Origin: Candidatus Parcubacteria bacterium | Lineage (GTDB): Bacteria > Patescibacteriota > Patescibacteriia > Patescibacteriales > UBA12075 | Length of the DNA stretch: 64,000 nt | Assembly (NCBI GenBank): GCA_963814275.1 | Contig: CAWFCE010000002.1 | Coordinates: forward strand, 811,263-875,262 | Direction of reading: 5' to 3' | In this document: piece by piece, positions 1 to 64,000 of the stretch | Numbering within the stretch: the first letter of the stretch is position 1 | Layout: each line of letters starts with the position of its first letter | Translations under genes and position numbers: made by a program | Notes under the pieces: model-generated | What the model was told of the DNA's origin: nothing | The model's input: only the letters and a program-made list of their open reading frames with translations | The model's database searches: none

Positions 1-2
1 AC

Positions 3-305
3 GGCAACAGCTGCGCGCAAAAGCTTTCCGATGACGAATCCGGGCTGGTGACAAGTGACGGCGGCTTCGGCAGCTGGAATGGCCCCTATATCGTGCGTAT
101 TCCGCTGGACCCTTGGGGGCGCGAATATTTCTTCGACACCGATTACCAGGTGGATATCGACGGCAATCCCTGCGGCTGCGGCGGCGGGGGCTGCACGGAT
201 GTGATCGTGGTCGGCTCTTATGGCCCGGACGGAGCCGGCAAGCCGGACGCCGGCTCGACCGGCGCGTATGGGTGTGATGATGTTATTAAGATTATCGGGA
301 GATAA
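3..305 (+). CDS. GspG-like pseudopilin (type II secretion / type IV pilus), C-terminal fragment; 5' end lies outside the window
   Basis: The frame is open from base 3. ...SWNGPYIVRIPLDPWGREYFFD... matches the GPY...DPWG-x-x-Y signature of T2SS-G/pseudopilin C-terminal domains. The tail is Gly/Cys-rich. Confidence 0.6.
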   Translation, partial: GNSCAQKLSDDESGLVTSDGGFGSWNGPYIVRIPLDPWGREYFFDTDYQVDIDGNPCGCGGGGCTDVIVVGSYGPDGAGKPDAGSTGAYGCDDVIKIIGR

Positions 306-360
306 ATAACTTGGTATTTGGAACCAATTAATTAATTTATTTATATACTATAATGTTAAC

Positions 361-441
361 CAGAAACCAGAAAACAGACAGCAGACGACAGAGACGATTT
401 TTATCCGTGTTACCGTTATCTGTTATCAGCTATCTGTTATC
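361..441. repeat. Inverted pair of 7-nt-periodic arrays: (CAGANNN)x5 at 361-395 and (CYGTTAT/CAGCTAT)x4 at 413-441
   Basis: Read directly from the sequence. Left array: cagaaac|cagaaaa|cagacag|cagacga|cagagac. A 17-nt spacer follows. Right array: ccgttat|ctgttat|cagctat|ctgttat. The right array is roughly the reverse complement of the left (shared ACAGA/TCTGT core). It sits just 5' of the 449 start codon. Confidence 0.7.
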
Positions 442-448
442 TTAAAAA

Positions 449-841
449 ATGAAACCAGTTACTGCCATTATAATCTTAATCATCATCGTAGCCGCAGGTT
501 TCGGGTTTTTGTTTGTCATTGACCATATAATGTCTCCGGCAGGTAAGAACAATATGATAAACCAGGAGGCGATTGAAGATTCGGTTCCCATCGACACGGA
601 TACTATCGAGGGAAAGCTTAAATCCATCAAAGAGTTCGAAACGCGGCAAAAGGCGGAAGATAATCGCAGCGAAGAAGAAAAAGCCGCTGAATATGAAAAG
701 GGTAAACAGATCATAGAAGAGTTTGAGAATAGGCAAAGAGAGGAAAACAATCAGAGTGAAGCAGACAAAAAAGCCGAACTGGGAGAAAAACTAAAAGTAA
801 TTGAAGAGTTTGAGGCGCGGCAAAAAGCAGATAGTTTATAA
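449..841 (+). CDS. Membrane-anchored coiled-coil protein with three I-[KE]-E-F-E-x-R-Q-[KR] repeats
   Basis: N-terminal hydrophobic helix (TAIIILIIIVAAGFGFLFVI). Three repeats follow, about 30 aa apart: SIKEFETRQKAEDN / IIEEFENRQREENN / VIEEFEARQKADS. Confidence 0.6.
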   Translation: MKPVTAIIILIIIVAAGFGFLFVIDHIMSPAGKNNMINQEAIEDSVPIDTDTIEGKLKSIKEFETRQKAEDNRSEEEKAAEYEKGKQIIEEFENRQREENNQSEADKKAELGEKLKVIEEFEARQKADSL

Positions 842-869
842 TCCAAATTTACTATAAATAACAAAATAT

Positions 870-3092
870 ATGATGATTTCCAAAATGCGAATTTTAGCCC
901 ATTTATTTCTGGCGATTTTTTTGACACTCGGCTTATCCATTTCCCTCCAGTCCCTGCTCGCCGCCTGGACCCCTCCAAGTGCAGCCCCGCCAAACGGCAA
1001 TGTAACCGAGCCATTGTATACTGCCACGCTTTCAGACCCGGTAAATCAAACCAAGTATGGAATTTTGAATTTAATAGACGGATTCACGGTTGACACTAAT
1101 ACGCTTGTAGTAGATGCGACAGGTAATAAAGTCGGTATCGGTATGAATGATCCAAATGTTAAATTGACAATCGGGACCAAAGGCGGCAATGTTGCTAACG
1201 GGACCATTGCCAGTTTCTATAATGGGGATGAAACCACATTAAAAGTATTAGCGGTTGCCAATACGAACGGTACTGGTGCTCACATGCAGTTAATGGAAAA
1301 CAATCCTAACCTATACGGTTTTGACACCTGGTATGACACCGGAAACAATATGCTGTTAATAGATTCGTATGTAAATAATACTAAAACCAACATAATTGAT
1401 ATCACAACAGCCGGCAATGTCGGTATCGGTGCGGTTAATCCAAATGCCCGTTTAACAGTCAAAACAAATACCGCCTTTAATCAGTTCAGCCTGATTACCG
1501 AAGGTGTAATCGCTGGAGGCTGGGCCAGGGGGGCTGATATGCAGTATTACGAATCGGCCGCTCCAACAACTCTGCATCGCGGGTTCGCTTACGGTATGTA
1601 CGGTTCTGGCGATACATTGACCGGAACCTATTTTTCTTCCGTAAAAGATGATGCCGCCCCCTGGACTACGGCGCAATTATTTCTAAATAGTAATGGTAAT
1701 GTCGGAATAGGAACGAATGCGCCGGTAAATCAGCTTACCGTGTTAAATGACGGCTCGGATGCTATTACGATGGCTGTCGGAGGACCTTATCCGGCAGTAA
1801 GTGGAGTGAGCGGAACAAATTATTACAAACAATTAGAAATAAAAGAACCGGTATATAAAATACCCACTGGTTATACTGAAAATGGGTATCGTATCGGTTT
1901 GGCAGTGCAGGGATATGTTTCTACGAGTGATTTTGCGGGTACGTTAAAGGATCAGTATGGAGCATGGATAAGGACTGGGTCTAATTCAAATAATCCGACA
2001 GGTACTATAACAAATTCATATGGTGTATATATAGATAATTTAAGCTCCCCAAACGTAACTATCACAAAATCTTATGGTTTATACCAGTCTTCATCGGGAG
2101 CAATGAACTATTTTGCCGGCAACGTCGGCATCGGGACGAATGCGCCAGGAACAAAGTTGGATGTCGCGGGCGTTATACAGTCAAATGATATGGGGCGTTT
2201 CAAAGGCTGGACGGCGACCGGCGCAACCGGCCGGGCAGTTGAAGTGGGAATTTCCAGCGGTATTGGCTATGTTTATAATTATGATAGAACAGCCAGTACT
2301 TATGGTGAGCTGGATTTTAATAACGCCATCCGCATAGTAGGCAGTAATGGTAATATCGGAATTCATACTACTGCCCCGACCCTGCCAGTAGATATTCGGG
2401 GTTATACCAGGATTGACGGTTCTGCCAGTTATGATGTTTGGATACAGGGGGGTAGTAGTACCGCCGGCGGCGATGCCCGCAATTTAGCGATGTTAGGTAT
2501 AAAGGCAACTGATGTGCTTTCTATAAATCATTCTTCGGAATATGCCGGCGGAACGCAAATCGGTGGTCCTGTTAGCGTAGTCGGCAACCTTACCGTTTCC
2601 GGACAATATCTTGGTGGTTCCTGTGATGTGGCCGAACGCTACCAGGCGGTAGAGGAGGATTCCGAAATACTCGAACCGGGGGATATCGTCTCGTTATCAG
2701 CCGACAATGAACTGAAGATCGAAAAAGTCAGCGCTCCTCTCAGCAGTATGGCGATCGGCGTTTATTCCACTAAGCCGCAGATGGTGATGGGCGATACCGA
2801 TGAGGCCAAAGATCGCAATGACCCGCCGGTCGCCCTGATCGGCCGGGTGCCGGTCAAGGTGACGGACGAGAACGGGCCGGTCAAAGTGGGTGATCTGATC
2901 GTCAGTTCATCGAAGCCCGGCTACGGTATGGGTTGCCGATTGAAAGAGCTGGATTTATCCCTGCCCGAGGATGAGCGTTGGCAGATACTGGCCGACAACG
3001 AGAAATGCCGCAACGCCGCGATCGGCAAAGCGCTCGAGAATCTGGGGGCAGGCGAGGGAAGGATCGAAGTATTTTTAACCAAAGGAAATTAG
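870..3092 (+). CDS. Secreted fibre/beta-helix-like protein with GN[VI]GIG repeats and a conserved C-terminal domain
   Basis: Signal-like N-terminus (LFLAIFLTLGLSISLQSLLA). There are five copies of G-N-x-[VI]-G-I-G-x-x-x-P-x-x-x-L-[TD]-[VI] (GNKVGIGMNDPNVKLTI, GNVGIGAVNPNARLTV, GNVGIGTNAPVNQLTV, GNVGIGTNAPGTKLDV, GNIGIHTTAPTLPVDI). This motif is typical of tail-fibre-like proteins. The C-terminal module is CDVAERY...EPGDIV...PVALIGRVPVKV...VKVGDLIVSS. Confidence 0.75.
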   Translation: MMISKMRILAHLFLAIFLTLGLSISLQSLLAAWTPPSAAPPNGNVTEPLYTATLSDPVNQTKYGILNLIDGFTVDTNTLVVDATGNKVGIGMNDPNVKLTIGTKGGNVANGTIASFYNGDETTLKVLAVANTNGTGAHMQLMENNPNLYGFDTWYDTGNNMLLIDSYVNNTKTNIIDITTAGNVGIGAVNPNARLTVKTNTAFNQFSLITEGVIAGGWARGADMQYYESAAPTTLHRGFAYGMYGSGDTLTGTYFSSVKDDAAPWTTAQLFLNSNGNVGIGTNAPVNQLTVLNDGSDAITMAVGGPYPAVSGVSGTNYYKQLEIKEPVYKIPTGYTENGYRIGLAVQGYVSTSDFAGTLKDQYGAWIRTGSNSNNPTGTITNSYGVYIDNLSSPNVTITKSYGLYQSSSGAMNYFAGNVGIGTNAPGTKLDVAGVIQSNDMGRFKGWTATGATGRAVEVGISSGIGYVYNYDRTASTYGELDFNNAIRIVGSNGNIGIHTTAPTLPVDIRGYTRIDGSASYDVWIQGGSSTAGGDARNLAMLGIKATDVLSINHSSEYAGGTQIGGPVSVVGNLTVSGQYLGGSCDVAERYQAVEEDSEILEPGDIVSLSADNELKIEKVSAPLSSMAIGVYSTKPQMVMGDTDEAKDRNDPPVALIGRVPVKVTDENGPVKVGDLIVSSSKPGYGMGCRLKELDLSLPEDERWQILADNEKCRNAAIGKALENLGAGEGRIEVFLTKGN

Positions 3093-3181
3093 CAGAGAAA
3101 TAATATTTAATAAAATTTACAATTCAGCTAAATATTAATGCTAGCGGTTATTTAGGTTGCAATATTTATTTACGGCCGATG

Positions 3182-3210
3182 TTGCCCGATAATAAATATT
3201 AATATATAAT
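3182..3210 (+). promoter_or_regulatory. Candidate sigma70-type promoter (TTGCCC-17 nt-TATAAT)
   Basis: TTGCCC lies at 3182-3187 and TATAAT at 3205-3210, with a 17-nt spacer. It sits 30 nt upstream of the 3240 start. The surrounding DNA is AT-rich, so a chance match is possible. Confidence 0.35.
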
Positions 3211-3239
3211 TCAAGATATAATACGTAATTATTGAGTTT

Positions 3240-3620
3240 ATGCCGACAAATAATAACAGTATAATAAATATCGATACTGGCTTATATCCTCTCGAAGCAG
3301 TAATTAGCGCTAGTTACGTTTTTCTGGATAGGGCGTATATTCTCCTGGATCAACCCAAAACCGGAGTCGTCAAAGTGTCTTTTAAACCCAAAAAGGGTGG
3401 TGCGGCAAAGCTAAAAGACGAATTCATGAATGAATTACTGTTCGCGGTTGAGCGTCTAAATGCCGCCAAAAGAAATAAAAGGATACGCGAATTTATCGTC
3501 GGCCGCGCCCTCTTCAGCTCAGTCAATTATAATGAGGCAAACGCCGGCCTTGAAGCTTTAAGCATGAGTGATAACGAGAAAGATCCACTGGGGATCGGTA
3601 CACCCTGGCAAGAAAAATAA
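3240..3620 (+). CDS. HxsD-like small protein (His-Xaa-Ser system accessory protein-like)
   Basis: 126 aa. The N-terminal 'IDTGLYPLEAVISASYVFLDRAYILLD' resembles, from memory, the Y-x-x-E-A-[VL]...Y-x-F-x-D pattern of HxsD (TIGR03976). It lies directly upstream of an HxsB-like SPASM protein. Not verified by HMM. Confidence 0.4.
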   Translation: MPTNNNSIINIDTGLYPLEAVISASYVFLDRAYILLDQPKTGVVKVSFKPKKGGAAKLKDEFMNELLFAVERLNAAKRNKRIREFIVGRALFSSVNYNEANAGLEALSMSDNEKDPLGIGTPWQEK

Positions 3621-3684
3621 TAAATGCCGGGAAATGTATTAAATAAACTAATATACCGAGGGCAGATTAACAGCAACCAGAGAT

Positions 3685-3888
3685 ATGCAAATGAAATTCA
3701 ATAAGAAAATTTATAATAAAAAAGCGCTTAAGCGGGCAATAACCGATTTTCGAGACTTTGCTACTTTTCAGCTTGAAACAAACGCAAACTATTATATAAT
3801 CAGAACGGCGGAAAAGATAAATACAAAAAATCAGGCGGAGTTAAGCGATGAATTCGGGAACTACGCGCTTGGTTTGTTGAAAAAATGA
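3685..3888 (+). CDS. Second, shorter HxsD-like small protein
   Basis: 67 aa. 'FNKKIYNKKALKRAITDFRDFATFQLE' shows the same pattern as the 3240 product. The stop overlaps the next start (ATGA at 3885-3888). Confidence 0.35.
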   Translation: MQMKFNKKIYNKKALKRAITDFRDFATFQLETNANYYIIRTAEKINTKNQAELSDEFGNYALGLLKK

Positions 3889-5324
3889 AAAAAATAAATC
3901 CAAAAATCAATGATAATCTGACCGCCATCGGATATAAAATGATCAATGGCCAGTATTTGCTGGTCAATTGGTGGGGGTATTACGTATATTTGACTCCCGA
4001 AGAATTCTCTTTTGTCCAGTCGAACCAGGAAGTGGATGATGACAAACTGCATGCCTATCTTTCCAGTAATTTTTTTCTGCGCCGCTGTATCAACACGTCA
4101 TTTTTGACGGATCGTTTTCGGATCAAAAAACGATACCTGCTCGAAGGGCCAACCAGGCACGATATCAAAATTAACCGGCGCAGAAATGACGGATACGTTT
4201 TGGATTGGAGCAGCTCCGACGATAGCAGCGATGCCAGCGAAGCGGTGATGAGTAAAACCACCGCCGACAAGGTATTGGACTCAGTCTTCGGGACTACGGC
4301 GAAAAGAATAAATATCAATCTCAAAGGCGGCGAGCCGTTGATCAATTTCGATTCGGTCGATTATATTATAAAAAGGATAAAAGCCAAGAAAAAAACCGTT
4401 AATAAGCAAGTTACCGTTACGATCCAGACTAACGGTGTACTCCTGGACAGGAAAACGCTTGATTATTTTTTGTCCGCGAAAATAACCATTAAATTGCCAT
4501 TAGCCGGACCGTCGGAAATTCATGACCCGTTATTTCCCAGCGTCAAAAATCACTATGCCCATATTACCGGATTATTGAAACATATAAAAGAAAAATATCC
4601 CAAATTGGCGTACGACAATAAAAGAGCGGTGGTGAATTTCCAACCGGTAGTGACCAAAGATTCGCTCAAACACGGACGCCGTATAGTTGATGAATATGCC
4701 AAACTGGGAATAAAGGAAATCACATTATCTCCCCTGGACCCCTATGGCCTAAATCCGCAAATATGGCGGTGTTATGGATATTCACTCGACAAATTTTTCG
4801 AATTTTACAAATCTGCGCTTGACCGTATAATCGAGCTAAATCTCGGCAAAAAAATAATAAAAGATAATTTTTCCTCGATATTTTTAACAAAAATACTTAC
4901 CGACCGGGACCCCGACCATCCGGAATGGCGTTCGCCGTGCGGCGCTGGTATCGGCCGCCTGAGTTACGATACAGATGGTTCCGTCTTTACCTGCGATGAG
5001 GGTATGGCATTGTCAAAAAAGGGTGATAATGTTTTCCGGCTGGGGAATGCGAATAAAAACGATTATGAAGATTTAGTTACACACCCCACGACCAGGGCGG
5101 TGTGTACTGCTTCATGCGTTGAAGCCTTGCCGGGTTGCGATAATTGTATATATCACCCTTATTGCGGAGTGTGTCCTGTATACAGTTATCACACCTCGGG
5201 TAACATCGTTTCCAACTTTTCGGAAAACGCCAGATGCAAATTAACAACCGGTATCCTGGATAATTTGTTTGTTAAATTGCAGGACAAAAAAACGAAACGC
5301 CTGTTTACGGAATGGGTTTGCTGA
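3885..5324 (+). CDS. HxsB-like SPASM-domain protein that lacks the radical-SAM CxxxCxxC triad (probable pseudo-rSAM)
   Basis: 479 aa. The GGEP strand (NLKGGEPLINFD) is retained. So is a full SPASM Cys set (SPCGAG...DGSVFTCDEG...CTASC...PGCDNCIYHPYCGVCP). At the position where the triad should sit (aa 95-108) the sequence reads KINRRRNDGYVLDW and has no Cys. Confidence 0.7.
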   Translation: MKKINPKINDNLTAIGYKMINGQYLLVNWWGYYVYLTPEEFSFVQSNQEVDDDKLHAYLSSNFFLRRCINTSFLTDRFRIKKRYLLEGPTRHDIKINRRRNDGYVLDWSSSDDSSDASEAVMSKTTADKVLDSVFGTTAKRININLKGGEPLINFDSVDYIIKRIKAKKKTVNKQVTVTIQTNGVLLDRKTLDYFLSAKITIKLPLAGPSEIHDPLFPSVKNHYAHITGLLKHIKEKYPKLAYDNKRAVVNFQPVVTKDSLKHGRRIVDEYAKLGIKEITLSPLDPYGLNPQIWRCYGYSLDKFFEFYKSALDRIIELNLGKKIIKDNFSSIFLTKILTDRDPDHPEWRSPCGAGIGRLSYDTDGSVFTCDEGMALSKKGDNVFRLGNANKNDYEDLVTHPTTRAVCTASCVEALPGCDNCIYHPYCGVCPVYSYHTSGNIVSNFSENARCKLTTGILDNLFVKLQDKKTKRLFTEWVC

Positions 5325-5358
5325 TATTTTAATTATTTTTAAATTTTTTCTATATCAT

Positions 5359-5598
5359 ATGGCCAAAAAGAAATCAAAGCTTACCCCAAAATATCCCAAT
5401 ATCAAAAGGGATATTAAAGATTTTTTACTGAACGAAGAAGGCAATATTACGAAAAAGGATATCGTTAAAATGGGTTTGGGCCTGATGGTGCTGGGCTTGG
5501 GTCTGAAATCGAATATCGATGCAAAAGCCGAAGCGCCCAACAACACGGTTTGCGACAGATGCAGTGCTCAGCTGGGTCAATGCCATCCCTGGTATTGA
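5359..5598 (+). CDS. Small membrane-anchored peptide with a 3-Cys C-terminal tail (candidate modified peptide)
   Basis: ATG at 5359 gives 79 aa: MAKKKSKL...KDFLLNEEGNITKKDIVKMGLGLMVLGLGLKSNIDAKAEAPNNTVCDRCSAQLGQCHPWY. The order is a basic N-terminus, one hydrophobic helix, then a CxxC...C tail. The longer track ORF starting at 5269 overlaps the preceding gene and was not used. Confidence 0.5.
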   Translation: MAKKKSKLTPKYPNIKRDIKDFLLNEEGNITKKDIVKMGLGLMVLGLGLKSNIDAKAEAPNNTVCDRCSAQLGQCHPWY

Positions 5599-5613
5599 TC
5601 GGTATACAATTAT

Positions 5614-6564
5614 ATGTCAATGTCATATTACGCTAAAATTACAATTTTTTTTCTGGGTTGCCTTGCCTTAGGTGTGGTAATAGGAACCATTGGCGGCGTT
5701 GCTTATCATTGGCACAAAATGAACCAAATTTCTGAAAATATACCCGTAGTCAATCCAAGCCCAACGCCATCGGATAATCTGTCCGCCTCCACGTCCGCTC
5801 AGAATAGCGAAATATCAGTATCAAGTACCACGACAATCGTTGAAAATTTTATACCGCTCACAATAGAAGAAAGGACAGCTTGTATTACCCACCTAAAAAA
5901 TTCCGATGAGAACGAGTTGGCCAACCAGGCGAAAAATATCAGGTATCCCCATGGGGCAGTGGCGGATGATGAGAGGGATCGGATAAATGCAGCACAAAAA
6001 TATTTGTTATTGTATTTTATGGGTAATTATAACTTCGAAAGAAAAGACGAGGATTACGAAAAAATAGTCGATTATATAAATAATATGGATAATATAACCG
6101 AGGATACGAGAAATGTGGAAATGACGGGTTTGACCCAGCTAGCCGATAGTCCCGCCACTTCTTTTACGATTGCCCTGGCAGACGCTGATTATAATTATAT
6201 ATGTCCCGATAAATTATCCGATTTATGCATAAACCGCACCAGAATTTCCGGAGCGCCGGTTTATGAGGAGTGGTGCCAAAACTTATGCGATGATATTACA
6301 GAATATCCGGTCGACACACAACGATACAAACAGGAAATTACGGAATTCACCGACTGGCAGAATGATAAAAATTATGCATATGGACAAAGTACTTGGCGGG
6401 CGGCAATGGCATATCGGCTGGAAGGCAGAGACAAAGCGGTTAGCGTATGCGACAATTTAAGAGAGAATGATGTTAAAAACATTTGTATCGGTGAAGTTGA
6501 TGATTATGATAAATTTAACCCCGAGATATCCTTCGATAAATTTGTCAACATCGTTTGCCAGTAA
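5614..6564 (+). CDS. Membrane-anchored hypothetical protein with a Cys-rich ectodomain
   Basis: 316-aa ORF with an N-terminal TM helix (ITIFFLGCLALGVVIGTIGGVAY), a Ser/Thr-rich linker and 9 Cys after the TM helix. No recognisable family. Confidence 0.6.
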   Translation: MSMSYYAKITIFFLGCLALGVVIGTIGGVAYHWHKMNQISENIPVVNPSPTPSDNLSASTSAQNSEISVSSTTTIVENFIPLTIEERTACITHLKNSDENELANQAKNIRYPHGAVADDERDRINAAQKYLLLYFMGNYNFERKDEDYEKIVDYINNMDNITEDTRNVEMTGLTQLADSPATSFTIALADADYNYICPDKLSDLCINRTRISGAPVYEEWCQNLCDDITEYPVDTQRYKQEITEFTDWQNDKNYAYGQSTWRAAMAYRLEGRDKAVSVCDNLRENDVKNICIGEVDDYDKFNPEISFDKFVNIVCQ

Positions 6565-6626
6565 TTGTGGCATTTTAATAATTAACCGGTAATAAGATAT
6601 TTTTTTAAAAATATCTTTTTTAGTAT

Positions 6627-7331
6627 ATGAAAGCCATTATTCTTGCCGCCGGGATCAGCCGCAGAATGAGACCGTTAACCGATGATATGCCGAAAAGTCT
6701 GCTTGAGGTCGGGGATGAAACGATCCTTAATAGGCAAATCAGGATATTGATGAATGTTTGCGAAAGTATCGTGGTTGTTGTCGGATATAAAAAGGAAAAA
6801 GTAATAAACATATTACCGGCCGGCGCAAAAGCCATAATTAATAATGCCTACAAGCATACCAACAGTATTTACTCGCTTTGGCTAGCCAGGAAAGAGTTTG
6901 GCGACGATCTGTTATTATTGAACAGTGATGTTATTTTCGATGAAAATTTGATAGGGGACTTAAAAGACACCAAAGATGGAATTTGTGTAGCCTTGTCAAC
7001 CGATTGGCAATATGATAAAGGTTATAAAGTCGAAGGGGATAATAAAAGAGTGAAAAGAATGGGCATGGAGATGTCGAAGGAAAAAATTTTGGGAGAATAT
7101 GCCGGCATCATCAAGATAAAAAAGGAGAAAGTACCGGTATTGACGGAATATTTAAAAATAATGCTTAATGAGTCCGAAGAATACTGGTTTGAAGATGTTT
7201 TTTCCCGTATGGCAGGGGATAGAGTTGATATCGGGTTTTTCGATGTCAAAAAATATTTATGGTTTGAAGTCGACACGGTCGAAGAATATTTGGCCGCAGG
7301 AAAAGCAATTGCTTCCCTCGAAACAAGATAA
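6627..7331 (+). CDS. Nucleotidyltransferase (LicC/sugar- or phosphoalcohol-phosphate cytidylyl/nucleotidyl-transferase family)
   Basis: The N-terminus MKAIILAAGISRRMRPLTDDMPKSLLEV is the G-x-G-x-R-[ML] NTP-transferase signature. The 234-aa single-domain size fits. Confidence 0.75.
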   Translation: MKAIILAAGISRRMRPLTDDMPKSLLEVGDETILNRQIRILMNVCESIVVVVGYKKEKVINILPAGAKAIINNAYKHTNSIYSLWLARKEFGDDLLLLNSDVIFDENLIGDLKDTKDGICVALSTDWQYDKGYKVEGDNKRVKRMGMEMSKEKILGEYAGIIKIKKEKVPVLTEYLKIMLNESEEYWFEDVFSRMAGDRVDIGFFDVKKYLWFEVDTVEEYLAAGKAIASLETR

Positions 7332-7368
7332 TCGAAATATTCAAATGTAGAAAAAAATACAACGTATC

Positions 7369-7737
7369 TTGCTGGTTTTCCTCCGACAAATAGTGACCAA
7401 ATACGACGTCAGGAGATGCGTACCGCCGGTCGGTATCAACGTCACCGCCTTTTGCATGTGCGGTATCCCCGGGGAAACCGTTTCCGATATGTATGCTACA
7501 TATGATTTTAAAGTCCGCTGCGGCTTTGACAGTGCGTCATTTTTTGCCGCCACCCCGATGATCGGTTCGGAATTATTGGAAATTTGCCGCAAAAATAATT
7601 ATTTGAATAAAAATTATAGCAAGGTGCGTAATTTCTTGAAATTAGGCAATATCACCACCACCGAATTCAAATCTGCCGAAGTCGAGTCGTTGGTCAAAAA
7701 GTTCTACAGACAATACAAAAAAACGATAAAAGGATAA
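7369..7737 (+). pseudogene. C-terminal stub of a B12-binding-type (class B) radical SAM enzyme
   Basis: FCMCGIPGETVSDMYATYDF...DSASFFAATPMIGSEL matches the '[FL]-x-x-G-x-PGET...F-x-x-TP-x-PG[ST]' C-terminal half of class B rSAMs. No B12 domain or Cys triad lies upstream, because the NTP-transferase gene ends at 7331. Confidence 0.55.
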
Positions 7738-7870
7738 AAAGATTCGAAACCGGTAAATATTAATAATAATTGATAATTCTAACAATAATATAATATATTT
7801 ATGATAATAATAAAATAAGTAATATTAAATTATTTTTTTACTAATTTTTAATTAAAATCGCAGTTAACAC

Positions 7871-7899
7871 TTGACAAAATTATAAATAAGTAGTAATAT
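7871..7899 (+). promoter_or_regulatory. Candidate sigma70-type promoter (TTGACA-17 nt-TAATAT)
   Basis: TTGACA lies at 7871-7876 and TAATAT at 7894-7899, exactly 17 nt apart. A strong RBS (AAGAGAGGAGAG) precedes the 7988 ATG. Confidence 0.5.
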
Positions 7900-7987
7900 A
7901 TATTTACCATATTTAAAGATATGTTCAATTGTTTTTTACATAAACCAAATAATAACCCAAAACCCGGACTAAGAGAGGAGAGAAATC

Positions 7988-8701
7988 ATGAAAAAATGGC
8001 AGATTTTGGCAGTAGTGATTATTTCGGCAATAACGATTTGGACGACAGCGCTGGCGCAAAATGAAACCCCCTGGTATGAGAAGCTAGATTACGTGATCAA
8101 CACGAACAATGGTCAGACATACCATGTCAAATATGAGAAGTCTGACCTCAAGCCGTTGCAGGTCGATTTCTATGACCCGTATACGAGCAAACGTCTGACT
8201 GATGCCGATGTTGCGTCATACAAGGTACGGACTCCCGAGCTAGAGAAAACATTTCTTGACTTTCTCTATAAGGAAGTCCACTATGCCGTCGATACGAATA
8301 AAGATGGTAAGCCCGATGTCCTACATACCGTCAAGATGATGCCCACACGGTACGTCAACAATGATTTTATCAAGGCCTTTGGATCACAGGGCCTTCTGGA
8401 TGAAATCCGTAAGGCTGTGGAGCAGGGACTTGATGTGAACAAAGTTTCGTTTACTAAGGAGAGGCAGGTCCTGGTGACTGTTAAAGTCGATACCCCTCCT
8501 TTTGATGGTATACCCGATTATGCAGTCTGGGATATCAGGCACAACGTCCCCAAGGGGGAGGACAATTACGGCGGTGATGGCCAGCCGGATGATATCATCA
8601 AGCTGGCAGATATGCCGAAAACCCCCGCCCCGCATACACCGGCTCCCGAGCCGGCACCAACGTTCCCTCCGGATATTAAATTCCGGAATATCAATTTGTA
8701 A
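7988..8701 (+). CDS. Secreted hypothetical protein with a Pro-rich C-terminus
   Basis: Signal peptide MKKWQILAVVIISAITIWTTALA|QN. The tail is PKTPAPHTPAPEPAPTFPP. A good SD sequence and a terminator follow. Confidence 0.7.
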   Translation: MKKWQILAVVIISAITIWTTALAQNETPWYEKLDYVINTNNGQTYHVKYEKSDLKPLQVDFYDPYTSKRLTDADVASYKVRTPELEKTFLDFLYKEVHYAVDTNKDGKPDVLHTVKMMPTRYVNNDFIKAFGSQGLLDEIRKAVEQGLDVNKVSFTKERQVLVTVKVDTPPFDGIPDYAVWDIRHNVPKGEDNYGGDGQPDDIIKLADMPKTPAPHTPAPEPAPTFPPDIKFRNINL

Positions 8702-8712
8702 AAGGTTTTTCC

Positions 8713-8750
8713 AAGGCCGGAGCTACATTCAGTAGTTCCGGCCTTTTCTT
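8713..8750 (+). terminator. Rho-independent terminator
   Basis: AAGGCCGGAGCTAC-ATTCA-GTAGTTCCGGCCTT forms a 14-bp stem with one G-U pair, followed by TTCTT. Confidence 0.8.
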
Positions 8751-8830
8751 GTCTTAAAACACCAAAAATGATAAGATAGTTACATATTTTATTTTAATAG
8801 ATTTGCTAATATTAAAAATAAATTAATATA

Positions 8831-10036
8831 ATGAAATATCCGGAAAACGAAAAGAAAGATGCTTGCATTGGGTTTATTTGCGAGTATCCCTTCCATTATT
8901 ATTTGTATAAGAATATATATAAATATTTGAAAAATGCTGAATTTATTCTGACGAATGAAATATATCCCGCCAACGAATACTACGACAACAAATTAAGGGA
9001 AATGGCCGATTTTTATTCCCATTTCGATATACATTGGCGGATATTTTCGAATCGGGATAAAAGACCGGAGCTGTTTTTCTCAAAATACAAGTTGTTGATC
9101 GCCCCTTTGTATAAAGGCTGTATCAGAAGGAAGTATAATATCGATAAAAAAAAGGTGAGGGTCTTGTATGGTCCGGGGAAAGATTTGGTCGACTACGGCA
9201 TCGGTAATTGCTATTTCGACCTGATTCTGGCGTATGGCGAACATTCCCGGCGCCAACTGAGTATTTATACTGTGGCGAAAAACGTCGGTTATCCGAAATA
9301 TGATGATTGGTATAACGGGGAAATCGATAAAGAAAGTGTCGCGGCGGTCAAAAAACGCCTTGATAGCCATAAAAAAACCGTATTATACGCGCCGACATAC
9401 GGTAAGTTTTCTTCGATTGATGAATTTGGCGATAATATTATCGATTTAGCCGAACGGTTCAATCTAATCGTAAAATTCCATCATATTTCTCTCTGGGATG
9501 AAAAAACGAGGATCAAGAAATTTTTTGACGCCAGGAATATAATTATTTTTCCGGATGAGCAGAACATAATGCCCCTGTTAGCTCACTCGGATATCGTGGT
9601 CAGTGATAATAGCGGCGCGATTTTCGAGGCGGTATTGGTTGATAAGCCGGTGATCTTGTTGGGCAAACCGGAGAACGAAATTCTGAACGATCTGGGCTCA
9701 ACCAAGGTAAAAAGAAAATTATTACAGCCAGCCTTGACCTATAGCGGCAGTATCGAGCAGACTATCAGGCGTCCGGGGCGGGAAATAGGAATAGTAGTCG
9801 AAAAATCCGGTGATTTGGGTCAAAGCGTAACCATGGCTCTGGCGGGCGACCCGAATATTACCGAGCGAAGGCGAAAGTTAAGGGATAAATTATTTTCCCG
9901 TTTGGACGGAAAAGCCGGTTTCCGTGCGGCTAATGAGATAGCGAAATTATTGAGCCAGGCCGAACTTAAAGAAAAATTTCTGGCGGTAGCGGTAAAATCG
10001 TATATCAATAACCTGCTGGATAATCAAAAAAATTAA
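8831..10036 (+). CDS. CDP-glycerol/CDP-alcohol glycerophosphotransferase family protein (TagB/TagF-like)
   Basis: KKTVLYAPTYGKF, LIVKFHHIS and LLAHSDIVVSDNSGAIFEAVLVDKPVILL match the TagF-family motifs (YAPTxR, xHP, [TS]DxSSxxFE...KP[IV]I). Confidence 0.65.
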   Translation: MKYPENEKKDACIGFICEYPFHYYLYKNIYKYLKNAEFILTNEIYPANEYYDNKLREMADFYSHFDIHWRIFSNRDKRPELFFSKYKLLIAPLYKGCIRRKYNIDKKKVRVLYGPGKDLVDYGIGNCYFDLILAYGEHSRRQLSIYTVAKNVGYPKYDDWYNGEIDKESVAAVKKRLDSHKKTVLYAPTYGKFSSIDEFGDNIIDLAERFNLIVKFHHISLWDEKTRIKKFFDARNIIIFPDEQNIMPLLAHSDIVVSDNSGAIFEAVLVDKPVILLGKPENEILNDLGSTKVKRKLLQPALTYSGSIEQTIRRPGREIGIVVEKSGDLGQSVTMALAGDPNITERRRKLRDKLFSRLDGKAGFRAANEIAKLLSQAELKEKFLAVAVKSYINNLLDNQKN

Positions 10037-10074
10037 ATAATAATTTATTTATTATTTCCGTCAATAACCGTTAT

Positions 10075-11655
10075 ATGGAAATGAAATTGGTTTTTTTCCT
10101 GCCATTTTATAACATTCCGCAGCATGACCTCGTTTCGTGGCTGCCGCTATCCGCACCCAATCTGATCGGCAACATTAAAAAAGATTTTCCCACAGTCGGT
10201 TTTTCGGTTATCGAACTGCACAAACTTTTTAAAGAGGTATTTACCGGCCGGGAAATGGAAAATTTACGTAAAGATCTGTATAGATTCTTCAAAACCAATC
10301 CAACGGCCAAAGACCTGGAATTTTATGAGAAATATTTCAAACAGATCGATAAAATCCTGGATCTGGGGCAATATGATCATTTCCTTTTTTCCCATTATTG
10401 CGCCTGGATAATCGGCATTAAAGCGAATATGCTTTTTGCCAGGTATTTGAAAAATAAATATCCTGACAAAAAAATAATTTTTGGCGGAGTTTACGGCTTC
10501 GGCAAGAATTACGACAAATGTTCTTTTGAGGAATTTGGTTATATCGATGCTACTGTAGTCGGCTATGGTGAAAATTCCGCCAAAGAAATATTGCGTAGTT
10601 TGCTGGCCGGTAAAAAACTGAAAAAACTTTATTGCACTTATACTCCGCCGCACGAAGTGATAGAGAATTTGCCGGATTATCATTCCATCATAGATTTGGA
10701 TAAATCCAGATATAATGCCGCTCAACTTGAGAAATTATATAATATCGAGCTGCCCCGCAGCCGTAGCAGGGAAAGGGTATTGTTTATTCCTTATAAATTC
10801 AATATCGGGTGCAATTGGCAGAATTGCGCATATTGCCGGCAGTCCTATGGCATCAATTTCAAGCCAAGACCGGCATATTACACCAAGGACCATCAGACAA
10901 TAATTTCCGAATTGAAATATTTGAAAAAAACATATAAATCGGATTATTTCATATTCAAAAGCAATAATTTCAATATCAGCCTCGGGTGGTGTAAAAAATT
11001 ACTTAGCCGGATGATCGATGAAAAGCTGGATATACTTTGGTCCGATTCATTCAACCTGAGCGTAATTGACGATGAACTGCTGGAGATGTTGGCGGCAGCG
11101 GGATGCTTTCGCATGGACCTGGGAGTGACTACCCTGAACCCAAATCTTCAAAAAATGTACAATAATCGTTTGCAGGACAATGGATTGCTGGAAAATCTCA
11201 AAAAAATATCTTCACATGGGATTTGGACACATATCAATTTGATAGTTAATCTGCCCTTCCAGTATTCGATTGATGGTGAAATAGAAACTCTGAAAAAATA
11301 TATCGCTTACATTGACGGTGTAGCTATAAATAATTACCGCCGCACGCCTGATACGGATATCAGCATCAATTACAAAAAATATAAAATAGACAAAATACAT
11401 GTCGAATTCAAAGAAAATAATAAGCGGTATTATTTGTATTATATCGAAAATGAATTCAAGGGCGGACTGGAACTGAGAAAAAAGATGTTCGCCGCCAATC
11501 ATTTTAAAATGATAAATTTTTTCAAAGATCAGGGGCTCATCAATACAGCTGATTATGCACATTTGTATTTATTGGGGTATTTATACAAGCAATTCGGTTT
11601 TAAGGAAAAAACAAAGATCAAGAGGATTATTACTGAAGCTAAGCCTAAATATTGA
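10075..11655 (+). CDS. B12-binding-domain (class B-like) radical SAM enzyme with a Cx4Cx2C cluster motif
   Basis: The N-terminal Rossmann-like segment (KKIIFGGVYGF...IDATVVGYGENSAKEIL) resembles a cobalamin-binding domain. The cluster motif IGCNWQNCAYC has Cys246/251/254, encoded at nt 10810-10836. Confidence 0.65.
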   Translation: MEMKLVFFLPFYNIPQHDLVSWLPLSAPNLIGNIKKDFPTVGFSVIELHKLFKEVFTGREMENLRKDLYRFFKTNPTAKDLEFYEKYFKQIDKILDLGQYDHFLFSHYCAWIIGIKANMLFARYLKNKYPDKKIIFGGVYGFGKNYDKCSFEEFGYIDATVVGYGENSAKEILRSLLAGKKLKKLYCTYTPPHEVIENLPDYHSIIDLDKSRYNAAQLEKLYNIELPRSRSRERVLFIPYKFNIGCNWQNCAYCRQSYGINFKPRPAYYTKDHQTIISELKYLKKTYKSDYFIFKSNNFNISLGWCKKLLSRMIDEKLDILWSDSFNLSVIDDELLEMLAAAGCFRMDLGVTTLNPNLQKMYNNRLQDNGLLENLKKISSHGIWTHINLIVNLPFQYSIDGEIETLKKYIAYIDGVAINNYRRTPDTDISINYKKYKIDKIHVEFKENNKRYYLYYIENEFKGGLELRKKMFAANHFKMINFFKDQGLINTADYAHLYLLGYLYKQFGFKEKTKIKRIITEAKPKY

Positions 11656-11679
11656 TATGAAACATCCGGTATATATAAT

Positions 11680-12789
11680 ATGAATAATTCTCAACAAAAA
11701 AGATTGGAAAAATATACCCGGTTAAGGATTCAAACGATAGACGACGGGATCATAAGGTCGGGTCCGGATTTTGTTCGGATCGGGGTATGCCAGAAATGCA
11801 ATTTCGATTGTGTGATGTGTTGGCACCATTCGTCGTTTTTCGAAAACAACCGGGAAAATAGGGGCAAAACCGAATTATTGGATGAGAACATAATTTTCGA
11901 CACGATTAACGAAGCGGAAAAAATGGGGACGCGGGGGATTTTATTTTCCGGGTCCGGCGAGCCATTCCTGCATCCGAAGATGATGGATTTTTTAAAAGTC
12001 GCCAAAGGAAAGGGTTTTCGGGTAAGAGTGCAAACAAACCTCTCCTTGGTCAGCGATCCGTCACTTTTGGCCAAATTAAAAGTCGATGTTATTGCGGTCA
12101 ATTTATGTGCGGCGACAGCCGATACATACGTCAAGATCCATCCCAACCAGAAAAAAAGCGGTTTCAAAAGAACGCTTGCAAAAATGGAAGAGTTAATTGC
12201 CTGCTCAGATCCGGAAATAGAGATAAGAATGACGAATATAATTTCCAGATTGAACTATAATGAGATATGTGAAATGTTCAAGCTCGGTTATGACATGAAC
12301 GCAAGTTTGCACTTGGAATTAGCCGATTATTCTCCGGTGCTAAAAGACAAAATCGGATTGGATGAAATACAAAAAAAGGAAATTATCAGGCAGTTGGACT
12401 CTCTCGACGAAAAATATTTACTCTACAAGAAAACCAATTTGCCAGATTTTCGGGAACAGTTGGCGCATTCGGGAATCGGGTTAGTAAAATTCAAATCCTG
12501 CCTGATGGGCCATCTGTATGCCTTTGTAAACGAATATGGTAACGTTTATTTTTGTAATTACGGCGGGAATGAATATTTGATGGGCAATTTATATGAAAAT
12601 ACTTTATCGGAAATTTGGAATTCCCGTAAATATGAGGAATTGAGGGACAGGTTGTTTAAAGGAGTCGATGTATTGCCGGCATGTCAAAAATGCTTAAATG
12701 AGCGGGGTTGGAATTTCAAAACGCGATTTTTCGTGGACCCGGATATGGCGAAGTCCGTATTGAATGACGTCCTGGAAAGCATAAAATAG
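11680..12789 (+). CDS. Radical SAM protein with a C-terminal SPASM/twitch-like Cys motifs
   Basis: The triad is CQKCNFDCVMC and the SAM strand is FSGSGEPFLHP. The C-terminus has SCLMG...NVYFCNYGG...LPACQKCLN. Confidence 0.8.
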   Translation: MNNSQQKRLEKYTRLRIQTIDDGIIRSGPDFVRIGVCQKCNFDCVMCWHHSSFFENNRENRGKTELLDENIIFDTINEAEKMGTRGILFSGSGEPFLHPKMMDFLKVAKGKGFRVRVQTNLSLVSDPSLLAKLKVDVIAVNLCAATADTYVKIHPNQKKSGFKRTLAKMEELIACSDPEIEIRMTNIISRLNYNEICEMFKLGYDMNASLHLELADYSPVLKDKIGLDEIQKKEIIRQLDSLDEKYLLYKKTNLPDFREQLAHSGIGLVKFKSCLMGHLYAFVNEYGNVYFCNYGGNEYLMGNLYENTLSEIWNSRKYEELRDRLFKGVDVLPACQKCLNERGWNFKTRFFVDPDMAKSVLNDVLESIK

Positions 12790-12792
12790 ATT

Positions 12793-13917
12793 ATGATTTA
12801 TAGAAAATACGGAAAAACCAACAAAAAAATTTCGATATTGGGCCTGGGAGGGTCGAGATTCAGGATCGACGCGGGCGAAAGGAATTTCGATCGATCATTA
12901 AAATTGGTGAGAAAGGCATTCGAATCGGGAATAAATTTTTTCGATACCTCGCCGCATTATTGCCATGGCAGAAGCGAAGAAATATTCGGCGAAGCATTGT
13001 CGGGTATAAAAGGGAAATACTATATTTCCACCAAAAGCCGGGTTATAGAGGATCCGGATGCCGATTCGGTAAGAAGAAGAATAGAAAGCTCACTCAAAAG
13101 ATTGAAAAAGGAAAAAATCGATTTTTACGATATGTGGGCCGTATCGTCAATGGCGGAATTCCGAATGATTATGAAGAAAAAGGGTCCTTATGAGGGGGCG
13201 CTAAAAGCGAAAGATGAGGGGCTGGTCGACCATATTACATTTTCCAGCCGGCTGCCGGATAAAGAAATAATCGAAATGATCAAAAGCGGATATTTCGACG
13301 GTGTGACCCTGAGTTATAACATTATGAATTATCCGTCCAGCGAGAACGCGGTCAAGGAGGCCGCCCGGGCGGGGATGGGGGTCGCGATAATGAATCCGTT
13401 GAGCGGAGGAATCATACCCGGACATCCCGAGCGTTTCACTTTTTTACAGGGGAAAAATAGCGAGAGTATCGCCCAGGCTGCGTTGCATTTTGTCATGGCC
13501 ACTCCCGGTGTCACTACCGCTATTTGCGGTACGGGATCATTGGTGAATTTGGAAAGAAATATTGCCGCCGGCGGGAATAGAGGGATTTTGTCCGCCGGGA
13601 AACTTAAGGATTTAAAAAATAAAATCGATCACGGTCTTTTCGATATGTGCAACAGTTGTAACCGTTGCCTGGCGAGTTGTTCTCGCGGCATTCATATCCC
13701 CCTGCATATGGATATCTATAATTTGAAAATCATGAAGGAGGAGGATGAGGTCGTGGGGAAATATTTGTCAGACAAGAAGAAACATGCGCTTTACAGCAGT
13801 TATAAGCCAGGAACGAATTGCAACGGCTGCAGGGAATGCGAAAAAAAATGTCCGAAAAAATTGAATATATACGATAGATTAAGATATTTAAATGAATATA
13901 TAACAACGGACAAATGA
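12793..13917 (+). CDS. Aldo/keto reductase fused to a C-terminal 2x[4Fe-4S]-type ferredoxin motif
   Basis: The AKR N-terminus is YRKYGKTNKKISILGLGGSRF...GINFFDTSPHY. The C-terminal Cys motifs are CNSCNRCLASC and CNGCRECEKKCP. Confidence 0.75.
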   Translation: MIYRKYGKTNKKISILGLGGSRFRIDAGERNFDRSLKLVRKAFESGINFFDTSPHYCHGRSEEIFGEALSGIKGKYYISTKSRVIEDPDADSVRRRIESSLKRLKKEKIDFYDMWAVSSMAEFRMIMKKKGPYEGALKAKDEGLVDHITFSSRLPDKEIIEMIKSGYFDGVTLSYNIMNYPSSENAVKEAARAGMGVAIMNPLSGGIIPGHPERFTFLQGKNSESIAQAALHFVMATPGVTTAICGTGSLVNLERNIAAGGNRGILSAGKLKDLKNKIDHGLFDMCNSCNRCLASCSRGIHIPLHMDIYNLKIMKEEDEVVGKYLSDKKKHALYSSYKPGTNCNGCRECEKKCPKKLNIYDRLRYLNEYITTDK

Positions 13918-14843
13918 ACAGCAGAAAAGAAACTTACAATTTTACGCTTCCTAGCGGCATAGAGATCGAGCCTACTAATTTGTGCGATTTAAAATGCCCG
14001 TTATGTCCGAGCGGCAACGGGAAAATAGATGAGTGGCGCCTTCCCAGAGGCATGATGAATCTGCGGCAATTCAAAGATATTATCGATCAGGTGAAAAATT
14101 TCGTCAAATATATCGTATTGTGGGGCTTAGGGGAGCCAACCCTGGTTCCCGATTTGGATTTGATGATAGATTACGCCGCCGGCAATAAGATATCCGTTAT
14201 TACGAGTATCCACGGCAACCATGATAAAAAGTTGAACCGTAAATTGATGGAAGCCGAACCGTATAAGATAATCTTCGCGATAGACGGTTTAAGCCAGGAA
14301 ACTTACGGAATATACCGCCAGGGCGGGAATTTCGAGAAAGCTCTCAGTAATCTCAAAGATTGCGTTAACATCAAAAAAGAAACCGGCCAAAAATATCCGC
14401 TAATATATTGGCAGTTTATAGTTATGAAACACAACGAAAAAGAAATATCCGATCTGAAAAAAATGGCGGAAAAAATCGGGGTAGACGGCCTAATGCTGAA
14501 AAAATACGCATCGACCAGGGAAGATAAATTCAGGCCGGAGAACCCGGAATATATCAGGCACGAACCGGAAGAAGAGAAATATAAATGTAAGTTCTTGTTC
14601 GATAGACCGATGATATTCTTTAACGGTGATGTCAGTGCATGCAGCCATGATTTCAGGATGAAGCATATTATGGGAAATATTTTTAAGGAGCCATTCGCGG
14701 ATATATGGAACAATGATCGGTTCAGGAAATTCAGACATTCATATTTTGACAATTCCCTGTTCGAATGCCAAGGCTGCCGCGCAAGGTCTTATGCCGATCA
14801 TTTTATCGAATATACTTTTCCCGGAAAGAGGCGTAAAGGATAG
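13914..14843 (+). CDS. Radical SAM protein (SPASM/twitch-like C-terminus)
   Basis: The triad is NLCDLKCPLCPSG. LWGLGEPTL serves as the SAM strand. The C-terminus has FFNGDVSACSHD...FECQGCRA. The start overlaps the previous stop (ATGA). Confidence 0.8.
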   Translation: MNSRKETYNFTLPSGIEIEPTNLCDLKCPLCPSGNGKIDEWRLPRGMMNLRQFKDIIDQVKNFVKYIVLWGLGEPTLVPDLDLMIDYAAGNKISVITSIHGNHDKKLNRKLMEAEPYKIIFAIDGLSQETYGIYRQGGNFEKALSNLKDCVNIKKETGQKYPLIYWQFIVMKHNEKEISDLKKMAEKIGVDGLMLKKYASTREDKFRPENPEYIRHEPEEEKYKCKFLFDRPMIFFNGDVSACSHDFRMKHIMGNIFKEPFADIWNNDRFRKFRHSYFDNSLFECQGCRARSYADHFIEYTFPGKRRKG

Positions 14844-14897
14844 AATCTATTTGTATGCATTATCCAGCTATCAATTATTTCACACTTTACAATTAAT

Positions 14898-15974
14898 ATG
14901 AAAATCGAAAGGTTAAAATATTTGGAAAATATTTGGCGGCCGAAACCGGGTAAAAACGAAATGACACCGCGCCTGGGGAAACTGCGACTGGATTTTAACG
15001 AAAACCTGGATATGGAATTGGCCGGATTCTTATATAAAAAAATTTCAGCGGAGATAACCTCGGCGCATTTCGGCCTGTATCCCGATATCGAGCAATTGTA
15101 TTTTGGGATCGCCCGAAAATATGATTTAGCGATCGATCGAATATATTTATCAGCCGGTTCAGATGCTTCGATTCGCTCGGTATTCAATGTCTTTGTCGGC
15201 CGGAACGATAAAATTATTTTGCCAAATCCGACATTTTCCATGTATGAAGTCTATTGCCGGATCTTTCAGGCGCGTTGCCTTAAGATCGATTATGGTCGGG
15301 ATTTCATGTTACCGCTCGATAAATTATTCAAGGCGATCAAGGACGACGCTACCCTGCTGGTATTGCCGAATCCGGACAGTCCGTCGGGCAGCGTCATCGA
15401 CAGTGAAAAATTGGAGGAACTCGTGGATTATGCGGATAAATGTAACGTCATTACGTTGATAGATGAGGCATATTTTCCTTTTTACGGGAAAACAACCGTG
15501 AAGTGGGTGGACAAATTCGATAACTTGATCGTAATCAGATCATTTTCCAAAGCTTTTGGCTTGGCCGGTTTTCGGGTGGGTTATGCAGTCAGTAATCCGG
15601 CGATTATCAATCTGTTGCAGGCCCAAAAGCCGATGTGTGAGGTAAGCACCTTCGGTGTGATTGCGGCCGGTGTCGCCCTCGAATATGATAACCAGGTTAC
15701 CAAATCCGTACGGAGAATATATGCCGCCAAGAAATATTTTGTCAATGAATTGAAAAATCTCGGCTTCAAAGTAATTCCGGGGAATGCCAACTTCATTAAT
15801 GTCGATTTTGGCCGGCATACTGCCATGATTATGGACAAATTACGCAAGAATAATATTATCATCCACGAACCGCCGGAGAATAATCTATTGGGTGAATTTC
15901 AAAGGATTAGCATCGCCACCAAAGATATAATGGAGAGCGTAATCGCAGTCTTAAAAGGAAATAATAATAAGTAA
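14898..15974 (+). CDS. Class I/II PLP aminotransferase (HisC/CobD-like)
   Basis: LPNPDSPSGSV corresponds to the N-P-x-N-P-T-G region. RSFSKAFGLAGFRVGY carries the PLP-lysine motif S-x-S-K-x-x-G-x-x-G-x-R-x-G. Confidence 0.8.
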   Translation: MKIERLKYLENIWRPKPGKNEMTPRLGKLRLDFNENLDMELAGFLYKKISAEITSAHFGLYPDIEQLYFGIARKYDLAIDRIYLSAGSDASIRSVFNVFVGRNDKIILPNPTFSMYEVYCRIFQARCLKIDYGRDFMLPLDKLFKAIKDDATLLVLPNPDSPSGSVIDSEKLEELVDYADKCNVITLIDEAYFPFYGKTTVKWVDKFDNLIVIRSFSKAFGLAGFRVGYAVSNPAIINLLQAQKPMCEVSTFGVIAAGVALEYDNQVTKSVRRIYAAKKYFVNELKNLGFKVIPGNANFINVDFGRHTAMIMDKLRKNNIIIHEPPENNLLGEFQRISIATKDIMESVIAVLKGNNNK

Positions 15975-15984
15975 TTATAATCGA

Positions 15985-17451
15985 ATGAACGGTCGTATGG
16001 CAACAAAAACTGGAAAAAAGATCGTTAAAATTCACGATATTACCGATTTCGAAAAATTCATTCATAACAGGGAGCTAGCGCTCAAGGCTGAAAGCGATAT
16101 TGAAATCTGTGCGAATCCGGAAATATTTTCAAGCATATATAATATTCTGAATATGTTATGGGCAAAAAATGTCCGAAAAGTCGATTTGGTTTTTACCGAA
16201 GAACTAATCAGGAAATCCGGTATAAAAAAGTTGGCTGCCAGATTTTCCGGCCTACGCTATTACTTTCTGGATAAATTGATATTGAGGGCGGCGAATATAC
16301 CATATTGCCTGATCAAACAGCCGGAGGGAGTAATATTTTGGCAGGGGAAAAAGGGAGAATTCGTTAAATTTAATCTTTGCCGGATATGCAAGTACCGCCA
16401 GTTCTGCCGCGGTGTGCACAGATCGATTTCCGATATCCATATCAGGGAAATTTTGCGAACTGTTCCTGATCGGCCCCGGGAAGTGATGATTGAGATTGAA
16501 GAAAAATGTAATTTGAATTGCGAATTCTGTTTTAACAAAAATAGTTTTGCCAAACGCGGCAGAAATGTCGAAAACAAACTTAGTACATCAATTGTTAAAA
16601 ATATAATAGACAGCATAGCGGACGCCGATATCGGAACCGTCAGGTTTACGGGAGGAGAGCCGTTACTCAGGAGCGATATTTGGGAGCTGGCGGAATTTGG
16701 CAAGAAAAGAAACCTGGAAGTCCGGCTGAATACGAACGGCATACTGATAAAAGATTACGCAACAGCCGAAAAAATCGCCGTTAATTTCGATAACATTTTA
16801 ATACCGATTCAGTATTCGGATATATCGATGGGGAATAATGCCGCGAAAATTAAACTTAAGGGGATTAAACTGCTCAAAAAAGCGGGTGCCAAGACAATCC
16901 GTATCGGCACGGTCGCCACTAATGAAGTTATAGATAATTTAACCCAAGTCCACGCCTTCGTCAAAAAACTACCAATCGATAAATGGGAATTATACCGGAC
17001 GATCGCTGCCCCCGGCCGCCATACCGGATATACCAGATCCCGGGTGGCAACGCTGGTTGAAGGGCTGATAAAGATCAAAAACGAAACCGGAGTTGTCCAT
17101 TATATAATAAATGCCATCCCTTTTTGTAGTTATAATCCATTAAAAATGCGGCAGGTCGCCGCCGGCGCCAATGCCGTAGACGGGCACGAAAGGTTCGTTA
17201 TCGATCCGCGCGGATTTGCGAAACCGATATATTATATGGACAGGAATATCGGCGAACCGGGTGATATTATGGGCGCCTGGAACCACCAATTCATGAAAAA
17301 AATGAGAACCCTGAAGTTTGTTCCGAAAGAATGCAAGGATTGCGTTTTTATTGAAAAATGCCGTGGTGGTTGTCGGTTTTCCGCCTATTCCGAAAACGGA
17401 AATTTTTCCGCGCCGGATCCTCTGATGGATGCCCGTAATATTATCAAGTGA
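15985..17451 (+). CDS. Radical SAM/SPASM protein with a ~160-aa N-terminal extension
   Basis: The triad is EEKCNLNCEFCFN and the SAM strand is RFTGGEPLLR. The SPASM end is PFCSYNP...CKDCVFIEKCRGGCRFSAY. An extra CRICKYRQFC motif sits before the core. Confidence 0.8.
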   Translation: MNGRMATKTGKKIVKIHDITDFEKFIHNRELALKAESDIEICANPEIFSSIYNILNMLWAKNVRKVDLVFTEELIRKSGIKKLAARFSGLRYYFLDKLILRAANIPYCLIKQPEGVIFWQGKKGEFVKFNLCRICKYRQFCRGVHRSISDIHIREILRTVPDRPREVMIEIEEKCNLNCEFCFNKNSFAKRGRNVENKLSTSIVKNIIDSIADADIGTVRFTGGEPLLRSDIWELAEFGKKRNLEVRLNTNGILIKDYATAEKIAVNFDNILIPIQYSDISMGNNAAKIKLKGIKLLKKAGAKTIRIGTVATNEVIDNLTQVHAFVKKLPIDKWELYRTIAAPGRHTGYTRSRVATLVEGLIKIKNETGVVHYIINAIPFCSYNPLKMRQVAAGANAVDGHERFVIDPRGFAKPIYYMDRNIGEPGDIMGAWNHQFMKKMRTLKFVPKECKDCVFIEKCRGGCRFSAYSENGNFSAPDPLMDARNIIK

Positions 17452-17461
17452 TTATAATCGT

Positions 17462-18061
17462 ATGGATATTATCAGGATCGAGGGTGAAAAAAGCTTTTAT
17501 TATGCGGCCAGACGAGCCGTAATAATCTTGAAAAAAGGAGGTATAGTCGTCCATCCAACTGACGCTTGCTACGGAATAGCCGCTGACATCACGAATGAAA
17601 AGGCGGTAAAAAAGGTATTTGCGCTCAAAAGGAGGGAACTAGACCATCCGGTAAATATTATCGTTAAAGACAGGGAGGATTTTTCGAAATTTGGCCGGTG
17701 GTCCCCGTTGATCGATGATTTGACGAAAAAGCAACGGAAAAGAATGTACAGTTTTGTCGTCAAAAAAACCGATCACTGCCCGGGTTTTTTAAATCCGAAT
17801 TTCGAAACTGTCGGTATTCAGATTCCCAAAAATCCGTTTTCACTCGAGATTTTGGGGTTAATAAAAGTGCCGTTGATAGCGACCAGTGCGAATATTTCCG
17901 GGAAAAATAACGTATATAAAGTCGAATCGATCTTGAATCAGATTAAAGATGCGGAAATCAACCCGGATTTGATTATTGACGGAGGAGCATTGCCTTACCG
18001 CAAGGTGTCACGGGTGATCGAAATCATTGGCCATGATAAATATCGAATTGTAAGAAATTAG
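17462..18061 (+). CDS. tsaC: YrdC/Sua5-family L-threonylcarbamoyladenylate synthase-like protein
   Basis: ATG at 17462. The core is VVHPTDACYGIAADITNEKAVKKVFALKRRELDHPVNIIV...IATSANISG, the YrdC-domain signature. Confidence 0.7.
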   Translation: MDIIRIEGEKSFYYAARRAVIILKKGGIVVHPTDACYGIAADITNEKAVKKVFALKRRELDHPVNIIVKDREDFSKFGRWSPLIDDLTKKQRKRMYSFVVKKTDHCPGFLNPNFETVGIQIPKNPFSLEILGLIKVPLIATSANISGKNNVYKVESILNQIKDAEINPDLIIDGGALPYRKVSRVIEIIGHDKYRIVRN

Positions 18062-18064
18062 AAT

Positions 18065-19165
18065 ATGAAAATCGCTTTATTCTGTTCCGCCAGGAATTTG
18101 ATCCCGCCGCCCAAAACGGGCGGCACGGAGCAGCCGATTTTTTATCTGGCAAGGGAACTGGCCATAAAGGGGCACGAGGTTGTCCTGTATGCCGCCCGTG
18201 GTTCACGGGTACCCGGCGTTACGATCAGGGAAATTTCACCTTTCGTTCTGGGCCGTAACCGAAAGAATCTTATGGCGCAGGACCAGCTCGCCGGTTTTTT
18301 TGACCAAAATGCCTTGGGCGAATTTTTTGAAAATGAGGCCGGGTCTTTCGATATTATCCAGTTTAACAGCTATAAATTTTATGATATTTTGCCTTTTGCG
18401 AAATTAAACAAAGCGCCCGTTTTGATCCGCATAAATTATCCTTATAACCATATTTATCCTTATATCAAAGATTACCTCAAAAAGCGTAACAATATTTACT
18501 ACTTGCCGATTTCTAACTTCGTCAAGTCATTAATGCCAGGTTTGAATTATACGGATCCCATTTATCCGGCGATTGATATGGACGATTTTACTTACTCCGC
18601 CAAGCCAAAAGATTATTTGCTTTTTATCGGCAGAATATGTCATGATAAAGGGGTGCATCTGGCGATCGAAGCGGCTAAAATTGCAAAAAAGAAATTAATA
18701 ATTGCCGGACGCATCGATGAAGATGCGCCTTATATAAGCTACTTCAATGATATCGTAAAACCGCAATTAAACGAAAATATAAAATATATCGGTGAAGTCG
18801 ACTTTTTTGCTAAAGTCAAACTCTATCAGGGTGCTTTAGCTACTCTGTTTCCAGTTTTATGGGATGAACCGTTCGGTAATATCCAAATCGAATCGATGGC
18901 TTGCGGTACACCGGTCATCGCTTTTGACCGCGCTGCCTGCCAGGAAGCGATCGATGGCGGCGTAAGCGGTTTGTTGGTCAAAACCGGGAGCGCAAAAGAA
19001 ATGGCAAAAGCAGTCGGTTCATTATCGGAGATAGACCGTAAATCGGTCAGGCAATGGACGGAAGATAATTTTTCCATAGGAAAAATCACCGGGAATTATA
19101 TCGATCTTTATGAACGTTTAATTAACGATAATAAAAAATATGTCCAAAATACTGATTGCGTATAA
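18065..19165 (+). CDS. GT-B glycosyltransferase, family 4-like
   Basis: PPKTGGTEQPIFYLARELAIKGHEV at the N-terminus and EPFGNIQIESMACGTPVIAFD (E-x7-E region) in the C-terminal half. Confidence 0.8.
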   Translation: MKIALFCSARNLIPPPKTGGTEQPIFYLARELAIKGHEVVLYAARGSRVPGVTIREISPFVLGRNRKNLMAQDQLAGFFDQNALGEFFENEAGSFDIIQFNSYKFYDILPFAKLNKAPVLIRINYPYNHIYPYIKDYLKKRNNIYYLPISNFVKSLMPGLNYTDPIYPAIDMDDFTYSAKPKDYLLFIGRICHDKGVHLAIEAAKIAKKKLIIAGRIDEDAPYISYFNDIVKPQLNENIKYIGEVDFFAKVKLYQGALATLFPVLWDEPFGNIQIESMACGTPVIAFDRAACQEAIDGGVSGLLVKTGSAKEMAKAVGSLSEIDRKSVRQWTEDNFSIGKITGNYIDLYERLINDNKKYVQNTDCV

Positions 19166-20906
19166 TAGCGCGGCAATAAGCGAAGAAAACAGTAAACGAA
19201 TAATCGAATCATTATATTCACAACAGAAGAAAAATGACGATAGATTCGTACGGGAGCATATCGATAGCAGTAAACGCGAAGTTTTCGGGAATTTACAGAT
19301 AGTGTATAGCCGTAAAAATAATCAAAAAATCAGGATGTACTATCATAAGGATGGGATATTCATCAATATTTGCGGAATTATCGACAATGAAAAACACCTA
19401 TGCCGGGAGAGCAAGTGCAATCGGATCGAAGAGCTGCTGGTTAAGAGTTATAAAAAGTCCAAAAGCCAATTGGAGAAAATACTATCCGGTACCAGCGGCC
19501 AATATGCCGTATTCATATATGACAAGAAAAAAGACGAGGTGGTTATTGCAAACGATAAATTAGGTTTGTACAGCGCTTTTATTTATGAAGCCGGAGAAAC
19601 GCTGGTGTACGCAACGGAAGTAGAAGCGATCCTCAGGCTGGGCCATGTAAAAAGGGAAATGAATTATGACGCAATTGCTGATTATCTTGCCTTGGGAATC
19701 GTTCAAAAAAATCAGACATTCATAAAGACCGTCGACAATTTGCCACCGGCTACGATCCTGTATAAATCCGGGAAAAAAGCTAGCAGTCGGGAAAAATATT
19801 TTACTTTCAAATTTGAAGGCAAGAATTATCAGCGCCAGGAATATTTAGAGTTGGCTCATGCCAAACTGAAAGCGGCGGTATTGGACCTATTTGACGGCTA
19901 TTCCTCGAACCTCGCGGTATGCCTAACCGGCGGTTTCGATACCAGGACATTAAATTCCGTATTGGTTGATGCCGGCAGGCGGCAACGGATTTTGTTCACC
20001 CGCACGCCAACAGCACGAGTACGCACCGATATTGATCATCAGGCGTTAGCGGCTGACGAAAAAATCGGCCGTCAGTTCGCTGACCATTACGATCTTCCGT
20101 ATTATGCCGAAGGGGATGCCGGAAAAGGGGAAAGAAATATTTCCAAAGACGAAAGTTTTACCTTGCTTCATGGCTTGTTCGGCGGAGAACTGTTCGGCGG
20201 AGAAGTCTACAATTTTCCCCGCACTTTGTATGCCAGCAATATCCCTTCGATGAGCCGTATGTCGGTTTTTTCGGACCGGTTTGTCAGCCTGCTCAGCCGC
20301 GACCCGATAGAGGAATATTATAATAATATCGAGGCGATCGAATCGGACGAAAAGGACAAAAGGGTTTATGTGTATAAGGCTCAATTGGCATCCACTTCAT
20401 ATTTCAATAATCTTGAGGATTATGGCAATCCTTGCTGGCAGCGCCCCAGGCTGTTTTTTAACGAACCTTATAATATCCTATACCCGTTCACAAATGTTGA
20501 TTTTTTATCTGTGGTTTTCCGTATTCCGTATAGTGAATTACGCGAACACGGCTTTTATCGCGATCTTTTGGCGACATATTATCCGGAGTATTGCCGTTTC
20601 GGATTTTTACACGGAAAAAAGAGGCTTTATAAATTCGATCCGAAGAAAAATCCCAAAATATATCTTTATCGCAAGGTCGAGGTGTATCTGCGTGATGGCG
20701 TGAACGGGACCGAGGGCGAAAACGTAAAAAAGTCCCCCAAGGTTGTCCATGAACTCAATGAATTTTTAGGAAATCCGGTCGCAGCAAAGCATATCGATGA
20801 TATATCCTTCATGTCCGATAAGAACGAAAATCGGCTATTTGTTTATCGTCTTAATCAATTGAAAAAATGGTTCAACAGGTATTATTTTAATAAGCTTATC
20901 AGCTGA
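19140..20906 (+). CDS. Asparagine synthetase (AsnB)-like amidotransferase/adenylating enzyme lacking the N-terminal Cys nucleophile
   Basis: The PP-loop-like CLTGGFDTRTL corresponds to SGG[LI]DS. The N-terminal half resembles the Ntn glutaminase fold (GQYAVFIYDKKKDEVVIANDKLGLYSAF). The protein starts MSKIL rather than MCG. Confidence 0.6.
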   Translation: MSKILIAYNSAAISEENSKRIIESLYSQQKKNDDRFVREHIDSSKREVFGNLQIVYSRKNNQKIRMYYHKDGIFINICGIIDNEKHLCRESKCNRIEELLVKSYKKSKSQLEKILSGTSGQYAVFIYDKKKDEVVIANDKLGLYSAFIYEAGETLVYATEVEAILRLGHVKREMNYDAIADYLALGIVQKNQTFIKTVDNLPPATILYKSGKKASSREKYFTFKFEGKNYQRQEYLELAHAKLKAAVLDLFDGYSSNLAVCLTGGFDTRTLNSVLVDAGRRQRILFTRTPTARVRTDIDHQALAADEKIGRQFADHYDLPYYAEGDAGKGERNISKDESFTLLHGLFGGELFGGEVYNFPRTLYASNIPSMSRMSVFSDRFVSLLSRDPIEEYYNNIEAIESDEKDKRVYVYKAQLASTSYFNNLEDYGNPCWQRPRLFFNEPYNILYPFTNVDFLSVVFRIPYSELREHGFYRDLLATYYPEYCRFGFLHGKKRLYKFDPKKNPKIYLYRKVEVYLRDGVNGTEGENVKKSPKVVHELNEFLGNPVAAKHIDDISFMSDKNENRLFVYRLNQLKKWFNRYYFNKLIS

Positions 20907-20942
20907 AGATTGTCCGGTATATAACATTTATCTGGAAATAAA

Positions 20943-22028
20943 ATGTATCAACACAGTGATATAAAAATAATACATCTGGAAATAACGGACAAATGCAATG
21001 CCGCTTGCCCGCAATGTTTGCGCAATAATAACGGGGTTGGCGTAAATCCCCATTTAGCCCTGACAGAGCTTAGTCTGGCAGACATTAAAAAGATATTCAT
21101 GCCCGATTTCGCCAGACAGCTGAAAATGCTGTATCTTTGCGGGAATTATGGCGACCCGATCGTCGCACGAGATACTTTGTCGGTATATAAATATTTTCGC
21201 AGGTTGAATCCGGAAATGAAATTCAGTATGAATACGAACGGTTCATTCAGGAGCGCCGTGTGGTGGCGGGAGTTGGCAAAAGTATTCGGTAAAAACGGCG
21301 AGGTAAAATTCGGTCTGGACGGACTGGGCGATACGCACCGCCTTTATAGGCAGGGCACGGACTGGAAAAAAATAATTGATAATGCCGAAGCTTTCATCGA
21401 AGCGGGCGGACAGGCAGTATGGGAATTCATAATATTCCGGCATAATGAGCACCAGATCGAGGCCGCCAGAAAAATGAGCGAGCAGTTGGGCTTTAGCCGT
21501 TTTACCGCCAAGAAGACCTGGCGATTTTATTCTAACGCCAAAAACAGCGGTAAAGACAGTCATGAAGGCATGAATCGCGCCGGTCAAAAAGTTGTTTTAA
21601 AACGGCCGGAACGCGACAATAATGTCAATCAGGCGTTGCGGCATGAATCGAAAATCAAGGAAAAATACGGTAATATGAAAAACTATTTGGATCAGGCAAA
21701 AATAAAATGCAAAGTCCAGGAGGAAAAAAATCTGTATCTGTCGGCTGAGGGGCTGGTGTTGCCCTGTTGTTGGCTGGCAAACCAGTTGTATATCGCCTAT
21801 TTACCGCCCCGGAGCACGCCCATATGGAAAATACTCGATAAGATCGGCGGTGTCGACAAACTAAATGCCCGGAAAAATCCGCTCAAGGATATTGTTAATT
21901 CGGAATTTTTTCAAAAGCTTATTCCGGAAAGTTGGAATAAATCCTCAATTGCCGCCGGAAAACCGGAAGTCTGCGCGAAAATTTGCGGTGTTGAGTTCGA
22001 TCCGTTTTCTGCCCAGTATGAAAAGTAA
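20943..22028 (+). CDS. Radical SAM protein (paralogue of 22327)
   Basis: The triad is ITDKCNAACPQCLRN and the strand is LYLCGNYGDPI. The C-terminus has LVLPCCW...VCAKICG. Confidence 0.8.
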   Translation: MYQHSDIKIIHLEITDKCNAACPQCLRNNNGVGVNPHLALTELSLADIKKIFMPDFARQLKMLYLCGNYGDPIVARDTLSVYKYFRRLNPEMKFSMNTNGSFRSAVWWRELAKVFGKNGEVKFGLDGLGDTHRLYRQGTDWKKIIDNAEAFIEAGGQAVWEFIIFRHNEHQIEAARKMSEQLGFSRFTAKKTWRFYSNAKNSGKDSHEGMNRAGQKVVLKRPERDNNVNQALRHESKIKEKYGNMKNYLDQAKIKCKVQEEKNLYLSAEGLVLPCCWLANQLYIAYLPPRSTPIWKILDKIGGVDKLNARKNPLKDIVNSEFFQKLIPESWNKSSIAAGKPEVCAKICGVEFDPFSAQYEK

Positions 22029-22049
22029 ATAATCATCAAGCCAGCATAT

Positions 22050-22346
22050 ATGGCAAATGGAGCCGTTAAAAAAATAAAAAATACCGTAAAAACGGAAAAA
22101 CCGCTCTCTTTTTTGTATGATTATGATGCCGCTTACGAAAGCCTCAAAGCTTTTGTAGACTTTTATGATATGTATAGTTCCAGTGGCCCGCAGGAGTTAC
22201 ATGTCAGCTATCCGGTTCGACCAACCCGCATTACGTTTCCCAATATAGAAGCTGGCGCCTATCTGGCATTTATTTTTATGTTAGAGTTGGCGAAGAGAGA
22301 CGCACGCAAGAACGGTATTATTATTCATGATAAACCATATGACTGA
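22050..22346 (+). CDS. Hypothetical 98-aa protein between two paralogous rSAM genes
   Basis: The ORF is tightly packed: 21 nt after the previous stop, and it overlaps the next start. No recognisable motif. Confidence 0.45.
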   Translation: MANGAVKKIKNTVKTEKPLSFLYDYDAAYESLKAFVDFYDMYSSSGPQELHVSYPVRPTRITFPNIEAGAYLAFIFMLELAKRDARKNGIIIHDKPYD

Positions 22347-23577
22347 ATTTCCCCTCGACTTTTGGCATTTTGAGCTTACTTCCAGATGTCCAATCGGCTG
22401 CCCGCGCTGCAGCCGGACGGAACAAGCCGGTGATTATTGGCTGGGTGAGTTGAGTTTCGATACTATCAAACGGATTTTCACGCCAGCTTTCATACGCCAA
22501 AAACTTATGAAGATCACTTTTTGCGGCGGCCAAGGCGATCCGATCTATCATAGTAAATTCCTGGAAATTTACAAATATTTCAAAAGCCATAATCCTAATC
22601 TAATAATCGCCACGGTTACCAACGGCAGCCATCGGTCCAAGGAGTGGTGGCAGGAATTACGCAGCATGTTGACTCCCAGCGATGAAATCATTTTCTCAAT
22701 CGATGGCTATGACGATGATTCCAATAGAAAATACAGAATTAATTCCGACTGGGATTCGATAATGGACGGTATCGAGATATTGCGCGGCGGACCGGCAACT
22801 CTGATCTGGTCAACGATAATATTCAAATTCAATCAACATCATTTGGGAAATATCGTAAGTTTGGCGCGTGGAAAAGGAATCGATCGGTTTCATTTCGTAC
22901 AAAGCAACTTATTCGGAAAATATTTGAAGAAATATATCGACCCTCAGCTAGGTTACGACCCGCTTGAACCGGATTACGATTATGTGAGCGAATATTTGCG
23001 TTCCGTAAAATATAGTATTGAATTCCGCGATAAAAAGGATTTGCGGTATAAAAAATCCGGAATTGCCCATTTACGTTACAATGTCAGCCGCGCGAAGCGT
23101 CTGGAAAAATTATTGGTACAGACGAAGGAATGGCCAGTTCTGCCGAGCTGTTTGATCAGTTATTACGGTATTTATGTTGACGCGGAGGGGATAATCTATC
23201 CTTGCAGCTGGACCAGCCACCCGGTAACGCGCAAATCGAAAATTAACGGAAGGGTGCTTGAGCACAAAGATTCACTCTGGGTAAAACAAAAAAATCAATT
23301 CGACCTGAATGAACGGACCCTGAAACAAATAATGGAAGACCCGGTTTGGCATAAATTGACCAAAGGCTGGACCGACGGCAAATCCACTTTTATCGAATGC
23401 GAAAAGAAATGTTCGAGACAATTCTATACGAAGCAGTTTAACGAGAAAATTTTGCGATTTCTCGGCGATATATATTTGAATAAATTGAAAATGCTCGACC
23501 AGGATAAAGATCTATTAGCTAAAATAATGAATGCCAAAGAATATTCACCCGAAATTTTTAATAACCGGTGGACTTGA
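22327..23577 (+). CDS. Radical SAM protein (paralogue of 20943)
   Basis: The triad is LTSRCPIGCPRCSRT and the strand is ITFCGGQGDPI, followed by FLEIYKYFK (cf. LSVYKYFR in 20943). The C-terminus has IIYPCSW...ECEKKCS. An alternative start lies at 22339. Confidence 0.8.
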   Translation: MINHMTEFPLDFWHFELTSRCPIGCPRCSRTEQAGDYWLGELSFDTIKRIFTPAFIRQKLMKITFCGGQGDPIYHSKFLEIYKYFKSHNPNLIIATVTNGSHRSKEWWQELRSMLTPSDEIIFSIDGYDDDSNRKYRINSDWDSIMDGIEILRGGPATLIWSTIIFKFNQHHLGNIVSLARGKGIDRFHFVQSNLFGKYLKKYIDPQLGYDPLEPDYDYVSEYLRSVKYSIEFRDKKDLRYKKSGIAHLRYNVSRAKRLEKLLVQTKEWPVLPSCLISYYGIYVDAEGIIYPCSWTSHPVTRKSKINGRVLEHKDSLWVKQKNQFDLNERTLKQIMEDPVWHKLTKGWTDGKSTFIECEKKCSRQFYTKQFNEKILRFLGDIYLNKLKMLDQDKDLLAKIMNAKEYSPEIFNNRWT

Positions 23578-24130
23578 CGGCCTGGGTAACGGGCTGGTCG
23601 AATATTTCCGGCCCGGATCGAGAGGTATTAGCCGCCGTAACGGATACGATATTAACACAAACCGAGACAAGATCGTCGACCTGGCCCGTAGTTTTGATGT
23701 ATTCGTTAATCTGGCGAATTCCGGATTCAACCAGGCCTTAATGCTGTATGATATATTTAACGATTGGGAAAAAATCGATAAAAAAGGATATATAATCAAT
23801 GTCGGTTCTTACGGAACTTATAATCCGGGAGATGCGTGGCGACCCTGGCTGGCCGCCAAATTCGCCCTGGATATCGCCAATAAACAGTGCTGTAAAAAAA
23901 TCGAAGAAAAAAACTTGCCATTCCGCTCCACGAATATAAGATTCGGAATGCTTGATACCGATAAAAGCCGGGCTAAACCGAATTGGGAAGGGGTTGGCCA
24001 TCGGGCAGAAGATATCGCAAAATTGATCATATATCTGTGGAGCCAATTCAAAAGTAATGCACCGTATGATTTCAACGAAATTACGGTAAATAATATAAAA
24101 AATAATTTGGGAGAATTGCTACAAAAATGA
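23531..24130 (+). CDS. Short-chain dehydrogenase/reductase-like protein (atypical)
   Basis: The Rossmann motif is LITGGLDGLGNGL and NLANSG corresponds to NNAG. At the expected YxxxK position the sequence reads W-L-A-A-K, so catalytic competence is uncertain. Confidence 0.45.
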   Translation: MPKNIHPKFLITGGLDGLGNGLVEYFRPGSRGISRRNGYDINTNRDKIVDLARSFDVFVNLANSGFNQALMLYDIFNDWEKIDKKGYIINVGSYGTYNPGDAWRPWLAAKFALDIANKQCCKKIEEKNLPFRSTNIRFGMLDTDKSRAKPNWEGVGHRAEDIAKLIIYLWSQFKSNAPYDFNEITVNNIKNNLGELLQK

Positions 24131-25509
24131 ACCGCGAATCAAAAAATAGTATCAGTGAGACATTCTGTGTTTTACCTTGGATACACTTATCAACCCGGCC
24201 GAACGGGCACCTGCGTTGTTGCTGTACTGCCTGTGCCAGTTCAGCGGCTCCGATACTGAAAAATCCGGAGGTCGGATATATCAAAAACGAGCAGGGACGC
24301 CCCGCAAACCTAAATACCTGCGACTTATTGACAGCCTGGAATAACGATTATATGAAAAACATCCGGGTGGCGATGTTGAATGGACAAATTCCGCCTAGTT
24401 GTGAAAAATGTTTCAAGGAGGAAAAAGCCGGGCTCCGCAGTAAACGGATGTGGGAGACGGAATATTGGTCAAGTCGCGTGGACATAGGGGAAATGATAGA
24501 AAAGACCTCGCCCGACGGGAGCATCGCTCCAAACATTAATTACGTCGATTTGCGGCTTGGCACCAAATGTGATTTGAAATGCATAATGTGTTCGCCCCAT
24601 GATTCGAGTGAGTGGATACCGGATTGGTTGAAACTTTACCCGCAAATTACGAGCGAGAGACTGAAGCAGATCATGATCTGGAAAAATTACGGCCGGACTG
24701 ACGGAGCGACCTATGACTGGTACCGTGATAATAATAAATTTTGGTCGCAATTTTATGAGCAGATCCCCAATTTGAAGCAACTTTACTTCGCCGGAGGGGA
24801 ATCATTGGTGATCGACAGACATTATCAATTGCTCAAAGAATGCATTCGGCAGGGTCATGCGAAAAACATTACTCTTCGCTACAATTCGAACGGACTGGCG
24901 TTGAGTGACGAATTATTCAAACTTTGGCAGCCTTTTAAACGCGTTCGATTCGGGTTCAGCATTGATTCGATAGGGGAAATGAACAGTTATATCCGCTTTC
25001 CTTCGCGATGGGAAACAATAGAAAACAACCTGGATATACTTGACCGGTCGGAGGACAACATCGAAATTACGATCGCATTCGCGATTCAGATACTGAATAT
25101 ATATTATTTGCCCGATTTCATCAAATGGAAGCTCAAAAAAAATTATAAAAAGATCAATCTTTGGCCCAACGGCGCCGGCCTGATCAATACCCACTTTGTC
25201 TATCATCCGGCGCATCTGAACGTCAAAGTTTTACCGCCCTGGTATAAGGATAAGGTGGCGGAAAAGTATGAGAATTTTTACGGTTGGCTTCTGGAAAATC
25301 ACCGTCATGACGGCGAGTTTGTCGAGCATCCTTACGGAATCAACAGGCTTAAGGGCATCATAAAATTTATGTATAGCGAAAACTGGTCTAGCCTTTTGGG
25401 CGAATTCAAGGAGTATATTACGTTAATGGACGAAATCAGAAATACCGATTTTAAAAAAGTATTTCCCGAGATGAAAAAAATAATAGATCAAAATGATGCA
25501 ATCAAATGA
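24127..25509 (+). CDS. Radical SAM protein with an N-terminal 4-Cys (twitch-like) module, paralogue 1 of 7
   Basis: FCVLPWIHLSTRPNGHLRCCC...PPSCEKCF, then the triad LGTKCDLKCIMCSPHDSSEW, then YFAGGESLV and YIRFPSRWETIE. Confidence 0.85.
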   Translation: MNRESKNSISETFCVLPWIHLSTRPNGHLRCCCTACASSAAPILKNPEVGYIKNEQGRPANLNTCDLLTAWNNDYMKNIRVAMLNGQIPPSCEKCFKEEKAGLRSKRMWETEYWSSRVDIGEMIEKTSPDGSIAPNINYVDLRLGTKCDLKCIMCSPHDSSEWIPDWLKLYPQITSERLKQIMIWKNYGRTDGATYDWYRDNNKFWSQFYEQIPNLKQLYFAGGESLVIDRHYQLLKECIRQGHAKNITLRYNSNGLALSDELFKLWQPFKRVRFGFSIDSIGEMNSYIRFPSRWETIENNLDILDRSEDNIEITIAFAIQILNIYYLPDFIKWKLKKNYKKINLWPNGAGLINTHFVYHPAHLNVKVLPPWYKDKVAEKYENFYGWLLENHRHDGEFVEHPYGINRLKGIIKFMYSENWSSLLGEFKEYITLMDEIRNTDFKKVFPEMKKIIDQNDAIK

Positions 25510-26773
25510 CCTATCGAAAAATTCGAATTTTTGCTTCGCCCCATGGATCCATTTGGTCATAACGCAGGGGGGAGATATCAGGCCTTGTAATGATTTCCAA
25601 ATGAATTTTGGCAGCATAAAAAATGATAATTTGGAATCGGTTTTCAACAATGAAAATTTCAAAAAACTGAGGGACGACCTTTTACACGGACGATTACATC
25701 CGGGGTGCCGGGGTTGCCGGGAAAAAGAAAGGTTGATCGGGTACTCCCGCAGGATCAGCATAGACAGTCAAATCAAGGAGTGGGGAGAGCGAAAGGAAAA
25801 GTGGAAACTTAAAACCGAAGTTACGGCAAAAAATATAAAATGGCTGGATATAAGATTGAGTAATTACTGCAATTTGAAATGCCGGCATTGCTATCCGGCG
25901 CTAAGTACGCGCTGGTTCGAAGATATCAAAGGGTTTGAGGGTGTGAAATTCACCAAGGATTCGCAGCGCCTTTCTTTGGAAGAATATTTTCACGCTTATC
26001 GCAAAAGAAAAGGCGAGAACCTGCCGTTAAAGAAGATTTACGAGGTGATTGACGCCGTGGGACGCCCTTTAAAGCGGATAGAGTTCAAGGGGGGAGAACC
26101 GTTTCTGCAAAAAGAACTGCCGATATTTTTGGAATATTATCTGGATAATATATCTCCGGAAAAGAGCAGCCAAAAAACCACCGATAAAACCCGGTTTGTG
26201 TTCGTCACAAACGGCACCATTATCCCTCCCAAAATAAAAGAATTGATCGCAAGATTGGGTTTGGCCGATATCTGCTATTCAGTTGAAGGTATAAGCAATG
26301 CTTATGATTACATCAGGGGTGACGGGAAATATCGGCTTAAAGATATTAGGAAAAATATTTTGGAATTGGATGAATTGCCGAATGTAAAAACTTCGTTTAG
26401 GATTACCTGCATGGCTTATAATATATTCGAAATCCCCAGGATATATTCCTGGATAAGCCGATTACCGCTCAAAAGAAACGCCAAGAATATAATTATCGAG
26501 AATTATGTAGTCAGACCGGATTTTTTGAACGTAATGGTGATCCCGTACGATATTAGGCACCGGGCGGCCAAGGGTATAAATAAGATATTAAAAAACAAAA
26601 AGAAAAATCTCGACGCTTCTATATACAGATTTTATGAATCACTAAACGAGCGGGTTGACGGTTTTTCCAGAAAAAACTTGGAGAATTTCAAAATATACAC
26701 GGCCACTTTGGACAAAATCAGGGGCACTGACATCAAAGAGGCGATACCACAAATAAGAAAACTTTTTTTATAG
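25493..26773 (+). CDS. Radical SAM protein with an N-terminal 4-Cys module, paralogue 2 of 7
   Basis: FCFAPWIHLVITQGGDIRPC...PGCRGCR, then the triad LSNYCNLKCRHCYPALSTRW, then EFKGGEPFL. Confidence 0.85.
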   Translation: MMQSNDLSKNSNFCFAPWIHLVITQGGDIRPCNDFQMNFGSIKNDNLESVFNNENFKKLRDDLLHGRLHPGCRGCREKERLIGYSRRISIDSQIKEWGERKEKWKLKTEVTAKNIKWLDIRLSNYCNLKCRHCYPALSTRWFEDIKGFEGVKFTKDSQRLSLEEYFHAYRKRKGENLPLKKIYEVIDAVGRPLKRIEFKGGEPFLQKELPIFLEYYLDNISPEKSSQKTTDKTRFVFVTNGTIIPPKIKELIARLGLADICYSVEGISNAYDYIRGDGKYRLKDIRKNILELDELPNVKTSFRITCMAYNIFEIPRIYSWISRLPLKRNAKNIIIENYVVRPDFLNVMVIPYDIRHRAAKGINKILKNKKKNLDASIYRFYESLNERVDGFSRKNLENFKIYTATLDKIRGTDIKEAIPQIRKLFL

Positions 26774-26774
26774 C

Positions 26775-27989
26775 ATGAAAGACAAGATACCGAAAAATAA
26801 ATATTTTTGCATCCTACCTTTTATTCACCTTTCGATTTTCAATGATCACATCAAGCCATGTTGCCGTTTTGGCGTTAATGAGGATTTCGTAAAAAATATA
26901 AACAAAAATATCGATCAATTCAATAATTTTACGGAAATTTTATGTCATAAAGAATATGACCATCTTAGGAGCAGTATAATCAGCGGTGAAAAAATTGACG
27001 GATGCTACAAATGTTACATGGAAGATGAGTCGGGATGCGAAAGTCTTCGCGCCGGTTCCAACAACCTTTATCGGCATTATCTGTCCAAAGACCTGAAACC
27101 GAAACTGAAATTTCTGGAAATTGGTTTCAGTAATTTATGCAATAACCGTTGCCGAACTTGCTCCTCCGATCTGAGTACAGCCTGGCGTGAGGACGATATA
27201 AAACTTGAAAAATTCCTTAAATTCAGATATGCGAAATACTATGATATTAAAACATCCGTTAAAGCGTTAACTAACAGAGACTACAGCGAGCTGGACGGAT
27301 TGGAATATCTGAAAATCGTCGGCGGTGAACCGATGCTGGATGCCAATTTCAAAAAATTTTTAAGAAGGTTGATCGATTCGAGGATTAATCGGCATTGCCA
27401 TCTCGATATTTTTACGAACGTATCTTATTTTCCGGATGATAATACGATCGAACTGGTTAACTCTTTCCGAACCGGTCGAGTGCATTTATCGATCGACAGT
27501 TACGGAAAAATAAACGAGTATATCCGTTTCCCCAGCCGGTGGCGATCAGTCGAAAAATCCGCGATAAAATGGCTTGCGCTGGAAAGCGATAATGTGGCCC
27601 TGGATGTGCAATTGGAAGTTACAATATCGATTTACAGTGTCCTTTATCTGGAAAATCTGATTGACTGGTGGCTGCGGATACGCGCCGAAACCGGGAACAA
27701 AAGAAACGCGGTTCATTTCATTTTCTTATTTAACCCTGATTTACTATCGATCATCAATGTATCGGATATTATAAAAGAAAGTTTTATCGAAAAAATCGTC
27801 TTATTGCGGGATAAATACAAGGATGATAAAAATATAATATTCAATATTGAGAATTTGCATTCTTTTATATCAGGTGTCGGCAAAGATAAGGTAAAAGATT
27901 TTTTAGCATACACTTATTTTCTTGATAAGATCAGAAACGAATCGTTCGAGGATGTTTTTCCCGAGTTATCTAAGCTATTAATAAGATAG
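26775..27989 (+). CDS. Radical SAM protein with an N-terminal 4-Cys module, paralogue 3 of 7
   Basis: FCILPFIHLSIFNDHIKPCC...DGCYKCY, then the triad FSNLCNNRCRTCSSDLSTAW, then KIVGGEPML and YIRFPSRW. Confidence 0.85.
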   Translation: MKDKIPKNKYFCILPFIHLSIFNDHIKPCCRFGVNEDFVKNINKNIDQFNNFTEILCHKEYDHLRSSIISGEKIDGCYKCYMEDESGCESLRAGSNNLYRHYLSKDLKPKLKFLEIGFSNLCNNRCRTCSSDLSTAWREDDIKLEKFLKFRYAKYYDIKTSVKALTNRDYSELDGLEYLKIVGGEPMLDANFKKFLRRLIDSRINRHCHLDIFTNVSYFPDDNTIELVNSFRTGRVHLSIDSYGKINEYIRFPSRWRSVEKSAIKWLALESDNVALDVQLEVTISIYSVLYLENLIDWWLRIRAETGNKRNAVHFIFLFNPDLLSIINVSDIIKESFIEKIVLLRDKYKDDKNIIFNIENLHSFISGVGKDKVKDFLAYTYFLDKIRNESFEDVFPELSKLLIR

Positions 27990-28018
27990 CAGTTTAATCT
28001 GCGTAAATCACTTATCCG

Positions 28019-29374
28019 ATGAATAATACATTCTGCCCCATTCCATGGTTAATGCTCGCCACCCGCACGAACGGCGACGTGCGGGTGTGTTGTCAAGCTA
28101 ATCAAGGTAAAACCCATGGTTTATTGACTGATAATCATGGCCGGCCTTACAATTTGAAAAGAAATACGATACTGGACAGCCGAAATGCCCCGCTCGCTTG
28201 CGAGATGAGGAAGAAAATGATCGAAGGGGAACGTCATCCCGAATGTTTACGCTGCTGGCGGGAAGAGGATAGCGGTATGTTATCCCGTCGGGAGCAGGAA
28301 ATTGAATTATGGCAGGAAGTGTTCGGCTTAAATGAAGCCAGGAAAATCACCGGCAAAAGAGGGGAAATTCCCGCGGATTTCGAGCCGATTTACTACGATT
28401 TAAGATTGGGCAACCTTTGCAACTTAAAATGCCGGATGTGTTTTCCGACCGATAGTTCCGGCTGGTATTCGGAATATAATGATATCTATGAAGATGATTA
28501 TTTTTACGATACCCACGGCAAAGTGCAGCTGGTTAAAAGGAGCAACGGCTGGCAAGCCAAAAATAACGATTATGATTGGTGTCTCAGGGAAAATTTTTGG
28601 CAGGATCTGGAATCGAAAATCGGAAATATCAGACATATATACATCGTCGGGGGCGAGCCGCTGCTGATCAGGAGGCATTATGAATTTTTGGAAAAATGCA
28701 TCGCCCTCGGTTACGCGAAAAATATCAAATTGGAATACAATACTAATATAACGACTATATCGGATGAAATACTCAAGTTATGGGCCAGTTTCAAAGAAGT
28801 GCGCATCGGAGCGAGCGTTGACGGATACGGCAAGATAGATGAATATATCCGTTACCCGAGTAAATGGGAGACGATAGAGAGGAATTTACAAAAAATAGAC
28901 AAGATGGAGGGCAACGTTCTGGCTTGGATCGCCTGCACGGTAATGATTTACAACGTATATTATATCCCGGATTTCATCAAATGGAAGCTGGAATCGAACT
29001 TCAAACGCATTAATCCGATTACCCGGCCTAAGCCGTTTCTGACCCTTCATCCATTGCATACCCCCCCGTATTTCAATATCAAAGCTTTACCGTTGAATGC
29101 AAAAAAAGCGGTCGCCAATAAGTATCGGGATTTTTATGACTGGTATGATGAGTATATCAGCCACCAGACGGTGGAAAACAAGGAATTGCTGAGGAAAAAA
29201 TTACGCCACACCCTGGACGGATATATTAATTATATGAATAAGGCGGATTGGACCCGCGAACTAAACAGATTCTGGGAGGTTACCCGCCGCCTTGACGAAT
29301 CGAGAAATCAAAATATCGAAGAATTTTTGCCGGAATTGTACCGGCTGATCGGAAAAAGTGAAAAAAATGGATAA
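28019..29374 (+). CDS. Radical SAM protein with an N-terminal 4-Cys module, paralogue 4 of 7 (closest to paralogue 1)
   Basis: FCPIPWLMLATRTNGDVRVCC...PECLRCW, then the triad LGNLCNLKCRMCFPTDSSGW, then YIVGGEPLL, YIRYPSKWETIE and IPDFIKWKL. Confidence 0.85.
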   Translation: MNNTFCPIPWLMLATRTNGDVRVCCQANQGKTHGLLTDNHGRPYNLKRNTILDSRNAPLACEMRKKMIEGERHPECLRCWREEDSGMLSRREQEIELWQEVFGLNEARKITGKRGEIPADFEPIYYDLRLGNLCNLKCRMCFPTDSSGWYSEYNDIYEDDYFYDTHGKVQLVKRSNGWQAKNNDYDWCLRENFWQDLESKIGNIRHIYIVGGEPLLIRRHYEFLEKCIALGYAKNIKLEYNTNITTISDEILKLWASFKEVRIGASVDGYGKIDEYIRYPSKWETIERNLQKIDKMEGNVLAWIACTVMIYNVYYIPDFIKWKLESNFKRINPITRPKPFLTLHPLHTPPYFNIKALPLNAKKAVANKYRDFYDWYDEYISHQTVENKELLRKKLRHTLDGYINYMNKADWTRELNRFWEVTRRLDESRNQNIEEFLPELYRLIGKSEKNG

Positions 29375-30542
29375 AAAACCCCACAATTTATTGAGATCTG
29401 ACATATTTTGCATCTTACCCTGGGTCTCATTGCATGTCGGCACTACGGGAAATTTGTGCTTATGCTGCCGATCGAATTATAAAGAATATTTTCTGGCTGA
29501 CATCAATGATTTAGAGACTTTAGGGGTATATGATTTCGTGAAACTCAGATCATTACGTCGCAAGATAATCGATGGCAAAAAAATTCCCCAATGCCAAAAA
29601 TGTTATAAAACCGAAAAGAACAATGGCGAAAGTCTGCGACTGTCTTTTTTGAAAAGGGAAAATTTGAATTATTTCCGGCAGGCTCTTGGCTATAAAAACA
29701 TTGAAGAAATGCTCAATGATATTTACGATAAAAATGGCGCCTGGGATAAACCGCCGGTATACCTGGACCTGAAGCCCAGTAATAAGTGTAATTTACGCTG
29801 CCGGATGTGCGGTCCATCGAGTAGTGACCAGGCGTCGAGAAACAATAGTAAACCGACAAAATTAAATTGGATGGATGAAAATGGCAATTTTGAAAAAATA
29901 GAAAAAATATTACCGCAAGTGGTACAACTTAAAATTGGGGGAGGCGAACCGACGATCGCGGAAAACGCCATAAAATTACTGGATGAATGTATCGGAAAAA
30001 ACTATGCGCTAAATATAAAATTATCGATTACCACCAATGGCTTGATGATCGATAAACTTTTGCCGTATGCGAAATTCTTCAAGAGTTTTAACGTTACTTT
30101 CAGTATTGAGGCGATCGGACATGTCTATGAATATATCCGCATACCGGCCAAATGGGAGTCAGTTGAAGCAAATTTTTTGAAGATGTTGAACGCTAAGAAT
30201 ATCGGGATTTCGGTAAATACCATAATTATGTTGGATAACATATTTTATTTATACCATGATTTTTTACCTTGGATAGATAAGATGTCGAAGATTAGAAAAT
30301 TTACCGTAAACCCCTTTATTATAAGTAAACCAGGATACCATAGCCCCTATGTACTGCCACTCGGCACGAGAAAATTTATCGTTAAGAAGATAAAGCGGCG
30401 ATTGAACGAATTGGCGCATATTGATGCACCGACGAAAGATAATTTTTTATGCCTTTGCCGGACTTTGGAGGAACCCGGATTTGACGAGGAAAAAATGGCC
30501 TGGGGATTCAAAGAGTTTATAAGGGATCATAGGAATCTATAA
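29358..30542 (+). CDS. Radical SAM protein with an N-terminal 4-Cys module, paralogue 5 of 7
   Basis: FCILPWVSLHVGTTGNLCLCC...PQCQKCY, then the triad PSNKCNLRCRMCGPSSS, then KIGGGEPTI and YIRIPAKWE. An alternative start lies at 29367. Confidence 0.85.
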   Translation: MKKMDKKPHNLLRSDIFCILPWVSLHVGTTGNLCLCCRSNYKEYFLADINDLETLGVYDFVKLRSLRRKIIDGKKIPQCQKCYKTEKNNGESLRLSFLKRENLNYFRQALGYKNIEEMLNDIYDKNGAWDKPPVYLDLKPSNKCNLRCRMCGPSSSDQASRNNSKPTKLNWMDENGNFEKIEKILPQVVQLKIGGGEPTIAENAIKLLDECIGKNYALNIKLSITTNGLMIDKLLPYAKFFKSFNVTFSIEAIGHVYEYIRIPAKWESVEANFLKMLNAKNIGISVNTIIMLDNIFYLYHDFLPWIDKMSKIRKFTVNPFIISKPGYHSPYVLPLGTRKFIVKKIKRRLNELAHIDAPTKDNFLCLCRTLEEPGFDEEKMAWGFKEFIRDHRNL

Positions 30543-30615
30543 ATACCATGCCCAATGATTATTCCATCGCATAATTGTTAGAAAAAGCGATTCCATTAAT
30601 TGCTGCCGCGTATTC

Positions 30616-30741
30616 ATGCGCATAATTCGTAAATTCAGAAAAGAATTCAAAAAAGGCGTTAATACGGCTTGTAACGAAATGTGTCCGGGAAAGATTAAGA
30701 AAATTATGTATGCCGAAGAACTTAATCTAAAAAAATTTTAA
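30616..30741 (+). CDS. Possible 41-aa small ORF in the only large gap of the rSAM array
   Basis: ATG at 30616 to TAA at 30739-30741 gives MRIIRKFRKEFKKGVNTACNEMCPGKIKKIMYAEELNLKKF (2 Cys). There is no clear SD, it is below the ORF-track cutoff, and it could be a chance ORF. Confidence 0.2.
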   Translation: MRIIRKFRKEFKKGVNTACNEMCPGKIKKIMYAEELNLKKF

Positions 30742-30750
30742 ACCAAAATA

Positions 30751-31905
30751 ATGGGAGAAGATAAGAACGTAAAAAATTACGGAGATATACCCTTCACCAA
30801 AATTGTCCGCGTCGGCCAAAGATCGCTGCTGTATAATGATTTGTTTTGCGTCAGTTGGTTATTGGGGCGATTTTGCAATTATCGGTGCAGTTATTGCTGG
30901 CGCCATGGCCGCTCCAGTAAGAGAGACCATCGTCCGACCCGACTGATAATCTCGACTTTAGATGAGATCAAACGCCAAGCACGGGGGCGGGGTTTCAATT
31001 CATTCCATTTTTCTTTTTCCGGGGGCGAACCGACGCTTCACCCCGGATATTTGGAAATTGTCGGACACTTCTGCCGTGATGCAGACAATACCAATTATCA
31101 GAGTCTGCACATGACCACAAATTTAAGCGCCAAAATCGATTTACTCCGTCGCTATGTCGATATTTCCCGGAATATCCATCGTGTTTCGGTTACTGCCAGC
31201 TGGCATCCGGAATTTGCCAACCGCGAACCGTTTCTCGAAAAATTGCTTTTTTTGATGGATAATGACATCGAGATCACGGTGAATGCGGTAATGATACCGG
31301 AACGGTTCGAATCGCTTTGGTCTGACGCTTTGTTTTTTCATAAGCATGGCGTGAATGTAACGCTTAAACCGCAAAGCGATCCTACCGCCAGTTATGTCGT
31401 TGATGGCTACAACGATGATATGCTTGTACGGATGCGCCAGGGTTTGCCGCAAAAGGAATTCACTAAAGCGAAACTCAAAATAAACGGACAGAAATCGAAA
31501 CGTCCGAAGCGCAAATACCCTTATCACGACGATCTAGATGCCGAAAAAGACAGCTGGGAAATCCCTTCCGTTATGCAAATAGAGTTTACCGACGATGAAG
31601 GGAAAAAATGGTATATGGACCAGGCAGAAAGGTTTAATGCTTTCGGATTCAACCAGTTCAAAGGATGGGAATGTTCATCCGGTTACCGCAGCATCATTAT
31701 CCGCGAACCGGATGGTTCGATCAAGCGCAGTTATAGCTGCCACGATGAACCGCTCGGATACATCGATCGGGGCTTCGAATTATTTTCCCGTCCCGAACCT
31801 TGCCAGACATCAACTTGTGTCAGCTCGGCGGATTCGAAAATACCGAAACGCATGCCGGGGACGAAATTGCCGTTGTTTCCCCGTGATCAGACCTATACCA
31901 AATAA
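30751..31905 (+). CDS. Radical SAM protein of a distinct family, interrupting the 7-paralogue array
   Basis: The triad is LGRFCNYRCSYCWRHG and the strand is FSFSGGEPTLHPGY. The C-terminus has SCHDEP...PCQTSTCVS. The FCxxPW N-terminal module is absent. Confidence 0.8.
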   Translation: MGEDKNVKNYGDIPFTKIVRVGQRSLLYNDLFCVSWLLGRFCNYRCSYCWRHGRSSKRDHRPTRLIISTLDEIKRQARGRGFNSFHFSFSGGEPTLHPGYLEIVGHFCRDADNTNYQSLHMTTNLSAKIDLLRRYVDISRNIHRVSVTASWHPEFANREPFLEKLLFLMDNDIEITVNAVMIPERFESLWSDALFFHKHGVNVTLKPQSDPTASYVVDGYNDDMLVRMRQGLPQKEFTKAKLKINGQKSKRPKRKYPYHDDLDAEKDSWEIPSVMQIEFTDDEGKKWYMDQAERFNAFGFNQFKGWECSSGYRSIIIREPDGSIKRSYSCHDEPLGYIDRGFELFSRPEPCQTSTCVSSADSKIPKRMPGTKLPLFPRDQTYTK

Positions 31906-31918
31906 ATAAAGCGTATCA

Positions 31919-33229
31919 ATGATAAAGAAATTTACGAAAAAATCGAAAACATTCTGCATAATGCCGTTTATTCATCTTAATCATAAGCAGAATAACAAAA
32001 TCGGCACCTGTTGGCGGGCATTACCGGTCGGTGATTTGGAAAAGGAATCGCTGGAAAGGATTTGGAATAATGAAAATATCAAAAGAGTGCGTCACCAGCT
32101 TTTGAATAACGAGCGGCCGGCTGAATGCCAGGCTTGCTGGCTGCTTGAAGATAACGGATCTTCGAGCTATCGCGATCAGACAACCTTAACGGGCCAGGAC
32201 AAAGAGGAGAAAATGGCTGCGGACCTGATGCCGGAATTGGATATGGGGAACATGTCCCTTCCTTACAGAGTGCCATATGCGGAAATTCGTTTTTCCAATT
32301 TATGCAATTTGCGCTGCCGGATGTGCAGCCCGCGGTTTAGCGTGCAATGGGACAAGGAGTGGAAAAATAATCATAAATTGCGAACCTTTATCGAGAAAAA
32401 TGATCCGAGATCTTTGAACGGGTATATTTCCGTTTCCCGGGTAGACGCTAATGACAATACAATAAGGGCGAAGTTGTTGGATTTTCTGGAGAAATCCGCC
32501 CCGCATCTCCGCTATGTCATGTTTGGCGGTGGCGAACCGTTGCTGCAGCGCGATCATTACCGCGCCCTCGAGATACTGAAGCCTTATGCCAAAAATATTA
32601 CATTGGAATACACATCAAACCTTACGCGACTCGATCGGCATAAAAACCAGATATTCAAATATTGGCCGTTGTTCAAACATATCGATTTGAAAGTATCTCT
32701 GGATGCTGACCGAATAATTTATACCTATATCAGGCAGAATAGCCGGGTGGCCTGGCCGGAAAAGAATATTAAAACCATACAAGAAATTATCGATCCCGAA
32801 AAAATCAGGATATGCGCCACTTGTACGACCAGCGTTTATAATATCGAGAGGCTGCCTGAGGCGATGAATTGGTTCACGGAACTCGGCTGCTGGGCGCATG
32901 CGAGCATAGTATCTTATCCGAAATTCTTATCGGTGCATATTTTGCCGAAAGAGTTGAAAGCCAAGATAAATAAAAAAATAGATCTTTTCTTGTCTAACCT
33001 AGATTCCGACCTGAACTGGCTGGTCCATCCGCTATGGAAGGATAAGGGTAATCGGGAAAAGCAAAAAGAGTTGATCAAGCAGTATGTTATGAGTTGCCGA
33101 AATTATATGAACGGCAGCCACGACCAGAAAAGATGGAAAGTATTCCTAAACTTTGACGATATCCTCAGCGAAAAACAGAATTCTATCCTAGATATTTATC
33201 CGCGCTGGGAAAAATTTCTGTCTAAATAA
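31919..33229 (+). CDS. Radical SAM protein with an N-terminal 4-Cys module, paralogue 6 of 7
   Basis: FCIMPFIHLNHKQNNKIGTCW...AECQACW, then the triad FSNLCNLRCRMCSPRFSVQW, then MFGGGEPLL. Confidence 0.85.
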   Translation: MIKKFTKKSKTFCIMPFIHLNHKQNNKIGTCWRALPVGDLEKESLERIWNNENIKRVRHQLLNNERPAECQACWLLEDNGSSSYRDQTTLTGQDKEEKMAADLMPELDMGNMSLPYRVPYAEIRFSNLCNLRCRMCSPRFSVQWDKEWKNNHKLRTFIEKNDPRSLNGYISVSRVDANDNTIRAKLLDFLEKSAPHLRYVMFGGGEPLLQRDHYRALEILKPYAKNITLEYTSNLTRLDRHKNQIFKYWPLFKHIDLKVSLDADRIIYTYIRQNSRVAWPEKNIKTIQEIIDPEKIRICATCTTSVYNIERLPEAMNWFTELGCWAHASIVSYPKFLSVHILPKELKAKINKKIDLFLSNLDSDLNWLVHPLWKDKGNREKQKELIKQYVMSCRNYMNGSHDQKRWKVFLNFDDILSEKQNSILDIYPRWEKFLSK

Positions 33230-33252
33230 ATGAAAATACCTTTATTGAATAT

Positions 33253-34473
33253 ATGAAAAATTTTTGCGTTCAGCCTTTTATCGGATTGGCTATATTGCCA
33301 ACCGGTTCAATTGTACCTTGCGGTGACTCGATAGCGAAATATCAGCTGGGTAATATATATTTCGGTGATACTGTCACATCTGTTTGGCGGGGCAAGGAAT
33401 TGGATGATCTAAGGGAAAAAATCAAGTCCGGTTCGAATATATCGCTATGCCAAAGATGTTATGATGTCGAGAGGAGCGGTCTTGATAGTAAGCGAGTAAT
33501 TAAAAATCGCAAATGGCAAAAAAAATTGAGAATAAAGGGCCAAGATACATATAGAGAATGTTTATATGCAAATAACCGAATTAAATTTTTAGACATATCA
33601 TTCGGCAATAAGTGTAACCAGAAATGCGTGATGTGCTCCCCGGTATATTCATCACAATGGGTTAAACACAAAGACCTTTTTGATTTAGTCGGTATACGAT
33701 ATAACTCCAATGAGACAAATGAGCGGTCGATACCGTACGGAATTGTTGATGATATTTTGGAAAATTGTCGTAACCTTATAAAATTGAACATTAAGGGCGG
33801 CGAACCGCTTGTTGACAGAAAATGCATATATTTTTTAGACAGGCTATCACATATAAATCCCAATATTGATAATGTCAGTATTGTCACAAATGGTACCATA
33901 TTATCGCGGGAAATACTTAATATACTTAATAAATTCAAGAATATCTCCGTCGCCTTCAGCATAGACGGTACAAGTAAGATTAATGAATGGATCCGGGGAT
34001 CAAGTTCGATAATTATTTTGAATAACCTTAGGAAGCTCGCTATGCTGGATAGTTTAGTCGAAATTAGGATACACCACACTATTAGCGCGTATAATTTTTG
34101 GGATACGATTCCCTTTATCGAATTAACTCAAAAAATAAAAAAAGATATATTTGGCAAAAAGGGAAAAGCAATGAGTGTAAATTTGAAGCAGTATGTCGAA
34201 CAGCCCTATATTTCGGTAAAAAACATTCCCATTGATTTTAGAAAAAAAGCTATCGCGGAAATTGAAAAAAAATTACAAATCACAGATAAATCATTCTATG
34301 GCAAGGAGGAATTGCTTCGTTATGTATGTTTGCCCGAAAGCGCCGGAAAGGATCAAAGTGATTTTTTAAAATGGACAAACACATTTAATAAAATTAGAAA
34401 TCTTGATATTTATAAAATAGTACCAGAGCTAAATGAGGTTAAAAAATATATCGAATTAAATAAATATAGATGA
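33253..34473 (+). CDS. Radical SAM protein with an N-terminal 4-Cys module, paralogue 7 of 7
   Basis: FCVQPFIGLAILPTGSIVPC...SLCQRCY, then the triad FGNKCNQKCVMCSPVYSSQW, then NIKGGEPLV. Confidence 0.85.
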   Translation: MKNFCVQPFIGLAILPTGSIVPCGDSIAKYQLGNIYFGDTVTSVWRGKELDDLREKIKSGSNISLCQRCYDVERSGLDSKRVIKNRKWQKKLRIKGQDTYRECLYANNRIKFLDISFGNKCNQKCVMCSPVYSSQWVKHKDLFDLVGIRYNSNETNERSIPYGIVDDILENCRNLIKLNIKGGEPLVDRKCIYFLDRLSHINPNIDNVSIVTNGTILSREILNILNKFKNISVAFSIDGTSKINEWIRGSSSIIILNNLRKLAMLDSLVEIRIHHTISAYNFWDTIPFIELTQKIKKDIFGKKGKAMSVNLKQYVEQPYISVKNIPIDFRKKAIAEIEKKLQITDKSFYGKEELLRYVCLPESAGKDQSDFLKWTNTFNKIRNLDIYKIVPELNEVKKYIELNKYR

Positions 34474-35753
34474 AAACAACCGTCAAAAAAGGAAAATCGG
34501 TTAAGGTGTTATTTTATACCGCGAACGGTGTCGGCCTGGGGCATCTTCGCCGTACCAGCCTGATTGCAAAGGCAATTCAGGAAATCGAACCAAGGGCGCA
34601 GATCCGGTTTGTTACGATGAGTCAAAATCCCGGATTTCTCAGTGAACTCAAAATACCTTTTAATTTAATCCAACCAATTACGGATGAGATGTTAGATATT
34701 AATAATTATGATGCTTTTGTCCGAGCCAAAAAAAATAACGAATTGGCCCTCAGCCGTGTTTTACGCGATTTCCAACCGCAGGTAATAGTAGTCGATATCC
34801 ATTGTTTTTCCAATTACTCATTTCCCCAGGCTGCTTTTACCGGAAAAAATAAGGCAATCAGAAAAATACTGGTTTTCCGCCAAGGGGACAGGCAGAGCTT
34901 CGAAAATATTGTGAAGAACGAAGGAGGGGCGCTTACGGACAAAAGGAATGTTTTGTTGCCCGATATTCCTGATCGGTTTTTAACTCGGGAAGAATTCCAG
35001 GGCCTGGCCAAGCTAAAACTTTTTAAAATGATTTTATTGCCCCACAACCGGCTTGAAATTGTCGGAAAAATTTCCGCGCAAGTTATGAATATAATCGATT
35101 CTGATAAACGTTTTAAAGTAATCGGGCCAATCGTCGGAAAGCTGAACCGTGGAGTATTGGGATCATGCCGAAATAAATACCGGATCATGCCAGAAGAATT
35201 TTTAATGACGGTTATTCTGGGGGGAGGCGGAGAGCTCCTTAAGGGAAAATGCGAATCACCGATAGGCCTGGTTACTGCACTGTTAGACGAGTTGCCAGCG
35301 TTGAAAAAGGTTATCCCGAAATTACGGATGGTCTTGGTTACCGGGCCATTATTCAAATATAAGAATGCGGTCGTAAAGATGGCGATGAAATACGGTTGCT
35401 TTATCCAGGTCGTTGGTTATGAAGAAAATTTATTAGAGTTAATGCATTTATCACAGCTTGTTATTTCTCCGGTCGGGTATAATGCGGGCAATGAAATATT
35501 AAAATCCGGTACGCCGGTTTTGTTAGCGCCACTAGTGCGCGGCGACCAAAATGAACAGGAAGAACGGGCAAAACACCTCGAATCCCTCGGGATCGGATTG
35601 GTGCTATCCCGCCCGTGGAAAAAGAATATATCAGGATCGATAAGAAAGTGTTTGAAGTATTACGATGTGATGAAAAATAATTTTAGCAAACTGCCGCGTT
35701 ATAAGGCTGGCAACAGAAAAGCAGCAGCTCTAATCGTTAATGCAATTAAATAA
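34470..35753 (+). CDS. GT-B glycosyltransferase (MurG/GT28-like C-terminal domain)
   Basis: The N-terminus is VLFYTANGVGLGHLRRTSLIAKAI (G-x-G-H-x-x-R). The C-terminus is ISPVGYNAGNEILKSGTPVLLAPLVRGDQNEQEERAKHLESLGIG, which resembles the MurG-type donor-binding half. Confidence 0.6.
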   Translation: MKTTVKKGKSVKVLFYTANGVGLGHLRRTSLIAKAIQEIEPRAQIRFVTMSQNPGFLSELKIPFNLIQPITDEMLDINNYDAFVRAKKNNELALSRVLRDFQPQVIVVDIHCFSNYSFPQAAFTGKNKAIRKILVFRQGDRQSFENIVKNEGGALTDKRNVLLPDIPDRFLTREEFQGLAKLKLFKMILLPHNRLEIVGKISAQVMNIIDSDKRFKVIGPIVGKLNRGVLGSCRNKYRIMPEEFLMTVILGGGGELLKGKCESPIGLVTALLDELPALKKVIPKLRMVLVTGPLFKYKNAVVKMAMKYGCFIQVVGYEENLLELMHLSQLVISPVGYNAGNEILKSGTPVLLAPLVRGDQNEQEERAKHLESLGIGLVLSRPWKKNISGSIRKCLKYYDVMKNNFSKLPRYKAGNRKAAALIVNAIK

Positions 35754-37356
35754 CATGATATATTTTTTAAGTACACAAAATAAATGTAACAACAATTGTC
35801 CCTATTGCGATTTGCTGAATAAAAAGACCGAAGAAGAAAAAACATTATGCGATCTGGAGGAGGAAATACGTTTGGCAAAAGACAGGGGATACGATACCAT
35901 TAAATTATCCTGTAATACCGATATTCGAAAAGATTTCATTGACTTGCTAAAAATTTTGCATAATCATCGATTGCAAGTAATTCTGGAAACTAATGGCCGG
36001 ATATTCTTTTATCGTGTTCTGATCAGAAAAATTTCCAAATACATTAAAAGCTACGAAATCTTGTTCGATTATGCTAACAATAGCGGTAATCCATATCCGG
36101 CAAGACGACAAGGACAAAAAATTGCCGGGATAAAAAACATAGTAGACCACGTTGACACCGATACCTTGACAGCCAAGATAATCCTTTGGGGTGATAATGC
36201 GAATAATTTTAGGGTTTTATTGAGCCAGGTAAAAGGTTTGGGATTTAAAAAGCTTAAGGTCGTTCTCCCCCTCAAGGGCAATGCCAATGATCCGGTGTAT
36301 TCCCTGGTAAGATATGTTTCGATGGTAAAAGAAATAAAAGATTGCATACGGCAACTCGGTTTGGAATTGATAATCGACTGGACGGTGGAATACAATCCTT
36401 ATATAACCGCGGATAGGGATTTTTTCGATATCAACAAAGCGGAACTGCGGTTTGAAAAAACAATTTACAAAAAAAAGCCGGCAATTAGCGTGGTAATTCC
36501 CACATATAATAAATCCGGTTATCTGGGAATCGTATTAAAGAGTTTTTCAGCGCAAAAAATCGACAGGTCAAAATATGAAATAATCGTGGTCGATGACGGT
36601 AGCACGGACGGAACAGGGGAAATGATTAAAAAAATGAACTTTCGTTGCAACATTAAATATATTTATTGGCCCCGTAAAAAACTTCCCGCAAATGATTTTT
36701 TCCGTAATTGGGCGGATTTTCACAACCGAGCAGGTTTGGCGCGTAATATCGGGATAAAAGAATCAAGGGGGGAGATAATACTGTTTAACGATAATGACGT
36801 GGTAGTGGAAACCGACTGCCTTAGCAGGCATCTGCGACATCACAGCAAGAACCGTTCGCTTGTAGTGAAGGGTTTGCGCTGGTTCGTGAACGATGAATTC
36901 TTTAACGGTCGGGGACTGCATGATATGACCATGAGAAAAATAAAAAATAATGCCAGTCCTGAAAAAACGGATATCGGTAAGCGCTTGCATTGCCGTGTGT
37001 ATGACCTGAAAAGAGAAGGCTGGCAACGCGTGATAACTTATAATTTGAGCATTAGGAAAAAGATCGTTGAAAAGGCAGGTTTATTCCACATGGACTCGCC
37101 TTTTTGGGGCTATGAAGATATTGACCTTGGTTACCGTCTGCACAATCTAAATTTAAAATTTATCTGGGATGGTGATATTAATGTTTATCATTTGCCCCAT
37201 CCGGTACAAACGAAAAATGGTCTTAACTCTTTGTCAGTCCTGTGGTTGAACCTGAATATATTATTTCGAAAATATCTGGATGAAGAAATGTACGAATTAT
37301 ATCGCGATGTGATATTGTATAAGCTAGAAAATATAATCAATAGAAAATTATGTTGA
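35740..37356 (+). CDS. Fusion protein: N-terminal radical-SAM-like domain plus C-terminal GT2 (GT-A) glycosyltransferase
   Basis: The N-terminus has STQNKCNNNCPYCDL (Cx3Cx2C) but no clear GGEP strand. From about aa 247 it reads ISVVIPTYNKSGYL...EIIVVDDGSTDGT...ILFNDNDVV, the GT2 DxD-type core. An alternative start at 35755 lies just after the upstream stop. Confidence 0.75.
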   Translation: MQLNNMIYFLSTQNKCNNNCPYCDLLNKKTEEEKTLCDLEEEIRLAKDRGYDTIKLSCNTDIRKDFIDLLKILHNHRLQVILETNGRIFFYRVLIRKISKYIKSYEILFDYANNSGNPYPARRQGQKIAGIKNIVDHVDTDTLTAKIILWGDNANNFRVLLSQVKGLGFKKLKVVLPLKGNANDPVYSLVRYVSMVKEIKDCIRQLGLELIIDWTVEYNPYITADRDFFDINKAELRFEKTIYKKKPAISVVIPTYNKSGYLGIVLKSFSAQKIDRSKYEIIVVDDGSTDGTGEMIKKMNFRCNIKYIYWPRKKLPANDFFRNWADFHNRAGLARNIGIKESRGEIILFNDNDVVVETDCLSRHLRHHSKNRSLVVKGLRWFVNDEFFNGRGLHDMTMRKIKNNASPEKTDIGKRLHCRVYDLKREGWQRVITYNLSIRKKIVEKAGLFHMDSPFWGYEDIDLGYRLHNLNLKFIWDGDINVYHLPHPVQTKNGLNSLSVLWLNLNILFRKYLDEEMYELYRDVILYKLENIINRKLC

Positions 37357-38603
37357 TTTTAGCAATTGATACAACCGGTTTGTTCAGCTCGCTGTCCCTG
37401 GTGGAAAACGGCAATAAAGTACTGTATTTAAAGCGCCAGTCAGTGGCTGTCCCCGGTAAAAATTGGCGTGATTTTCCGTATGTTTTGCCGCAGAAGCACA
37501 AAAAATTCATATTGAGCGAGGTCGGCAACTGTTTCAAGACATGTAGAATCAGCTGGCAAGATATTGACGCGATCGCCGTTAGCGCCGGCTCGGGAATTTA
37601 TAGCTGTGTAGTGGCCGGAGAAGCCATTGCATCGACCTGGTCCGAGATATTCAAAAAGCCGTTAATCAGAGTGGATCATATTCTGGCCCATATTTATTCG
37701 ACATGGCTGGAAAACGATATTGAACGATTCAATTTTCCCATATTGGTCTTTTCCGCTTCGGGCAGCCATAGCGATTTTTCCCTGATTAAGAGCCGGAGTG
37801 AAATGAGAATTTTATTTAACGAGACTCCCGAAGAGCAAGATGGGGTGCTCACATATTTCATCGGAGTGGGAAAATATTTTTACCGGATGGCGAATATGCT
37901 GTTGCCGGAGAAAGAAAAAGCCGACTGGAAAAACATTTTCCCTTATATCAATAAGGGAAATCACTCGAAATATGATATGACTGGATATTATTATAACGCT
38001 GACGATTTGTATAAAGAAACAATCGACAAGGAGTTGCATAATATTACTGATGCTATATACAAGAAAGCAGAAAAAATGAATATGAATGATTTTTCCAATA
38101 ATAAAACAATCGCTACGGCGTTATCTTGTCTGTATAGTGCCCGGGAAAGGAAGGATAAAGCCAGGGGAATCGCATTAAAATTCAGTATATCGAATGAAGG
38201 CGGTCAGCAGGGCAGAAGTTTGTTATTCAATTTTGATTTTAGTGATTTGATGTATGGTCTTGAAAAAATTAAGCAAGATTTAGCGACCGATAAAGGCAGT
38301 CTGACTAATAACGATATCGCCGACTTGTCCGCCAGTTTTCAACACTCGGTTTCAGAATTATTAATTAATAAAATTTTATTATTGATAAAGTTATTCAAGG
38401 TTAAGGAAGTGCACATTGCCGGCGGAATTTCCGCCAATGAATATCTGGAAAAACGTTTGAGGAAAAAAGTAAAAACCAAAGTGAGGTATCCCCAAAAATT
38501 GAATTTTAAATATGATAACGCGGCGATGATCGGCTGTTTGGCATATTACCAAAAATTTAATCGGATAAAATTCAAAAATTTCAAACCGAAAATAACGAAA
38601 TAA
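37350..38603 (+). CDS. tsaD: Kae1/TsaD-family protein (tRNA t6A synthase-like) with a ~70-80-aa insertion
   Basis: ILAIDTT, DIDAIAVSAGSGIY, VDHILAHI (HxxxH), FSASGSHSDF, HIAGGISANEYL and YDNAAMIG align in order with the TsaD motifs. The middle region (about aa 190-270) has no TsaD counterpart. Confidence 0.55.
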   Translation: MLILAIDTTGLFSSLSLVENGNKVLYLKRQSVAVPGKNWRDFPYVLPQKHKKFILSEVGNCFKTCRISWQDIDAIAVSAGSGIYSCVVAGEAIASTWSEIFKKPLIRVDHILAHIYSTWLENDIERFNFPILVFSASGSHSDFSLIKSRSEMRILFNETPEEQDGVLTYFIGVGKYFYRMANMLLPEKEKADWKNIFPYINKGNHSKYDMTGYYYNADDLYKETIDKELHNITDAIYKKAEKMNMNDFSNNKTIATALSCLYSARERKDKARGIALKFSISNEGGQQGRSLLFNFDFSDLMYGLEKIKQDLATDKGSLTNNDIADLSASFQHSVSELLINKILLLIKLFKVKEVHIAGGISANEYLEKRLRKKVKTKVRYPQKLNFKYDNAAMIGCLAYYQKFNRIKFKNFKPKITK

Positions 38604-38612
38604 ATATTTTTA

Positions 38613-39749
38613 ATGGATTTCGATCTAGTAGACATTATTTTATTACCCGCCCTGTTGATTGTCGGCGCAATCACATCCTGGGAAGATTACAGGATCGGGA
38701 AGATCAGGAATAAATGGCTGGTTATGGGCTTCATATATGGAATCGCAGTCTATATATTTTTTTTATTGCCGAATGTCGGGATAAACAGTTATATTTTCAA
38801 TAATTATCATTTGCCGGTATTAATTTTTTGGCAAATAGTCTTGAACACTTTGATTGCCGTTATTGCGAGCTTTTTGTTATGGCGTTTCGGTTATATTTCC
38901 GCCGGTGACGCTAAGCTCTTCATTATTTATTGCTGGCTGTTGCCGTTTAAATATTATAGCCGCACCTACTTACCTGCTTTTCCGTCCTTTGCCTTGCTGA
39001 TCAATATGTATTTACCTCTTTTATTATTGTTGTTTATTGAGTCGATTTGGTATCTTTTTAAAAGGCCTGCCGGTAAGCGGAAAAAGAAACAATTCGGCCA
39101 AGCGAGTACGCACAATTTGTCTAGTATGGGGATAGAAAGTTTCATATGGCAAATCATAAATTTTATTTCCTTGATTATCATCTTTAATTTCATTAGAAAT
39201 ATATTTAGTCCATGGCTGCCCGAAATTTTCAGGGGTAATATTTTATTGTTTTTGGTTTTTTATATCGGAAGACGATATATTTACAATATATTCAAAAATA
39301 AAAAATACTTATTGGCCTTGGTGACATTAGCCTTATTGGCAGAACTGTCCTACTTGTTAATTTACGGGCCAGTATTGACTATCGAAAAATTTTGGATTGT
39401 AGCGCAAACCTCGATCGTTTTTTTAATCGCGATTATATTATTGCAAAATCTGTTCGAAAAGCATCTGCTTAAGACCGCTTTAAGAAAAATTAAAATAAAA
39501 AATTTAAAAGTCGGGATGACCCCGCTCCTGAAAAAGAGACCAACTCCGATGATCGGCCTTATAGGCGGTAGCGGAATTACCAAAGAACAAATTGAGATTT
39601 TGAAAAAATGGGGAAAGGATAATGATTTTAAAGAGATGGAAATATATAGAAAAGCGCCGTTTGCCCACTGGATGCTTTTGGGAGTAATCATTACTATAGT
39701 CATGCATGGTTCGCTTTTACACTTATTTTTAGATAAAATTTCAAATTAA
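38613..39749 (+). CDS. A24-family (prepilin peptidase-like) aspartic membrane protease with an extended C-terminal region
   Basis: Polytopic membrane protein. TSWEDYRIGKIRNKW is the first Asp motif (D-x-x-x-x-x-I-[PR]-N). ISAGDAKLFIIY is the second (G-x-G-D-x-K-L). Confidence 0.6.
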   Translation: MDFDLVDIILLPALLIVGAITSWEDYRIGKIRNKWLVMGFIYGIAVYIFFLLPNVGINSYIFNNYHLPVLIFWQIVLNTLIAVIASFLLWRFGYISAGDAKLFIIYCWLLPFKYYSRTYLPAFPSFALLINMYLPLLLLLFIESIWYLFKRPAGKRKKKQFGQASTHNLSSMGIESFIWQIINFISLIIIFNFIRNIFSPWLPEIFRGNILLFLVFYIGRRYIYNIFKNKKYLLALVTLALLAELSYLLIYGPVLTIEKFWIVAQTSIVFLIAIILLQNLFEKHLLKTALRKIKIKNLKVGMTPLLKKRPTPMIGLIGGSGITKEQIEILKKWGKDNDFKEMEIYRKAPFAHWMLLGVIITIVMHGSLLHLFLDKISN

Positions 39750-39755
39750 TTTATC

Positions 39756-39799
39756 GGACAATAAACAAATTAATGTTTCATTAATTTGTTTTTTTGTCC
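39756..39799 (+). terminator. Rho-independent terminator closing the long plus-strand gene train
   Basis: The inner stem is AAACAAATTAAT-GTTTC-ATTAATTTGTTT (12 bp) followed by TTTT. An outer GGACAA...TTGTCC pairing extends it. Confidence 0.7.
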
Positions 39800-39882
39800 A
39801 AAAAATTGTATAATAATAGTACTTATTAACAGTTTTATTTTTGAATTTAAGCAAGAATTAATTATTTTATTTAGATAGTTTT

Positions 39883-41199
39883 ATGCCCAAGATTAAAAAC
39901 ATTTTAGCCCGCGAGATCCTTGATTCACGGGGTAATCCGACTGTGGAAACGAATATTATCCTGGATAACGGTGTTTCGGCCAAAGCCAGCGTGCCGAGCG
40001 GAGCCTCGACCGGCATTCACGAGGCCTGGGAATTGCGGGACGAAGATTATCAGCGCTATAGCGGCAAAGGCGTGCTCAAAGCGGTTGAAAACGTAAATAC
40101 AAAGATCTTCAAAGCGCTTAAAGGAAAAGACATCGATAAGCAGGAGCAGATCGATGAGATGATGATCGAGCTTGATGGCACCAAAAATAAGAAGAATCTG
40201 GGCGCGAACGCCATATTATCTGTATCCCTGGCCTCGGCTCGGACCGCGGCTATGGCAAATAATACGGAGCTTTACGCCTATATTGCAGAAACCTTCAAAT
40301 TTGACACCAAAAAATACCGTCTGCCCACGCCGTCATTCAATATTTTTAACGGCGGCAAACATGCCGACACCAATCTGGATTTCCAGGAATTCATGATTAT
40401 GCCGCTGCGCGGTACGCGGACGGGCACGGATAAGAAACGGATAAACACTGATAACGAACTACCGTTCGCCAGGATGGTGAGGATGGGAGCGGAGATCTTT
40501 CATGAGTTGGGCAAGGTATTGAAGGAAGGGGGGTATGATACCGACGTCGGCAATGAGGGCGGCTATGCCCCGGATATCCATTCGAGCATCCAGGCGCTGG
40601 AATTCATTTCCGCCGCGGCGACCCGGACCGGCTATAAACCGGGCGAGGACGTCGGCTTCGGTATCGATGTCGGTTCGAGCGGACTTTATAATCCGGAAAC
40701 CAAAAAATACGTTTTCAAGCTCGACAATGCCCAGTTTACGGCCGTTACTTTGACCCATTTGTATTATGAATGGTTCCGGAAATTTCCGATCATCTCGATC
40801 GAGGATGGCTTGGGGGAAGATGACTGGGCCGGCTGGCGCGAACTGAATCATGAATTGGGCCGGGAAATGCTTCTGATCGGCGACGATCTTTTCGTGACCA
40901 ACCTCGACCGCCTGCGGCGGGGGATCAAGGAGCGGGCGGCCAACGCCATTCTGATCAAGCCGAACCAGGTCGGGACCTTGACCGAAACGGTGGCAACGAT
41001 CAAACTGGCGCAGAAGCATGGCCTCAAAACCATGGCCAGCCACCGCAGCGGCGAGACCACCGACGACTTTATCGCCGATCTGGCGGTCGGTACCGGTTGT
41101 GATTACATCAAATCCGGCTCATTGTCGCGCGGCGAGAGATTGGCGAAGTATAATAGGCTAATGGAGATAGAGATGGCACTTGAACACGGGAACACTTGA
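39883..41199 (+). CDS. eno: Enolase (phosphopyruvate hydratase)
   Basis: ILDSRGNPTVE, SGASTGIHEA, IEDGLGEDDW, LIKPNQVGTLTE and SHRSGETTD are all canonical enolase motifs. A ~15-aa basic insertion follows EFMIMP. Confidence 0.97.
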   Translation: MPKIKNILAREILDSRGNPTVETNIILDNGVSAKASVPSGASTGIHEAWELRDEDYQRYSGKGVLKAVENVNTKIFKALKGKDIDKQEQIDEMMIELDGTKNKKNLGANAILSVSLASARTAAMANNTELYAYIAETFKFDTKKYRLPTPSFNIFNGGKHADTNLDFQEFMIMPLRGTRTGTDKKRINTDNELPFARMVRMGAEIFHELGKVLKEGGYDTDVGNEGGYAPDIHSSIQALEFISAAATRTGYKPGEDVGFGIDVGSSGLYNPETKKYVFKLDNAQFTAVTLTHLYYEWFRKFPIISIEDGLGEDDWAGWRELNHELGREMLLIGDDLFVTNLDRLRRGIKERAANAILIKPNQVGTLTETVATIKLAQKHGLKTMASHRSGETTDDFIADLAVGTGCDYIKSGSLSRGERLAKYNRLMEIEMALEHGNT

Positions 41200-41648
41200 G
41201 CACCGGATCAATATAATAAGAGTACCTAATTCGTAAATGCAATTTTTTATGGGTGAGTTTCGGGATAAATTAATCAAGAAAATAGATGAATACGTCCATT
41301 ATATCTATAGATTTACCAGAGATTTTCCCAAAGAAGAATTGTACGGGGCGGTATCACAAATCCGCCGCGCGTCTATGTCTATTATATTGAATTATATCGA
41401 AGGCTATGCCAGGAGAAGACCGGCTGTACAGTTGAATTTTTTTGAAACTTCATACGGATCATTTAAAGAATCTAAATATCTTTTACATTTTTCTTTGGTA
41501 GAAAAATATATTAATGAAATTGATTATATAAAAGGTCTAAATTTGGCCGAAGAAATTGGCGCCATGCTATGGACAGAGCTATCTTCTTTGGATAATAAGT
41601 TAAAGCCAGGGATCAAATAGTGTTTCAGTGTTCCGGTGCCCAAGTGTT
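41191..41648. repeat. 17-bp inverted repeat (16/17) bracketing the four-helix-bundle gene
   Basis: The left arm AACACTTGAGCACCGGA (41191-41207) overlaps the eno stop codon. The right arm TCCGGTGCCCAAGTGTT (41632-41648) lies just upstream of gpmI. The arms are rich in GAACAC/GTGTT(C) units. Confidence 0.8.
41237..41620 (+). CDS. Four-helix-bundle protein (23S rRNA intervening-sequence protein family, TIGR02436-like)
   Basis: YRFTRDFPKEELYGAVSQIRRASMSIILNYIEGYARR...SYGSFKESKYLLHFS matches the family pattern FPkeE-x-y-x-l-x-sQlrRAa-x-Si-x-x-NIaEG. An alternative start lies at 41249. Confidence 0.85.
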   Translation: MQFFMGEFRDKLIKKIDEYVHYIYRFTRDFPKEELYGAVSQIRRASMSIILNYIEGYARRRPAVQLNFFETSYGSFKESKYLLHFSLVEKYINEIDYIKGLNLAEEIGAMLWTELSSLDNKLKPGIK

Positions 41649-41662
41649 TAAATGAAAGTATT

Positions 41663-43252
41663 ATGCCGAAAAAAACAAGCAAACCACGTACCAATCTCCC
41701 CCTTGTCCTCATAATCCTCGACGGCTGGGGGATCGATAAGCCGAACAAAGGGAATGCCATAGCGCTGGCCAGGACGCCGACTATGGACGGCTTGATGCGG
41801 AAATATCCGAGTGCCAAACTGCGGGCCCACAGCCGGTTCGTCGGCTTGCCGGCCGGCCAGGTCGGCAATAGCGAAGCCGGGCACATGAACATCGGCGCCG
41901 GCCGCCTGGTCGAACAGGATTCCGTCCGTATCAGCAAAAGCATCCAGGACAAGACTTTCAATAAGAATTCGGCCTTTTTGGGCGCTATCCGCCACGTCAA
42001 AAAAATGAATTCGCGCATGCATCTCATCGGCATGCTGTCCAATGGGCAAAGTCCGCACAGCGACCCGGGGCATTTGCTGGCCCTGATCAAATTAATGAAG
42101 CTGCGCGGCATAGACGACGTTTTTTTGCATCTTTTCACGGATGGCCGCGACTCGCCGAAGTACGCGGCATTGCAGCTGGTTGACGATCTCGAGAGCCGCG
42201 TTTCGGGGGGGATTTATATCGCCTCGATCATGGGCCGGTTCTACGCGATGGACCGGAAAAAGAAATGGGAACGGACCGAAGCGGCATACAAAACGCTGGT
42301 GGCCGGGCAGGGATTGAAGGCAAAAAGCGCGCAAGCGGCCATTACCGAATCGTATAACCGCGGCGAAAGCGACGAATTCATCCAGCCAAACGTGATCGAG
42401 CAGATCAAAGGCTTGAATAGCCGGATCAAAGACGGCGATAGCGTGATATTCTTCAACTTACGATCGGACCGCGGCCGTCAATTGAGTAAGGCGTTTGTCC
42501 AGAAAGATTTCAACCGGATGAATCCGGGTTCGTTCAAACGGCCGAACAAACTGCACCATTTGTATTTTACCGCGATGACCGACTTCGGCCCTGATCTGGA
42601 CGACATTCTGACCGCTTATCCCAGTTTTGACCTGGGCGATACCCTGCCGATGCGGCTGAAAGACTATCGGCAGTTATATCTGGCGGAAACCGAAAAATAC
42701 GCCCATGTGACATATTTTTTCAATGGCGGTTTTTCCGGCACGGTCGCCGGCGAAGAACAAATGATGGTACCGTCGCCGGACGTGAAGTCTTACGACCAGA
42801 CACCGGCCATGAGCTCGGCGGGACTGGCCAAGGTGTTATTGGGCAATATCAAACCGAACGGCAAGACAAAACGCTGGCTTTATGATTTCATTACCGTGAA
42901 TTTCGCCGCTCCCGATATGGTTGGCCATACCGGCAATCTGTCCGCCGCGATCAAGACCTGCGAAGCGGTGGACAAATACGTCAGCGAGATCGTCAAAGCA
43001 TATTTGAAAGTCGGCGGAACCGTTTTGATCACCGCTGATCACGGTAATATCGAAAAAATGATCAATCTGGAAACCGATGAAATTTTTACCGAGCACACCA
43101 CCAATCAGGTACCGTTTATCGTTGTTAATAACAAATTACGCAATCGCTTGAAATTACGCTCCAATGGCATCTTGGGCGATATCGCGCCAACGATACTGAA
43201 GCTATTGGGTGAAAAACGCCCGTCCGCAATGCGGCGGAAAGCGCTTTTTTAG
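41663..43252 (+). CDS. gpmI: 2,3-bisphosphoglycerate-independent phosphoglycerate mutase
   Basis: LVLIILDGWG, the nucleophile motif GQVGNSEAGHMNIGAGR, NFAAPDMVGHTG, ITADHGN and TEHT. The length is full, about 530 aa. The ATG at 41663 is preferred over the track start at 41636. Confidence 0.93.
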   Translation: MPKKTSKPRTNLPLVLIILDGWGIDKPNKGNAIALARTPTMDGLMRKYPSAKLRAHSRFVGLPAGQVGNSEAGHMNIGAGRLVEQDSVRISKSIQDKTFNKNSAFLGAIRHVKKMNSRMHLIGMLSNGQSPHSDPGHLLALIKLMKLRGIDDVFLHLFTDGRDSPKYAALQLVDDLESRVSGGIYIASIMGRFYAMDRKKKWERTEAAYKTLVAGQGLKAKSAQAAITESYNRGESDEFIQPNVIEQIKGLNSRIKDGDSVIFFNLRSDRGRQLSKAFVQKDFNRMNPGSFKRPNKLHHLYFTAMTDFGPDLDDILTAYPSFDLGDTLPMRLKDYRQLYLAETEKYAHVTYFFNGGFSGTVAGEEQMMVPSPDVKSYDQTPAMSSAGLAKVLLGNIKPNGKTKRWLYDFITVNFAAPDMVGHTGNLSAAIKTCEAVDKYVSEIVKAYLKVGGTVLITADHGNIEKMINLETDEIFTEHTTNQVPFIVVNNKLRNRLKLRSNGILGDIAPTILKLLGEKRPSAMRRKALF

Positions 43253-43262
43253 CGCCCGAACT

Positions 43263-43366
43263 TTCGAACACGCAAACACAAGAATACGGTAACCACGGAA
43301 CAAGATAATCCTGAAAAACGGCTAGAATCAACCATGTTCGCGTGTTCCAGTGTTTGGGTGTTCTAA
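43263..43366. repeat. Second GAACAC-type inverted repeat enclosing only ~70 nt ('empty' counterpart of 41191-41648)
   Basis: TTCGAACACGCAAACAC (43263-43279) pairs with GTGTTTGGGTGTTCTAA (43350-43366) at 15/17 positions. The locus lies between the gpmI stop and the start of the gpmI-like gene. Confidence 0.7.
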
Positions 43367-43376
43367 TGCTAACATT

Positions 43377-44288
43377 ATGACAACTAAAAATAATAAGCAA
43401 TTGAACCAGCATGTATTATTGGTAATCCTTGACGGCTGGGGGGTGGCTCCGGCAAGCGATGGTAATGCGATTTCGCAGGCGTCCACGCCATTTTTTGATT
43501 CGTTGATAAAAGATTATCCGGCCACGGTATTGGCCGCCGCTGGTCCCTCCGTCGGTTTGTCTTCAAGAATTACCGGTAATTGCGAAGCCGGACATCAGAT
43601 GATCGGTACCGGCGCGAAAACAAACAGCCGGACCAAGAACTGCCTGGCTTCTGTGTTGGCTCAAAATGGCATAAGCCAATTGCGTATAGCCGATTCGGAG
43701 AAAATCGCCTTGGTGACTTATTTTTTTGATAGCCAGCGTTATCTAAGCGAAAAGTTGATACAGAACTTATTGGTCCCGTCGCTTACCATCGGTGATAATG
43801 CGAACCGGGCGGAAGCCCTGAATGAAGCAGCGGCAAAGATCACTGTCGAGGCAATTGAACGAAACGAACATGGATTGATTGTCGTTAATTTAGGCGGTCC
43901 GGACACAGTCGGCCATAGCGGTGATCTGGCCGCGGTCAAGCGGGTGATAGAAAGCACAGACAGGAAATTGGAACAGATCACTGCGGCCGCGTTAAATCGC
44001 GGTTATTTGGTGCTGGTAACTGCCGACCACGGCTTTGTTGAGCAAACGGTCGATTTGCCAACGGATATTAACAACCGGGAACACACGAAAAATCCGGTGC
44101 CATTGATCATTATCGGAAAACAATTCCTCGGACGATCAGCCGGTTGGATAGACAGCCATGGCAAGGATCTGAGCGCCGTAACGCCCCAGGGCTCGCTTAT
44201 GGATGTTGCCCCGACCATACTTAGCTTATTCAATATAACCCAGCCGGTCGAAATGACCGGACACAATCTGATAGCCGATAAATTATGA
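43377..44288 (+). CDS. iPGM-like metallo-phosphatase-domain protein lacking the phosphotransferase domain, with Cys at the nucleophile position
   Basis: VLLVILDGWG, GNCEAGHQMIGTG (TGC at 43581-43583, where gpmI has Ser), NLGGPDTVGHSG, VTADHG and REHT are retained. Only about 35 aa separate the nucleophile motif from the VTYFF strand, against about 235 aa in gpmI. Confidence 0.75.
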   Translation: MTTKNNKQLNQHVLLVILDGWGVAPASDGNAISQASTPFFDSLIKDYPATVLAAAGPSVGLSSRITGNCEAGHQMIGTGAKTNSRTKNCLASVLAQNGISQLRIADSEKIALVTYFFDSQRYLSEKLIQNLLVPSLTIGDNANRAEALNEAAAKITVEAIERNEHGLIVVNLGGPDTVGHSGDLAAVKRVIESTDRKLEQITAAALNRGYLVLVTADHGFVEQTVDLPTDINNREHTKNPVPLIIIGKQFLGRSAGWIDSHGKDLSAVTPQGSLMDVAPTILSLFNITQPVEMTGHNLIADKL

Positions 44289-47215
44289 GTACTGCGCGCC
44301 AGTTGAATATTGTGTTGGCTTATGCCATATTGTGCGTCTCCTTGATGGCCGGCGGATTTTTATTTTTTAATAAACCAATTTACAGCGCCGAACCGTCATC
44401 GGATGCGATAGCGATCAGGGTCATACCGAACCAGGAGCATTTGAGTGCCCGTTTATGGTACGGCCGGCAGGGATTTACCGGATCTCCGCAGTCATTGACG
44501 GTCGACGGCTATGAGGCGGTACGGGACGGAAGGACAGTGTATGTAAATGTCGGCAATGTCGACGGCAGTAATCTTTGGACCAATATTTATCTGATATCCT
44601 ATAACCAGCAAGCCGAAAAGATCACGAGCGACGTATTCGGCCAACTTTTGAAACATTGGAAATTCAATACTAATCTTAATCTAATGTCCGGTTTTTGCCG
44701 AAAAGACGCTACTATTAGCTGTCAAAAAGACGAATCCTGCCCGATCGGTGATTTTTGCGATAGCCCCAAAGCCAGGGTAATACGAGATACCCGGCGCTTG
44801 TCTGACTTGGCCGATCTACAGTCGCTATTGGATAGCTTCAATGCCCAAAACGGCCATTATCCGATCCTGTCGGCCGGCACCTACCTCGCCAACCGGACGA
44901 TATCCGTCTGGCCTAGTTGGCTGGACGCCTTTCGCAAGGAGTTGGGGACTAACCCGCCGGTGGATCCGGTTAACGCGTTCGAAAAATGTCCTGACGGGTA
45001 CGACGGAGTTACCTGCTGGAACGAAGCGGAAAAACGATTTCCCACAACTTTGCCGAATTTACCGGCCGCCAGCAATGGACTGGTATATATCTATCTATCC
45101 GATCCGACCGGACTGTCGGGAACGGTATGCGGCGTCTTCGAAAGCGGCTATACTATTTCACCCAGTCCGCCCGACTGCGTAGTCAAAATATGCCTTGATT
45201 TCGACCGTGACGGCTACGGCAGCCCCGGTTCGGCTGACTGCCCGAACGGCAGCGCTACCGATTGTAATGACACGGATACAAAGGTGCATGCCGGTAGCGC
45301 GGAAATATGCGATAACCACTTTGATGACGATTGTGACGGCCTGGTCGATTGTTGGGATGATAATTGTTTTGCGAATCCATCGTGTACCGCTTTTGTCTGC
45401 CATCCGGACGGCTGCGGCAATGGTTGCCCCAGCTTTTGTACGAAGAGCCAGGATCTTGATTGCGGGCCGCCGAATTGCGTTCCCGGCAACGGCTGCTGCG
45501 AATTCGGCTGTACCTTCGCCTCCGGCGATACCGATTGTCCGCCCACCTGTTCGCCGAACGGCTGCGGTGGCGGCTGCCCGCCCGGCTGCGGTCCGTCCGA
45601 TGATCCGGACTGTGCCGGCTGCGTAAGCGGCAACAGCTGCTGCACCGCCGGGTGCACCCGGACCTTGGGTGATCTGGACTGTCCGGAAGAGTGCGTAGAC
45701 GCCGATCATGACGGCTATAACGCTTACAACGCGGCGCTTTGCCCTTCGGGGAACGACTGCGATGACGGCAATAATAATATCTATCCCGGACACAGCGAGC
45801 TCTGCGACGGCCTGGATAACGACTGCGATGATACCAATCATAGCGACGGCATAACTCCTTCCTCAATTGACGACGGGCTGTCCGAGGAGCAATGCAGTTT
45901 CGTTTGCGCCGCCCATGGCTATGTATGGACCGGTTTGGGCGACCCGCGGAATTGCTGCGGCAATAACAGCGCTACTCATGAAGGAAATCCATATCAGAAT
46001 CACGAGAATAATCCACCAGGCTTCTGCAGCGATGGCAATGACAATGATTGCGACGGATTGATCGATATCCTTGATTCGGATTGCAGTACTTTGTGCGGTT
46101 CCAGCGGAGAGAACGATTGGTATGTGTTCTCGCAAGGGGATTGCGACCAATGCGACCATGCCGGCGACGACGACGGCGACCAGCCGGGCGATTGGGGCGT
46201 GTATAGCAATAAGATCGATGCCTGCGACAGCGATTGCGGGATAGTTTCCGGCAATACGGTTACATTGAGCAAATTCGAACCGGTGAGCGAGACCAGCTGC
46301 GATGGCCTCGACAACGATTGCGACGGCACGATTGACGAGGGTCTGGCTATTACATATTATCGCGACAGCGATAATGATAACTACGGCGATCCGCTTGACA
46401 GCATCGTTGCCTGCCCTTCATCCCCGCCCAGCGGTTATGTCGCCGATGGCTCCGACTGTGACGACGGCAATAGCAGCGTTCATCCTTGGGCCACGGAAAT
46501 ATGCGAAGACGGTATTGATAACGATTGTGTCGGCGGCGATTATTCGCCCTGTCCGCCGCCTTGCGACGACAGCGACGGTGATGGCTACGGCGTATGTCCG
46601 AAGTGCGGCACGGCAAACTCTTGTACTTATGACGGCGAGGATTGCGACGATACCAGAATTTATGTTCACCCCGGCCTGGAAGAAAGATGTGATGGATTCG
46701 ATAATGATTGCGACGATCCGGACCATAGCGACGGGGTCGATCCGGCGGCAATCGACGAAGGCTGTAATGATGACGGCGACGGCTATTGCGACGAGGATTT
46801 TGTTATGTATAATACCCCGTTAAGCCTGTGCCCGTTGACGGTAACCGCCAACGGCAATTACGGCAATGATTGCCTTGACAATCCTTCAAGCCCCTTTGCC
46901 GCCACCACGTACCCGGGCGCGGTCGAAACCTGTAACGGCAACGATGATGATTGCGATAAAGTCGTTGATGATGGCTTCAGCGCCGAAAATTGCCAGCCCG
47001 TATGCGAATTAGGCGGCTTCATCTGGACCGGCAACGGCGACCCGATCAATTGCTGCGGCAACAATGCCGGCGAGGGGGAATACCCGGAGGCAAGCTGTGA
47101 GGATGGGATCGATAATGACTGCGACGGTAGCACCGACTGCGAGGACAGTCCGGACTGCGACGAAGCCTGCAAGCCGGAATGCACATTTATTTTCGAGTTC
47201 CCGTGTGAATTCTAG
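44285..47215 (+). CDS. Giant secreted/anchored Cys-rich protein with 8 C-[DEN]-G-x-D-[ND]-D-C-D metal-binding-type repeats
   Basis: N-terminal hydrophobic anchor. A ~260-aa module is shared with the next gene. Then CDNHFDDDCDG, CDGLDNDCDD, CSDGNDNDCDG, CDGLDNDCDG, CEDGIDNDCVG, CDGFDNDCDD, CNGNDDDCD and CEDGIDNDCDG follow, several preceded by CDDxxxxxxPG-x-x-E. This is the MopE-like 'putative metal-binding motif'. Confidence 0.85.
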   Translation: MSTARQLNIVLAYAILCVSLMAGGFLFFNKPIYSAEPSSDAIAIRVIPNQEHLSARLWYGRQGFTGSPQSLTVDGYEAVRDGRTVYVNVGNVDGSNLWTNIYLISYNQQAEKITSDVFGQLLKHWKFNTNLNLMSGFCRKDATISCQKDESCPIGDFCDSPKARVIRDTRRLSDLADLQSLLDSFNAQNGHYPILSAGTYLANRTISVWPSWLDAFRKELGTNPPVDPVNAFEKCPDGYDGVTCWNEAEKRFPTTLPNLPAASNGLVYIYLSDPTGLSGTVCGVFESGYTISPSPPDCVVKICLDFDRDGYGSPGSADCPNGSATDCNDTDTKVHAGSAEICDNHFDDDCDGLVDCWDDNCFANPSCTAFVCHPDGCGNGCPSFCTKSQDLDCGPPNCVPGNGCCEFGCTFASGDTDCPPTCSPNGCGGGCPPGCGPSDDPDCAGCVSGNSCCTAGCTRTLGDLDCPEECVDADHDGYNAYNAALCPSGNDCDDGNNNIYPGHSELCDGLDNDCDDTNHSDGITPSSIDDGLSEEQCSFVCAAHGYVWTGLGDPRNCCGNNSATHEGNPYQNHENNPPGFCSDGNDNDCDGLIDILDSDCSTLCGSSGENDWYVFSQGDCDQCDHAGDDDGDQPGDWGVYSNKIDACDSDCGIVSGNTVTLSKFEPVSETSCDGLDNDCDGTIDEGLAITYYRDSDNDNYGDPLDSIVACPSSPPSGYVADGSDCDDGNSSVHPWATEICEDGIDNDCVGGDYSPCPPPCDDSDGDGYGVCPKCGTANSCTYDGEDCDDTRIYVHPGLEERCDGFDNDCDDPDHSDGVDPAAIDEGCNDDGDGYCDEDFVMYNTPLSLCPLTVTANGNYGNDCLDNPSSPFAATTYPGAVETCNGNDDDCDKVVDDGFSAENCQPVCELGGFIWTGNGDPINCCGNNAGEGEYPEASCEDGIDNDCDGSTDCEDSPDCDEACKPECTFIFEFPCEF

Positions 47216-47287
47216 TTAAATATCTTGATGTTTTTATTTTAATTGTACTAAGGTATTTATGTTTAGTCGTAATATTGAACTTTTTAC

Positions 47288-47305
47288 CGCGGATTGTACG
47301 CTGAT
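47288..47305 (+). promoter_or_regulatory. Third copy of the CGCGGATT(T/G)TACGCTGAT motif
   Basis: CGCGGATTGTACGCTGAT lies immediately upstream of the 47308/47341 start codons. It matches 51079-51096 at 17/18 positions. Confidence 0.5.
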
Positions 47306-47307
47306 TT

Positions 47308-50300
47308 ATGTCCCGGAGATGCTTAATCGGACAATATATTATGATAAGTAGCAGAAAAGTAATACAATTAACGAGTTTTATTTTTTCGATTATTTTTGTG
47401 TTTTGGTTGGCAATATTAATCTCTTTTATACCTTCCCGCGCCCAAACCGTCTCCTCCCCGGACGCCATCGCCATCCGTATCATTCCCAACGGCGAACACT
47501 TGAGCCCGGCCCGCTGGTACCGCGAGCAGGGATTTACCGGCTCGCCCCAGTCATTGACGGTCGACGGCTACGATGCCGTCCGCGACGGCCGCACCGTCTA
47601 TGTCAATGCCGCCAATATTGACGATAAGGGCACGGCCAGTCAGGCTGATGACGAGCTTTTTACCAATATCTATCTCATCTCATATAACCAGGATGCCGCC
47701 CGCAATACGGTCGATATTTTCGGCAATATCCTCAAACATTTCAAGCTCAATACCAACCGGACTGTGCCGGACAATTGCAACCTGGCCGTGGAAACGGTCT
47801 GCCTTAAGGATTCCGACTGCCCTCTGGGCGATTATTGCCTGAGCGAGAAGGCCCGGATCATCCGCGATGTCCGCCGCCTGCAGGATATCTCGGATATGGA
47901 CGGTTTACTGGCGGCCTATTACGCGGCCAACGGCCGTTATCCCGATCTGGCCGCCGGCTCTTACCTCACGCACCAATCACTCTCCGTCTGGCCCAGCTGG
48001 CAGAAGCTCCTGGCCCAGTATCTGGGCGGTCATCTGCCTGTCGACCCGATCAACCGGCTGGCCCCTTGTCCTGATAATTTCCATCCCGTTACCTGCTGGG
48101 ACGAGGCAGCCAAGCGGTTCGACGACCAGACGCCCGGTGATATCGATATTACCCTGCGCGCCGGCAGCCGCGTCTACAAGTACACCGGACAGCCCAATGG
48201 CGTAAGCTATGTGATCTGCAGCGTCATGGAGTCAGGCTATGTCAAGGACAGCGGCAGCGGCGCCTGTCCGGAATCGGCCGCTTTCAGCCTGAATAACGAC
48301 GCCGTCAACGAGGACCCGTATTTTGCCAATGTCGGCCTGCCGGTCGGATCTGCCGGCCTGCCCTACGAGGGATCGCTCATGGCCGCTGACCCCAATAACG
48401 ATGAGATCCATTGGGAATACAGCGCCCTGGGTTCCTGGAGCGGCTGGTCGGCCGCTCCGGAAATGCTTGCCACCTTCGACCCGCTCCAGAAGCGGATCAC
48501 TGCCGCGGTGGCCGGCCTGCCCGGCGATTATCAGTTTACTGTCAGCCTGGATGATGGCCGGGGCGGGACTGTCAGCCAGACTTTTACCATTACTGTCACC
48601 AATCTGCACGTGCCGGAATTCGCGCCCGTAGGGGATAAGACCGTGGTCATCGGCAGCGGCCTCAATTTCACGGTCAACGCCACCGAAGCAGACGGCCAAT
48701 ACCCCCTGGAATTCACGTTTTCCGGCGGTCCGGTCGGTTTCAATAATAACGGCGCAATGCTCAATGAACACGATTACGGCGTGGTGAGCGACGCGATCAT
48801 CGATATGACCGGCGTCTATCCCGTGAACATGTCTGTCAGCGACTCGTACGGGGGGAGCGAATCGGACGATTTCAATATCAACGTGGTCAACCACCCGCCG
48901 GTAATTTCGTCGCTGGCCAATCTGTCTATTACCGCCTGTGTGACTGACGTTTCTTATCCGGTTTCGGCCACCGACCCCGACGGCCATGCCGTTACTTACG
49001 CCGCCGCCGGCCTGCCTGCCGGATTGGCGATCGACGGCAATACCGGCCTGATCAGCGGCATTACAGCCGCCTCCGCCGGCTCTTACCCGGTAACAATTAC
49101 GGTCCGTGACCAGTATTTCACCCAGACGACCAATCCCTCCCACGCCCAGGCCAGCGCCTCTTTTACGATTACCGTGACGGACGAGACATTTACCGTCTGG
49201 ATCAATAACACCTACGATTTTTATGCCACCCCGCTCGGCATTAACCCCTTGGATCTGTACCTCCACCCTTTTCCTTATGCCACCCTGGCCGAGACCGACG
49301 CGGCCAATTCCGTTGACTGGGTGATCACCCGGACCTCGGCTCAGCCCCCAATACCTGATCTTTCCGTCCTGATCAATAATGCCGGGGCGATCAACGGTTC
49401 TGCCTTCGACAACAATATACCCGCCGCCGGTTATACTTTTACCATTACCGTAACCGCCACGACCCAGACCTGCCATGTCAGCCGGAGCGCCATGGCCACC
49501 TTGACGGTATATCCCAACCAGTGGTGCGGCGATAATATTATCCAAGCCGCCAAGGAATCGTGTGACGGCAGTAAGATGGGCGGCGGTACTTGCCAGAGCG
49601 AAGGGTTCGACAATGGCACCGTAACCTGCAATAACTGTTCCTACAGCACGGTGGCATGCTGCAATAGCGGCTGCGGCAGCCGAGTCTGCGGCCCTGACCC
49701 GAGTGGCTGTGTCGCCGACTGCGGCAGCTGTACAACGGCCAACACGGCCTGCAATATCGACGGGGAATGCATCTGCGCGATCGGCTATGCCACCTGCAGC
49801 ACGAATCCCTATGATGCCGACGGCTGCGAATGCTATACCGGATCCGGTCTGCACGACTGCGACCTTGGCACGCAAACCTGCTGCGACCGCGTCGACGGCG
49901 GCTGGTCGGTCTGGAGCGGCTGGTCCGACCCGGCCGGCTACAGCGATGGCGCCGGCGGCACCTGTTCCAAAACCTGCGGCGGCGGAATCCAGACCCGCAC
50001 CCAGATCTGCAATAATCCGTCCCCCTACTGCAGCGGCCTGGAATGCCTGGGCTGTGTCGGCGCCGCTTGCCCGGATGTCAATACGCAGGTCCAGGGCTGC
50101 AACACCCAGCCCTGCTGTGTTGACGATTGTAGTACGGGAGATATCAGCTGTTTTGCCGATACAGTACATACTTGTGGTGAAGCCGGGGACGGCGATCCTT
50201 GCCTGGATTGGGTGAATGCTTACCAATGCGGCGGTTCCGGCAGTAATAATTCAATATGCAATGGTACGGGAACGGGATGTCAATGCGAGATTGTAAGCCA

Positions 50301-50445
50301 CAGAAATTGTAACGGAAATTGGGCCGATGGCTGTGAAGCGACTTTAGGTACTTATTCTAATTGTTCTGGCTGTGGTGACGTTTGTGTCCCGCCCGAGAGA
50401 TGTGCAGCGGGTAGATGTTTTGATTGGGGCGGCGGTGATCCTTAG
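47308..50445 (+). CDS. Giant secreted/anchored protein: shared N-terminal module, Ig/cadherin-like (He_PIG-type) repeats, thrombospondin type-1 repeat, Cys-rich tail
   Basis: The N-terminal module is about 55-60% identical by eye to that of 44285 (AIAIR[VI]IPN.EHLS...QGFTGSPQSLTVDGY.AVRDGRTVYVN...TNIYLISYNQ). SATDPDGHAVTYAAAGLPAGLAIDGNTGLISG is a putative-Ig motif. WSVWSGWS...CSKTCGGGIQTRTQIC is a TSP1 motif. An alternative start lies at 47341. Confidence 0.85.
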   Translation: MSRRCLIGQYIMISSRKVIQLTSFIFSIIFVFWLAILISFIPSRAQTVSSPDAIAIRIIPNGEHLSPARWYREQGFTGSPQSLTVDGYDAVRDGRTVYVNAANIDDKGTASQADDELFTNIYLISYNQDAARNTVDIFGNILKHFKLNTNRTVPDNCNLAVETVCLKDSDCPLGDYCLSEKARIIRDVRRLQDISDMDGLLAAYYAANGRYPDLAAGSYLTHQSLSVWPSWQKLLAQYLGGHLPVDPINRLAPCPDNFHPVTCWDEAAKRFDDQTPGDIDITLRAGSRVYKYTGQPNGVSYVICSVMESGYVKDSGSGACPESAAFSLNNDAVNEDPYFANVGLPVGSAGLPYEGSLMAADPNNDEIHWEYSALGSWSGWSAAPEMLATFDPLQKRITAAVAGLPGDYQFTVSLDDGRGGTVSQTFTITVTNLHVPEFAPVGDKTVVIGSGLNFTVNATEADGQYPLEFTFSGGPVGFNNNGAMLNEHDYGVVSDAIIDMTGVYPVNMSVSDSYGGSESDDFNINVVNHPPVISSLANLSITACVTDVSYPVSATDPDGHAVTYAAAGLPAGLAIDGNTGLISGITAASAGSYPVTITVRDQYFTQTTNPSHAQASASFTITVTDETFTVWINNTYDFYATPLGINPLDLYLHPFPYATLAETDAANSVDWVITRTSAQPPIPDLSVLINNAGAINGSAFDNNIPAAGYTFTITVTATTQTCHVSRSAMATLTVYPNQWCGDNIIQAAKESCDGSKMGGGTCQSEGFDNGTVTCNNCSYSTVACCNSGCGSRVCGPDPSGCVADCGSCTTANTACNIDGECICAIGYATCSTNPYDADGCECYTGSGLHDCDLGTQTCCDRVDGGWSVWSGWSDPAGYSDGAGGTCSKTCGGGIQTRTQICNNPSPYCSGLECLGCVGAACPDVNTQVQGCNTQPCCVDDCSTGDISCFADTVHTCGEAGDGDPCLDWVNAYQCGGSGSNNSICNGTGTGCQCEIVSHRNCNGNWADGCEATLGTYSNCSGCGDVCVPPERCAAGRCFDWGGGDP

Positions 50446-50493
50446 TATCTCAATAATTGAGTAGCATACGATATAAATTTGCAGTAATATATT

Positions 50494-50527
50494 AAAAACA
50501 CCGCCTATTGTTATAGGCGGCGTTTTT
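50494..50527. terminator. Bidirectional rho-independent terminator between convergent genes
   Basis: AAAAACA-CCGCCTAT-TGTT-ATAGGCGG-CGTTTTT. The stem is 8 bp, with an A-run upstream and a T-run downstream. Confidence 0.7.
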
Positions 50528-50547
50528 ATGTTATATTTTATTTAAGC

Positions 50548-50979
50548 TTATAGCAGGAAATACCCGGAGAAACTGACGAGCAGACCGATCAGGATGCCCA
50601 CTGCCACCTGGGCCGGTGTGTGGCCGATCTTTTCCAGAAGATGGGGATAATGTTCGTCCAAAACTTTGTCGTCTTTCAGGTCTTTGACCAGGATGTTCAG
50701 TATTTTACCATGCTGGCCGAGATAGCGCCTGATACCGAGCGCATCCCGGATGACGATTACGGCCAGGATCAGGCTAATGGCGAAATCGGGCGATCCCAGT
50801 CCTTCGCTTAACCCGGTAGTTGCCGCCAGGGCGGATACCAGGGCGCTATGGCCCGAGGGCATGCCCGAATACTTGACCAGGTTGCGCCAGCGCCAGCCGG
50901 AGCCATTTGTGTGGAATACCAGTTTGGCCGCTTGGGCGATCAAGCCGGCGAGTAGGGGGAGGAGGATGATTTTATACAT
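50548..50979 (-). CDS. DUF212 / acid-phosphatase-vanadium-haloperoxidase-related membrane protein (YuiD-like)
   Basis: YSGMPSGHSALVSALA matches the GGMPS[SG]HSA motif of this family. The protein is 143 aa and multi-TM. Confidence 0.6.
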   Translation of the reverse strand: MYKIILLPLLAGLIAQAAKLVFHTNGSGWRWRNLVKYSGMPSGHSALVSALAATTGLSEGLGSPDFAISLILAVIVIRDALGIRRYLGQHGKILNILVKDLKDDKVLDEHYPHLLEKIGHTPAQVAVGILIGLLVSFSGYFLL

Positions 50980-51055
50980 ATAAAAATATTAACGCTTATC
51001 CAAATATAAATAATTATACAATAAAATTGTTTTTTCTAAAAATTAAATTTTTATC

Positions 51056-51094
51056 CGCGGATTTTACGCTGGTTGCTACGCGGATTTTACGCTG
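51056..51094 (+). promoter_or_regulatory. Perfect 16-nt direct repeat (CGCGGATTTTACGCTG x2, 23-bp period) upstream of uppP
   Basis: The copies lie at 51056-51071 and 51079-51094. They sit in the divergent intergenic region between the DUF212 gene and uppP, 34 nt upstream of the uppP ATG. Confidence 0.6.
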
Positions 51095-51127
51095 ATAATA
51101 AAGACAATTAATTATAATAAGGAATAT

Positions 51128-51937
51128 ATGATTATATTGAAATCTATACTGTTTGGATTGATCCAGGGCGCGACCGAGTTCCTGCCGGTGTCCAGCTCCG
51201 GACATTTATTGATACTGCATGATTTTCTTTCGTTGCCGGTTGAAAACGATCTGTTGTTCGATGTATTATTGCATTTAGCGACGTTTTTAGCCGCGGCCTG
51301 GTACTTTCGGTCAGACATCACTAAGATCATTCATGCCTTATTCTTCTGGCGGGACAAAAGATATGATGCTGAACGCCGGCTGGGTATTTGGCTGGCTTTA
51401 GCTACTGTTCCGGCGGCAATTGTCGGCTGGCTGGCCGGGGACTTTATTGAGGGTCTGGCCCGCCATATATGGGTGGTGGCGCTGATGCTCGCTATGGTTG
51501 CGCTTATCATGATATTGGCTGAGCGGTTCGGAAAACGGGATAAGGATCCCGAACAATTAAGTGCTGGACAATCGTTCATTATCGGCTGCGCCCAGGCGCT
51601 GGCGCTCATCCCGGGGACTTCCCGTTCAGGCGCGACCATGGTGGCCGGTTTATTCTGCGGACTCAAGCGGGAAGCGGCAGTCCGGTTTTCATTCCTGATG
51701 TCTCTGCCGATAATATTGGGAGCGGCCCTGAAAAGTTTGACCGATCTCAGTCCGGCGGCGGTTAACGGGACAGAAGCGGAGGTTTTTTCGATCGCTTTCG
51801 CGGCGGCCCTGATTTCCGGTTGGCTGGCGATCAAATATCTGCTTGTCTATACGAAAAAATACAGTTTAAAGCCATTCGCGTATTACCGCCTGCTTTTGGC
51901 TGCGGCTTTATTGCTTTATTTATTCTATTCCGCCTAA
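51128..51937 (+). CDS. uppP: Undecaprenyl-diphosphate phosphatase
   Basis: GLIQGATEFLPVSSSGHL and PGTSRSGATM are the canonical BacA/UppP motifs. The protein is 269 aa and polytopic. Confidence 0.92.
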   Translation: MIILKSILFGLIQGATEFLPVSSSGHLLILHDFLSLPVENDLLFDVLLHLATFLAAAWYFRSDITKIIHALFFWRDKRYDAERRLGIWLALATVPAAIVGWLAGDFIEGLARHIWVVALMLAMVALIMILAERFGKRDKDPEQLSAGQSFIIGCAQALALIPGTSRSGATMVAGLFCGLKREAAVRFSFLMSLPIILGAALKSLTDLSPAAVNGTEAEVFSIAFAAALISGWLAIKYLLVYTKKYSLKPFAYYRLLLAAALLLYLFYSA

Positions 51938-52788
51938 ACAATAGTCCGTTTTTTAAGAAGCAGTAAATAACCCATCGTTACGGCGGCCAGCATAAAAAGA
52001 TAAAACAGTAATATATGGCGGCTTAATCCGATCAGGGCAATGCCGATAAGCGAAAGCATTGACGAAACTTGGACGAAGATATTGAAATGCAGGATATCCG
52101 GCAATATCATATGGCCGTAAACCGGCCAGGGAAGCCAGTTCGGGGAAGATATGCCTGGCGGATTGGCGGAATAATCCGACTCGATCGCATAGAACGGCTG
52201 CTCCGGAGAAATAGTTATCGGCCGTATAGCGGGAGAGGGGATATATGGGGCGCCTATGGCGGCATGGAAAACCGGCTGCCGGGGCGTGCCGAATTCCTGC
52301 ACGACCAAAGTGGTTTCGCGTCCCTGGAATTCGCCTTCCAATATGGCTACGCCGATCTCCGTGAATTTATCGTGAAGCAGGTTCTTTTTATGGGTCGGGG
52401 AGTCGAGCCAGGCCGATACCACCCCCTCGCTGCTCATGAAGTCCACGGCCAGATTTTCTCCCGCATAATTATATTCGTATCCGGCGGTTTTTATCCAGTA
52501 AGAAAAACTATTACCATCCAAGGTGTGCTGGAATTTTTGACTTTTGAGGATCGCCTGGCCCTTGTCGTAAGCCGCTTTTGTAAGCAGCTGGTTGGCGGTA
52601 AGCGCCGGCAGGCCAGCCTTACTACGGGTTTCGTTCGTAAGCTCAATGATTTTTTCGTCGGTTATGGTGGAAAGCGAGGCGATTTGCGGTAATAAAAAAA
52701 TCCCTAGAAGCACGAGCCATAGAGATATCCGGCACCAGCGCTGGCACCACAAAGATTTAAGCTGTAAAAAGGGGGCAATTCGCCTCAT
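51934..52788 (-). CDS. CAP/SCP (YkwD-like) domain protein with N- and C-terminal membrane segments
   Basis: NETRSKAGLPALTANQLLTKAAYDKG...GENLAVDF...VSAWLDSPTHKKNLL is the CAP-domain pattern. A hydrophobic C-terminal helix follows. Confidence 0.6.
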   Translation of the reverse strand: MRRIAPFLQLKSLWCQRWCRISLWLVLLGIFLLPQIASLSTITDEKIIELTNETRSKAGLPALTANQLLTKAAYDKGQAILKSQKFQHTLDGNSFSYWIKTAGYEYNYAGENLAVDFMSSEGVVSAWLDSPTHKKNLLHDKFTEIGVAILEGEFQGRETTLVVQEFGTPRQPVFHAAIGAPYIPSPAIRPITISPEQPFYAIESDYSANPPGISSPNWLPWPVYGHMILPDILHFNIFVQVSSMLSLIGIALIGLSRHILLFYLFMLAAVTMGYLLLLKKRTIV

Positions 52789-52949
52789 TTTATTTTTGTT
52801 TTTGTATTAGACTATTTTAATTTTTGTCTATTATAATTATAGCATATTTGTTAAATATAGGCAAGTGGAAAAGTTCTGAGCAATTACTTTTTTGAAGACT
52901 GGAAAAATTATATTTTTTAATAACCAATAACCAAACAAATTCCAATAAC

Positions 52950-53004
52950 CAATGGCCAAAATTCCAAACTGTTTGATTATAGGCTATTGGAATTTTGGGC
53001 ATTG
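52950..53004. repeat. 18-bp-stem hairpin (17/18) embedded in CCAA/TTGG heptamer-type repeats in a divergent promoter region
   Basis: CAATGGCCAAAATTCCAA (52950-52967) pairs with TTGGAATTTTGGGCATTG (52987-53004). It is flanked by AATAACCAATAACCAAAC on the left and CTTGGTTATTTGGTTAAT on the right. Confidence 0.7.
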
Positions 53005-53048
53005 TTTGCTTATTGCTTTTTGTAACTTGGTTATTTGGTTAATATTGT

Positions 53049-53672
53049 ATGACACTGATTGATGAATTAATCGAACGGGGATATTTGAAAACACCGGAGA
53101 TCATTGGCGCTTTTCGGAAGATCAAACGGGAGGATTTCGTGTTGCCCCAAGACCGAGGATATTCAGAAATCAACTCGCCGCTGCCGATCGGTTATGGGCA
53201 GACAATTTCCCAGCCGCTGACAGTCGCTTTCATGCTGGAGCTGCTCCAGCCGCAACCGGGGCAGAAAATATTGGATATCGGCGCCGGTTCAGGCTGGACC
53301 AGCGCGCTGCTGGCCGAGCTTGCCGGTAGCGATGGCCGTATATTCGGCATCGAACGCCTGCCGGAGCTTTGCCGTTTTGCCACAGACAACACCAGCCATT
53401 ACGGTTTTGCCGCCAGCGGGCAGATAGAGATAATCTGCGGTGATGGCGGCAGGGGATTGCCTGACAGGGCGCCTTTTGATAGAATATTAGTATCGGCTGC
53501 TTCGTCTGATATCCCCGAAGACCTGCCCAGACAGCTTGGCAGCGGCGGGCGGCTGGTAATACCGGTCGGCCCGATCGGGGAAAGTCAGGATATAGTACTG
53601 ATAACTAAAGATAAATCGGGGACAATAACCGAGGAAAGGCATCCCGGATTTGTTTTTGTGCCGCTTGTTTAA
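53049..53672 (+). CDS. pcm: Protein-L-isoaspartate O-methyltransferase
   Basis: GQTISQPLTVAFMLELL, ILDIGAGSGWTSALLAEL and GGRLVIPVG are the canonical PIMT motifs. Confidence 0.88.
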   Translation: MTLIDELIERGYLKTPEIIGAFRKIKREDFVLPQDRGYSEINSPLPIGYGQTISQPLTVAFMLELLQPQPGQKILDIGAGSGWTSALLAELAGSDGRIFGIERLPELCRFATDNTSHYGFAASGQIEIICGDGGRGLPDRAPFDRILVSAASSDIPEDLPRQLGSGGRLVIPVGPIGESQDIVLITKDKSGTITEERHPGFVFVPLV

Positions 53673-53699
53673 ATTTTAAATAGTATATAAGACAATATT

Positions 53700-54779
53700 A
53701 TGAAAGCAGTTATTTTCGCTGGTGGAATCGGGTCCAGAATGTGGCCGCTTAGCCGAAAAAATAATCCCAAGCAATTTCAGTTGCTGATCGGGCGGCGCTC
53801 TATTTTCCAGCAAACAATCGATCGTGTTAAATTGGGTTTTAAGGCCAAGGATATTTTCATTTCGACCGGGCAGGAGTATGAAGATATTATCAAAGAACAG
53901 GTTCCCGAAATTCCCGAAAGCAATCTTATATTGGAACCGGAAAGAAGGGATAGTCTGGGAGCGGTTGGTTTTGCGACAGCTTTTATCCACAAGAAATTTC
54001 CGGGTGCGACCATTGCCGCGATTTGGGGCGCTGACCATTTGGTTGAAGATAATAAATCATTCATCAAGGCTATTGAAATAGCCGGTGAAGTAGCCGAGAA
54101 AAACCAGAAAATATGCAAAATCGACACGCGCCCGACGTTTCCCAGCACTTACAACGGCTGGGTTGAGATCGGTAAACAAGTGCAAAAGATCGATGGCCAT
54201 GATGTTTACGAATTTGTCCGGTTTATCGAAAAGCCCGATGATAAAAAAGCTCGCCAGCTATTCCGTTCCGTGAAATATTTGATTAATGTCGGTTATATGG
54301 TGTGGCCGGCGAAAGTAATGTTGGAATTATACAAAAAACATACCCCCGAAACATACCGGCATTTGGAAACGATTATGGCTGCTATAGGCACAAGGCAAGA
54401 AAAAGCAGTTTTGAAGAAGGAATACAAAAAAATAGAAAAGGATTCGGTCGATTACGGTATTTTCGAAAAATTAAAACGCGGCGATATGTTGGTAATTCCC
54501 ACGGATATGGGTTGGACCGATATCGGTACCTGGGGCCTCTTGTATTCCGGTTTGGCTAAAGAGGAAGACGAGAATATCACCCAGGGCAATGTTGAGTTGA
54601 TCGATAGCGGGGGGAATCTGGTATGGAGCACCAGAAACAAAACAATTGCGCTGGTTGGCGTAAAAGACATAGTAGTGGTCGATTCAGCCGATTCAATATT
54701 GATTTGCCACCGTAACAAAACCGGGGATATAAAAAAATTAGTAGAATATTTGAAGAAAAATAACAAGAAATTGGTATAG
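53700..54779 (+). CDS. Mannose-1-phosphate guanylyltransferase-like nucleotidyltransferase (no PMI domain)
   Basis: MKAVIFAGGIGSRMWPLSRKNNPKQF and LILEPERRDS; then later GWTDIGTW. This is the ManC/CpsB N-terminal family pattern. Confidence 0.7.
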   Translation: MKAVIFAGGIGSRMWPLSRKNNPKQFQLLIGRRSIFQQTIDRVKLGFKAKDIFISTGQEYEDIIKEQVPEIPESNLILEPERRDSLGAVGFATAFIHKKFPGATIAAIWGADHLVEDNKSFIKAIEIAGEVAEKNQKICKIDTRPTFPSTYNGWVEIGKQVQKIDGHDVYEFVRFIEKPDDKKARQLFRSVKYLINVGYMVWPAKVMLELYKKHTPETYRHLETIMAAIGTRQEKAVLKKEYKKIEKDSVDYGIFEKLKRGDMLVIPTDMGWTDIGTWGLLYSGLAKEEDENITQGNVELIDSGGNLVWSTRNKTIALVGVKDIVVVDSADSILICHRNKTGDIKKLVEYLKKNNKKLV

Positions 54780-54792
54780 GTCAAAATTGATT

Positions 54793-55821
54793 ATGAAATT
54801 AACCATCAAAACATTAATAGTATTGATTTTGATAATTTCCGTGATCGGCTATGGTTATTATCTGAAAAAGACAAATTCCATAGCCGGACCCAGTGAAGAT
54901 AAAGTTTATTTTGTTATCAATTCCGGCGATACCGTCGATGCGATCGCCCAGAATCTTTTCGATTCCGGTCTAATTATTTCGCCCCTGGCATTCAAGATAT
55001 ATGTCTGGCGGCAGGGTCTGGATAATAAGCTGCAGGCCGGTAATTATGATTTGTGGCCCAGTCTGAAATTGAAAGATATCGCCGACCTGATCGCGAACGG
55101 GCAGGCGGTCAGCCGGGAGCGGACCATTCGACTGATCGAAGGCTGGACGATCGATGACATCGACGCCTACTTAGCCAAAGAAGGCATCACGACAGCCGGC
55201 GATATTACCGCCATTGCCGGAAACCAGGTTTCTGACTGGCCCGATGCATTGGACCGCCCCGCCTTCATCGATGAATTGCCGCCGACCGCGACGCTGGAAG
55301 GCTATCTCTTTCCCGATACATACCGCATATTTTCCGACTCGAGCGCCTATGATATCATTGCCAAACAATTGGCCAATTTCGAAGACCGGATACCGGACGA
55401 ATGGCAGGAAGAGATGAAACGGCAGGGGCGGTCTTTGCCTGAGACCATTACGATGGCCTCGATAATAGAGAAAGAGGTCAAAGGGGCGAAGGATATGAAA
55501 ATAGTCGCCGGCATACTGTATGAGCGTTTGCGTCTGGGTATGCGGCTGGAAGTCGATTCGACTATCAATTACATCACCGGCAAAAATGACGCGCAAGCAG
55601 CGCTGACAGACTTGGAAATAAACTCACCTTACAATACTTACCGCAATTACGGCTTGCCGCCCGGACCGATCTCCAATCCCGGATTGAACGCGATCGAAGC
55701 GGCCATATATCCCGAAGAATCGGAATATTTGTTTTATCTCAATCGGCAAGACACCGGAGAGACGATTTTCAGCAAAACCTACGCCGAACATATACGAAAC
55801 AAACAGATTTACCTGAAATAA
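54793..55821 (+). CDS. mltG: Endolytic murein transglycosylase MltG (YceG-like)
   Basis: N-terminal TM helix. EGYLFPDTY, ASIIEKE, SPYNTYRNYGLPPGPISNPG. The ATG at 54793 is preferred over the TTG at 54787. Confidence 0.88.
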   Translation: MKLTIKTLIVLILIISVIGYGYYLKKTNSIAGPSEDKVYFVINSGDTVDAIAQNLFDSGLIISPLAFKIYVWRQGLDNKLQAGNYDLWPSLKLKDIADLIANGQAVSRERTIRLIEGWTIDDIDAYLAKEGITTAGDITAIAGNQVSDWPDALDRPAFIDELPPTATLEGYLFPDTYRIFSDSSAYDIIAKQLANFEDRIPDEWQEEMKRQGRSLPETITMASIIEKEVKGAKDMKIVAGILYERLRLGMRLEVDSTINYITGKNDAQAALTDLEINSPYNTYRNYGLPPGPISNPGLNAIEAAIYPEESEYLFYLNRQDTGETIFSKTYAEHIRNKQIYLK

Positions 55822-55825
55822 ATCG

Positions 55826-55851
55826 AAAAACAGCTTTCAAAGCTGTTTTTT
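55826..55851 (+). terminator. Rho-independent terminator after mltG
   Basis: AAAAACAGCTT-TCA-AAGCTGTTTTTT. Confidence 0.7.
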
Positions 55852-55990
55852 GATAGATAAAGGCCTTTTGTGCTATAATATATTTATTAAGCAAAAGATA
55901 TAGATTATTCCAATGTTTAAGCATAGCATTTAAATCACGAGTATCCGGAAGGAAAATAAAAGCAGATAGCATAAATAAAATTTAAAAATG

Positions 55991-56025
55991 CTGTTATCTG
56001 TTATCTGTTATCTGCAATCTGTTGT
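55991..56025. repeat. Tandem heptamer array (CTGTTAT x3, CTGCAAT, CTGTTGT)
   Basis: ctgttat|ctgttat|ctgttat|ctgcaat|ctgttgt. The unit is the same as at 413-441. It lies 78 nt upstream of the 56104 start. Confidence 0.75.
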
Positions 56026-56103
56026 CCATTCTAAACCTATTAATGTAATAACATTGAATAACTAATTATCAATATATAAGAGATAAATCATAACGTTAAG
56101 TAA

Positions 56104-58467
56104 ATGTTTGTCGAAAAAGGCAAGGCCAAACCGGCGCCCAAACCAGGACCGATAGATGCCGGCGCGCACAATCCATTTGTGGTTGAATCGCGTGAAAACA
56201 CGATTACTCTTCATACCCGCTTGATCATTTATAGCGTTTTGGGAACGGCTGTTTTGGCGTGCCTTGGTATAATATACATATTTTTACCGAAAACAAAGCC
56301 GATTGTTTATGAAACAGTGCCCGTAAACCGGACGCAAACGGCGACATCGAGCGGTCGCTTGCCTTTAATGGACGGAAATGGCAATGAAAACAACCATGGA
56401 AGCAGTACATTGACTGATCTGAAAGCGGAGTTTATCACTTTTGGCGATTTTTACATTCCGCCCCAGACAGCATCGCTGGCGCTCGCGGAAGATTATAATT
56501 TACCCCTCAACGTAAAATCGGACGTGATCAATTATTATGAATTATCCCGTAAGTTGAATCTTGATCCCTATCTTGAAGATCTGAATAATCAGGGATTCGC
56601 GATCATTGACGACGCCCCGTTCATAAAATCGGCAGAATTTTACGATACTTACCGGGAATTGCTGAACGAAGAAATTCCTGTGGTAATCACGAAAGATTTT
56701 ATCGTTTATTATTTTCAGAACGAAGTCAAACAAGTCTACAAAGAAGTCCAGAAGAGCGTGTTTTACGATAATGTTTGGCAGATATTCCACGATCTTTACA
56801 AGGTGGCCCTGGCGCGCTACATGGACCGGCTGGAAAAAACCGGCCTGGTCAATGACCCGGTATTGGAAGGCCAGCGACTGGCGACCGCGTATTATGCCAT
56901 GACCCTGAAACTTTTGATGCCGGAGGCCAGCCAGATTAACGGCAAAACCGGATTGGCTGACGCTAACCGGTTTACCGAAAAGGATTTATCAACATATACT
57001 TTCGATATGCCCGAAGAGATTGCCACGGAAGTGGATAGTGAATTCCAATTGGTAGGCCGGGCCGGCGGCAAAGTAAAATCACCGCTTTTGTTGTATACAG
57101 TTGACTATAGCCGCTATGCCGTCCCCGGTGATTACCAGGCAAATATGAAATTAAATAATTTTTACCGCGCTATCAAATGGCTCAATACGGTTTTCCCGGT
57201 CGATTACATAAGCGATGATTGTCCAAACTGTCTGCTGGACCATGATGACTGGCAGATAAATATGATCGCCGGCGCCTATATCACGAAAGACCTGTCGGAC
57301 GAGCAAGAACTCAAGAATTTGTGGGCGATGGTTTATAAATTTATTGCCTTTTTTTCCGGATTAAGGACCGAGTTGACGTACCTCGACTATCGGTCCGTAT
57401 ATGACGAAGTATTCGGCCGGGACTTTGCCGTGGATCGGGCCTTTTCCAAAGATAATCCCAACCGCGAGGATCAAACAGATGAATTCCGGCAGAAGATAAA
57501 AGCGATCACCTTTGCGCCGATTGAAGGCGGCCTGGACCGGGCGGACGAAACGAACCGGCCATATATCGGCATGCGCCTTTTGCAGGAGCCGTTTTGGCCC
57601 AATGATTATTTATTGGACCAATTGACCGGTAAGGATTTGAAATTTACGCTGATTCCCGGGCAAAAGCCCCCGTTAACGAATTGCGGCGGCAATTACCGGT
57701 GCCGTGCTATCGGTTTGGACCTGTTGAACTTGCTGGAACCGCAAAACCAGAATCAATATTTTCTGGATAACAGCGATTATTCCGGCTATGACGATCGGGT
57801 TCGCCTGCTCAAGAAGGAATTATCAACCTTTGACCGTAATGCCTGGAATAATAATATTTATTGGTCAACGCTTGACCTGCTGAAGCCCATCCTGTCATAC
57901 GATATGTCCGAAATGCCTGCTTTTACGAATTCCGCCTGGGTCCTTGACCGTGACGACAATTCCGCGTTGGCGGCCTGGGTCAATCTTCATTTACCCGCTG
58001 ACGAAATCGATATTTATTCCGAAGATTTCGAAGCAAATAATTTGGGAGTATACAAAGAATGTAATTTGCGCAACTATATCGAACCGAACCGGAATTTGCT
58101 TAATGTTTTGACAGCCAAGTCAGATATGCTAAGCGGCATGATCGAAGCACTTGGAGTCGGCGAAAAAACCAATACCGCGATAATCGAATTGAGGGAGCTC
58201 AAAGCCAAGATAGATGAATTATATTCTATAATGGAAAAAGAAATTTCCGGTACCCAGCTTAACGCGGATGACTGCAAGATAATCAAAGATTTCAGCACCA
58301 GATACCAGGTCAAACGAAAAGGGGAACGCTCATTTTCCGTGAATTTCAGCAGCGGTAATGCTTTACGTACCAATTTGAATGATATAAATGCCGTTATTCT
58401 GATATACAAGAGTAATGGTGAAAACATATTAGCGGTCGGACCAATCTTCAATTACAGTGAACATTAG
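56104..58467 (+). CDS. Large membrane-anchored hypothetical protein
   Basis: 787-aa ORF with one TM helix (LIIYSVLGTAVLACLGIIYIFL) after a short cytoplasmic N-terminus. No motif that I can name. Confidence 0.75.
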   Translation: MFVEKGKAKPAPKPGPIDAGAHNPFVVESRENTITLHTRLIIYSVLGTAVLACLGIIYIFLPKTKPIVYETVPVNRTQTATSSGRLPLMDGNGNENNHGSSTLTDLKAEFITFGDFYIPPQTASLALAEDYNLPLNVKSDVINYYELSRKLNLDPYLEDLNNQGFAIIDDAPFIKSAEFYDTYRELLNEEIPVVITKDFIVYYFQNEVKQVYKEVQKSVFYDNVWQIFHDLYKVALARYMDRLEKTGLVNDPVLEGQRLATAYYAMTLKLLMPEASQINGKTGLADANRFTEKDLSTYTFDMPEEIATEVDSEFQLVGRAGGKVKSPLLLYTVDYSRYAVPGDYQANMKLNNFYRAIKWLNTVFPVDYISDDCPNCLLDHDDWQINMIAGAYITKDLSDEQELKNLWAMVYKFIAFFSGLRTELTYLDYRSVYDEVFGRDFAVDRAFSKDNPNREDQTDEFRQKIKAITFAPIEGGLDRADETNRPYIGMRLLQEPFWPNDYLLDQLTGKDLKFTLIPGQKPPLTNCGGNYRCRAIGLDLLNLLEPQNQNQYFLDNSDYSGYDDRVRLLKKELSTFDRNAWNNNIYWSTLDLLKPILSYDMSEMPAFTNSAWVLDRDDNSALAAWVNLHLPADEIDIYSEDFEANNLGVYKECNLRNYIEPNRNLLNVLTAKSDMLSGMIEALGVGEKTNTAIIELRELKAKIDELYSIMEKEISGTQLNADDCKIIKDFSTRYQVKRKGERSFSVNFSSGNALRTNLNDINAVILIYKSNGENILAVGPIFNYSEH

Positions 58468-58500
58468 CAGTTTTTGCTAATATTAAAAGCGATTATTAAC

Positions 58501-58528
58501 TTGACAAAACTATCGATTATGGTAGAAT
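58501..58528 (+). promoter_or_regulatory. Candidate sigma70-type promoter with an extended -10 (TTGACA-16 nt-TGgTAGAAT)
   Basis: TTGACA lies at 58501-58506 and TAGAAT at 58523-58528, preceded by TGG. It is about 250 nt upstream of rplJ. Confidence 0.55.
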
Positions 58529-58541
58529 AAAACAATAATTT

Positions 58542-58633
58542 ACACCACAGACAGCAGGCATTACGCCAGTATATAAGACCCGCCGAGGTGAGACCGCTAT
58601 GCAATATAGCTGGATTTTACTTGAATGTGGTGT
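58542..58633 (+). promoter_or_regulatory. Structured 5' leader of rplJ (possible L10-leader-type autoregulatory element)
   Basis: ACACCACA (58542-58549) pairs with TGTGGTGT (58626-58633) and encloses about 76 nt. A U-run (TTTTTTATTTT) follows. The position between promoter and rplJ fits the L10 leader. The fold was not checked against a covariance model. Confidence 0.3.
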
Positions 58634-58777
58634 TTGCCGCATTTTTTATTTTCTAGCGAAAGATCGGATTAATTTTGAGATTATGAAATTGATCCGTAGC
58701 TTAGAGGGGTATCGGCTGTTTAAATTGAGAAGAAGCATTCAAAAGAAGCAGTTATATTTATAATTCATGATTATTAT

Positions 58778-59305
58778 ATGGCAAAGTCAAAAGTACAAAA
58801 AAAAGACATTCTGAACGATTTGCGCGACAAACTGGAACGCGCGCGCACTGTCGTATTTGCCGGCTTCGACAAGCTCACGGTGGGTGAAAATAATGAGCTT
58901 CGTCAGCTGCTCAAAAAAGAGCAAAGCGAATATGTGGTGGCCAAAAAGACTTTATTGCAGATGGCACTCAAGGAAAAGGCGGGTTTGGAGATCGACTCCA
59001 AGGAGTTGGCGGGTAAGGTAGCGGCGGTATTCGGCTATGGCGACGAAGTGGCGCCGGCAAAAGTACTGGCCGGTTTTATGAAGACCCATGAGGAACGCTT
59101 GAGTTTTTCGGGCGGGATCCTTGAGGGAAAATTCATTGGCGCCGAGGCCGTAAAGCAGCTATCCCAATTGCCGGGCAAACAGGAGCTTTATGCAAAAATG
59201 GTCGGTTCATTGAACGCGCCCATTTCGGGATTCGCCAATGTCCTGGCGGGAAATTTGCGGAAGTTCGTCTATGCCCTGAACGCGATCAAAGACAGCAAGG
59301 AATAG
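58778..59305 (+). CDS. rplJ: 50S ribosomal protein L10
   Basis: 175 aa. The pattern KKDILNDLRDKLERARTVVFAGFDKLTVGENNELRQLLKKEQSEYVVAKKTL is typical of L10, and the gene lies directly upstream of rplL. Confidence 0.9.
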   Translation: MAKSKVQKKDILNDLRDKLERARTVVFAGFDKLTVGENNELRQLLKKEQSEYVVAKKTLLQMALKEKAGLEIDSKELAGKVAAVFGYGDEVAPAKVLAGFMKTHEERLSFSGGILEGKFIGAEAVKQLSQLPGKQELYAKMVGSLNAPISGFANVLAGNLRKFVYALNAIKDSKE

Positions 59306-59419
59306 TTTATTTGCGGTAACACGCAGTTTGCGGGTTCGAAGTGAAATTAATAACAAAATATTTTAAATAATTACCAATTTTCAATTAATAACTAAAAGAC
59401 TAACTATTCAATTAAATTT

Positions 59420-59860
59420 ATGACAGAAGAAAAAACCAATGAAGCGGCAGCCGCTGAAGAGAAAAAGGACGTGGTAGTGCCGGACAAATTCAAAACATTA
59501 GTGGAGCAGGTCGAAAAAATGTCCGTCATGGATCTGGCCGAACTGGTCAAGATCCTCGAGGATAAATTCGGCGTTTCCGCCGCCGCCCCGGCAATGATGA
59601 TGGGCGGGATGATGCCCGGAGCGGGCGCGGTTGCCGAAGTAGAGGAAAAAGACAGCTTCGATATCGAGCTGACCGAAGCCGGCGGCAACAAGATCGGTGT
59701 CATTAAGGCGGTCCGCGCGGTAACCGAAATGGGCCTGAAGGATGCCAAGGATCTGGTTGACGGCGCGCCGAAGATGGTCAGGGAAGGCGTCAAGAAAGAA
59801 GAAGCCGAAGAGATCAAAAAGAAACTCGAAGAAGCCGGCGCCAAAGTAACTTTGAAATAA
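59420..59860 (+). CDS. rplL: 50S ribosomal protein L7/L12
   Basis: [24 protein letters not shown], an Ala/Gly/Met hinge, then [29 protein letters not shown]...EAGAKVTLK. There is a ~20-aa acidic N-terminal extension. Confidence 0.95.
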
Positions 59861-59881
59861 TCCAACCGATTTAATTAAAAA

Positions 59882-59911
59882 ACACCTCCGATAATGTTCG
59901 GAGGTGTTTTT
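59882..59911. terminator. Bidirectional rho-independent terminator (rplL / convergent 60010 gene)
   Basis: AAAAA-ACACCTCCGA-TAATGT-TCGGAGGTGT-TTTT. The stem is 10 bp. Confidence 0.8.
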
Positions 59912-59955
59912 GTATTGTTGGATGGATCAATACCCGTATGATCCGAAAGATAATA

Positions 59956-59978
59956 AATAACCAAACAGTTTGGTTATT
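59956..59978. repeat. Perfect 11-bp palindrome of the AATAACCAA/TTGGTTATT repeat family
   Basis: AATAACCAAAC-A-GTTTGGTTATT. A further TTGGTTATT lies at 59991-59999. The same words occur at 52919-52936 and 53028-53040. Confidence 0.75.
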
Positions 59979-60009
59979 GTGTCTTGGCAGTTGGTTATTT
60001 AAACACGGT

Positions 60010-62358
60010 TTATTGTCCCGCTTCCGCCGTAGTTTCTTCCAAAAAAGTTGCCGGGGCGGAATATATCTTCGTACCGTTCAGGAAATACATCGTTTTTCCC
60101 GGTTCGTCGACATAGAAATCTTTCAAATTGTCGAATTTGTCCGCTTTGTACTGCTCGATGTACTGGCCGGTTTTATCGAAGAGTATCAGCCGTTTTTCCG
60201 ACGGTTCCAGAATATAGATGTATTTCTGATCCTGGGATACCTGGATCTTCGTCGTGGCGGACAGGGGAGGCTGGACCGCTGCCTCCAGACGGAAATCCTG
60301 CGGTTCGCCGCGCAGATATTTCAGGATTTGGCCGTCGGCCAGAAGGACATAGACATAGCCGTCTATCGCCAAGCCCTGGGCATTATTGAAATCGGCATCC
60401 CCCTGAACCCAGGCATACGGAGAGGAAAACGCGTTGCCGGAGCGGTTGAAGCGGTATATTTGGTCGTCTTCGCGGTCCAGGAGATAAAGGCGCCCGCTGT
60501 AAGTGGCCGCACCCGAGATTTGTTCGGATTTACCCAGCAGATTAATGGATAAGCCGGTCATTGTTTCATCTTTTGTAGACAGGGAAATAATCGATTGCTG
60601 GTTGAAATAATAAATATTTTCTTCATCGGCAAATGTCGGATACCAAAGCGTCTGGATGTCGAGGGAGACGTCGGTAACCGTGGTTACGGCATTGTTATCG
60701 GTATCGAGCACGTAGATCGACTTGTCCCGGCTGTCGGCGGCATACAATTTACCGCCTTGCGGAGAGAGGATTATATTATCCGGCTGAGCATTGCCGTTCA
60801 GGTTGGCTAAATCGGCCAATTCTACGGCGTCATCGATTCGCACCACCCGGCGGGTGATTTCGAGCTGTTCTTCGAGTTTCTTCTTGAAGGTGTTGTATTG
60901 TTCTTTTTGTTCGTCCGTTGCCTGCGGCAGCTGTTCCATCAGCGCCGTAATCTCTTCGAAGAGCTTCTGGGCTCCCGCCTCATTGCTGTAGAGCAGGCTG
61001 GCTTCCGCCTGATTCTGTTTGCGCTGGATCTCGTCAGCCAGCTCCCGGTATTGGTCTTCGATTGCCTGGTTATTCTGCCGCTGGCGATTGATCGCTATAT
61101 TGGCGAATAATACAGCCAGCAACACCAATGATGTCAGGAGAAGAATGCGGCGGAAATTGCTCATACCGGTCAAGAAGCGAAACACGCGCCGCAATTTGAG
61201 ATAGAAAATTGTCGGCAATTTACCGAATGACTCGCCGGCCTGGCGCCAATTAGCGGCTGTTTTAATGATAATATAGGCAATATTGATGAGCCATAGGAAA
61301 ATCGACTTTGCTCCCGATAACAGGCCTTTTATGGGAATTAATGATTTCCTTTTGCCGTACATCTTTTCTTTCAATATGATCGATTTATTTTCTCTGCCCG
61401 TTTTTTTGTCTTTGGAGCCGGAAAAGGAGGCGAAAGAAAACCATTTTTTCAGATTGATAAGGCCGGACGGAGAAAGCAGTGTTTCAGTGTTGTCTTCGGT
61501 GGCATTGAGTTCCGTAATGGAATCCTGGGTGTTTATGGGGGCGGCCAATTTCGGTTCCGCCGCCCGTTCCAGGCTGGTGCGTTTGATGAGTATTCCCAGG
61601 AATGGCACATAGGAGTTAATTTTTTCCAGGACGGTTTTTATCTGTTCGACCGCCCCTTGCGGCGGCAAAGTGGTGACGATATCGATCAACTGCTGGTTGC
61701 TCAGGTATTCGGGCAAGGCTTCATTGGCAACGAGGACATAACCCTTGGACGGAATTTGTCCGCTAACGACATTGGCAAAAAGCTTTTTTGGCGTGTTTAC
61801 CCCTTCTTCATTTCCCGGCTGTTCGGCAGCCAAGTCCGTGATCCTGTATTGCGACTTGCCGCTGTCACCGTCCCCGGACGGCTTCCGGGATCCGGCCTCT
61901 TTGGCCTTGTAAATCAGAAGAACTTTGTTTTTGCCCGTATTGGTGAAATATAGGGTTTGATTGTGGATCACGCCCGCGATAATATTGATCGCATCCAGAT
62001 TGATGGATAGCTTTTCGGCTTCCAGGAATTCCCGGAAATTGGTGTTGGTTTTGGCCAGCGCCATTTCGAAAATATGCTCCGGGGTCACCGTGGTGATCCG
62101 TTCGCGCAGGATTATCTTGTCATTCTGGTAATAATTCTGGACCAGCCGATCAATAAGAAAATTGATTATCTTCAGGCTGGCCTGAAGATTATTATCGATT
62201 TCGACCAAGACAAAAATTTTGCCCGCCAGTGTTTCTTTGATAGTATCCGGCTGGGCAATATAAAGCTCACTGGTTGTCGGGCTGTGTTTGGATGGGGTGA
62301 GATTGATTTGGGCTAATTTATAGCTCATATTACTTAATTTCATTGACGTTATTGCCAT
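60010..62358 (-). CDS. Large bitopic protein: N-terminal globular domain, TM helix, coiled coil, C-terminal beta-propeller-like repeats
   Basis: 782 aa. TM helix ILLLTSLVLLAVLFANIAI. A coiled coil follows (QAIEDQYRELADEIQRKQNQ...). The C-terminus has repeated [LIY]Y-x-x-D-x-x-x-x-x-[IL]-[YIL]-x-[FL]-[DN] blades (LYAADSRDKSIYVLD, LYLLDREDDQIYRFN, IYILEPSEKRLILFD). Confidence 0.8.
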   Translation of the reverse strand: MAITSMKLSNMSYKLAQINLTPSKHSPTTSELYIAQPDTIKETLAGKIFVLVEIDNNLQASLKIINFLIDRLVQNYYQNDKIILRERITTVTPEHIFEMALAKTNTNFREFLEAEKLSINLDAINIIAGVIHNQTLYFTNTGKNKVLLIYKAKEAGSRKPSGDGDSGKSQYRITDLAAEQPGNEEGVNTPKKLFANVVSGQIPSKGYVLVANEALPEYLSNQQLIDIVTTLPPQGAVEQIKTVLEKINSYVPFLGILIKRTSLERAAEPKLAAPINTQDSITELNATEDNTETLLSPSGLINLKKWFSFASFSGSKDKKTGRENKSIILKEKMYGKRKSLIPIKGLLSGAKSIFLWLINIAYIIIKTAANWRQAGESFGKLPTIFYLKLRRVFRFLTGMSNFRRILLLTSLVLLAVLFANIAINRQRQNNQAIEDQYRELADEIQRKQNQAEASLLYSNEAGAQKLFEEITALMEQLPQATDEQKEQYNTFKKKLEEQLEITRRVVRIDDAVELADLANLNGNAQPDNIILSPQGGKLYAADSRDKSIYVLDTDNNAVTTVTDVSLDIQTLWYPTFADEENIYYFNQQSIISLSTKDETMTGLSINLLGKSEQISGAATYSGRLYLLDREDDQIYRFNRSGNAFSSPYAWVQGDADFNNAQGLAIDGYVYVLLADGQILKYLRGEPQDFRLEAAVQPPLSATTKIQVSQDQKYIYILEPSEKRLILFDKTGQYIEQYKADKFDNLKDFYVDEPGKTMYFLNGTKIYSAPATFLEETTAEAGQ

Positions 62359-62416
62359 TATATTATACTATAAAGGGAGAGTAAAGGCAACACTGCGGGA
62401 GATAGGAAATTTGATA

Positions 62417-62477
62417 TTAGAAATTGGGAATATAATACATTTTATAGAGGTGCTTGGATTATATCCCAAATTTCTAA
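62417..62477. repeat. 20-bp-stem hairpin (18/20) within inverted GGAAATT/AATTTCC heptamer arrays in a divergent promoter region
   Basis: TTAGAAATTGGGAATATAAT (62417-62436) pairs with ATTATATCCCAAATTTCTAA (62458-62477). The tandem array AATTTCT|AATTTCC|AATTTCC|AATTTCT lies at 62469-62496. Reverse-complement units GGAAATT and AGAAATT lie at 62405-62425. Confidence 0.7.
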
Positions 62478-62556
62478 TTTCCAATTTCCAATTTCTAATA
62501 ATATTAAAGATAAGTTATCAGCTATTATAGCCAAATTATCCAATAGCCAATCATTT

Positions 62557-63228
62557 ATGCTTCACAAACTTTTCGGTTCACAGGCGCGGGTCAAGATACT
62601 CAAATTATTCCTGACCAATCCGGACAAGAAATTCTATATCCGGCAGATTTCGCGCGACCAGAAATTGCAGCTTAATTCGGTCCGGCGGGAGCTCGAAAAC
62701 CTGGAACAATTCGGCCTGCTTATATCCAACCCGGTCGATACGGACGAAGAGGGTGAAGCGGCCATGACCCGGGAGGATTTTATCAAACAGGTCAGGCCGG
62801 TTAAGGTAAAAGACAAAAAGAAAAGCAAGGATATACCGCTGAAACTGGAGAAAAAATATTACCAGGCCAATCGTGGTTTTATTCTGTACGAAGAGATCAA
62901 GGCCCTGATCATTAAGGCGCAAATGCTCTATGAACGCGATTTCATCGAGAAGCTCCATAAGGCCGGCAAGCCGAAGCTGCTTATTCTGACCGGATTTTTC
63001 GTGAATGATCCTGACAAACCGGTTGATCTCTTCGTGGTCGGCACGCTCAATAAGCAGCGTTTCGCCAGATTGATCCGGGAACTGGAAGCGGATCTGGGGC
63101 GCGAAGTCAATTATACCCATATGAGCACCCGCGAATTCCGCTACCGCCGCGATATCACGGATATTTTCCTTTATGGTATTTTGGAGGGGCGCAAGCTGGT
63201 GGTGATCGACGAATACGGGGTGAGTTAA
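62557..63228 (+). CDS. Winged-helix (ArsR/MarR-like N-terminus) putative transcriptional regulator with a C-terminal domain of unknown function
   Basis: FGSQARVKILKLFLTNPDKKFYIRQISRDQKLQLNSVRRELENLEQFGLL is wHTH-like. The rest is unassigned. Confidence 0.45.
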   Translation: MLHKLFGSQARVKILKLFLTNPDKKFYIRQISRDQKLQLNSVRRELENLEQFGLLISNPVDTDEEGEAAMTREDFIKQVRPVKVKDKKKSKDIPLKLEKKYYQANRGFILYEEIKALIIKAQMLYERDFIEKLHKAGKPKLLILTGFFVNDPDKPVDLFVVGTLNKQRFARLIRELEADLGREVNYTHMSTREFRYRRDITDIFLYGILEGRKLVVIDEYGVS

Positions 63229-63296
63229 AATAACTGATTGACACGGATTCGAGACTGATAATCACGGATCACGGATTTGAGTTAAATTTTTCAGGA

Positions 63297-63323
63297 AACC
63301 GACAGTTACGATTGTCGGTTTTT
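63297..63323 (+). terminator. Rho-independent terminator
   Basis: AACCGACA-GTTACGAT-TGTCGGTT-TTT. Confidence 0.65.
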
Positions 63324-63472
63324 ATGTTTTCAAGATACTTTTAAATTACCGTTAAATAATGTTATAATATAAAGGTAATAAAATAAACAGTGGAAAAATG
63401 CATAATTTAATTAATAAATTAAATATTTAAGGGAAACAGCTGGGATTTTGGGCTGTTTTTTAATAAAAATAT

Positions 63473-63796
63473 ATGGCAAATGACAATATGCAGGAGTTCA
63501 TCGAACAAATCATTAAAGAAGCTGGATTGGATAAGATGCCGCAAGATTTTCTGGAGGCTTATTCGGAAAAGGTAAGGACGGAAGCGGTAAAAAGGCTGGG
63601 GATAGTGGCAGTTAAGGAACTGAACGAAAAACAGATCGAGGAATTCAATAAATTGATGGAAGAGACCGGAAACGATGCGGCCAAAATGAACGAATATCTG
63701 GCGGAGAATATCGGTAATTTCCAGGAGAAGATGAGCCAGGCCTTGGCCGAATTCGGTCGGGAAGTAATCGAAAACGCGAAAAATTTAGTTTCTTAA
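63473..63796 (+). CDS. Small helical hypothetical protein (possibly DUF5663-like)
   Basis: 107 aa. GLDKMPQDFLEAYSEKV...ELNEKQIEEFNKLMEE...EYLAENIGNFQEKM resembles, from memory, a small family common in CPR genomes. Not verified. Confidence 0.5.
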   Translation: MANDNMQEFIEQIIKEAGLDKMPQDFLEAYSEKVRTEAVKRLGIVAVKELNEKQIEEFNKLMEETGNDAAKMNEYLAENIGNFQEKMSQALAEFGREVIENAKNLVS

Positions 63797-63806
63797 CGAT
63801 AAAACT

Positions 63807-63968
63807 ATGCCCGCAAAAAATCCAAAACCGGAGCAGATAAAAAAGCAGATCGAAAAGATCGAGAAAGATTTCGACAAGAAGCTGAATGAAATAATTTTCG
63901 AACGGGATAAAAAGATCAACGAGATTTTAGATAATATGAGGCTGCGCAAAACACGCAAGTCTATTTAA
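63807..63968 (+). CDS. Possible 53-aa Lys/Glu-rich small protein
   Basis: ATG at 63807 to TAA at 63966-63968 gives MPAKNPKPEQIKKQIEKIEKDFDKKLNEIIFERDKKINEILDNMRLRKTRKSI. It starts 10 nt after the previous stop and is below the ORF-track cutoff. Confidence 0.3.
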   Translation: MPAKNPKPEQIKKQIEKIEKDFDKKLNEIIFERDKKINEILDNMRLRKTRKSI

Positions 63969-64000
63969 GATATCCATATGGCGAACAAAGAAATCAAATC

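Follow-up and report, generated by a model that had tools for sequence, protein, structure and literature searches.

The window analysed here, 64,000 nucleotides of a contig from a Candidatus Parcubacteria bacterium, holds a locus of ∼31 kb that makes up ∼2.4% of the 1.27-Mb contig and contains ∼15 radical SAM (rSAM) genes. One of them encodes an rSAM domain fused to a GT2 glycosyltransferase, and ∼14 others accompany it. We found the open reading frame of the fusion exactly as a preliminary description had given it (35740 to 37356, forward strand, 538 aa), with a start that probably lies further in. The ATG at 35755 encodes Met6 of this longest ORF, the numbering of which is used below, and lies 1 nt past an upstream TAA (35751–35753). 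The N-terminus beginning there, MIYFLKT..., is common to all orthologues and to P0001, a 533-aa database entry. We favoured this ATG as the probable true start because of its spacing from the upstream TAA and its agreement with the N-termini of the orthologues and of P0001.

The fusion gene is flanked by a gene for a GT28-like glycosyltransferase and by one for a TsaD/Kae1-like protein, the latter with a 7-nt overlap at the stop codon of the fusion gene (Table 1). It had been described as closing the cluster. This view was given up, since the gene lies in the middle of a module and the TsaD-like gene downstream of it is conserved. The window also contains sugar-type genes for an NTP-transferase, a TagF-like protein and a GT4 enzyme, and the cluster includes a Sua5-like gene. 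Seven of the neighbouring rSAM proteins match the 'twitch-domain' model NF033640 with 244–418 bits, and secondary NCBIfam matches assign many of the rSAM neighbours to the SPASM/twitch types. We recognised no priming phosphoglycosyl transferase, flippase or polymerase within the window, and Rfam returned no RNA family anywhere in it.

Several minor observations were made on the neighbours. An AsnB-like gene of the locus gives a weak lasso-cyclase-type match, and a polytopic membrane protein encoded two genes downstream of the fusion has a faint similarity to prepilin peptidases. A TobZ-type carbamoyltransferase was considered for the TsaD-like neighbour and kept as a lead only, as by sequence its closest solved relatives are genuine TsaD proteins and TobZ did not appear at E ≤ 0.001. 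Small ORFs in the gaps 22050–22346, 30616–30741 and 3685–3888 were rejected as RiPP precursors, being unlike precursor peptides.

Table 1. Coordinates of the fusion gene, its domains and motifs, and the two adjoining genes
Feature	Position	Strand	Basis or remark
GT28-like (GT-B) glycosyltransferase gene	34470..35753	+	Pfam Glyco_tran_28_C; stop 1 nt before probable fusion start
rSAM-GT2 fusion gene	35755..37356	+	533 aa from probable start; longest ORF from 35740, 538 aa
Small radical SAM domain (ORF residues 6-236)	35755..36447	+	Pfam, AF2 model, Foldseek, PDB sequence profile
CNNNCPYC, CxxxCxxC [4Fe-4S]-binding motif (C16, C20, C23)	35785..35808	+	Alignment
S-C-N-T-D motif, invariant Cys58	35908..35922	+	Columns of canonical SAM-binding GGE strand (S-G-G-E-P)
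I-L-E-T-N-G (beta3)	35980..35997	+	Alignment
Junction segment EYNPY...FFD...AELRFEK	36388..36483	+	Alignment, including relatives without rSAM core
GT-A/GT2 domain	36484..37353	+	Pfam, full-length model, Foldseek, PDB sequence
GT2 motif VVDDGS	36586..36603	+	Alignment
GT2 motif DxD (DND)	36790..36798	+	Alignment
GT2 motif WGYEDID	37105..37125	+	Alignment
TsaD/Kae1-like gene, 417 aa	37350..38603	+	Score below family cut-off, two matched stretches; synteny

The two domains and their junction

The N-terminal domain consists of six β/α units and has no auxiliary-cluster cysteines. Pfam Radical_SAM (PF04055) covers residues 11–114 with a marginal 32.1 bits against the curated cut-off of 29.5, and scores higher in relatives (e.g. 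39–58 bits for P0004, P0127 and P0132). The AF2 model (pLDDT 81, pTM 0.82) predicts a partial (β/α)6 TIM barrel. When it was compared with the PDB by Foldseek, the best 24 matches were all rSAM enzymes (TMq up to 0.67), and the matches included BlsE, viperin-like enzymes, SkfB, GDGT-MAS, anSME, QueE and DesII. The PDB sequence-profile matches were likewise nearly all rSAM enzymes, including the best seven. An rSAM-core fold, named beforehand as a point on which the fusion reading could fail, is what both the model and Foldseek returned.

The CNNNCPYC motif was found at residues 16–23, where it had been placed before. Its cysteines are retained in all full-length relatives, its asparagines in all save for a few substitutions, and an aromatic residue precedes the third cluster Cys, as the superfamily motif requires. 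No obvious GGEP strand had been seen before, and we agree: the position reads L-S-C-N-T-D (residues 56–61). In place of the GGE motif, which binds the SAM amino group at the end of β2, the whole family carries S/P-C-N-S/T-D with an invariant Cys. These columns align on the GGNP of QueE in the PDB profile alignment, and outlying relatives have SGGEP (P0128 and P0134) or SGIEP (P0133) in them. As the GGE motif varies across the radical SAM superfamily, its absence is compatible with membership.

Further along the domain, almost every member retains T/S-N-G-R, distant fusions included; a few have A/T for G and one is without TNG. Among 18–23 orthologues of 26–54% identity, C16, C20, C23, C58, R63, T84, G130, N133 and N219 are invariant, and N85 and P220 nearly so. 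Most of the invariant residues are also retained in distant multidomain relatives, and invariance over such distances argues for a working active site. With the GGE motif missing and the Pfam score barely above threshold, rSAM activity is nevertheless not guaranteed. Judged by its motifs, the domain belongs to a subfamily that has no curated model and is recognised by CNNNCxYC, S/P-C-N-S/T-D for GGE, TNGR and NPY.

Pfam and NCBIfam gave no SPASM (PF13186) match to the fusion, and the rSAM domain has just four conserved Cys. Neither N_Twi_rSAM (NF033640) nor viperin (NF038283) is among its best 25 of 39 NCBIfam matches. The PADLOC model pVip reaches only 21 bits (E 4e-5); we rejected a known defence system, as this is a weak, generic viperin-like similarity. 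An origin of the domain by local duplication was also rejected, its best in-window rSAM match (15985) having 28 bits.

The C-terminal half was previously assigned to GT-A/GT2 from ISVVIPTYNKSG, VVDDGS and the DND of FNDNDVV, and we located all of them and verified their coordinates. Pfam Glycos_transf_2 (PF00535) scores 94.1 bits against a cut-off of 23.3, and in the model of the full-length fusion (pLDDT 88.8, pTM 0.89) the domain ends in two C-terminal helices. Foldseek matched this half to K4CP, AvpGT, WrtF, RmlT, TarP/TarS and SpsA, with probability 1.00 for K4CP, TarP/TarS, RmlT and SpsA. By PDB sequence the best solved relative is again K4CP (2.8e-15, to its GalNAc-transferase domain). 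The DDG, DxD and WGxEDxD motifs are intact; D286, D351-x-D353 and W456-G-x-E459-D460 are invariant and D285 is nearly so. The scores for the equivalog models stay far below their cut-offs: EpsD (NF041875) 109.9 versus 370 bits, MftF (TIGR03965) 48.2 versus 280, HpsN 50.9 versus 425 and PglI 34.6 versus 500. The junction segment persists in relatives whose rSAM core is lost, and for this reason we read it from the alignment as a structured connector, not a chance joining of two domains.

Conservation of the fusion and of its module

Alignments cover both halves in ∼22–23 full-length relatives (38–54% identity) from many samples, which bear out a genuine, conserved rSAM/GT-A-GT2 fusion, and the identical 533-aa protein with the same neighbours was recovered from another, independent assembly. 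Chance is far from accounting for such an architecture. When the junction was compared among orthologues, no lineage was found to encode two separate genes. The lone 'split' copy (P0267, locus L089), where the rSAM part is a separate 145-aa ORF, lies on a contig with many frameshifted genes: the fusion is in pieces of 145, 110 and 143 aa, TsaD is 235 aa and rSAM pieces are 81 aa, and the broken gene is intact elsewhere as P0015. That standalone ORF could be taken to mean that assembly or annotation joined two genes through a lost stop codon or frameshift, but this explanation, to which we give practically no credence, is refuted already by the fragmentation of L089, the whole copy in P0015, the conserved junction shared by full-length relatives from independent samples and the identical protein of the second assembly.

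Two broad searches were less informative. A profile search of a 5.8-billion-protein collection with the N-terminal alignment returned six short proteins, missed the known orthologues and pointed to L089. A scan of GTDB genomes with the full-length alignment, in which the patterns came from the GT2 half alone, returned generic GT2 genes (query residues ∼245–490) and no fusions.

The fusion is the middle of a conserved module of GT28-like, small rSAM, GT2 and TsaD-like parts. The GT28-like gene lies directly upstream of the fusion or GT2 gene in most related loci and is present, not adjacent, in L088 and L091. Of the eight related module loci examined, seven have the TsaD-like gene directly after the fusion; in L091 an rSAM gene intervenes. 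More rSAM genes follow the TsaD-like gene in other genomes. Among the other products of related loci are sulfotransferases, a polysaccharide deacetylase and a PMT_2 GT-C enzyme; one further protein is NAD-binding (Rossmann, GxxGxxG), and from its sequence we read it as an SDR.

Covalent links between rSAM and glycosyltransferase domains recur in several orders. A single GT28-rSAM-GT2 chain was found in P0004, P0038, P0121, P0125 and P0129, and the GT28-like protein aligns over its full length with the first third of P0004 (33% identity, E 5e-72). Other orders are GT28-rSAM (P0127), GT28-GT2-rSAM (P0040), GT2-rSAM (P0042) and rSAM-GT2-rSAM (P0041 and P0123), and an N-twitch-rSAM-GT28 fusion adjoins the fusion orthologue in L003. 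Altogether, a GT2 and/or GT28 domain shares the chain in 16 of the 28 library representatives that have both signature motifs.

Some relatives possess half (P0026 type) or none (P0034 and P0032 types) of the rSAM core and retain the GT2 domain and the GT28/TsaD-like context; the NPY linker and the C-terminal half of the rSAM domain persist where the cluster-binding half is lost. A split gene was rejected for the ∼395-aa relatives, as the GT28 gene abuts them directly. Loss of the core with retention of GT2 and neighbours shows that the transferase can do without the radical step and points to a tailoring role. The losses are consistent with an optional tailoring step; in some lineages, decay of the domain into a vestige would explain them equally well.

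That no rSAM-GT2 fusion had been characterised, as stated earlier, agrees with our searches: the full-text literature search, which covered open-access papers, gave no description of an rSAM-glycosyltransferase fusion, and none of the curated family models fits, the nearest being far below their cut-offs. We know of no radical SAM enzyme that occurs as a domain of a glycosyltransferase and, to our knowledge, carbohydrate-acting radical SAM enzymes are few and come almost only from antibiotic pathways. Recurrence in many arrangements offers a direct, testable handle on the role of one or more of the locus's ∼15 radical enzymes.

A proposed tailoring step and its analogues

From the domain identities, folds, motif conservation, recurrent fusion and synteny we infer an active rSAM domain, a sugar as its substrate and an order of steps. 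On balance we lean towards a bifunctional enzyme, in which an active tailoring rSAM domain acts on a sugar handled by the flanking transferases and the GT2 domain acts alongside it. The C-terminal half would be a metal-dependent, inverting GT-A/GT2 with intact catalytic motifs, which most resembles the HexNAc-transferring domain of chondroitin polymerase, and the N-terminal half a minimal radical SAM domain with one cluster. The fusion and the abutting GT28-like gene would form a two-transferase module, corresponding to the single GT28-rSAM-GT2 polypeptide of other genomes. The [4Fe-4S] cluster would cleave SAM reductively, and the 5'-deoxyadenosyl radical would take a hydrogen from a carbon of the nucleotide sugar that serves as donor, or of the sugar that the GT28-like partner has just transferred. 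The GT2 site of the fusion would then use the modified sugar or extend it. The radical step would be optional tailoring, which glycosyl transfer would not require. The 1:1 stoichiometry is a hint that substrate may be channelled between the radical and the transfer reaction.

For a sugar substrate we counted the top Foldseek matches, which are led by enzymes of nucleoside and nucleotide sugars (BlsE and viperin-like, with DesII listed). The glycan-type neighbourhood and the recurrent covalent rSAM-GT links were counted for the tailoring reading. The fusion itself had been called direct evidence that the radical chemistry of the locus acts on a sugar; it is good guilt-by-association, not direct evidence, and it speaks for this small rSAM domain, not for the ∼14 other rSAM genes.

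BlsE, the cytosylglucuronate-modifying rSAM enzyme of blasticidin S (7vob; E 1.2e-6, TMq 0.65), the viperin-like enzymes (TMq 0.63–0.64) and DesII (8hzv) resemble the fusion in their compact, partial TIM barrel and single CxxxCxxC cluster, and offer a plausible model for a radical reaction at a sugar carbon. Identity to them is only 9–17%, and the fusion reaches no curated viperin or BlsE model. Unlike them, it has SCNTD for GGE and a fused glycosyltransferase, and is without the viperin-type C-terminal extension. In the aminoglycoside pathways, NeoN, HygY, BtrN and AprD4 use a radical to abstract hydrogen from a carbon of a sugar, and in NeoN and HygY an active-site Cys donates the hydrogen atom, a possible analogy for the invariant Cys58. 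BtrN and HygY have the twitch feature in common with the seven neighbouring NF033640 rSAM proteins, whereas the rSAM domain of the fusion lacks a twitch/auxiliary cluster and has no detectable specific sequence relationship to any of the four. Speculatively, the reaction may be an epimerisation or a reductive deoxygenation with Cys58 as the H-atom donor, or a dehydration of the BlsE/viperin type. The conserved Cys motif replacing the GGE strand is of mechanistic interest for the superfamily.

GT2 and rSAM enzymes also meet as separate proteins. In hopanoid HpnI/HpnK/HpnJ, the rSAM enzyme remodels a sugar attached by the GT2 enzyme; in mycofactocin, MftC and MftF are separate genes of one short pathway and MftC works on a peptide. 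The match of MftF to the GT2 half is weak (7e-13), and the fusion is not a member of that family. The closest solved enzyme to the GT2 half, by sequence and by fold, is K4CP, the chondroitin polymerase of E. coli K4. Like it, the GT28-(rSAM)-GT2 chains carry two transferases per polypeptide; K4CP consists of two GT-A domains with no radical enzyme, whereas here the partner is GT-B (GT28-like) with the rSAM domain between, and polymerase activity is not implied.

A bolder form of the tailoring proposal, which we hold to be rather unlikely, makes GT28-rSAM-GT2 a new 'radical glycan synthase'. The rSAM domain between two GT sites would tailor the sugar in line, e.g. epimerise or deoxygenate the just-added residue before the next transfer, with Cys58 as the H-atom donor. 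Radical chemistry would then take place inside the glycan-assembly cycle, not as a separate precursor tailoring.

Alternative readings

The chemistry might act on the acceptor and not on a sugar: in a RiPP or glycoprotein pathway, the rSAM enzymes would modify a peptide that GT2 glycosylates, in the manner of the GT2 S/O-glycosyltransferases of glycocins. Peptide maturation is typical of SPASM/twitch rSAM enzymes, and the secondary NCBIfam matches of the neighbours, the lasso-cyclase-type match, the prepilin-peptidase similarity and the lack of a recognised priming transferase or flippase in the window fit such a pathway. However, the intergenic gaps of the locus hold no convincing precursor-peptide ORF, and Pfam and NCBIfam report an RRE-type domain for no gene. 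The accessory genes are of sugar type (NTP-transferase, TagF-like, GT4, GT28, sulfotransferase, deacetylase, PMT_2), and the enzymes closest in structure to the small rSAM domain have nucleoside or nucleotide sugars as substrates. Twitch-type rSAM enzymes such as BtrN, HygY and AprD4 also act on sugars, which we counted against modification of a peptide. We regard it as improbable.

It is also unlikely that the N-terminal domain is catalytically dead or has a structural or redox role, in which an Fe-S or cluster-free scaffold would position the GT28-like and GT2 enzymes, or sense redox, with no radical chemistry. The lost GGE strand and the marginal Pfam score would fit this, and so would the persistence of the C-terminal half and NPY linker in relatives without the cluster-binding half, as if that part were structural for GT2; the high pTM of the full-length model suggests that the two halves may be packed rigidly. 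Yet the cluster Cys, the aromatic residue before the third of them, Cys58, TNG(R) and GxxN are conserved far and across many fusion contexts. Canonical relatives hold SGGEP in the same columns, so we take the new motif for a selected replacement and not for decay. Moreover, where a lineage has no need of the domain, it is deleted and no inactive copy is kept. The natural variants with full, half and no rSAM core in one gene context make a ready comparative experiment.

The rSAM–GT2 fusion gene and its relatives

We located the 538-aa ORF for which the preliminary description had reported a CNNNCPYC motif and a GT2 core, and both elements were borne out by exact string location (see the table) and by Pfam. 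Residues 11–114 matched Radical_SAM (32.1 bits against a gathering cut-off of 29.5), and the match to Glycos_transf_2 began at residue 250 (94.1 bits, cut-off 23.3). The first five codons are probably untranslated and the start is likely to be ATG 35755 rather than 35740, because the TAA of the upstream GT28-like gene occupies 35751–35753, with this ATG following 1 nt after it, the equivalent Met (MIYFLKT...) is the start in all the fusion orthologues, and the database copy of the same protein has 533 aa. No membrane segments were predicted in the protein. One orthologue is named "glycosyltransferase [Patescibacteria group bacterium]" in the database.

Positions of the features (window coordinates unless a related locus is named; residues counted from 35740)
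Feature	Position	Strand	Remark
rSAM–GT2 fusion ORF	35740..37356	+	538 aa
CNNNCPYC	35785–35808	+	residues 16–23
ISVVIPTYNKSG			quoted string of the fusion ORF, exact string location
VVDDGS	36586–36603	+	exact string location
D-N-D of FNDNDVV	36790–36798	+	exact string location
GT28-like GT-B glycosyltransferase gene	34470..35753		427 aa, directly upstream of the fusion
TsaD/Kae1-like gene	37350..38603		directly downstream, 7-nt overlap with the fusion stop
Sua5/YrdC-like gene	17429–18061
NF033640 paralogues	24127–34473		ORFs 24127, 25493, 26775, 28019, 29358, 31919, 33253
Atypical rSAM-like ORF	3885–5324		28.7 bits, slightly under the Pfam cut-off of 29.5
Atypical rSAM-like ORF	10075–11655		weak PhpK/BchE/B12-rSAM methyltransferase-type matches
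Aldo-keto reductase	12793–13917		C-terminal 4Fe-4S dicluster ferredoxin-like region; between two rSAM/SPASM genes
Intergenic gap	22029–22326		298 nt, largest within the rSAM run
ORF in that gap	22050–22346		98 aa
Intergenic gap	30543–30750		holds a 41-aa ORF
Polytopic membrane protein	38613–39749		378 aa, between the TsaD-like gene and enolase
MopE-type repeat protein	44285–47215		976 aa, six putative metal-binding repeats
P0026, relative of the fusion	L090 6001–7179		~395 aa
rSAM–GT28-like protein	L003 7629–10004		791 aa, immediately precedes the orthologous fusion

In a search of 5.8 billion proteins we found another 22 full-length relatives (38–54% identity, 93–99% query coverage) from many independent metagenomes, most of them carrying both PF04055 and PF00535. 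The rSAM/GT2 junction was conserved and ungapped in the orthologue alignment, where E217 and N219 are invariant and P220 nearly so. Run ERR11571143, assembled independently, also contained the identical protein, with the same 427-aa and 417-aa flanking genes. A single relative had its rSAM part as a separate 145-aa ORF, on a contig with many broken genes (related locus L089; GCA_900162855.1, FUWD013024668.1). There the fusion is in pieces of 145, 110 and 143 aa, TsaD is down to 235 aa and an rSAM fragment has 81 aa, and the gene that is split is whole in another assembly. As most module genes are in fragments, this contig appears to be a frameshift-rich assembly. The preliminary description had considered that a stop or frameshift might have been lost in the window; with the fusion kept in the orthologues and the junction, the second assembly and the sole split copy as described, the sequences show that the fusion is real, and an artefact is hardly conceivable. 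Fragments of the L089 proteins (e.g. P0267) have entered public collections, where they could distort counts of architectures.

Properties of the two domains

The full-length protein gave a confident AlphaFold model (pLDDT 88.8, pTM 0.89), as did residues 1–240 alone (pLDDT 81, pTM 0.82), both with six beta/alpha units. The top of the Foldseek PDB list for the domain model consisted of radical SAM enzymes only: SkfB (TMq 0.67), BlsE (TMq 0.65, E 1.2e-6), viperin-like enzymes, TigE, GDGT-MAS, PqqE, HydE, anSME, SuiB and QueE, with DesII and PFL-AE lower in the list. The N-terminal sequence profile also matched mainly rSAM enzymes among the PDB sequences (best QueE, 7e-4). Hence, within the limits of prediction, the N-terminal domain folds as the rSAM core that the preliminary description had proposed.

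C16, C20, C23 and the aromatic residue before C23 are kept in every full-length relative, and likewise C58, R63, L82-E83-T84, E106, G130, N133, K146, P177, E217 and N219. We consider it unlikely that this domain is an inactive scaffold. The GGEP strand, already noted as missing, is indeed absent; L-S-C-N-T-D stands at that position and falls on G-G-N-P in the QueE alignment. Distant relatives of the domain were sought exhaustively with HMMER among 1.84 billion representatives, which gave only 243 matches with E<=1e-3 (41 with E<=1e-10). Their alignment with the domain defined a subfamily signature: CNNNCx(Y/F)C, (S/P)-C-N-(S/T)-D-x-R-K-D-F, T/S-N-G-R, G-I-K-N and N-P-(Y/F). This fixed signature, together with three outlying members that have S-G-G-E-P or S-G-I-E-P in the columns of (S/P)-C-N-(S/T)-D, indicates that the subfamily derives from canonical rSAM enzymes, its GGE having been replaced under selection by a Cys-containing motif. 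No curated NCBIfam model covers the domain, the best being MoaA-type matches near 1e-6. None of the other rSAM genes in the window is a duplicate of it, the best match being ORF 15985 (28 bits).

The C-terminal domain, judged from its sequence, is an intact GT-A glycosyltransferase, with D286 (D285 nearly), D351-x-D353, W456-G-x-E459-D460 and H487 invariant among the orthologues. In structure it is nearest to K4CP chondroitin polymerase, AvpGT, WrtF, RmlT, TarP/TarS and SpsA; by sequence, its best relative among solved proteins is K4CP again, in the GalNAc-transferase domain (2.8e-15). All the curated equivalog models (EpsD, HpsN, MftF, PglI and others) were far under their cut-offs. One GT2-only relative comes from Gastranaerophilaceae.

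A conserved module with recurrent and reduced forms

The GT28-like and fusion genes are closely packed whichever fusion start is used, and this packing, along with the TsaD-like overlap, suggests that the three genes are coupled in translation. The GT28-like protein aligned end-to-end with residues 1–386 of P0004, a 918-aa protein found in two samples (33% identity, E 5e-72), the rest of which is 48% identical to the fusion. In eight related loci, with central proteins only 42–48% identical to the query, the order was rSAM genes, GT28-like, (r)SAM-GT2, TsaD-like, usually Sua5/YrdC-like, and more rSAM genes. The TsaD-like gene follows the fusion or GT2 immediately in seven of them; in the other, L091, an rSAM gene lies between GT2 and the first TsaD-like gene. 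The statement that the fusion closes the cluster is therefore inaccurate.

The TsaD-like gene of the window is divergent (128.7 bits, cut-off 296, match in two stretches). Most related loci also have a Sua5/YrdC-like gene alongside it; in the window that gene and its rSAM neighbour (15985..18061) lie upstream of the fusion. Since L087 has two TsaD+Sua5 pairs inside 10 kb and L091 two TsaD-like genes, some copies, at least, are probably specific to the cluster and not housekeeping t6A enzymes. TobZ/NodU-type sugar carbamoyltransferases consist of a Kae1-like and a YrdC-like domain; these types are shared here, yet the nearest solved sequences of the TsaD-like neighbour are true TsaD.

Of 28 representatives with both signature motifs, 16 carry GT2, GT28 or both on one polypeptide. 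Pfam scans and custom HMMs showed these architectures among distant relatives: GT28-rSAM-GT2(-rSAM/SPASM) (P0121, P0125, P0129, P0136, P0143, P0145, P0038, P0039), GT2-GT28-rSAM-GT4-rSAM/SPASM (P0130, 1920 aa), GT28-rSAM (P0127), GT28-GT2-rSAM (P0040), GT2-rSAM (P0042) and rSAM-GT2-rSAM (P0041, P0123). The 791-aa protein of L003 joins an N-twitch-type rSAM (residues ~1–400) to a GT28-like transferase (406–789), and is thus another, independent rSAM-glycosyltransferase fusion of this module. Because such fusion is repeated and order-independent, it is strong evidence that rSAM and transferases share a pathway, and they probably form a physical complex.

Some lineages can do without the rSAM core, and their proteins lack it in part or in full. 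P0034 (328 aa), which shares 47% identity with the GT2 half and comes immediately after its GT28 gene, keeps no more than the "LEYNPYLP...FFD...AELKIDF" connector. In P0028 and the GT28-GT2 fusion P0032, too, just this NPY...FFD connector is left. Five proteins of ~395 aa (P0025, P0026, P0027, P0030, P0037) start at rSAM-domain HMM position ~140, without the Cys motif, and retain the C-terminal ~100 residues of that domain ahead of GT2. In L090 a separate rSAM half could not fit in between, since the GT28 gene stops one base before the ~395-aa protein. The neighbourhood is the same in all the short forms, which make a natural decay series in an otherwise unchanged context and are read here as secondary loss of the core. 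On this reading the radical step may be tailoring of an optional kind, and the rSAM domain may serve GT2 structurally through its C-terminal part.

Proposed function and the surrounding locus

In the simplest model, the fusion would be a bifunctional tailoring-plus-transfer enzyme. The N-terminal cluster would cleave SAM, the 5'-deoxyadenosyl radical would take hydrogen from a carbon of the sugar, in a nucleotide-sugar donor or a residue installed by the GT28-like enzyme, and the modified sugar would be used or extended at the GT2 site. A nucleotide-sugar substrate would fit because the structural neighbours BlsE, viperin and DesII work on nucleoside/nucleotide sugars, and in-line modification between two transfers would fit the GT28-rSAM-GT2 order. 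With only four conserved cysteines the rSAM domain has no auxiliary cluster, which makes dehydration, epimerisation or reductive quenching more plausible than two-electron oxidation. A candidate for the hydrogen-atom donor is Cys58, which is invariant and lies at the SAM site; a Cys has this role in NeoN and HygY. The original interpretation was largely right, and over-stated in its cluster boundary and in its "direct evidence" that the radical chemistry acts on a sugar, glycan or glycosyl acceptor. That the system is directed at a peptide strikes us as improbable.

Both domains belong to well-known superfamilies; their combination and the CNNNC/SCNTD subfamily appear to be new. In agreement with the preliminary description, which knew of no characterised rSAM-GT2 fusion, the literature searchable to us held no description of either, nor is there a curated model for them. 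We regard the fusion as a solid, well-conserved lead.

From ~6.6 to 37.4 kb, 14 ORFs have a canonical CxxxCxxC and a Pfam rSAM match; two atypical rSAM-like ORFs lack this motif, 10075 and, just upstream of the span, 3885. About 15 rSAM domains in the run from ~3.9 to 37.4 kb are remarkable for a 1.27-Mb contig, whose length would suit a small genome. Seven ORFs belong to NF033640, 'twitch domain-containing radical SAM protein' (244–418 bits), three of them with an N-terminal Pfam SPASM match as well. Their pairwise identity is only 23–37%, so the array is old and not a recent duplication. Interleaved are genes for an NTP-transferase, a TagF-like enzyme, a class I/II aminotransferase, GT4, an AsnB-like amidotransferase and the aldo-keto reductase with its Fe-S domain, which may serve the pathway as redox partner or as sugar reductase; L091 also has an aldo-keto reductase. 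Neither a priming transferase nor a flippase was recognised in the window, nor was a precursor peptide. In related loci there are also sulfotransferases, a polysaccharide deacetylase, a PMT_2 GT-C enzyme, methyltransferases and an NAD-binding (Rossmann) protein, taken as SDR from sequence.

No Rfam families (rRNA, tRNA, riboswitch) were detected over the whole window. The 98-aa ORF is unlike a RiPP precursor in appearance. The membrane protein beyond the TsaD-like gene has about eight or more hydrophobic segments; its only match, prepilin-peptidase (A24), was under threshold, and the related loci that we examined lack it at the equivalent place. The G+C content rises from ~0.34–0.44 in the cluster to 0.49–0.60 past ~40 kb (40000–52000).

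Follow-up and report, generated by a model that had tools for sequence, protein, structure and literature searches.

The junction between the enolase gene eno and the phosphoglycerate mutase gene gpmI in a Candidatus Parcubacteria genome very probably carries a self-contained insertable cassette of approximately 480 bp (positions 41174–41651 of the 64-kb stretch of DNA that was analyzed, termed here the window). The cassette is of the type of the 23S rRNA intervening sequences (IVSs) and is situated in a protein-coding operon. It consists of a gene for a four-helix-bundle (FHB) protein and two inverted arrays of 8-nt units, which would be the termini of the inserted DNA. A preliminary description of the locus had proposed that the gene and its arms together make up a separate, insertable element resembling an IVS. 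This is supported by bare eno junctions in relatives, by recurrence of the arrangement in unrelated gene neighborhoods, by a miniature without an open reading frame (ORF) and by a favored stem. The full explanation, an inserted cassette whose arms also pair as an RNA stem, is given slightly better than an even chance of being correct. The cassette accounts for an odd 460-bp AT-rich gap inside the glycolytic operon.

The eno–gpmI junction

The eno gene (enolase) is located on the + strand at positions 39883–41199, as identified from the ORF list, the sequence and Pfam matches to Enolase_N and Enolase_C. Its final eight or so codons and the stop codon TGA (positions 41197–41199) consist of 5′ array sequence. 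The 5′ arm (41174–41213, + strand) has five tandem 8-nt units, TGGCACTT GAACACGG GAACACTT GAGCACCG GATCAATA, and is defined by inverted repeats I2 and I4, direct repeat D16, a cluster of AACAC motifs and a period of 8. The 3′ arm (41620–41651, + strand) has four such units, GTGTTTCA GTGTTCCG GTGCCCAA GTGTTTAA, and is defined by repeats I2, I4 and D2 and a GTGTT cluster; its first base (41620) is also the last base of the FHB stop codon. The gene 3′ of the cassette is gpmI, encoding a full-length cofactor-independent phosphoglycerate mutase (iPGM; 41663–43252, + strand; Pfam Metalloenzyme and iPGM_N).

The preliminary description reported a 17-bp inverted repeat embedded in GAACAC / GTGTT iterations, and its arm coordinates and sequences are all correct. 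The left 17-mer, AACACTTGAGCACCGGA, is at positions 41191–41207 and overlaps the eno stop codon; the right 17-mer, TCCGGTGCCCAAGTGTT, at positions 41632–41648, is its reverse complement with one mismatch (16/17). The inverted repeat can be lengthened to 18/20 (41191–41210 and 41629–41648), and an alternative register (41177–41203 and 41620–41646) pairs at 21/27 positions. The iterations are real and have an 8-nt period. The arms are, however, not a unique inverted repeat. Each is a tandem array of 4–5 units, and the two arrays are inverted with respect to each other (unit form GAACACNN / GTGTTYNN). The arrays are degenerate, with a period-8 self-identity of 0.67 and 0.63.

With up to three mismatches allowed, the 17-mer is found at just these two sites in 64 kb, and 0.17 sites are expected from shuffled sequences. 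Paired AACAC and GTGTT clusters are present in the window at this junction and the next one only, and other arm-like sites are absent from the window apart from a miniature at positions 43266–43365. A lone GTGTT pair is found at positions 61479–61491. Rfam shows no match at the gathering threshold in the whole window, and none at E ≤ 1 in region 41100–43450. No rRNA match is among the Rfam results for the window, and the element lies between eno and gpmI, outside helix 25 or 45 of 23S rRNA. A PADLOC search shows no match to a defense system.

The hexamer TATAAT is present at positions 41213–41218 (+ strand), just inside the 5′ arm and 30 nt before the ATG. From its sequence and position it could be a putative −10 box for the cassette gene; the promoter scan called no + strand promoter above chance at this position. 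A comparable TATAAT follows the 5′ array at three other loci (L163, L183 and L184).

The FHB protein

The preliminary description placed a 127-aa FHB gene between eno and gpmI. The identification holds, and the length depends on the start codon: the public annotation starts the gene at position 41249 (41249–41620, + strand; 123 aa, 100% match to the 123-aa protein P0001), and an alternative ATG at 41237 gives 127 aa. The ORF at 41237–41620 matches PF05635 with an E-value of 1.9e-23 (83.2 bits, cut-off 33.8) and TIGR02436 with 80.7 bits (cut-off 24). The GC content of the gene is ~0.33–0.35 as opposed to 0.49–0.6 in the flanking genes (GC profile). No second FHB gene is present in the 64-kb window.

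The conserved motif Q-x-x-R-[AS]-x-x-S-x-x-x-N-x-x-E-G is present in the FHB protein as QIRRASMSIILNYIEG. Residues Q37, R40, S44, N48 and E51 are invariant or nearly so in alignment A1, and a motif GxxRxxxSxxxNxxE has been given in the literature (PMC3936711). The structure model of the monomer (pLDDT 91.7) displays four helices and superimposes on 2GSC with a TM score of 0.83–0.92 and an rmsd of 0.7–0.9, and on 2RLD with a TM score of 0.8–0.9. The modeled fold is that of an up-down four-helix bundle like these two structures. The dN/dS ratio of the FHB protein is 0.04–0.15; thus the protein is functional and under purifying selection.

An assignment to Avd was considered and rejected. The protein shares its fold with Avd (PDB 4DWL and 8UB7, TM ~0.75–0.8), but it scores below the cut-offs of the Avd models (NF033474, 29.6 bits against a cut-off of 80; PF22296, 28.4 against 40). 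The locus is also not a DGR remnant, as the window is without a reverse transcriptase, a template repeat or a variable repeat; a tblastn search of the window for a DGR reverse transcriptase gave nothing below E = 1.

Empty sites in relatives and an ORF-less miniature

In the two relatives with the most similar enolases (69% and 63% identity), a gpmI-type gene comes straight after eno, with no insert. The two genes are separated by a 6-nt gap in one case and overlap by 4 nt in the other, and neither junction has repeats, which bears out the insertion. At locus L083 a homolog of the short gpmI paralog described below directly follows eno. An exact look-up of the eno and gpmI proteins returned the same contig alone and gave no strain-level presence/absence comparison.

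The next junction in the operon is between gpmI and a short gpmI paralog (43377–44288, + strand), a metalloenzyme of 303 aa that matches Pfam Metalloenzyme only and is without iPGM_N. An ORF-less cassette miniature is present at this junction, 5′ of the paralog (43266–43365, + strand; inverted repeat I1, 31 nt, 77%). Its 5′ array (43266–43297) is GAACACGC AAACACAA GAATACGG TAACCACG, followed by a 36-nt loop, and its 3′ array (43334–43365) is ATGTTCGC GTGTTCCA GTGTTTGG GTGTTCTA. The miniature has a fold of −40.6 kcal/mol (z −3.2). Segment 43250–43380 can be aligned with the two ends of the cassette, and the alignment extends into non-array sequence; none of 300 shuffles scores as high. Such sharing of interior non-array sequence is expected of a deletion derivative. 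The cassette and the miniature are the two related copies found within 64 kb.

ORF-less array hairpins are not restricted to this junction. There are 27 of them in 80 related loci plus the window, the latter having four (357–443, 55960–56025, 62406–62502 and 43266–43365). Some are located between tRNA genes, and in two DGR loci they separate every gene. The same genomes have many further arrays of 7- or 8-nt units, among them ORF-less hairpins built from different unit types, and therefore the hairpin class is not exclusive to FHB genes.

Recurrence in Patescibacteria

The preliminary description called for other copies of the arms and of FHB loci with the same flanks. The architecture does recur at most FHB loci in Patescibacteria (CPR), with a common ANCA/TGNT core, but the exact arm sequence of the window was not found at other loci. 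Flank-to-flank complementarity is 15.65 within a locus compared with 8.60 ± 3.09 across loci, and 46 of 79 loci reach the 95th percentile of the complementarity null. A period of 7 or 8 nt is displayed by 66% of upstream and 70% of downstream flanks, as against 1.9% of control segments. Where both flanks are periodic the period is equal (38/38 loci). The 5′ and 3′ units of a locus are reverse complements of each other, and units vary among loci. The proportion of genes enclosed by inverted 7/8-nt array pairs is 40/78 for FHB genes and 8/457 for other genes (odds ratio 59, p = 1e-30), and four of the latter eight genes are themselves FHB-like or Avd. An array pair is undetected in a quarter to half of FHB loci, depending on the criterion.

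The arms are co-inherited with the ORF. For 73 of 74 loci the period agrees with that of the nearest protein neighbor (a fraction of 0.56 is expected by chance), and both periods can occur within one genome (one MAG). The gene neighborhoods are diverse: 157 neighboring proteins fall into 109 families, and the closest homologs of the FHB gene are flanked by polyprenyl synthase / GcpE and by Peptidase_S11 / MraY. Related loci inside rRNA genes, a placement for which the preliminary description had suggested a search, number 0 of 80 (there were two motif-scan hits, neither confirmed by Rfam). L045 and L066 are the sole DGR loci among the related loci; in each, an Avd gene and a member of this FHB subfamily occur together with intergenic heptamer hairpins.

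Both neighbors are co-oriented with the FHB gene at 68 of 79 loci, compared with 83 of 134 for other genes (p = 1.6e-4). At 45 of 52 loci the FHB gene has the CA-type array on its 5′ side and the TG-type array on its 3′ side. Co-orientation and constant array polarity are hints of a strand-specific or RNA-level role.

Two ideas on array length and period were examined and dropped. A match of array length to a pentamer is not found: the median array has ~4 units (range 3–9) and the lengths of the two arms are uncorrelated. As neither 7 nor 8 is a multiple of 3, it was considered that the arrays supply stop and start codons in three frames, and the CPR core, CA[T/C/A] upstream and [A/G/T]TG downstream, fits this. 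It was not retained as a general explanation because the cyanobacterial and viral units do not fit.

Cyanobacterial plasmids and viral contigs

The viral-contig homologs were collected by a scan with alignment A2. Among non-redundant cyanobacterial-plasmid and viral-contig loci, 19 of 29 are at or above the 95th percentile of the null. Purines predominate in the 5′ array and pyrimidines in the 3′ array at 10 of 14 non-CPR loci, a further hint of a strand-specific or RNA-level role. The cyanobacterial 5′ units carry a Shine-Dalgarno-like GGAG and the 3′ units CTCC.

Two sister Nostoc plasmids display reciprocal filled and empty sites. The insert consists of arrays plus ORF and occupies precisely the interval from a stop codon to the following ATG; it starts and ends with the arrays, which are thus terminal inverted repeats at its exact ends. 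The empty sites have a stop–start distance of 0–3 nt and no hairpin. There is no target-site duplication at either junction. Loci L176 and L177 are 95.5% identical over a 2.2-kb aligned stretch in which the sole indel is one heptamer, and the arrays of one cyanobacterial locus (L171) are direct and not inverted. Two plasmid IVP genes are located between cmr2 and cmr3 (inverted arrays; Picosynechococcus PCC 7003) and between cas6 and cas4 (direct arrays). Another carrier is Nostoc punctiforme, with gene NPUN_RS35280 on plasmid pNPUN02.

Predicted stem and proposed processing

The preliminary description proposed that the arms form a long-range stem. Both the minimum-energy and the centroid folds of 41160–41680 close such a stem, with a z-score of −2.8 and none of 100 shuffles as good. 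The arm duplex has a predicted energy of −36.1 kcal/mol compared with −16.8 ± 6.4 for random segment pairs of equal spacing, 0.5% of which reach this value. The complementary termini enclose the ORF with a predicted stem of at least 20 bp.

In the favored explanation, the cassette was inserted at the eno / gpmI stop/start junction, and the next one is occupied by an ORF-less deletion derivative. Scanning of the spaces that separate eno, the FHB gene and gpmI gives no promoter or terminator that exceeds chance, and neither junction has an intrinsic terminator (a short GC-rich hairpin and U-run). As no −35/−10 promoter is detectable and the genes are co-oriented in the operon, the cassette is probably transcribed by read-through from eno. 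In the transcript, the A/C-rich 5′ array and U/G-rich 3′ array would zip into a helix of ~25–30 bp, with several registers possible since both arms have an equal period, and the helix would loop out the cassette mRNA. By analogy with the 23S IVSs, it may be a substrate for a double-strand-specific RNase, and cleavage would yield separate eno and gpmI messages. The preliminary description had raised processing of this RNase III type, which is an argument by analogy; an RNase III gene is not present in the 64-kb window.

The stem and processing part of the explanation is tentative, and is placed at somewhat under an even chance. Arm mismatches in 65 loci show no excess of G:U over A:C (55 versus 70). 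A selected sense-strand RNA helix would normally lead to a G:U excess, and its absence therefore counts against an RNA stem; it fits a DNA-level constraint or homogenization of the arms equally well. Pairing would also bury the sequence adjoining the gpmI start codon, a further point against the stem. Comparison of arm conservation with synonymous sites gives no information, since arrays of such low complexity reach ~0.73 identity in alignments of random loci as well.

Alternative explanations

The most probable of the alternatives, although somewhat unlikely, is that the arrays act on DNA, either as terminal recognition or recombination sites (compare multi-site transposon ends or MITE arms) or as a replication hairpin or cruciform, the RNA stem being a by-product. 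Movement of the cassette might then depend on the FHB pentamer itself or on a factor whose gene is located elsewhere. This agrees with the location of the Nostoc arrays at the exact ends of the inserted DNA, the ORF-less miniatures with the same ends and the unbiased arm mismatches. It also agrees with a unit copy number that shifts by slippage (the heptamer indel between L176 and L177) and with arms that both keep one period and unit and follow the protein clade. However, no recombinase was found: the cassette and its surroundings contain no transposase, integrase or reverse transcriptase, and the Nostoc junctions are without target-site duplication. Unit sequences differ widely, even within one genome, which a single recombinase acting in trans would not readily explain. 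A strand-symmetric signal alone would also leave the operon co-orientation and constant arm polarity unexplained.

It is quite unlikely that the arrays are primarily tandem protein-binding sites, the hairpin being secondary, with binding setting the translation of the cassette and the downstream gene. Binding could be by the FHB protein as a pentamer, by a nucleic-acid binder of the Avd type or by an S1-type single-strand RNA binder. The 5′ arrays end a few bases from the FHB start and the 3′ arrays are at the start of the next gene, the ANCA / TGNT core is kept across otherwise differing units, and both the cyanobacterial GGAG and CTCC units and the direct arrays on both sides at L171 are compatible with binding. 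The fold matches Avd of the DGR ribonucleoprotein (PDB 8UB7), and a translational role has been proposed for heptamers upstream of start codons (MacGregor 2015, PMC4679880). On the other hand, reverse-complement arms offer different sequences to a single-strand binder, unit-by-unit complementarity persists while the sequence drifts, and arrays of about four units with uncorrelated arm lengths do not favor this proposal.

That the hairpin came first is improbable. Here intercistronic “punctuation” hairpins would be general and the FHB ORF would have landed later in a loop, with the arms lying outside the mobile unit. The frequency of ORF-less array hairpins (27), some of them between tRNA genes and some between all genes of the two DGR loci, is in its favor. 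It does not account for period and unit tracking the FHB protein clade (the 73/74 above) and not the host, with both periods in one MAG, or for the Nostoc empty sites without a hairpin and the bare eno junctions of relatives; moreover the miniature carries interior cassette sequence, as a deletion derivative would. It is scarcely credible that the repeat arose by chance or neutrally, through slippage in intergenic DNA of low complexity, with no link to the gene: the arms are AT-rich and of low complexity and arrays are common in these genomes, but this is already refuted by the enrichment statistics (59-fold array-pair enclosure at FHB genes) and stands against the 17-mer expectation, the agreement of arm periods in all 38 loci and the single design found in CPR, cyanobacteria and viral contigs of unknown hosts.

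Comparison with known elements

The cassette resembles the 23S IVSs of Leptospira, Coxiella burnetii and Brucella in having a PF05635 protein, a low GC content and a sporadic distribution. The Coxiella 23S IVS is 428 nt long with a 28-bp terminal stem; it contains an S23p ORF and is cleaved by RNase III, and its GC content is below that of the genome (PMC4990558). The cassette is of similar size (~430–480 nt), and its ORF is likewise in the loop of a terminal stem, here predicted to be ~25–31 bp. It differs in being located between protein-coding genes, whereas the 23S IVSs are in helix 25 or 45 of 23S rRNA. The cassette protein is under strong purifying selection, whereas the Coxiella ORF is reported as decaying and untranslated, and RNase III cleavage, demonstrated for IVSs, is for the cassette proposed by analogy. 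We know of no description of tandem 7/8-nt arrays as the arms of IVSs.

The arrays are similar to STRR-type repeats, in which head-to-tail intergenic units of 7 nt (8 nt here) frequently stop a few bases short of a start codon, often form inverted pairs capable of making hairpins and change in copy number by slippage. TAACTGA heptamer repeats upstream of start codons have been proposed to regulate translation (MacGregor 2015, PMC4679880), GGGAATC / GGGGATT repeats form inverted pairs in Xanthomonas (PMC4692102), and the P6b stem of the Nostoc tRNA-Leu intron is built of heptamers (PMC4476775). The text of PMC4679880 and PMC4692102 contains no link of FHB genes to heptamer repeats. Unlike STRR-type repeats, the cassette arrays are the two ends of an FHB gene and co-vary with the protein clade.

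As in MITEs, the termini are inverted, the location is intergenic, and full-length and ORF-less versions with homologous ends are present in one genome. Unlike in MITEs, a transposase partner was not found in the cassette, the Nostoc junctions lack target-site duplications, and the termini are very short unit arrays that differ from copy to copy. The cassette is also comparable to the free-standing homing-endonuclease genes of phages, small selfish ORFs wedged precisely between conserved co-oriented genes. To our knowledge homing-endonuclease genes have no flanking repeat arrays and the FHB fold has no nuclease activity. Presence and absence vary between close relatives, as they do for homing-endonuclease genes and the insertion ORFs of CPR rRNA genes. 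Within CPR rRNA genes, ORFs of the 23S_rRNA_IVP type are inserted at sites that LAGLIDADG genes also use (PMC11270868).

Implications

No paper linking FHB genes with flanking heptamer or octamer arrays was found in a literature search that was incomplete, so that an earlier description is possible. It can be proposed, as an unlikely but far-reaching extension, that FHB (S23p / IVP / Avd-like) genes with inverted 7–8-nt arrays constitute an unrecognized class of autonomous mobile elements, in which the pentameric protein would recognize or propagate its own arrays in RNA or DNA.

Lists of CRISPR-associated genes have included IVP genes (PMC3936711; PMC10910872). The array-flanked IVP genes at cas6|cas4 and cmr2|cmr3 may therefore be selfish insertions and not functional partners. 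If the mobile-element proposal is true, one mechanism would explain the spread of 23S rRNA intervening sequences as well as the presence of IVP genes inside cas, DGR and housekeeping operons, and at least part of the STRR-type heptamer hairpins of cyanobacteria, CPR and other bacteria would be ORF-less derivatives.

The finding gives a shared handle on two puzzles: the spread of the IVSs and the role of the FHB ORF, which date from the early 1990s, and the origin and partner protein of the heptamer repeats. The data indicate that the ORF is normally delivered as a unit with two inverted arrays, that it is placed in ordinary operons precisely where one gene stops and the next one starts, and that ORF-less hairpins are left behind by the cassette. 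Cultivable carriers in Nostoc, Trichormus and Picosynechococcus offer a system in which this model can be tested.

The array-bounded cassette between eno and gpmI

The cassette (window 41174–41651) consists of a four-helix-bundle (FHB) protein gene with an array of short tandem units at either end. The gene identities in the preliminary description hold: the open reading frame lies between the genes for enolase and phosphoglycerate mutase, the latter a full-length cofactor-independent enzyme by Pfam search. Profile matches place the enclosed open reading frame in PF05635 (E = 1.9e-23) and TIGR02436, and it shows 100% identity to a 123-aa database protein (start at 41249) on a 1.27-Mb contig. 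An AlphaFold model displays four helices (pLDDT 91.7) and superposes on XCC0516 (2GSC; TM 0.83–0.92) and on BT_0352 (2RLD). Avd, the accessory protein of diversity-generating retroelements (DGRs), is a more distant structural match. The GC profile gives ~0.34 for the FHB gene compared with 0.5–0.6 for the enclosing genes. A scan for promoter and terminator consensus sequences between eno, the FHB gene and gpmI found none above chance; a TATAAT hexamer is present directly inside the left array (41213–41218). No second FHB gene, rRNA, tRNA, reverse transcriptase or RNase III signature was found within the 64-kb window.

The gene had been described as bracketed by an inverted repeat, and the coordinates and sequences of both arms are exact on re-checking. 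The left arm, AACACTTGAGCACCGGA (41191–41207), overlaps the enolase stop codon (41197–41199), and the right arm, TCCGGTGCCCAAGTGTT (41632–41648), is its complement with one mismatch. A repeat finder lengthens the inverted pair to 18/20 and detects a second pairing register between 41177–41203 and 41620–41646 (21/27). When up to three mismatches are allowed, the 17-mer arm occurs in the 64 kb only at the two arm sites (0.17 expected from shuffles). The inverted repeat is real, but it is not a unique repeat, as the arms are arrays with a period of 8 nt: TGGCACTT GAACACGG GAACACTT GAGCACCG GATCAATA on the left (41174–41213) and GTGTTTCA GTGTTCCG GTGCCCAA GTGTTTAA on the right (41620–41651). The two pairing registers result from this period. 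The proposed long-range stem is energetically favoured and closes when 41160–41680 is folded as RNA, whether the minimum-energy or the centroid structure is taken (z = −2.8). The arm duplex alone gives −36.1 kcal/mol, compared with −16.8 ± 6.4 kcal/mol for random segment pairs of equal spacing, 0.5% of which reach the observed energy.

Other features of the surroundings may be recorded here. Two gpmI paralogues lie in tandem, a full-length iPGM (41663–43252) followed by a 303-aa metalloenzyme without iPGM_N (43377–44288); in relatives (L-numbers denote the loci compared), the gene after eno is the long form alone in L082 and the short form alone in L083. Enolase has an extra loop, PLRGTRTGTDKKRINTDNELPFARM (~40400–40470), which exceeds that of the two nearest relatives by 8–15 residues. 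The eno-gpmI operon is situated at the left edge of a raised-GC block (40000–50000, especially 44285–47215; 0.49–0.60 vs 0.34–0.44 on either side), which also encodes a repetitive protein of 976 aa, rich in Cys and Asp and hydrophobic over an N-terminal segment.

Recurrence in Patescibacteria

When a single genome was scanned for each species, 80 loci were obtained, nearly all in Patescibacteria (CPR) MAGs, whose proteins are 56–74% identical. The arm architecture recurs at most of these FHB loci, with unit sequences that differ between loci. Upstream flanks carry tandem units, e.g. TTAACATA (×4), CAAGAAAT (×4) and ACATATC (×4), and the reverse complements are found downstream, a pattern visible by eye in the printed flanks. 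Within-locus flank complementarity has a mean of 15.65 vs 8.60 ± 3.09 for cross-locus pairings, and 46 of the 79 loci score at or above the 95th percentile of this null. A flank was counted as periodic when it held a 32-nt stretch with 75% or more self-identity at a period of 7 or 8 nt. This applies to 66% of the upstream flanks and 70% of the downstream ones vs 1.9% of control segments; the period is equal on both sides in all 38 loci with both flanks periodic. The 5′ and 3′ consensus units of a locus are reverse complements of each other, and units that otherwise differ between loci have an ANCA/TGNT core in common. The median is ~4 units per arm.

By a stricter array detector, 40/78 FHB genes lie within an inverted pair of arrays, compared with 8/457 other genes (odds ratio 59, p = 1e-30); these eight include two DGR template repeats and four divergent genes of FHB or Avd type. 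Both neighbours are co-oriented with the gene at 68/79 FHB loci vs 83/134 among other genes (p = 1.6e-4). FHB genes are separated from their neighbours by ~40 nt, which the arrays occupy, and these display a constant polarity: at 45 of 52 loci the CA-type array is upstream and the TG-type array downstream.

CPR cassettes adjoin type IV pilin-like genes more often than any other family (11 of the 157 proteins encoded next to them, at ten loci: L015, L017, L018, L023, L039, L043, L049, L053, L055, L065), and the 3′ array often provides the ATG of the pilin gene. CPR-type FHB contigs are also filed as Gammaproteobacteria, Methanoregula, Ignavibacteriota, Bdellovibrionales and Aminicenantia, among others (L011, L017, L022, L029, L030, L032, L040, L041, L048, L051, L063, L070), some adjoining type IV pilin-like genes; these contigs are probably mis-binned or mislabelled.

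Cyanobacterial plasmids and viral contigs

FHB proteins of cyanobacterial plasmids are 31–39% identical to the window protein. Inverted short-period arrays are present in 9 of the 12 cyanobacterial loci inspected, some of which are orthologous; the remaining three comprise a locus with direct arrays, an ambiguous one and one that lacks arrays. Units include AGTCAGG (×4)/TGACTCC, GGGTGTA/TACACCC, GGAGATA/TATCTCC and GGGGAAA/TTTCCCC, and several of the cassettes lie inside cas operons (cas6|cas4, cmr2|cmr3). Cultivable hosts of such cassettes include Nostoc punctiforme (plasmid pNPUN02, NPUN_RS35280), Trichormus variabilis (AVA_RS28115) and Picosynechococcus PCC 7003 (AWQ21_RS15215, at cmr2|cmr3). 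Viral contigs display GAGTAGG/CCTACTC and GGCAGAA/TTCTGCC. For 29 non-redundant non-CPR loci pooled, mean flank complementarity is 15.5 vs 7.2 ± 3.3, with 19 reaching the 95th percentile; a purine-rich 5′ array is combined with a pyrimidine-rich 3′ array in 10 of 14. Two viral loci (L176, L177) show 95.5% identity over an aligned 2.2-kb stretch, where the sole indel, just after the FHB stop codon, amounts to a single CCTACTC heptamer of the 3′ array. This alignment provides direct evidence of unit slippage.

Among the 80 loci of the genome scan, two from Peregrinibacteria, L045 (450–5060) and L066 (2540–5090), are DGRs with Avd, a template repeat and a reverse transcriptase; a lectin-fold variable-repeat target is seen in L045. 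In both, a gene from the FHB subfamily to which the window protein belongs is situated between Avd and the template repeat, and hairpins of TGAAGCT-type heptamers are found between nearly all DGR components.

Filled and empty sites

The eno junctions of relatives were compared. In the two closest enolases from public metagenomes (69% and 63% identity) a gpmI-type gene follows directly, with a 4-nt overlap (ATGA) in one and a 6-nt gap in the other, and neither junction has an FHB gene or repeats. The most telling comparison is between sister Nostoc plasmids (L166/L162 vs L201). Two different FHB cassettes occupy neighbouring junctions of one operon, on opposite sides of a single 288-nt gene (WP_104899637.1), and the filled and empty sites are reciprocal. 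The first junction reads ...TAG gtt ATG... in one plasmid and ...TAA [array-ORF-array] ATG... in its sister; the second reads ...TAA ATG... vs ...TAA [array-ORF-array] ATG.... What has been added is precisely the two arrays with their open reading frame, set between the stop codon of one gene and the start codon of the following gene, and no target duplication was found at the filled sites in this comparison.

The arrays travel with the gene. Array period is shared with the nearest protein-tree neighbour in 73 of 74 cases (0.56 by chance), and cassettes of both periods can coexist in a single MAG. The proteins encoded next to the FHB genes number 157 and represent 109 families, and FHB pairs that are 70–80% identical have a common neighbour family in just 13 of 159 cases. 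Of the closest homologues of the window protein, one (76% identity) is encoded between polyprenyl synthase and GcpE and another (71%) between D-Ala-D-Ala carboxypeptidase and MraY, both with 8-nt arrays. The arrays are the ends of the cassette and co-evolve with its gene. Judged by dN/dS (0.04–0.15 for close pairs), the FHB gene is functional and its protein is under selection.

ORF-less hairpins

Beyond the cassette, paired AACAC and GTGTT clusters occur in the window at one place only, the next intergenic region, between gpmI and its short paralogue. This miniature (43266–43365), GAACACGC AAACACAA GAATACGG ... ATGTTCGC GTGTTCCA GTGTTTGG GTGTTCTA, has arrays of the cassette kind around 36 nt only and folds as a hairpin (−40.6 kcal/mol, z = −3.2). 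Both cassette ends, including non-array sequence, align to it with scores of 32 and 38 (shuffles ~19 ± 3.5; 0/300 reach the observed scores), and it therefore looks like an ORF-less deletion derivative of the cassette. With empty sites in relatives and a design that recurs at other loci, the cassette is, as had been suggested, a discrete unit that was inserted, and one of which ORF-less derivatives exist.

Three further ORF-less inverted-heptamer hairpins are found in the window, at 357–443 (CAGAAAC.../CTGTTAT, terminating just before a start codon), 55960–56025 (GCAGATA/CTGTTAT, ×4) and 62406–62502 (GAAATTN/AATTTCN); the first two have the CTGTTAT unit in common. Elsewhere, tRNA-gene gaps contain ORF-less hairpins with the unit of the local FHB cassette (L016, 3079–3520; L008, 1731–3671; L080, 3487–3558), and in L033 (1740–2200) several unit types are nested in one another.

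Relation to known elements and possible mode of action

The cassette has the anatomy of a 23S rRNA intervening sequence (IVS), yet it is outside the strict class because it is not in rRNA. Identity of the window protein with Avd was ruled out, since it scores under the Avd cut-offs and no reverse transcriptase is nearby. Heptamer arrays, part of them in inverted pairs, were described previously (PMC4679880, PMC4692102, PMC4476775), as were genes for IVS proteins within cas operons (PMC3936711, PMC10910872) and within CPR rRNA insertions (PMC11270868). In the literature covered, which is incomplete, none was found linking FHB genes as cassettes to bounding inverted 7/8-nt arrays; this joining is what appears to be new here, although a prior description is possible.

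An IVS-like working of the cassette, by RNA stem and processing, is tentatively favoured because of the precedent in Coxiella, where a 28-bp IVS stem is cut by RNase III (PMC4990558), the co-orientation with the operon, the conserved strand polarity of the arrays and a stem that is predicted to be stable. Points against it are the one cassette with direct arrays, the many array hairpins without FHB genes, and the lack of a G:U excess among arm mismatches (55 G:U vs 70 A:C). A constraint acting on the DNA, or homogenisation of the arms, would account for the last equally well. A less likely reading is that the arrays are DNA-level termini for a mobility mechanism. That they serve as protein-binding or translational-control sites seems unlikely, and that the hairpin pre-existed the gene it now encloses is more doubtful still. 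None of these three explanations excludes the IVS-like model.

Under the IVS-like model, read-through from eno would produce an RNA carrying both arrays, which would zip into a helix of ~25–30 bp and loop out the cassette. A double-strand-specific RNase would probably cut this helix. Looping out and cutting would make insertion of such a cassette into an operon tolerable.

Follow-up and report, generated by a model that had tools for sequence, protein, structure and literature searches.

The locus and the residues of the short protein

Within the 64-kb window, that is, the whole stretch of DNA analysed here, an enolase gene (39883–41199, + strand) opens a conserved block of three genes, eno, gpmI and a short gene that we call S, which recurs in the same order at loci L089 and L091. 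The gpmI gene of this block (copy A; 41636–43252, + strand) is canonical: it encodes 538 aa with 17 of 17 catalytic and substrate residues, carries the nucleophile motif GNSEAGH and scores 567 bits against the TIGR01307 cutoff of 331. It is followed by S (43377–44288, + strand), which encodes a stand-alone iPGM phosphatase-domain protein. The reading frame of S is intact over 303 codons, from the ATG at 43377 to the TGA at 44286–44288; an alternative in-frame GTG at 43350 would extend the protein to 312 aa, and the N-termini of homologues favour the ATG. The intergenic gap between gpmI and S is 124 nt in the window and 170–266 nt in relatives, and contains neither a conserved element nor an Rfam match in any of them; no terminator-like site is predicted between the two genes on the + strand. 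Immediately downstream, the ATG of a giant gene for a MopE-repeat protein (976 aa, with an N-terminal membrane anchor; 44285–47215, + strand) overlaps the stop codon of S (ATGA).

The protein matches PF01676 over residues 12–287 with 172 bits, and the Pfam search returned no match to PF06415 (iPGM_N). Its TIGR01307 score of 205.5 bits lies under the equivalog cutoff of 330.65, and its NF003897 score is 150.9 against a cutoff of 862. Only residues 10–89 (45% identity) and 346–532 (34% identity) of the window gpmI find counterparts in S, from which it follows that about 250 residues, including all of PF06415, are missing, close to the ~235 given in the preliminary description, which had called S a domain-deleted iPGM paralogue incapable of the mutase reaction. 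A short linker (approximately residues 80–88; 43614–43640, + strand) occupies the site from which the phosphotransferase domain (approximately residues 92–343 of gpmI) was excised, and the boundaries of the excision fall exactly on domain boundaries. S is the phosphatase (alkaline-phosphatase-fold) domain of iPGM alone. The seven glycerate-binding columns (His123, Arg153, Asp154, Arg185, Arg191, Arg261 and Arg264) are all gaps in S, and, because every glycerate-binding residue is absent, S is predicted to be unable to isomerise phosphoglycerate, which would make the mutase reaction impossible for it. A split enzyme, whose transferase domain would come from another gene, gains no support from the 64-kb window, which contains no stand-alone iPGM_N open reading frame.

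In the alignment to the iPGM of G. stearothermophilus (1EJJ), S covers residues 5–73 and 312–510. The GNCEAGH motif of S pairs without a gap with GNSEVGH of 1EJJ, and Cys69 (TGC, 43581–43583, + strand) therefore corresponds to the nucleophile Ser62; 1O99 gives the same ungapped pairing, so that the cysteine first noticed from the sequence alone indeed occupies the nucleophile position of solved iPGMs. The motifs ILDGWG, PDTVGHSG, ADHG and EHT are likewise present, and the retention of all phosphatase-domain metal-ligand motifs, also described earlier, holds at the level of single residues. In the nucleophile-side metal site M2, Asp19 (43431–43433, + strand) is equivalent to Asp12, and Asp217-His218 (44025–44030, + strand) to Asp444-His445. 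The second metal site, M1, is intact in S and comprises Asp176 and His180 of PDTVGH (43902–43916, + strand), equivalent to Asp403 and His407, together with a third ligand, His236 (44082–44084, + strand), equivalent to His462. Lys109 (43701–43703, + strand) takes the place of Lys336, the phosphate-contacting lysine of the phosphatase domain. S thus has the full set of seven metal ligands as well as Lys336 (key-residue string D C H ... K L D H D H H). Of the 51 phosphatase-domain columns with at least 95% conservation in copy A and also in copy B, the second gpmI copy discussed below, it retains 40. Among the changes are Leu for His339 and Phe for the Asn of ADHGN, and the PSP..YD..PxMS segment is lost.

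In the AlphaFold model of S (pLDDT 89.7, pTM 0.92), which is iPGM-like, helix 69–78, the nucleophile helix, starts with Cys69. The top Foldseek matches of the model are iPGM structures (TM 0.82–0.85 over the query, E ~1e-21), and further matches are to sulfatases, AP, PPM and the LtaS family. Model and sequence together display the core of the alkaline phosphatase superfamily: an alpha/beta fold, a nucleophile position heading a helix, and the Asp/Asp/His residues of the metal site.

Descent from the second gpmI copy

In most of the Patescibacteria loci that were fetched, a second, full-length and canonical gpmI (copy B) comes after gpmI (copy A), and the A+B tandem occurs at about 75 loci. 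A C-terminal loop of S (FLGRSAGWIDSHGKDLSAVTPQ; 44124–44189, + strand) is the signature insertion of copy B and has no counterpart in the alignment columns of the window gpmI; the loop columns are conserved in B and S, whereas 93–98% of A copies have gaps there. The mean identity of S is 39% to copy B versus 36% to copy A. S also nests with copy B in neighbour-joining (NJ) trees of the phosphatase domain, which are poorly resolved, with fast-evolving forms clustering (possibly by long-branch attraction) and deleted and full-length Cys forms interleaved, and on whose internal order we do not rely. The tandems, the shared loop, the higher identity to B and the nesting in the trees establish, at the level of sequence, that S descends from copy B. 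In the lineage of the window this copy has cleanly lost the phosphotransferase domain, itself an insertion in the phosphatase domain. The preliminary description of S as a paralogue adjoining gpmI was thus right as to adjacency; its source is the widespread copy B and not the adjacent gpmI as such, and full-length mutase-dead forms with the cysteine exist too.

The deletion is common to at least 25 non-identical clusters of short proteins. In the gpmI-A tree, the window, L089, L094 and L095 form a clade with 94% bootstrap support, and L006 and L014 are placed clearly elsewhere, which argues for at least two deletion events; on whether L003 and L091 share the deletion event of the window, the same tree is too weakly supported (13–38%) to decide. 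In a profile search with the short family, full-length copy B scores as high as the short proteins themselves; the family is thus not retrievable by score alone, and tables of length and key residues were used instead. The pattern TGNCEAGH, derived from a two-sequence alignment, retrieved no relatives among GTDB representatives. The window protein is the sole member of its 90% cluster, and nothing above approximately 40% identity to it was present in the protein collection searched.

Among positional orthologues that carry the deletion, the cysteine is found in L089, L091, L094, L095 and L005, and a serine in L003. The deletion is therefore kept and the cysteine is shared by most, which is not the pattern (Ser with a full transferase domain) that the preliminary description had associated with decay. 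For four S pairs with unsaturated dS, dN/dS is 0.14–0.17, versus 0.065 for the neighbouring gpmI; these figures belong to relatives of the window protein, for which dS reaches saturation in every comparison. Where S and gpmI are compared across one and the same set of genome pairs, S proteins are 28–50% identical and gpmI proteins 58–75%. As judged from these substitution rates, the S gene is under purifying selection, yet evolves about three times faster than gpmI.

A cysteine at the nucleophile position

We surveyed 461 iPGM-family sequences, comprising 396 with canonical transferase residues and 65 that are mutase-dead. A cysteine at the nucleophile position occurs in none of the 396 canonical sequences versus 20 of the 65 mutase-dead ones (9 full-length-degenerate and 11 deleted; Fisher p = 6e-19), and M2 (Asp12, Asp444 and His445) is intact in all 20 Cys-type copies versus 21 of the 45 degenerate or deleted forms without the cysteine (p = 1e-5), both tests ignoring the phylogenetic non-independence of the sequences. 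The Lys336 position is basic in every Cys-type copy (18 Lys, 2 Arg), and His66 is present in 18 of the 20. M1 is lost in 11 of the 20, and in eight of these 11 an M1 position is taken by Arg or Lys. By these counts the putative nucleophile cysteine is a recurrent feature of mutase-dead copy-B derivatives, always accompanied by an intact M2, with M1 optional. We assign S, by its sequence features, to this group of Patescibacteria proteins, which appears to be undescribed: the window protein lies immediately downstream of a canonical gpmI, has the B loop, lacks the transferase domain, carries the cysteine and keeps M2 (five of five group features), and our literature search turned up no work on truncated or Cys-type iPGM and none on iPGM tandems in Patescibacteria.

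Active alkaline-phosphatase-superfamily enzymes such as sulfatases, LtaS/EptA and NPP have in common a minimal catalytic core of a nucleophile and the M2 metal, M1 being optional, and for this reason a hydrolase or transferase function is proposed for S. Our preferred reading, to which we give a nearly even chance, is that S has been neofunctionalised into a metal-dependent hydrolase or transferase whose nucleophile is a metal-bound Cys. Such an enzyme would be cytoplasmic and would act on phosphoryl (or related) groups: the M2-bound thiolate of Cys69 would attack the substrate at the now solvent-open active site, a labile S-phospho-cysteine intermediate would form on Cys69, and M1 (Asp176, His180 and His236) would, in the window protein specifically, stabilise the leaving group. 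In favour of this reading, the Mn of the sulfatase EfAS is bound by the same kind of site, Asp/Cys/Asp/His, and its D20, C61, D311 and H312 mutants are inactive (PMC12421950). We know of no natural alkaline-phosphatase-superfamily enzyme with an unmodified Cys nucleophile. More tentatively, the Cys-type proteins may be the first natural enzymes of the superfamily to use an encoded, unmodified, metal-bound Cys thiolate as nucleophile, a state to which, apparently on several occasions, the loss of mutase activity by the second iPGM copy of Patescibacteria would each time have led, followed by decay or removal of the cap; this broader proposition we consider rather doubtful as it stands.

The main rival to a catalytic role of S is a non-catalytic one, in which the core is a binding module, be it for a metal, for a phospho-ligand or for a protein partner (gpmI or a different enzyme of glycolysis, for instance); we regard such a pseudoenzyme as possible, though on balance unlikely. 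The copy-B loop may then mediate the binding, with Cys69 merely tuning metal affinity or redox sensitivity, and loop residues G252, G256, D264, L265, S266 and P270 are indeed among the best-conserved parts of S. Family-wide, the catalytic residues turn over: of the 51 columns invariant in A and B, only 22 reach 80% conservation in the short proteins, the nucleophile position holds Cys in 11 members, Ser in 8 and other residues in 6, and His407 and His462 are present in 14 of 26 and 11 of 26, respectively. Some members (L006, L014, P0151 and L099) are without any nucleophile and without Asp444 and yet persist as intact open reading frames, with a dN/dS of approximately 0.24 between L006 and L014 at a dS near saturation. 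Since such members persist and the active site is not conserved across the family, the function common to the short proteins may be non-catalytic, and the rapid divergence of S relative to gpmI is in keeping with this. However, the strict retention of M2 and of a basic residue at Lys336 in the Cys-type copies, together with the frequent His66, would be unexpected if the chemistry of the site were irrelevant, and the window protein itself has its full set of metal ligands.

It is improbable that S serves the giant MopE-repeat surface protein as an accessory factor, coupled to its translation and active on it before export (for example in modification or metal loading). The order of S followed by the MopE-repeat gene is kept in the window and at L002/3, L005, L089/90, L091/92, L094, L099 and L101, despite an S–S identity of only about 38%, and the ATGA overlap at 44285, from which co-expression had been suggested, is real and makes co-expression plausible here. 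Among five further loci, however, a stop/start overlap recurs in just one (L089, 8 nt), the others having gaps of 49–118 nt, and in L006 the genes after S lie on the opposite strand. S is without a signal peptide, and its N-terminus forms beta-strand 1 of the fold. At L103 and L118 the same giant gene follows a canonical full-length copy B, so the adjacency is older than the deletion, and S owes its link with the surface-protein gene downstream to inherited synteny.

A formylglycine enzyme, in which Cys69 would be oxidised by a radical-SAM/SPASM maturase to give a sulfatase-like or phosphonate-monoester-hydrolase-like catalyst, had been raised earlier as explicit speculation, and we now consider it very improbable. 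It would draw on the composition of the M2 site of S, which is the same as that of the Mn site of EfAS described above; on the sulfatase-like replacement of M1 by Arg or Lys in relatives; on at least 12 radical-SAM genes 6–22 kb upstream of S; and on a weak Pfam Sulfatase (PF00884) match of 20.9 bits. That match, however, is below the cutoff of 25 and confined to residues 185–287, and S reads C-E-A-G-H instead of the maturation motif C/S-x-P/A-x-R, the Cys-type copies varying at +2 (A, I, Q, T, K, Y, L) and having H or Y at +4. The radical-SAM genes of the window pass NF033640 (N-terminal twitch rSAM; 244–286 bits) and reach just 22–24 bits with TIGR03942 (anSME; cutoff 349). At L089 and L091, S has no radical-SAM gene within 10 kb, and no cognate maturase (FGE or anSME) was found near S in the 64-kb window or at these two loci.

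Least probable of all is that S is a non-functional copy-B remnant heading for loss, as its fast evolution, its unique sequence and the existence of pseudogene-like truncated or split B copies (L101, L020, L075 and L076) might suggest, given the intact frame, the high-confidence predicted fold, the complete metal ligands, the deletion edges exactly at domain boundaries and the purifying selection (omega ~0.15) on homologues at the same position.

Significance and comparison with known systems

If the cysteine of S and its relatives is catalytic, it would be a new type of nucleophile for a superfamily that serves as a textbook case of how promiscuous enzymes work and evolve, and Patescibacteria would offer a natural series from the canonical copy through a full-length mutase-dead Cys form to a domain-deleted form, with M1 kept or lost. 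The near-universal tandem iPGM pair is in itself an unrecognised trait of these tiny-genome bacteria and raises the question of the role of the second copy; iPGM paralogues were called rare in a survey of 702 bacterial genomes (PMC2964296). Short proteins of ~300 aa are sometimes annotated "phosphoglycerate mutase" (for example P0161 in IMG), a label that is wrong for them and that can lead metabolic reconstructions of CPR genomes to overcall glycolysis.

S is closest to cofactor-independent phosphoglycerate mutase (iPGM/GpmI; EC 5.4.2.12, TIGR01307; 1EJJ, 1O98, 2IFY), with which it shares the phosphatase-domain fold, the binuclear ligands and Lys336, and it occupies the genomic position of the second gpmI copy of related genomes. 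It differs in lacking the PF06415 domain, in having Cys for the Ser nucleophile and Leu for His339, and in its score (205 vs 331 bits). With type I sulfatases and phosphonate monoester hydrolases, such as the Mn-dependent arylsulfatase EfAS (PMC12421950), S has in common the superfamily core and an encoded Cys at the N-terminus of the nucleophile helix beside an Asp/Asp/His site, and in Cys-type relatives of S basic residues likewise replace the second metal site. Unlike these enzymes, S has neither the maturation motif nor FGE or anSME nearby, and the window protein has a complete second metal site.

The archaeal ApgM and the phosphopentomutase DeoB share PF01676 with S, to which they give weak NCBIfam matches over residues 144–256 and Foldseek matches (2ZKT, 3M7V and 4N7T; E ~1e-9 to 1e-11). 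They contain an inserted small cap domain and use a Ser or Thr nucleophile, whereas S is capless and, by sequence and synteny, of bacterial-iPGM descent. In the engineered S102C variant of E. coli alkaline phosphatase, a Cys nucleophile at the binuclear site reportedly still supports phosphoryl transfer; that variant is a laboratory mutant, whereas the cysteine of the S type occurs in nature, recurs and has been kept across deep divergence.

Sequence, fold and parentage of S

The short iPGM-derived protein S (303 aa, forward strand, 43377–44288) lies downstream of the canonical gpmI (copy A, 41636–43252), which contains PF01676 and PF06415, carries the GNSEAGH motif and scores 567 bits against TIGR01307 (cutoff 331). 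S has PF01676 as its sole domain match (172 bits), scores under every iPGM equivalog cutoff, and contains the motifs ILDGWG, GNCEAGH (TGC at 43581–43583), PDTVGHSG, ADHG and EHT. By BLASTP, it aligns with the adjacent gpmI over residues 10–89 (45% identity) and 346–532 (34%), and it covers residues 5–73 and 312–510 of the solved G. stearothermophilus iPGM. GNCEAGH pairs without a gap with GNSEVGH of that enzyme, and Cys69 of S therefore occupies the position of the nucleophile Ser62. Relative to canonical iPGM, His339 is replaced by Leu and the Asn of ADHGN by Phe, and the PSP..YD..PxMS segment is changed. In the AlphaFold2 model (pLDDT 89.7, pTM 0.92; input alignment of 22 family sequences), helix 69–78 begins at Cys69. 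The top PDB matches of this model in Foldseek are the iPGMs 1EJJ, 2IFY and 1O99 (E ~1e-21; query-normalised TM 0.82–0.85), followed by ApgM, sulfatases, phosphopentomutase, alkaline phosphatase and the LtaS family (~1e-9 to 1e-11). Alignment, domain models and fold bear out in every detail the preliminary description of a shortened iPGM paralogue beside full-length gpmI, with the metal motifs retained and Cys at the nucleophile position; as also proposed there, S, being without the transferase domain, cannot be a mutase.

Tandem gpmI genes were sought by ORF calling and phmmer in 80 metagenome loci and 80 GTDB genome loci, where the closest relatives are Candidatus Parcubacteria, Falkowbacteria and Patescibacteria group. 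Patescibacteria-type contigs normally have, immediately after copy A, a further full-length gpmI, copy B (~525–535 aa), and such pairs occur in ~75 of the fetched Patescibacteria-type loci (among L007–L134). All 17 catalytic and substrate-binding residues are kept in 44/44 A copies and 40/40 B copies, and copy B is, if anything, the more conserved (mean identity over the same columns, 56.7% for B–B versus 50.7% for A–A). The pair is itself unusual, since an earlier (2010) survey of 702 bacterial genomes encountered iPGM paralogues in just 4 of them (PMC2964296), and it raises the puzzle of two canonical iPGMs kept in tiny genomes. A C-terminal loop, F-x-G-R-x-x-G-W-x-D-x-x-G-x-D-L-S, is present in B and absent from A. 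The S of the window has this loop, resembles B more closely than A and sits at B's position; judged from these features, its parent is copy B. The earlier reading as a paralogue of the adjacent gpmI thus holds for a domain-deleted iPGM derivative, and not for a duplicate of the adjacent gene.

Some other copies of B are damaged, either with the N-terminal part gone, including Asp12 and Ser62 (L101, 6243–7205, 320 aa), or split into two ORFs (L020, 2502–4100; L075; L076); these are possibly pseudogenes or assembly errors. Several TPA MAG records labelled 'uncultured Gammaproteobacteria bacterium' (L097, L100, L101, L103, L105, L109 and others) carry, in the A/B tandem, gpmI that is 65–70% identical to the Patescibacteria-type gene of the window, and their labels look wrong.

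The S family and purifying selection

Searching 1.84 billion representative proteins with a profile of S gave ~20 clusters of 275–320-aa proteins that match it end to end in one stretch, interspersed among full-length iPGMs. The same excision is common to all these short clusters, and wherever a locus extends upstream of the short gene, the gene directly before it is a full-length gpmI (L002/3, L004, L005, L006, L014, L089, L091, L094, L095 and L099). The S of the window is not an isolated case but belongs to a family, and its deletion is conserved among its relatives.

In the same genome pairs, S–S identity is 28–50% versus 58–75% for the neighbouring copy A; between the window and its nearest relatives, S is only 38–39% identical and copy A 73–74%. 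The dN/dS ratio is 0.14–0.17 in four S pairs with unsaturated dS and 0.15–0.22 in one further pair; that of copy A in the same genomes is 0.065. The S family is under purifying selection, which excludes a decaying pseudogene for the family and contradicts the decaying duplicate that the preliminary description had named as its alternative. For the window S itself dS is saturated and selection is seen indirectly; its intact ORF, confident predicted fold and full set of metal ligands suggest that it is maintained.

Nucleophile and metal sites across the iPGM family

We tabulated the residues at 17 key positions of 461 non-identical iPGM-family sequences (P numbers denote homologous proteins). 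Where the transferase residues are canonical (n = 396), the nucleophile is Ser in 385, Thr in 10, another residue in 1 and Cys in 0. Full-length sequences with degenerate transferase residues (n = 40) have Cys in 9, Ser in 25, Thr in 2 and others in 4, and domain-deleted sequences (n = 25) have Cys in 11, Ser in 8 and others in 6. Only mutase-dead copies therefore have Cys (Fisher p = 6e-19, descriptive because shared ancestry is ignored). The nucleophile-side metal site M2 (Asp12, Asp444, His445) is kept in 20/20 Cys-type proteins versus 21/45 other degenerate or deleted ones (p = 1e-5, likewise descriptive, with ancestry ignored). Lys336 is Lys or Arg in all 20 Cys-type proteins and His66 is retained in 18, whereas M1, the second metal site (Asp403, His407, His462), is complete in 9 and lost in 11, eight of which have Arg or Lys at an M1 position. 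Cys is combined with complete M1 and M2 in the window S, P0125, P0161 and P0199; P0138 also has Cys and both sites, but Tyr replaces His66. Members with neither Ser nor Cys have also lost Asp444 (L006, L014, P0151, P0166, P0234, P0247, L099). Ten full-length iPGM-like proteins (507–546 aa; L025, L036, L063, L069, L072, L073, L078, L080, L084 and P0213) combine a Thr nucleophile and Phe for His339 with canonical transferase residues, and may be a distinct subfamily.

Cys forms that are full-length but have degenerate transferase residues (U_L040, P0127, P0128, P0132, P0140, P0144, P0145, P0158, P0260) indicate that neither the exchange of Ser for Cys nor the decay of the mutase residues depends on the deletion. 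In the copy A tree, L089, L094 and L095, all with Cys-type S, form a clade with the window (94% bootstrap); L006 and L014, with nucleophile-less S, are placed well away from it, and genomes carrying canonical B are interspersed. Excision thus occurred at least twice, a minimum count because neighbour-joining trees of fast-evolving copies are unreliable. In L086 (5494–9614), the order is pgk–eno–X–murJ, where X is P0128 (537 aa), with all seven transferase residues and M1 degenerate; no canonical gpmI is adjacent, and the enolase matches Enolase_C only.

Possible functions and relation to known enzymes

The S of the window is an alkaline-phosphatase-type core, folded and under selection, in which every ligand of the binuclear metal site is present and Cys occupies the nucleophile position. 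A nucleophile and M2, with M1 optional, make up the minimal active site found in functional enzymes of the alkaline-phosphatase superfamily; the Mn-sulfatase EfAS, for example, is inactivated by mutating Asp20, Cys61, Asp311 or His312 (PMC12421950). Because Cys-type proteins keep this nucleophile–M2 combination, we tentatively favour a metal-dependent hydrolase or transferase, in which a metal-activated Cys thiolate would act at the open active site. The main rival, a rather unlikely non-catalytic binding module, draws on the short-family members without a nucleophile and on the wholesale replacement of catalytic residues seen when that family is taken as a whole.

A role dedicated to the giant surface protein encoded downstream is improbable. 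The S stop overlaps the ATG of the 976-aa MopE-type gene (44285–47215; Cys/Asp-rich repeats) in ATGA at 44285–44288, and the block eno–gpmI–S–MopE-repeat giant (–He_PIG giant ... BacA) recurs in L089/90, L091/92, L094, L002/3, L005, L099 and L101. In L103 and L118, a canonical full-length B precedes this giant gene; the S-to-giant gap is 49–118 nt in four loci, with overlap only in the window and L089; and the S of L006 is without a giant-gene neighbour. These observations argue for inherited synteny, predating the deletion, rather than a functional link. Of the co-expression proposed earlier, the overlap is real and co-transcription is plausible in the window genome; as evidence for a functional tie, the adjacency is weak at best.

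The MopE-type giant and the He_PIG/Ig giant (47308–50445, 1045 aa) are paralogous: a membrane anchor is followed in both by a shared N-terminal domain of ~300 aa, after which they diverge; the pair followed by BacA is also found in L091. The window has an insertion between eno and gpmI that encodes a 127-aa 23S-rRNA-intervening-sequence/bAvd-like four-helix-bundle protein (41237–41620; PF05635, 83 bits), with none at this place in L089 or L091. The gpmI–S gap is long in the Cys-type clade (124–266 nt; typical A–B gap, 2–30 nt), and the spacers (window, 43253–43376; L089, 9819–10000; L094, 8591–8760; L091, 9735–10000) are AT-rich, not conserved in sequence and without an Rfam match.

Formylglycine chemistry at Cys69, to which the preliminary description had loosely linked radical-SAM/SPASM maturases, is very improbable, as S passes neither the motif test nor the maturase test. 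At least 12 consecutive radical-SAM genes lie at 20943–37356; the three tested with an N-terminal SPASM/twitch (25493–26773, 31919–33229, 33253–34473) pass the N-terminal twitch model NF033640 (244–286 bits). None in this run is an anaerobic sulfatase maturase, only two window radical-SAM genes matching that model (22–24 bits versus a cutoff of 349), and in L089 and L091 no radical-SAM gene comes closer than 10 kb to S. Within the run, 35740–37356 encodes a radical-SAM–GT2 glycosyltransferase fusion, and further glycosyltransferases are interspersed. Least credible of all is that the window S is a pseudogene, a reading contradicted by selection.

S has no Pfam or NCBIfam model of its own, and our literature search found no paper describing an S-type protein. 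With its function at the stage of a proposal, S is of real interest to specialists in enzyme evolution and CPR metabolism. Compared with iPGMs, the window S departs in three of four defining features (score cutoff, transferase domain and Ser nucleophile), and its annotation as a mutase is inappropriate; its core has the structure that defines the alkaline-phosphatase superfamily. Set against that superfamily, Cys-type proteins strictly keep the nucleophile and M2, whereas M1 is optional and often gives way to a basic residue.
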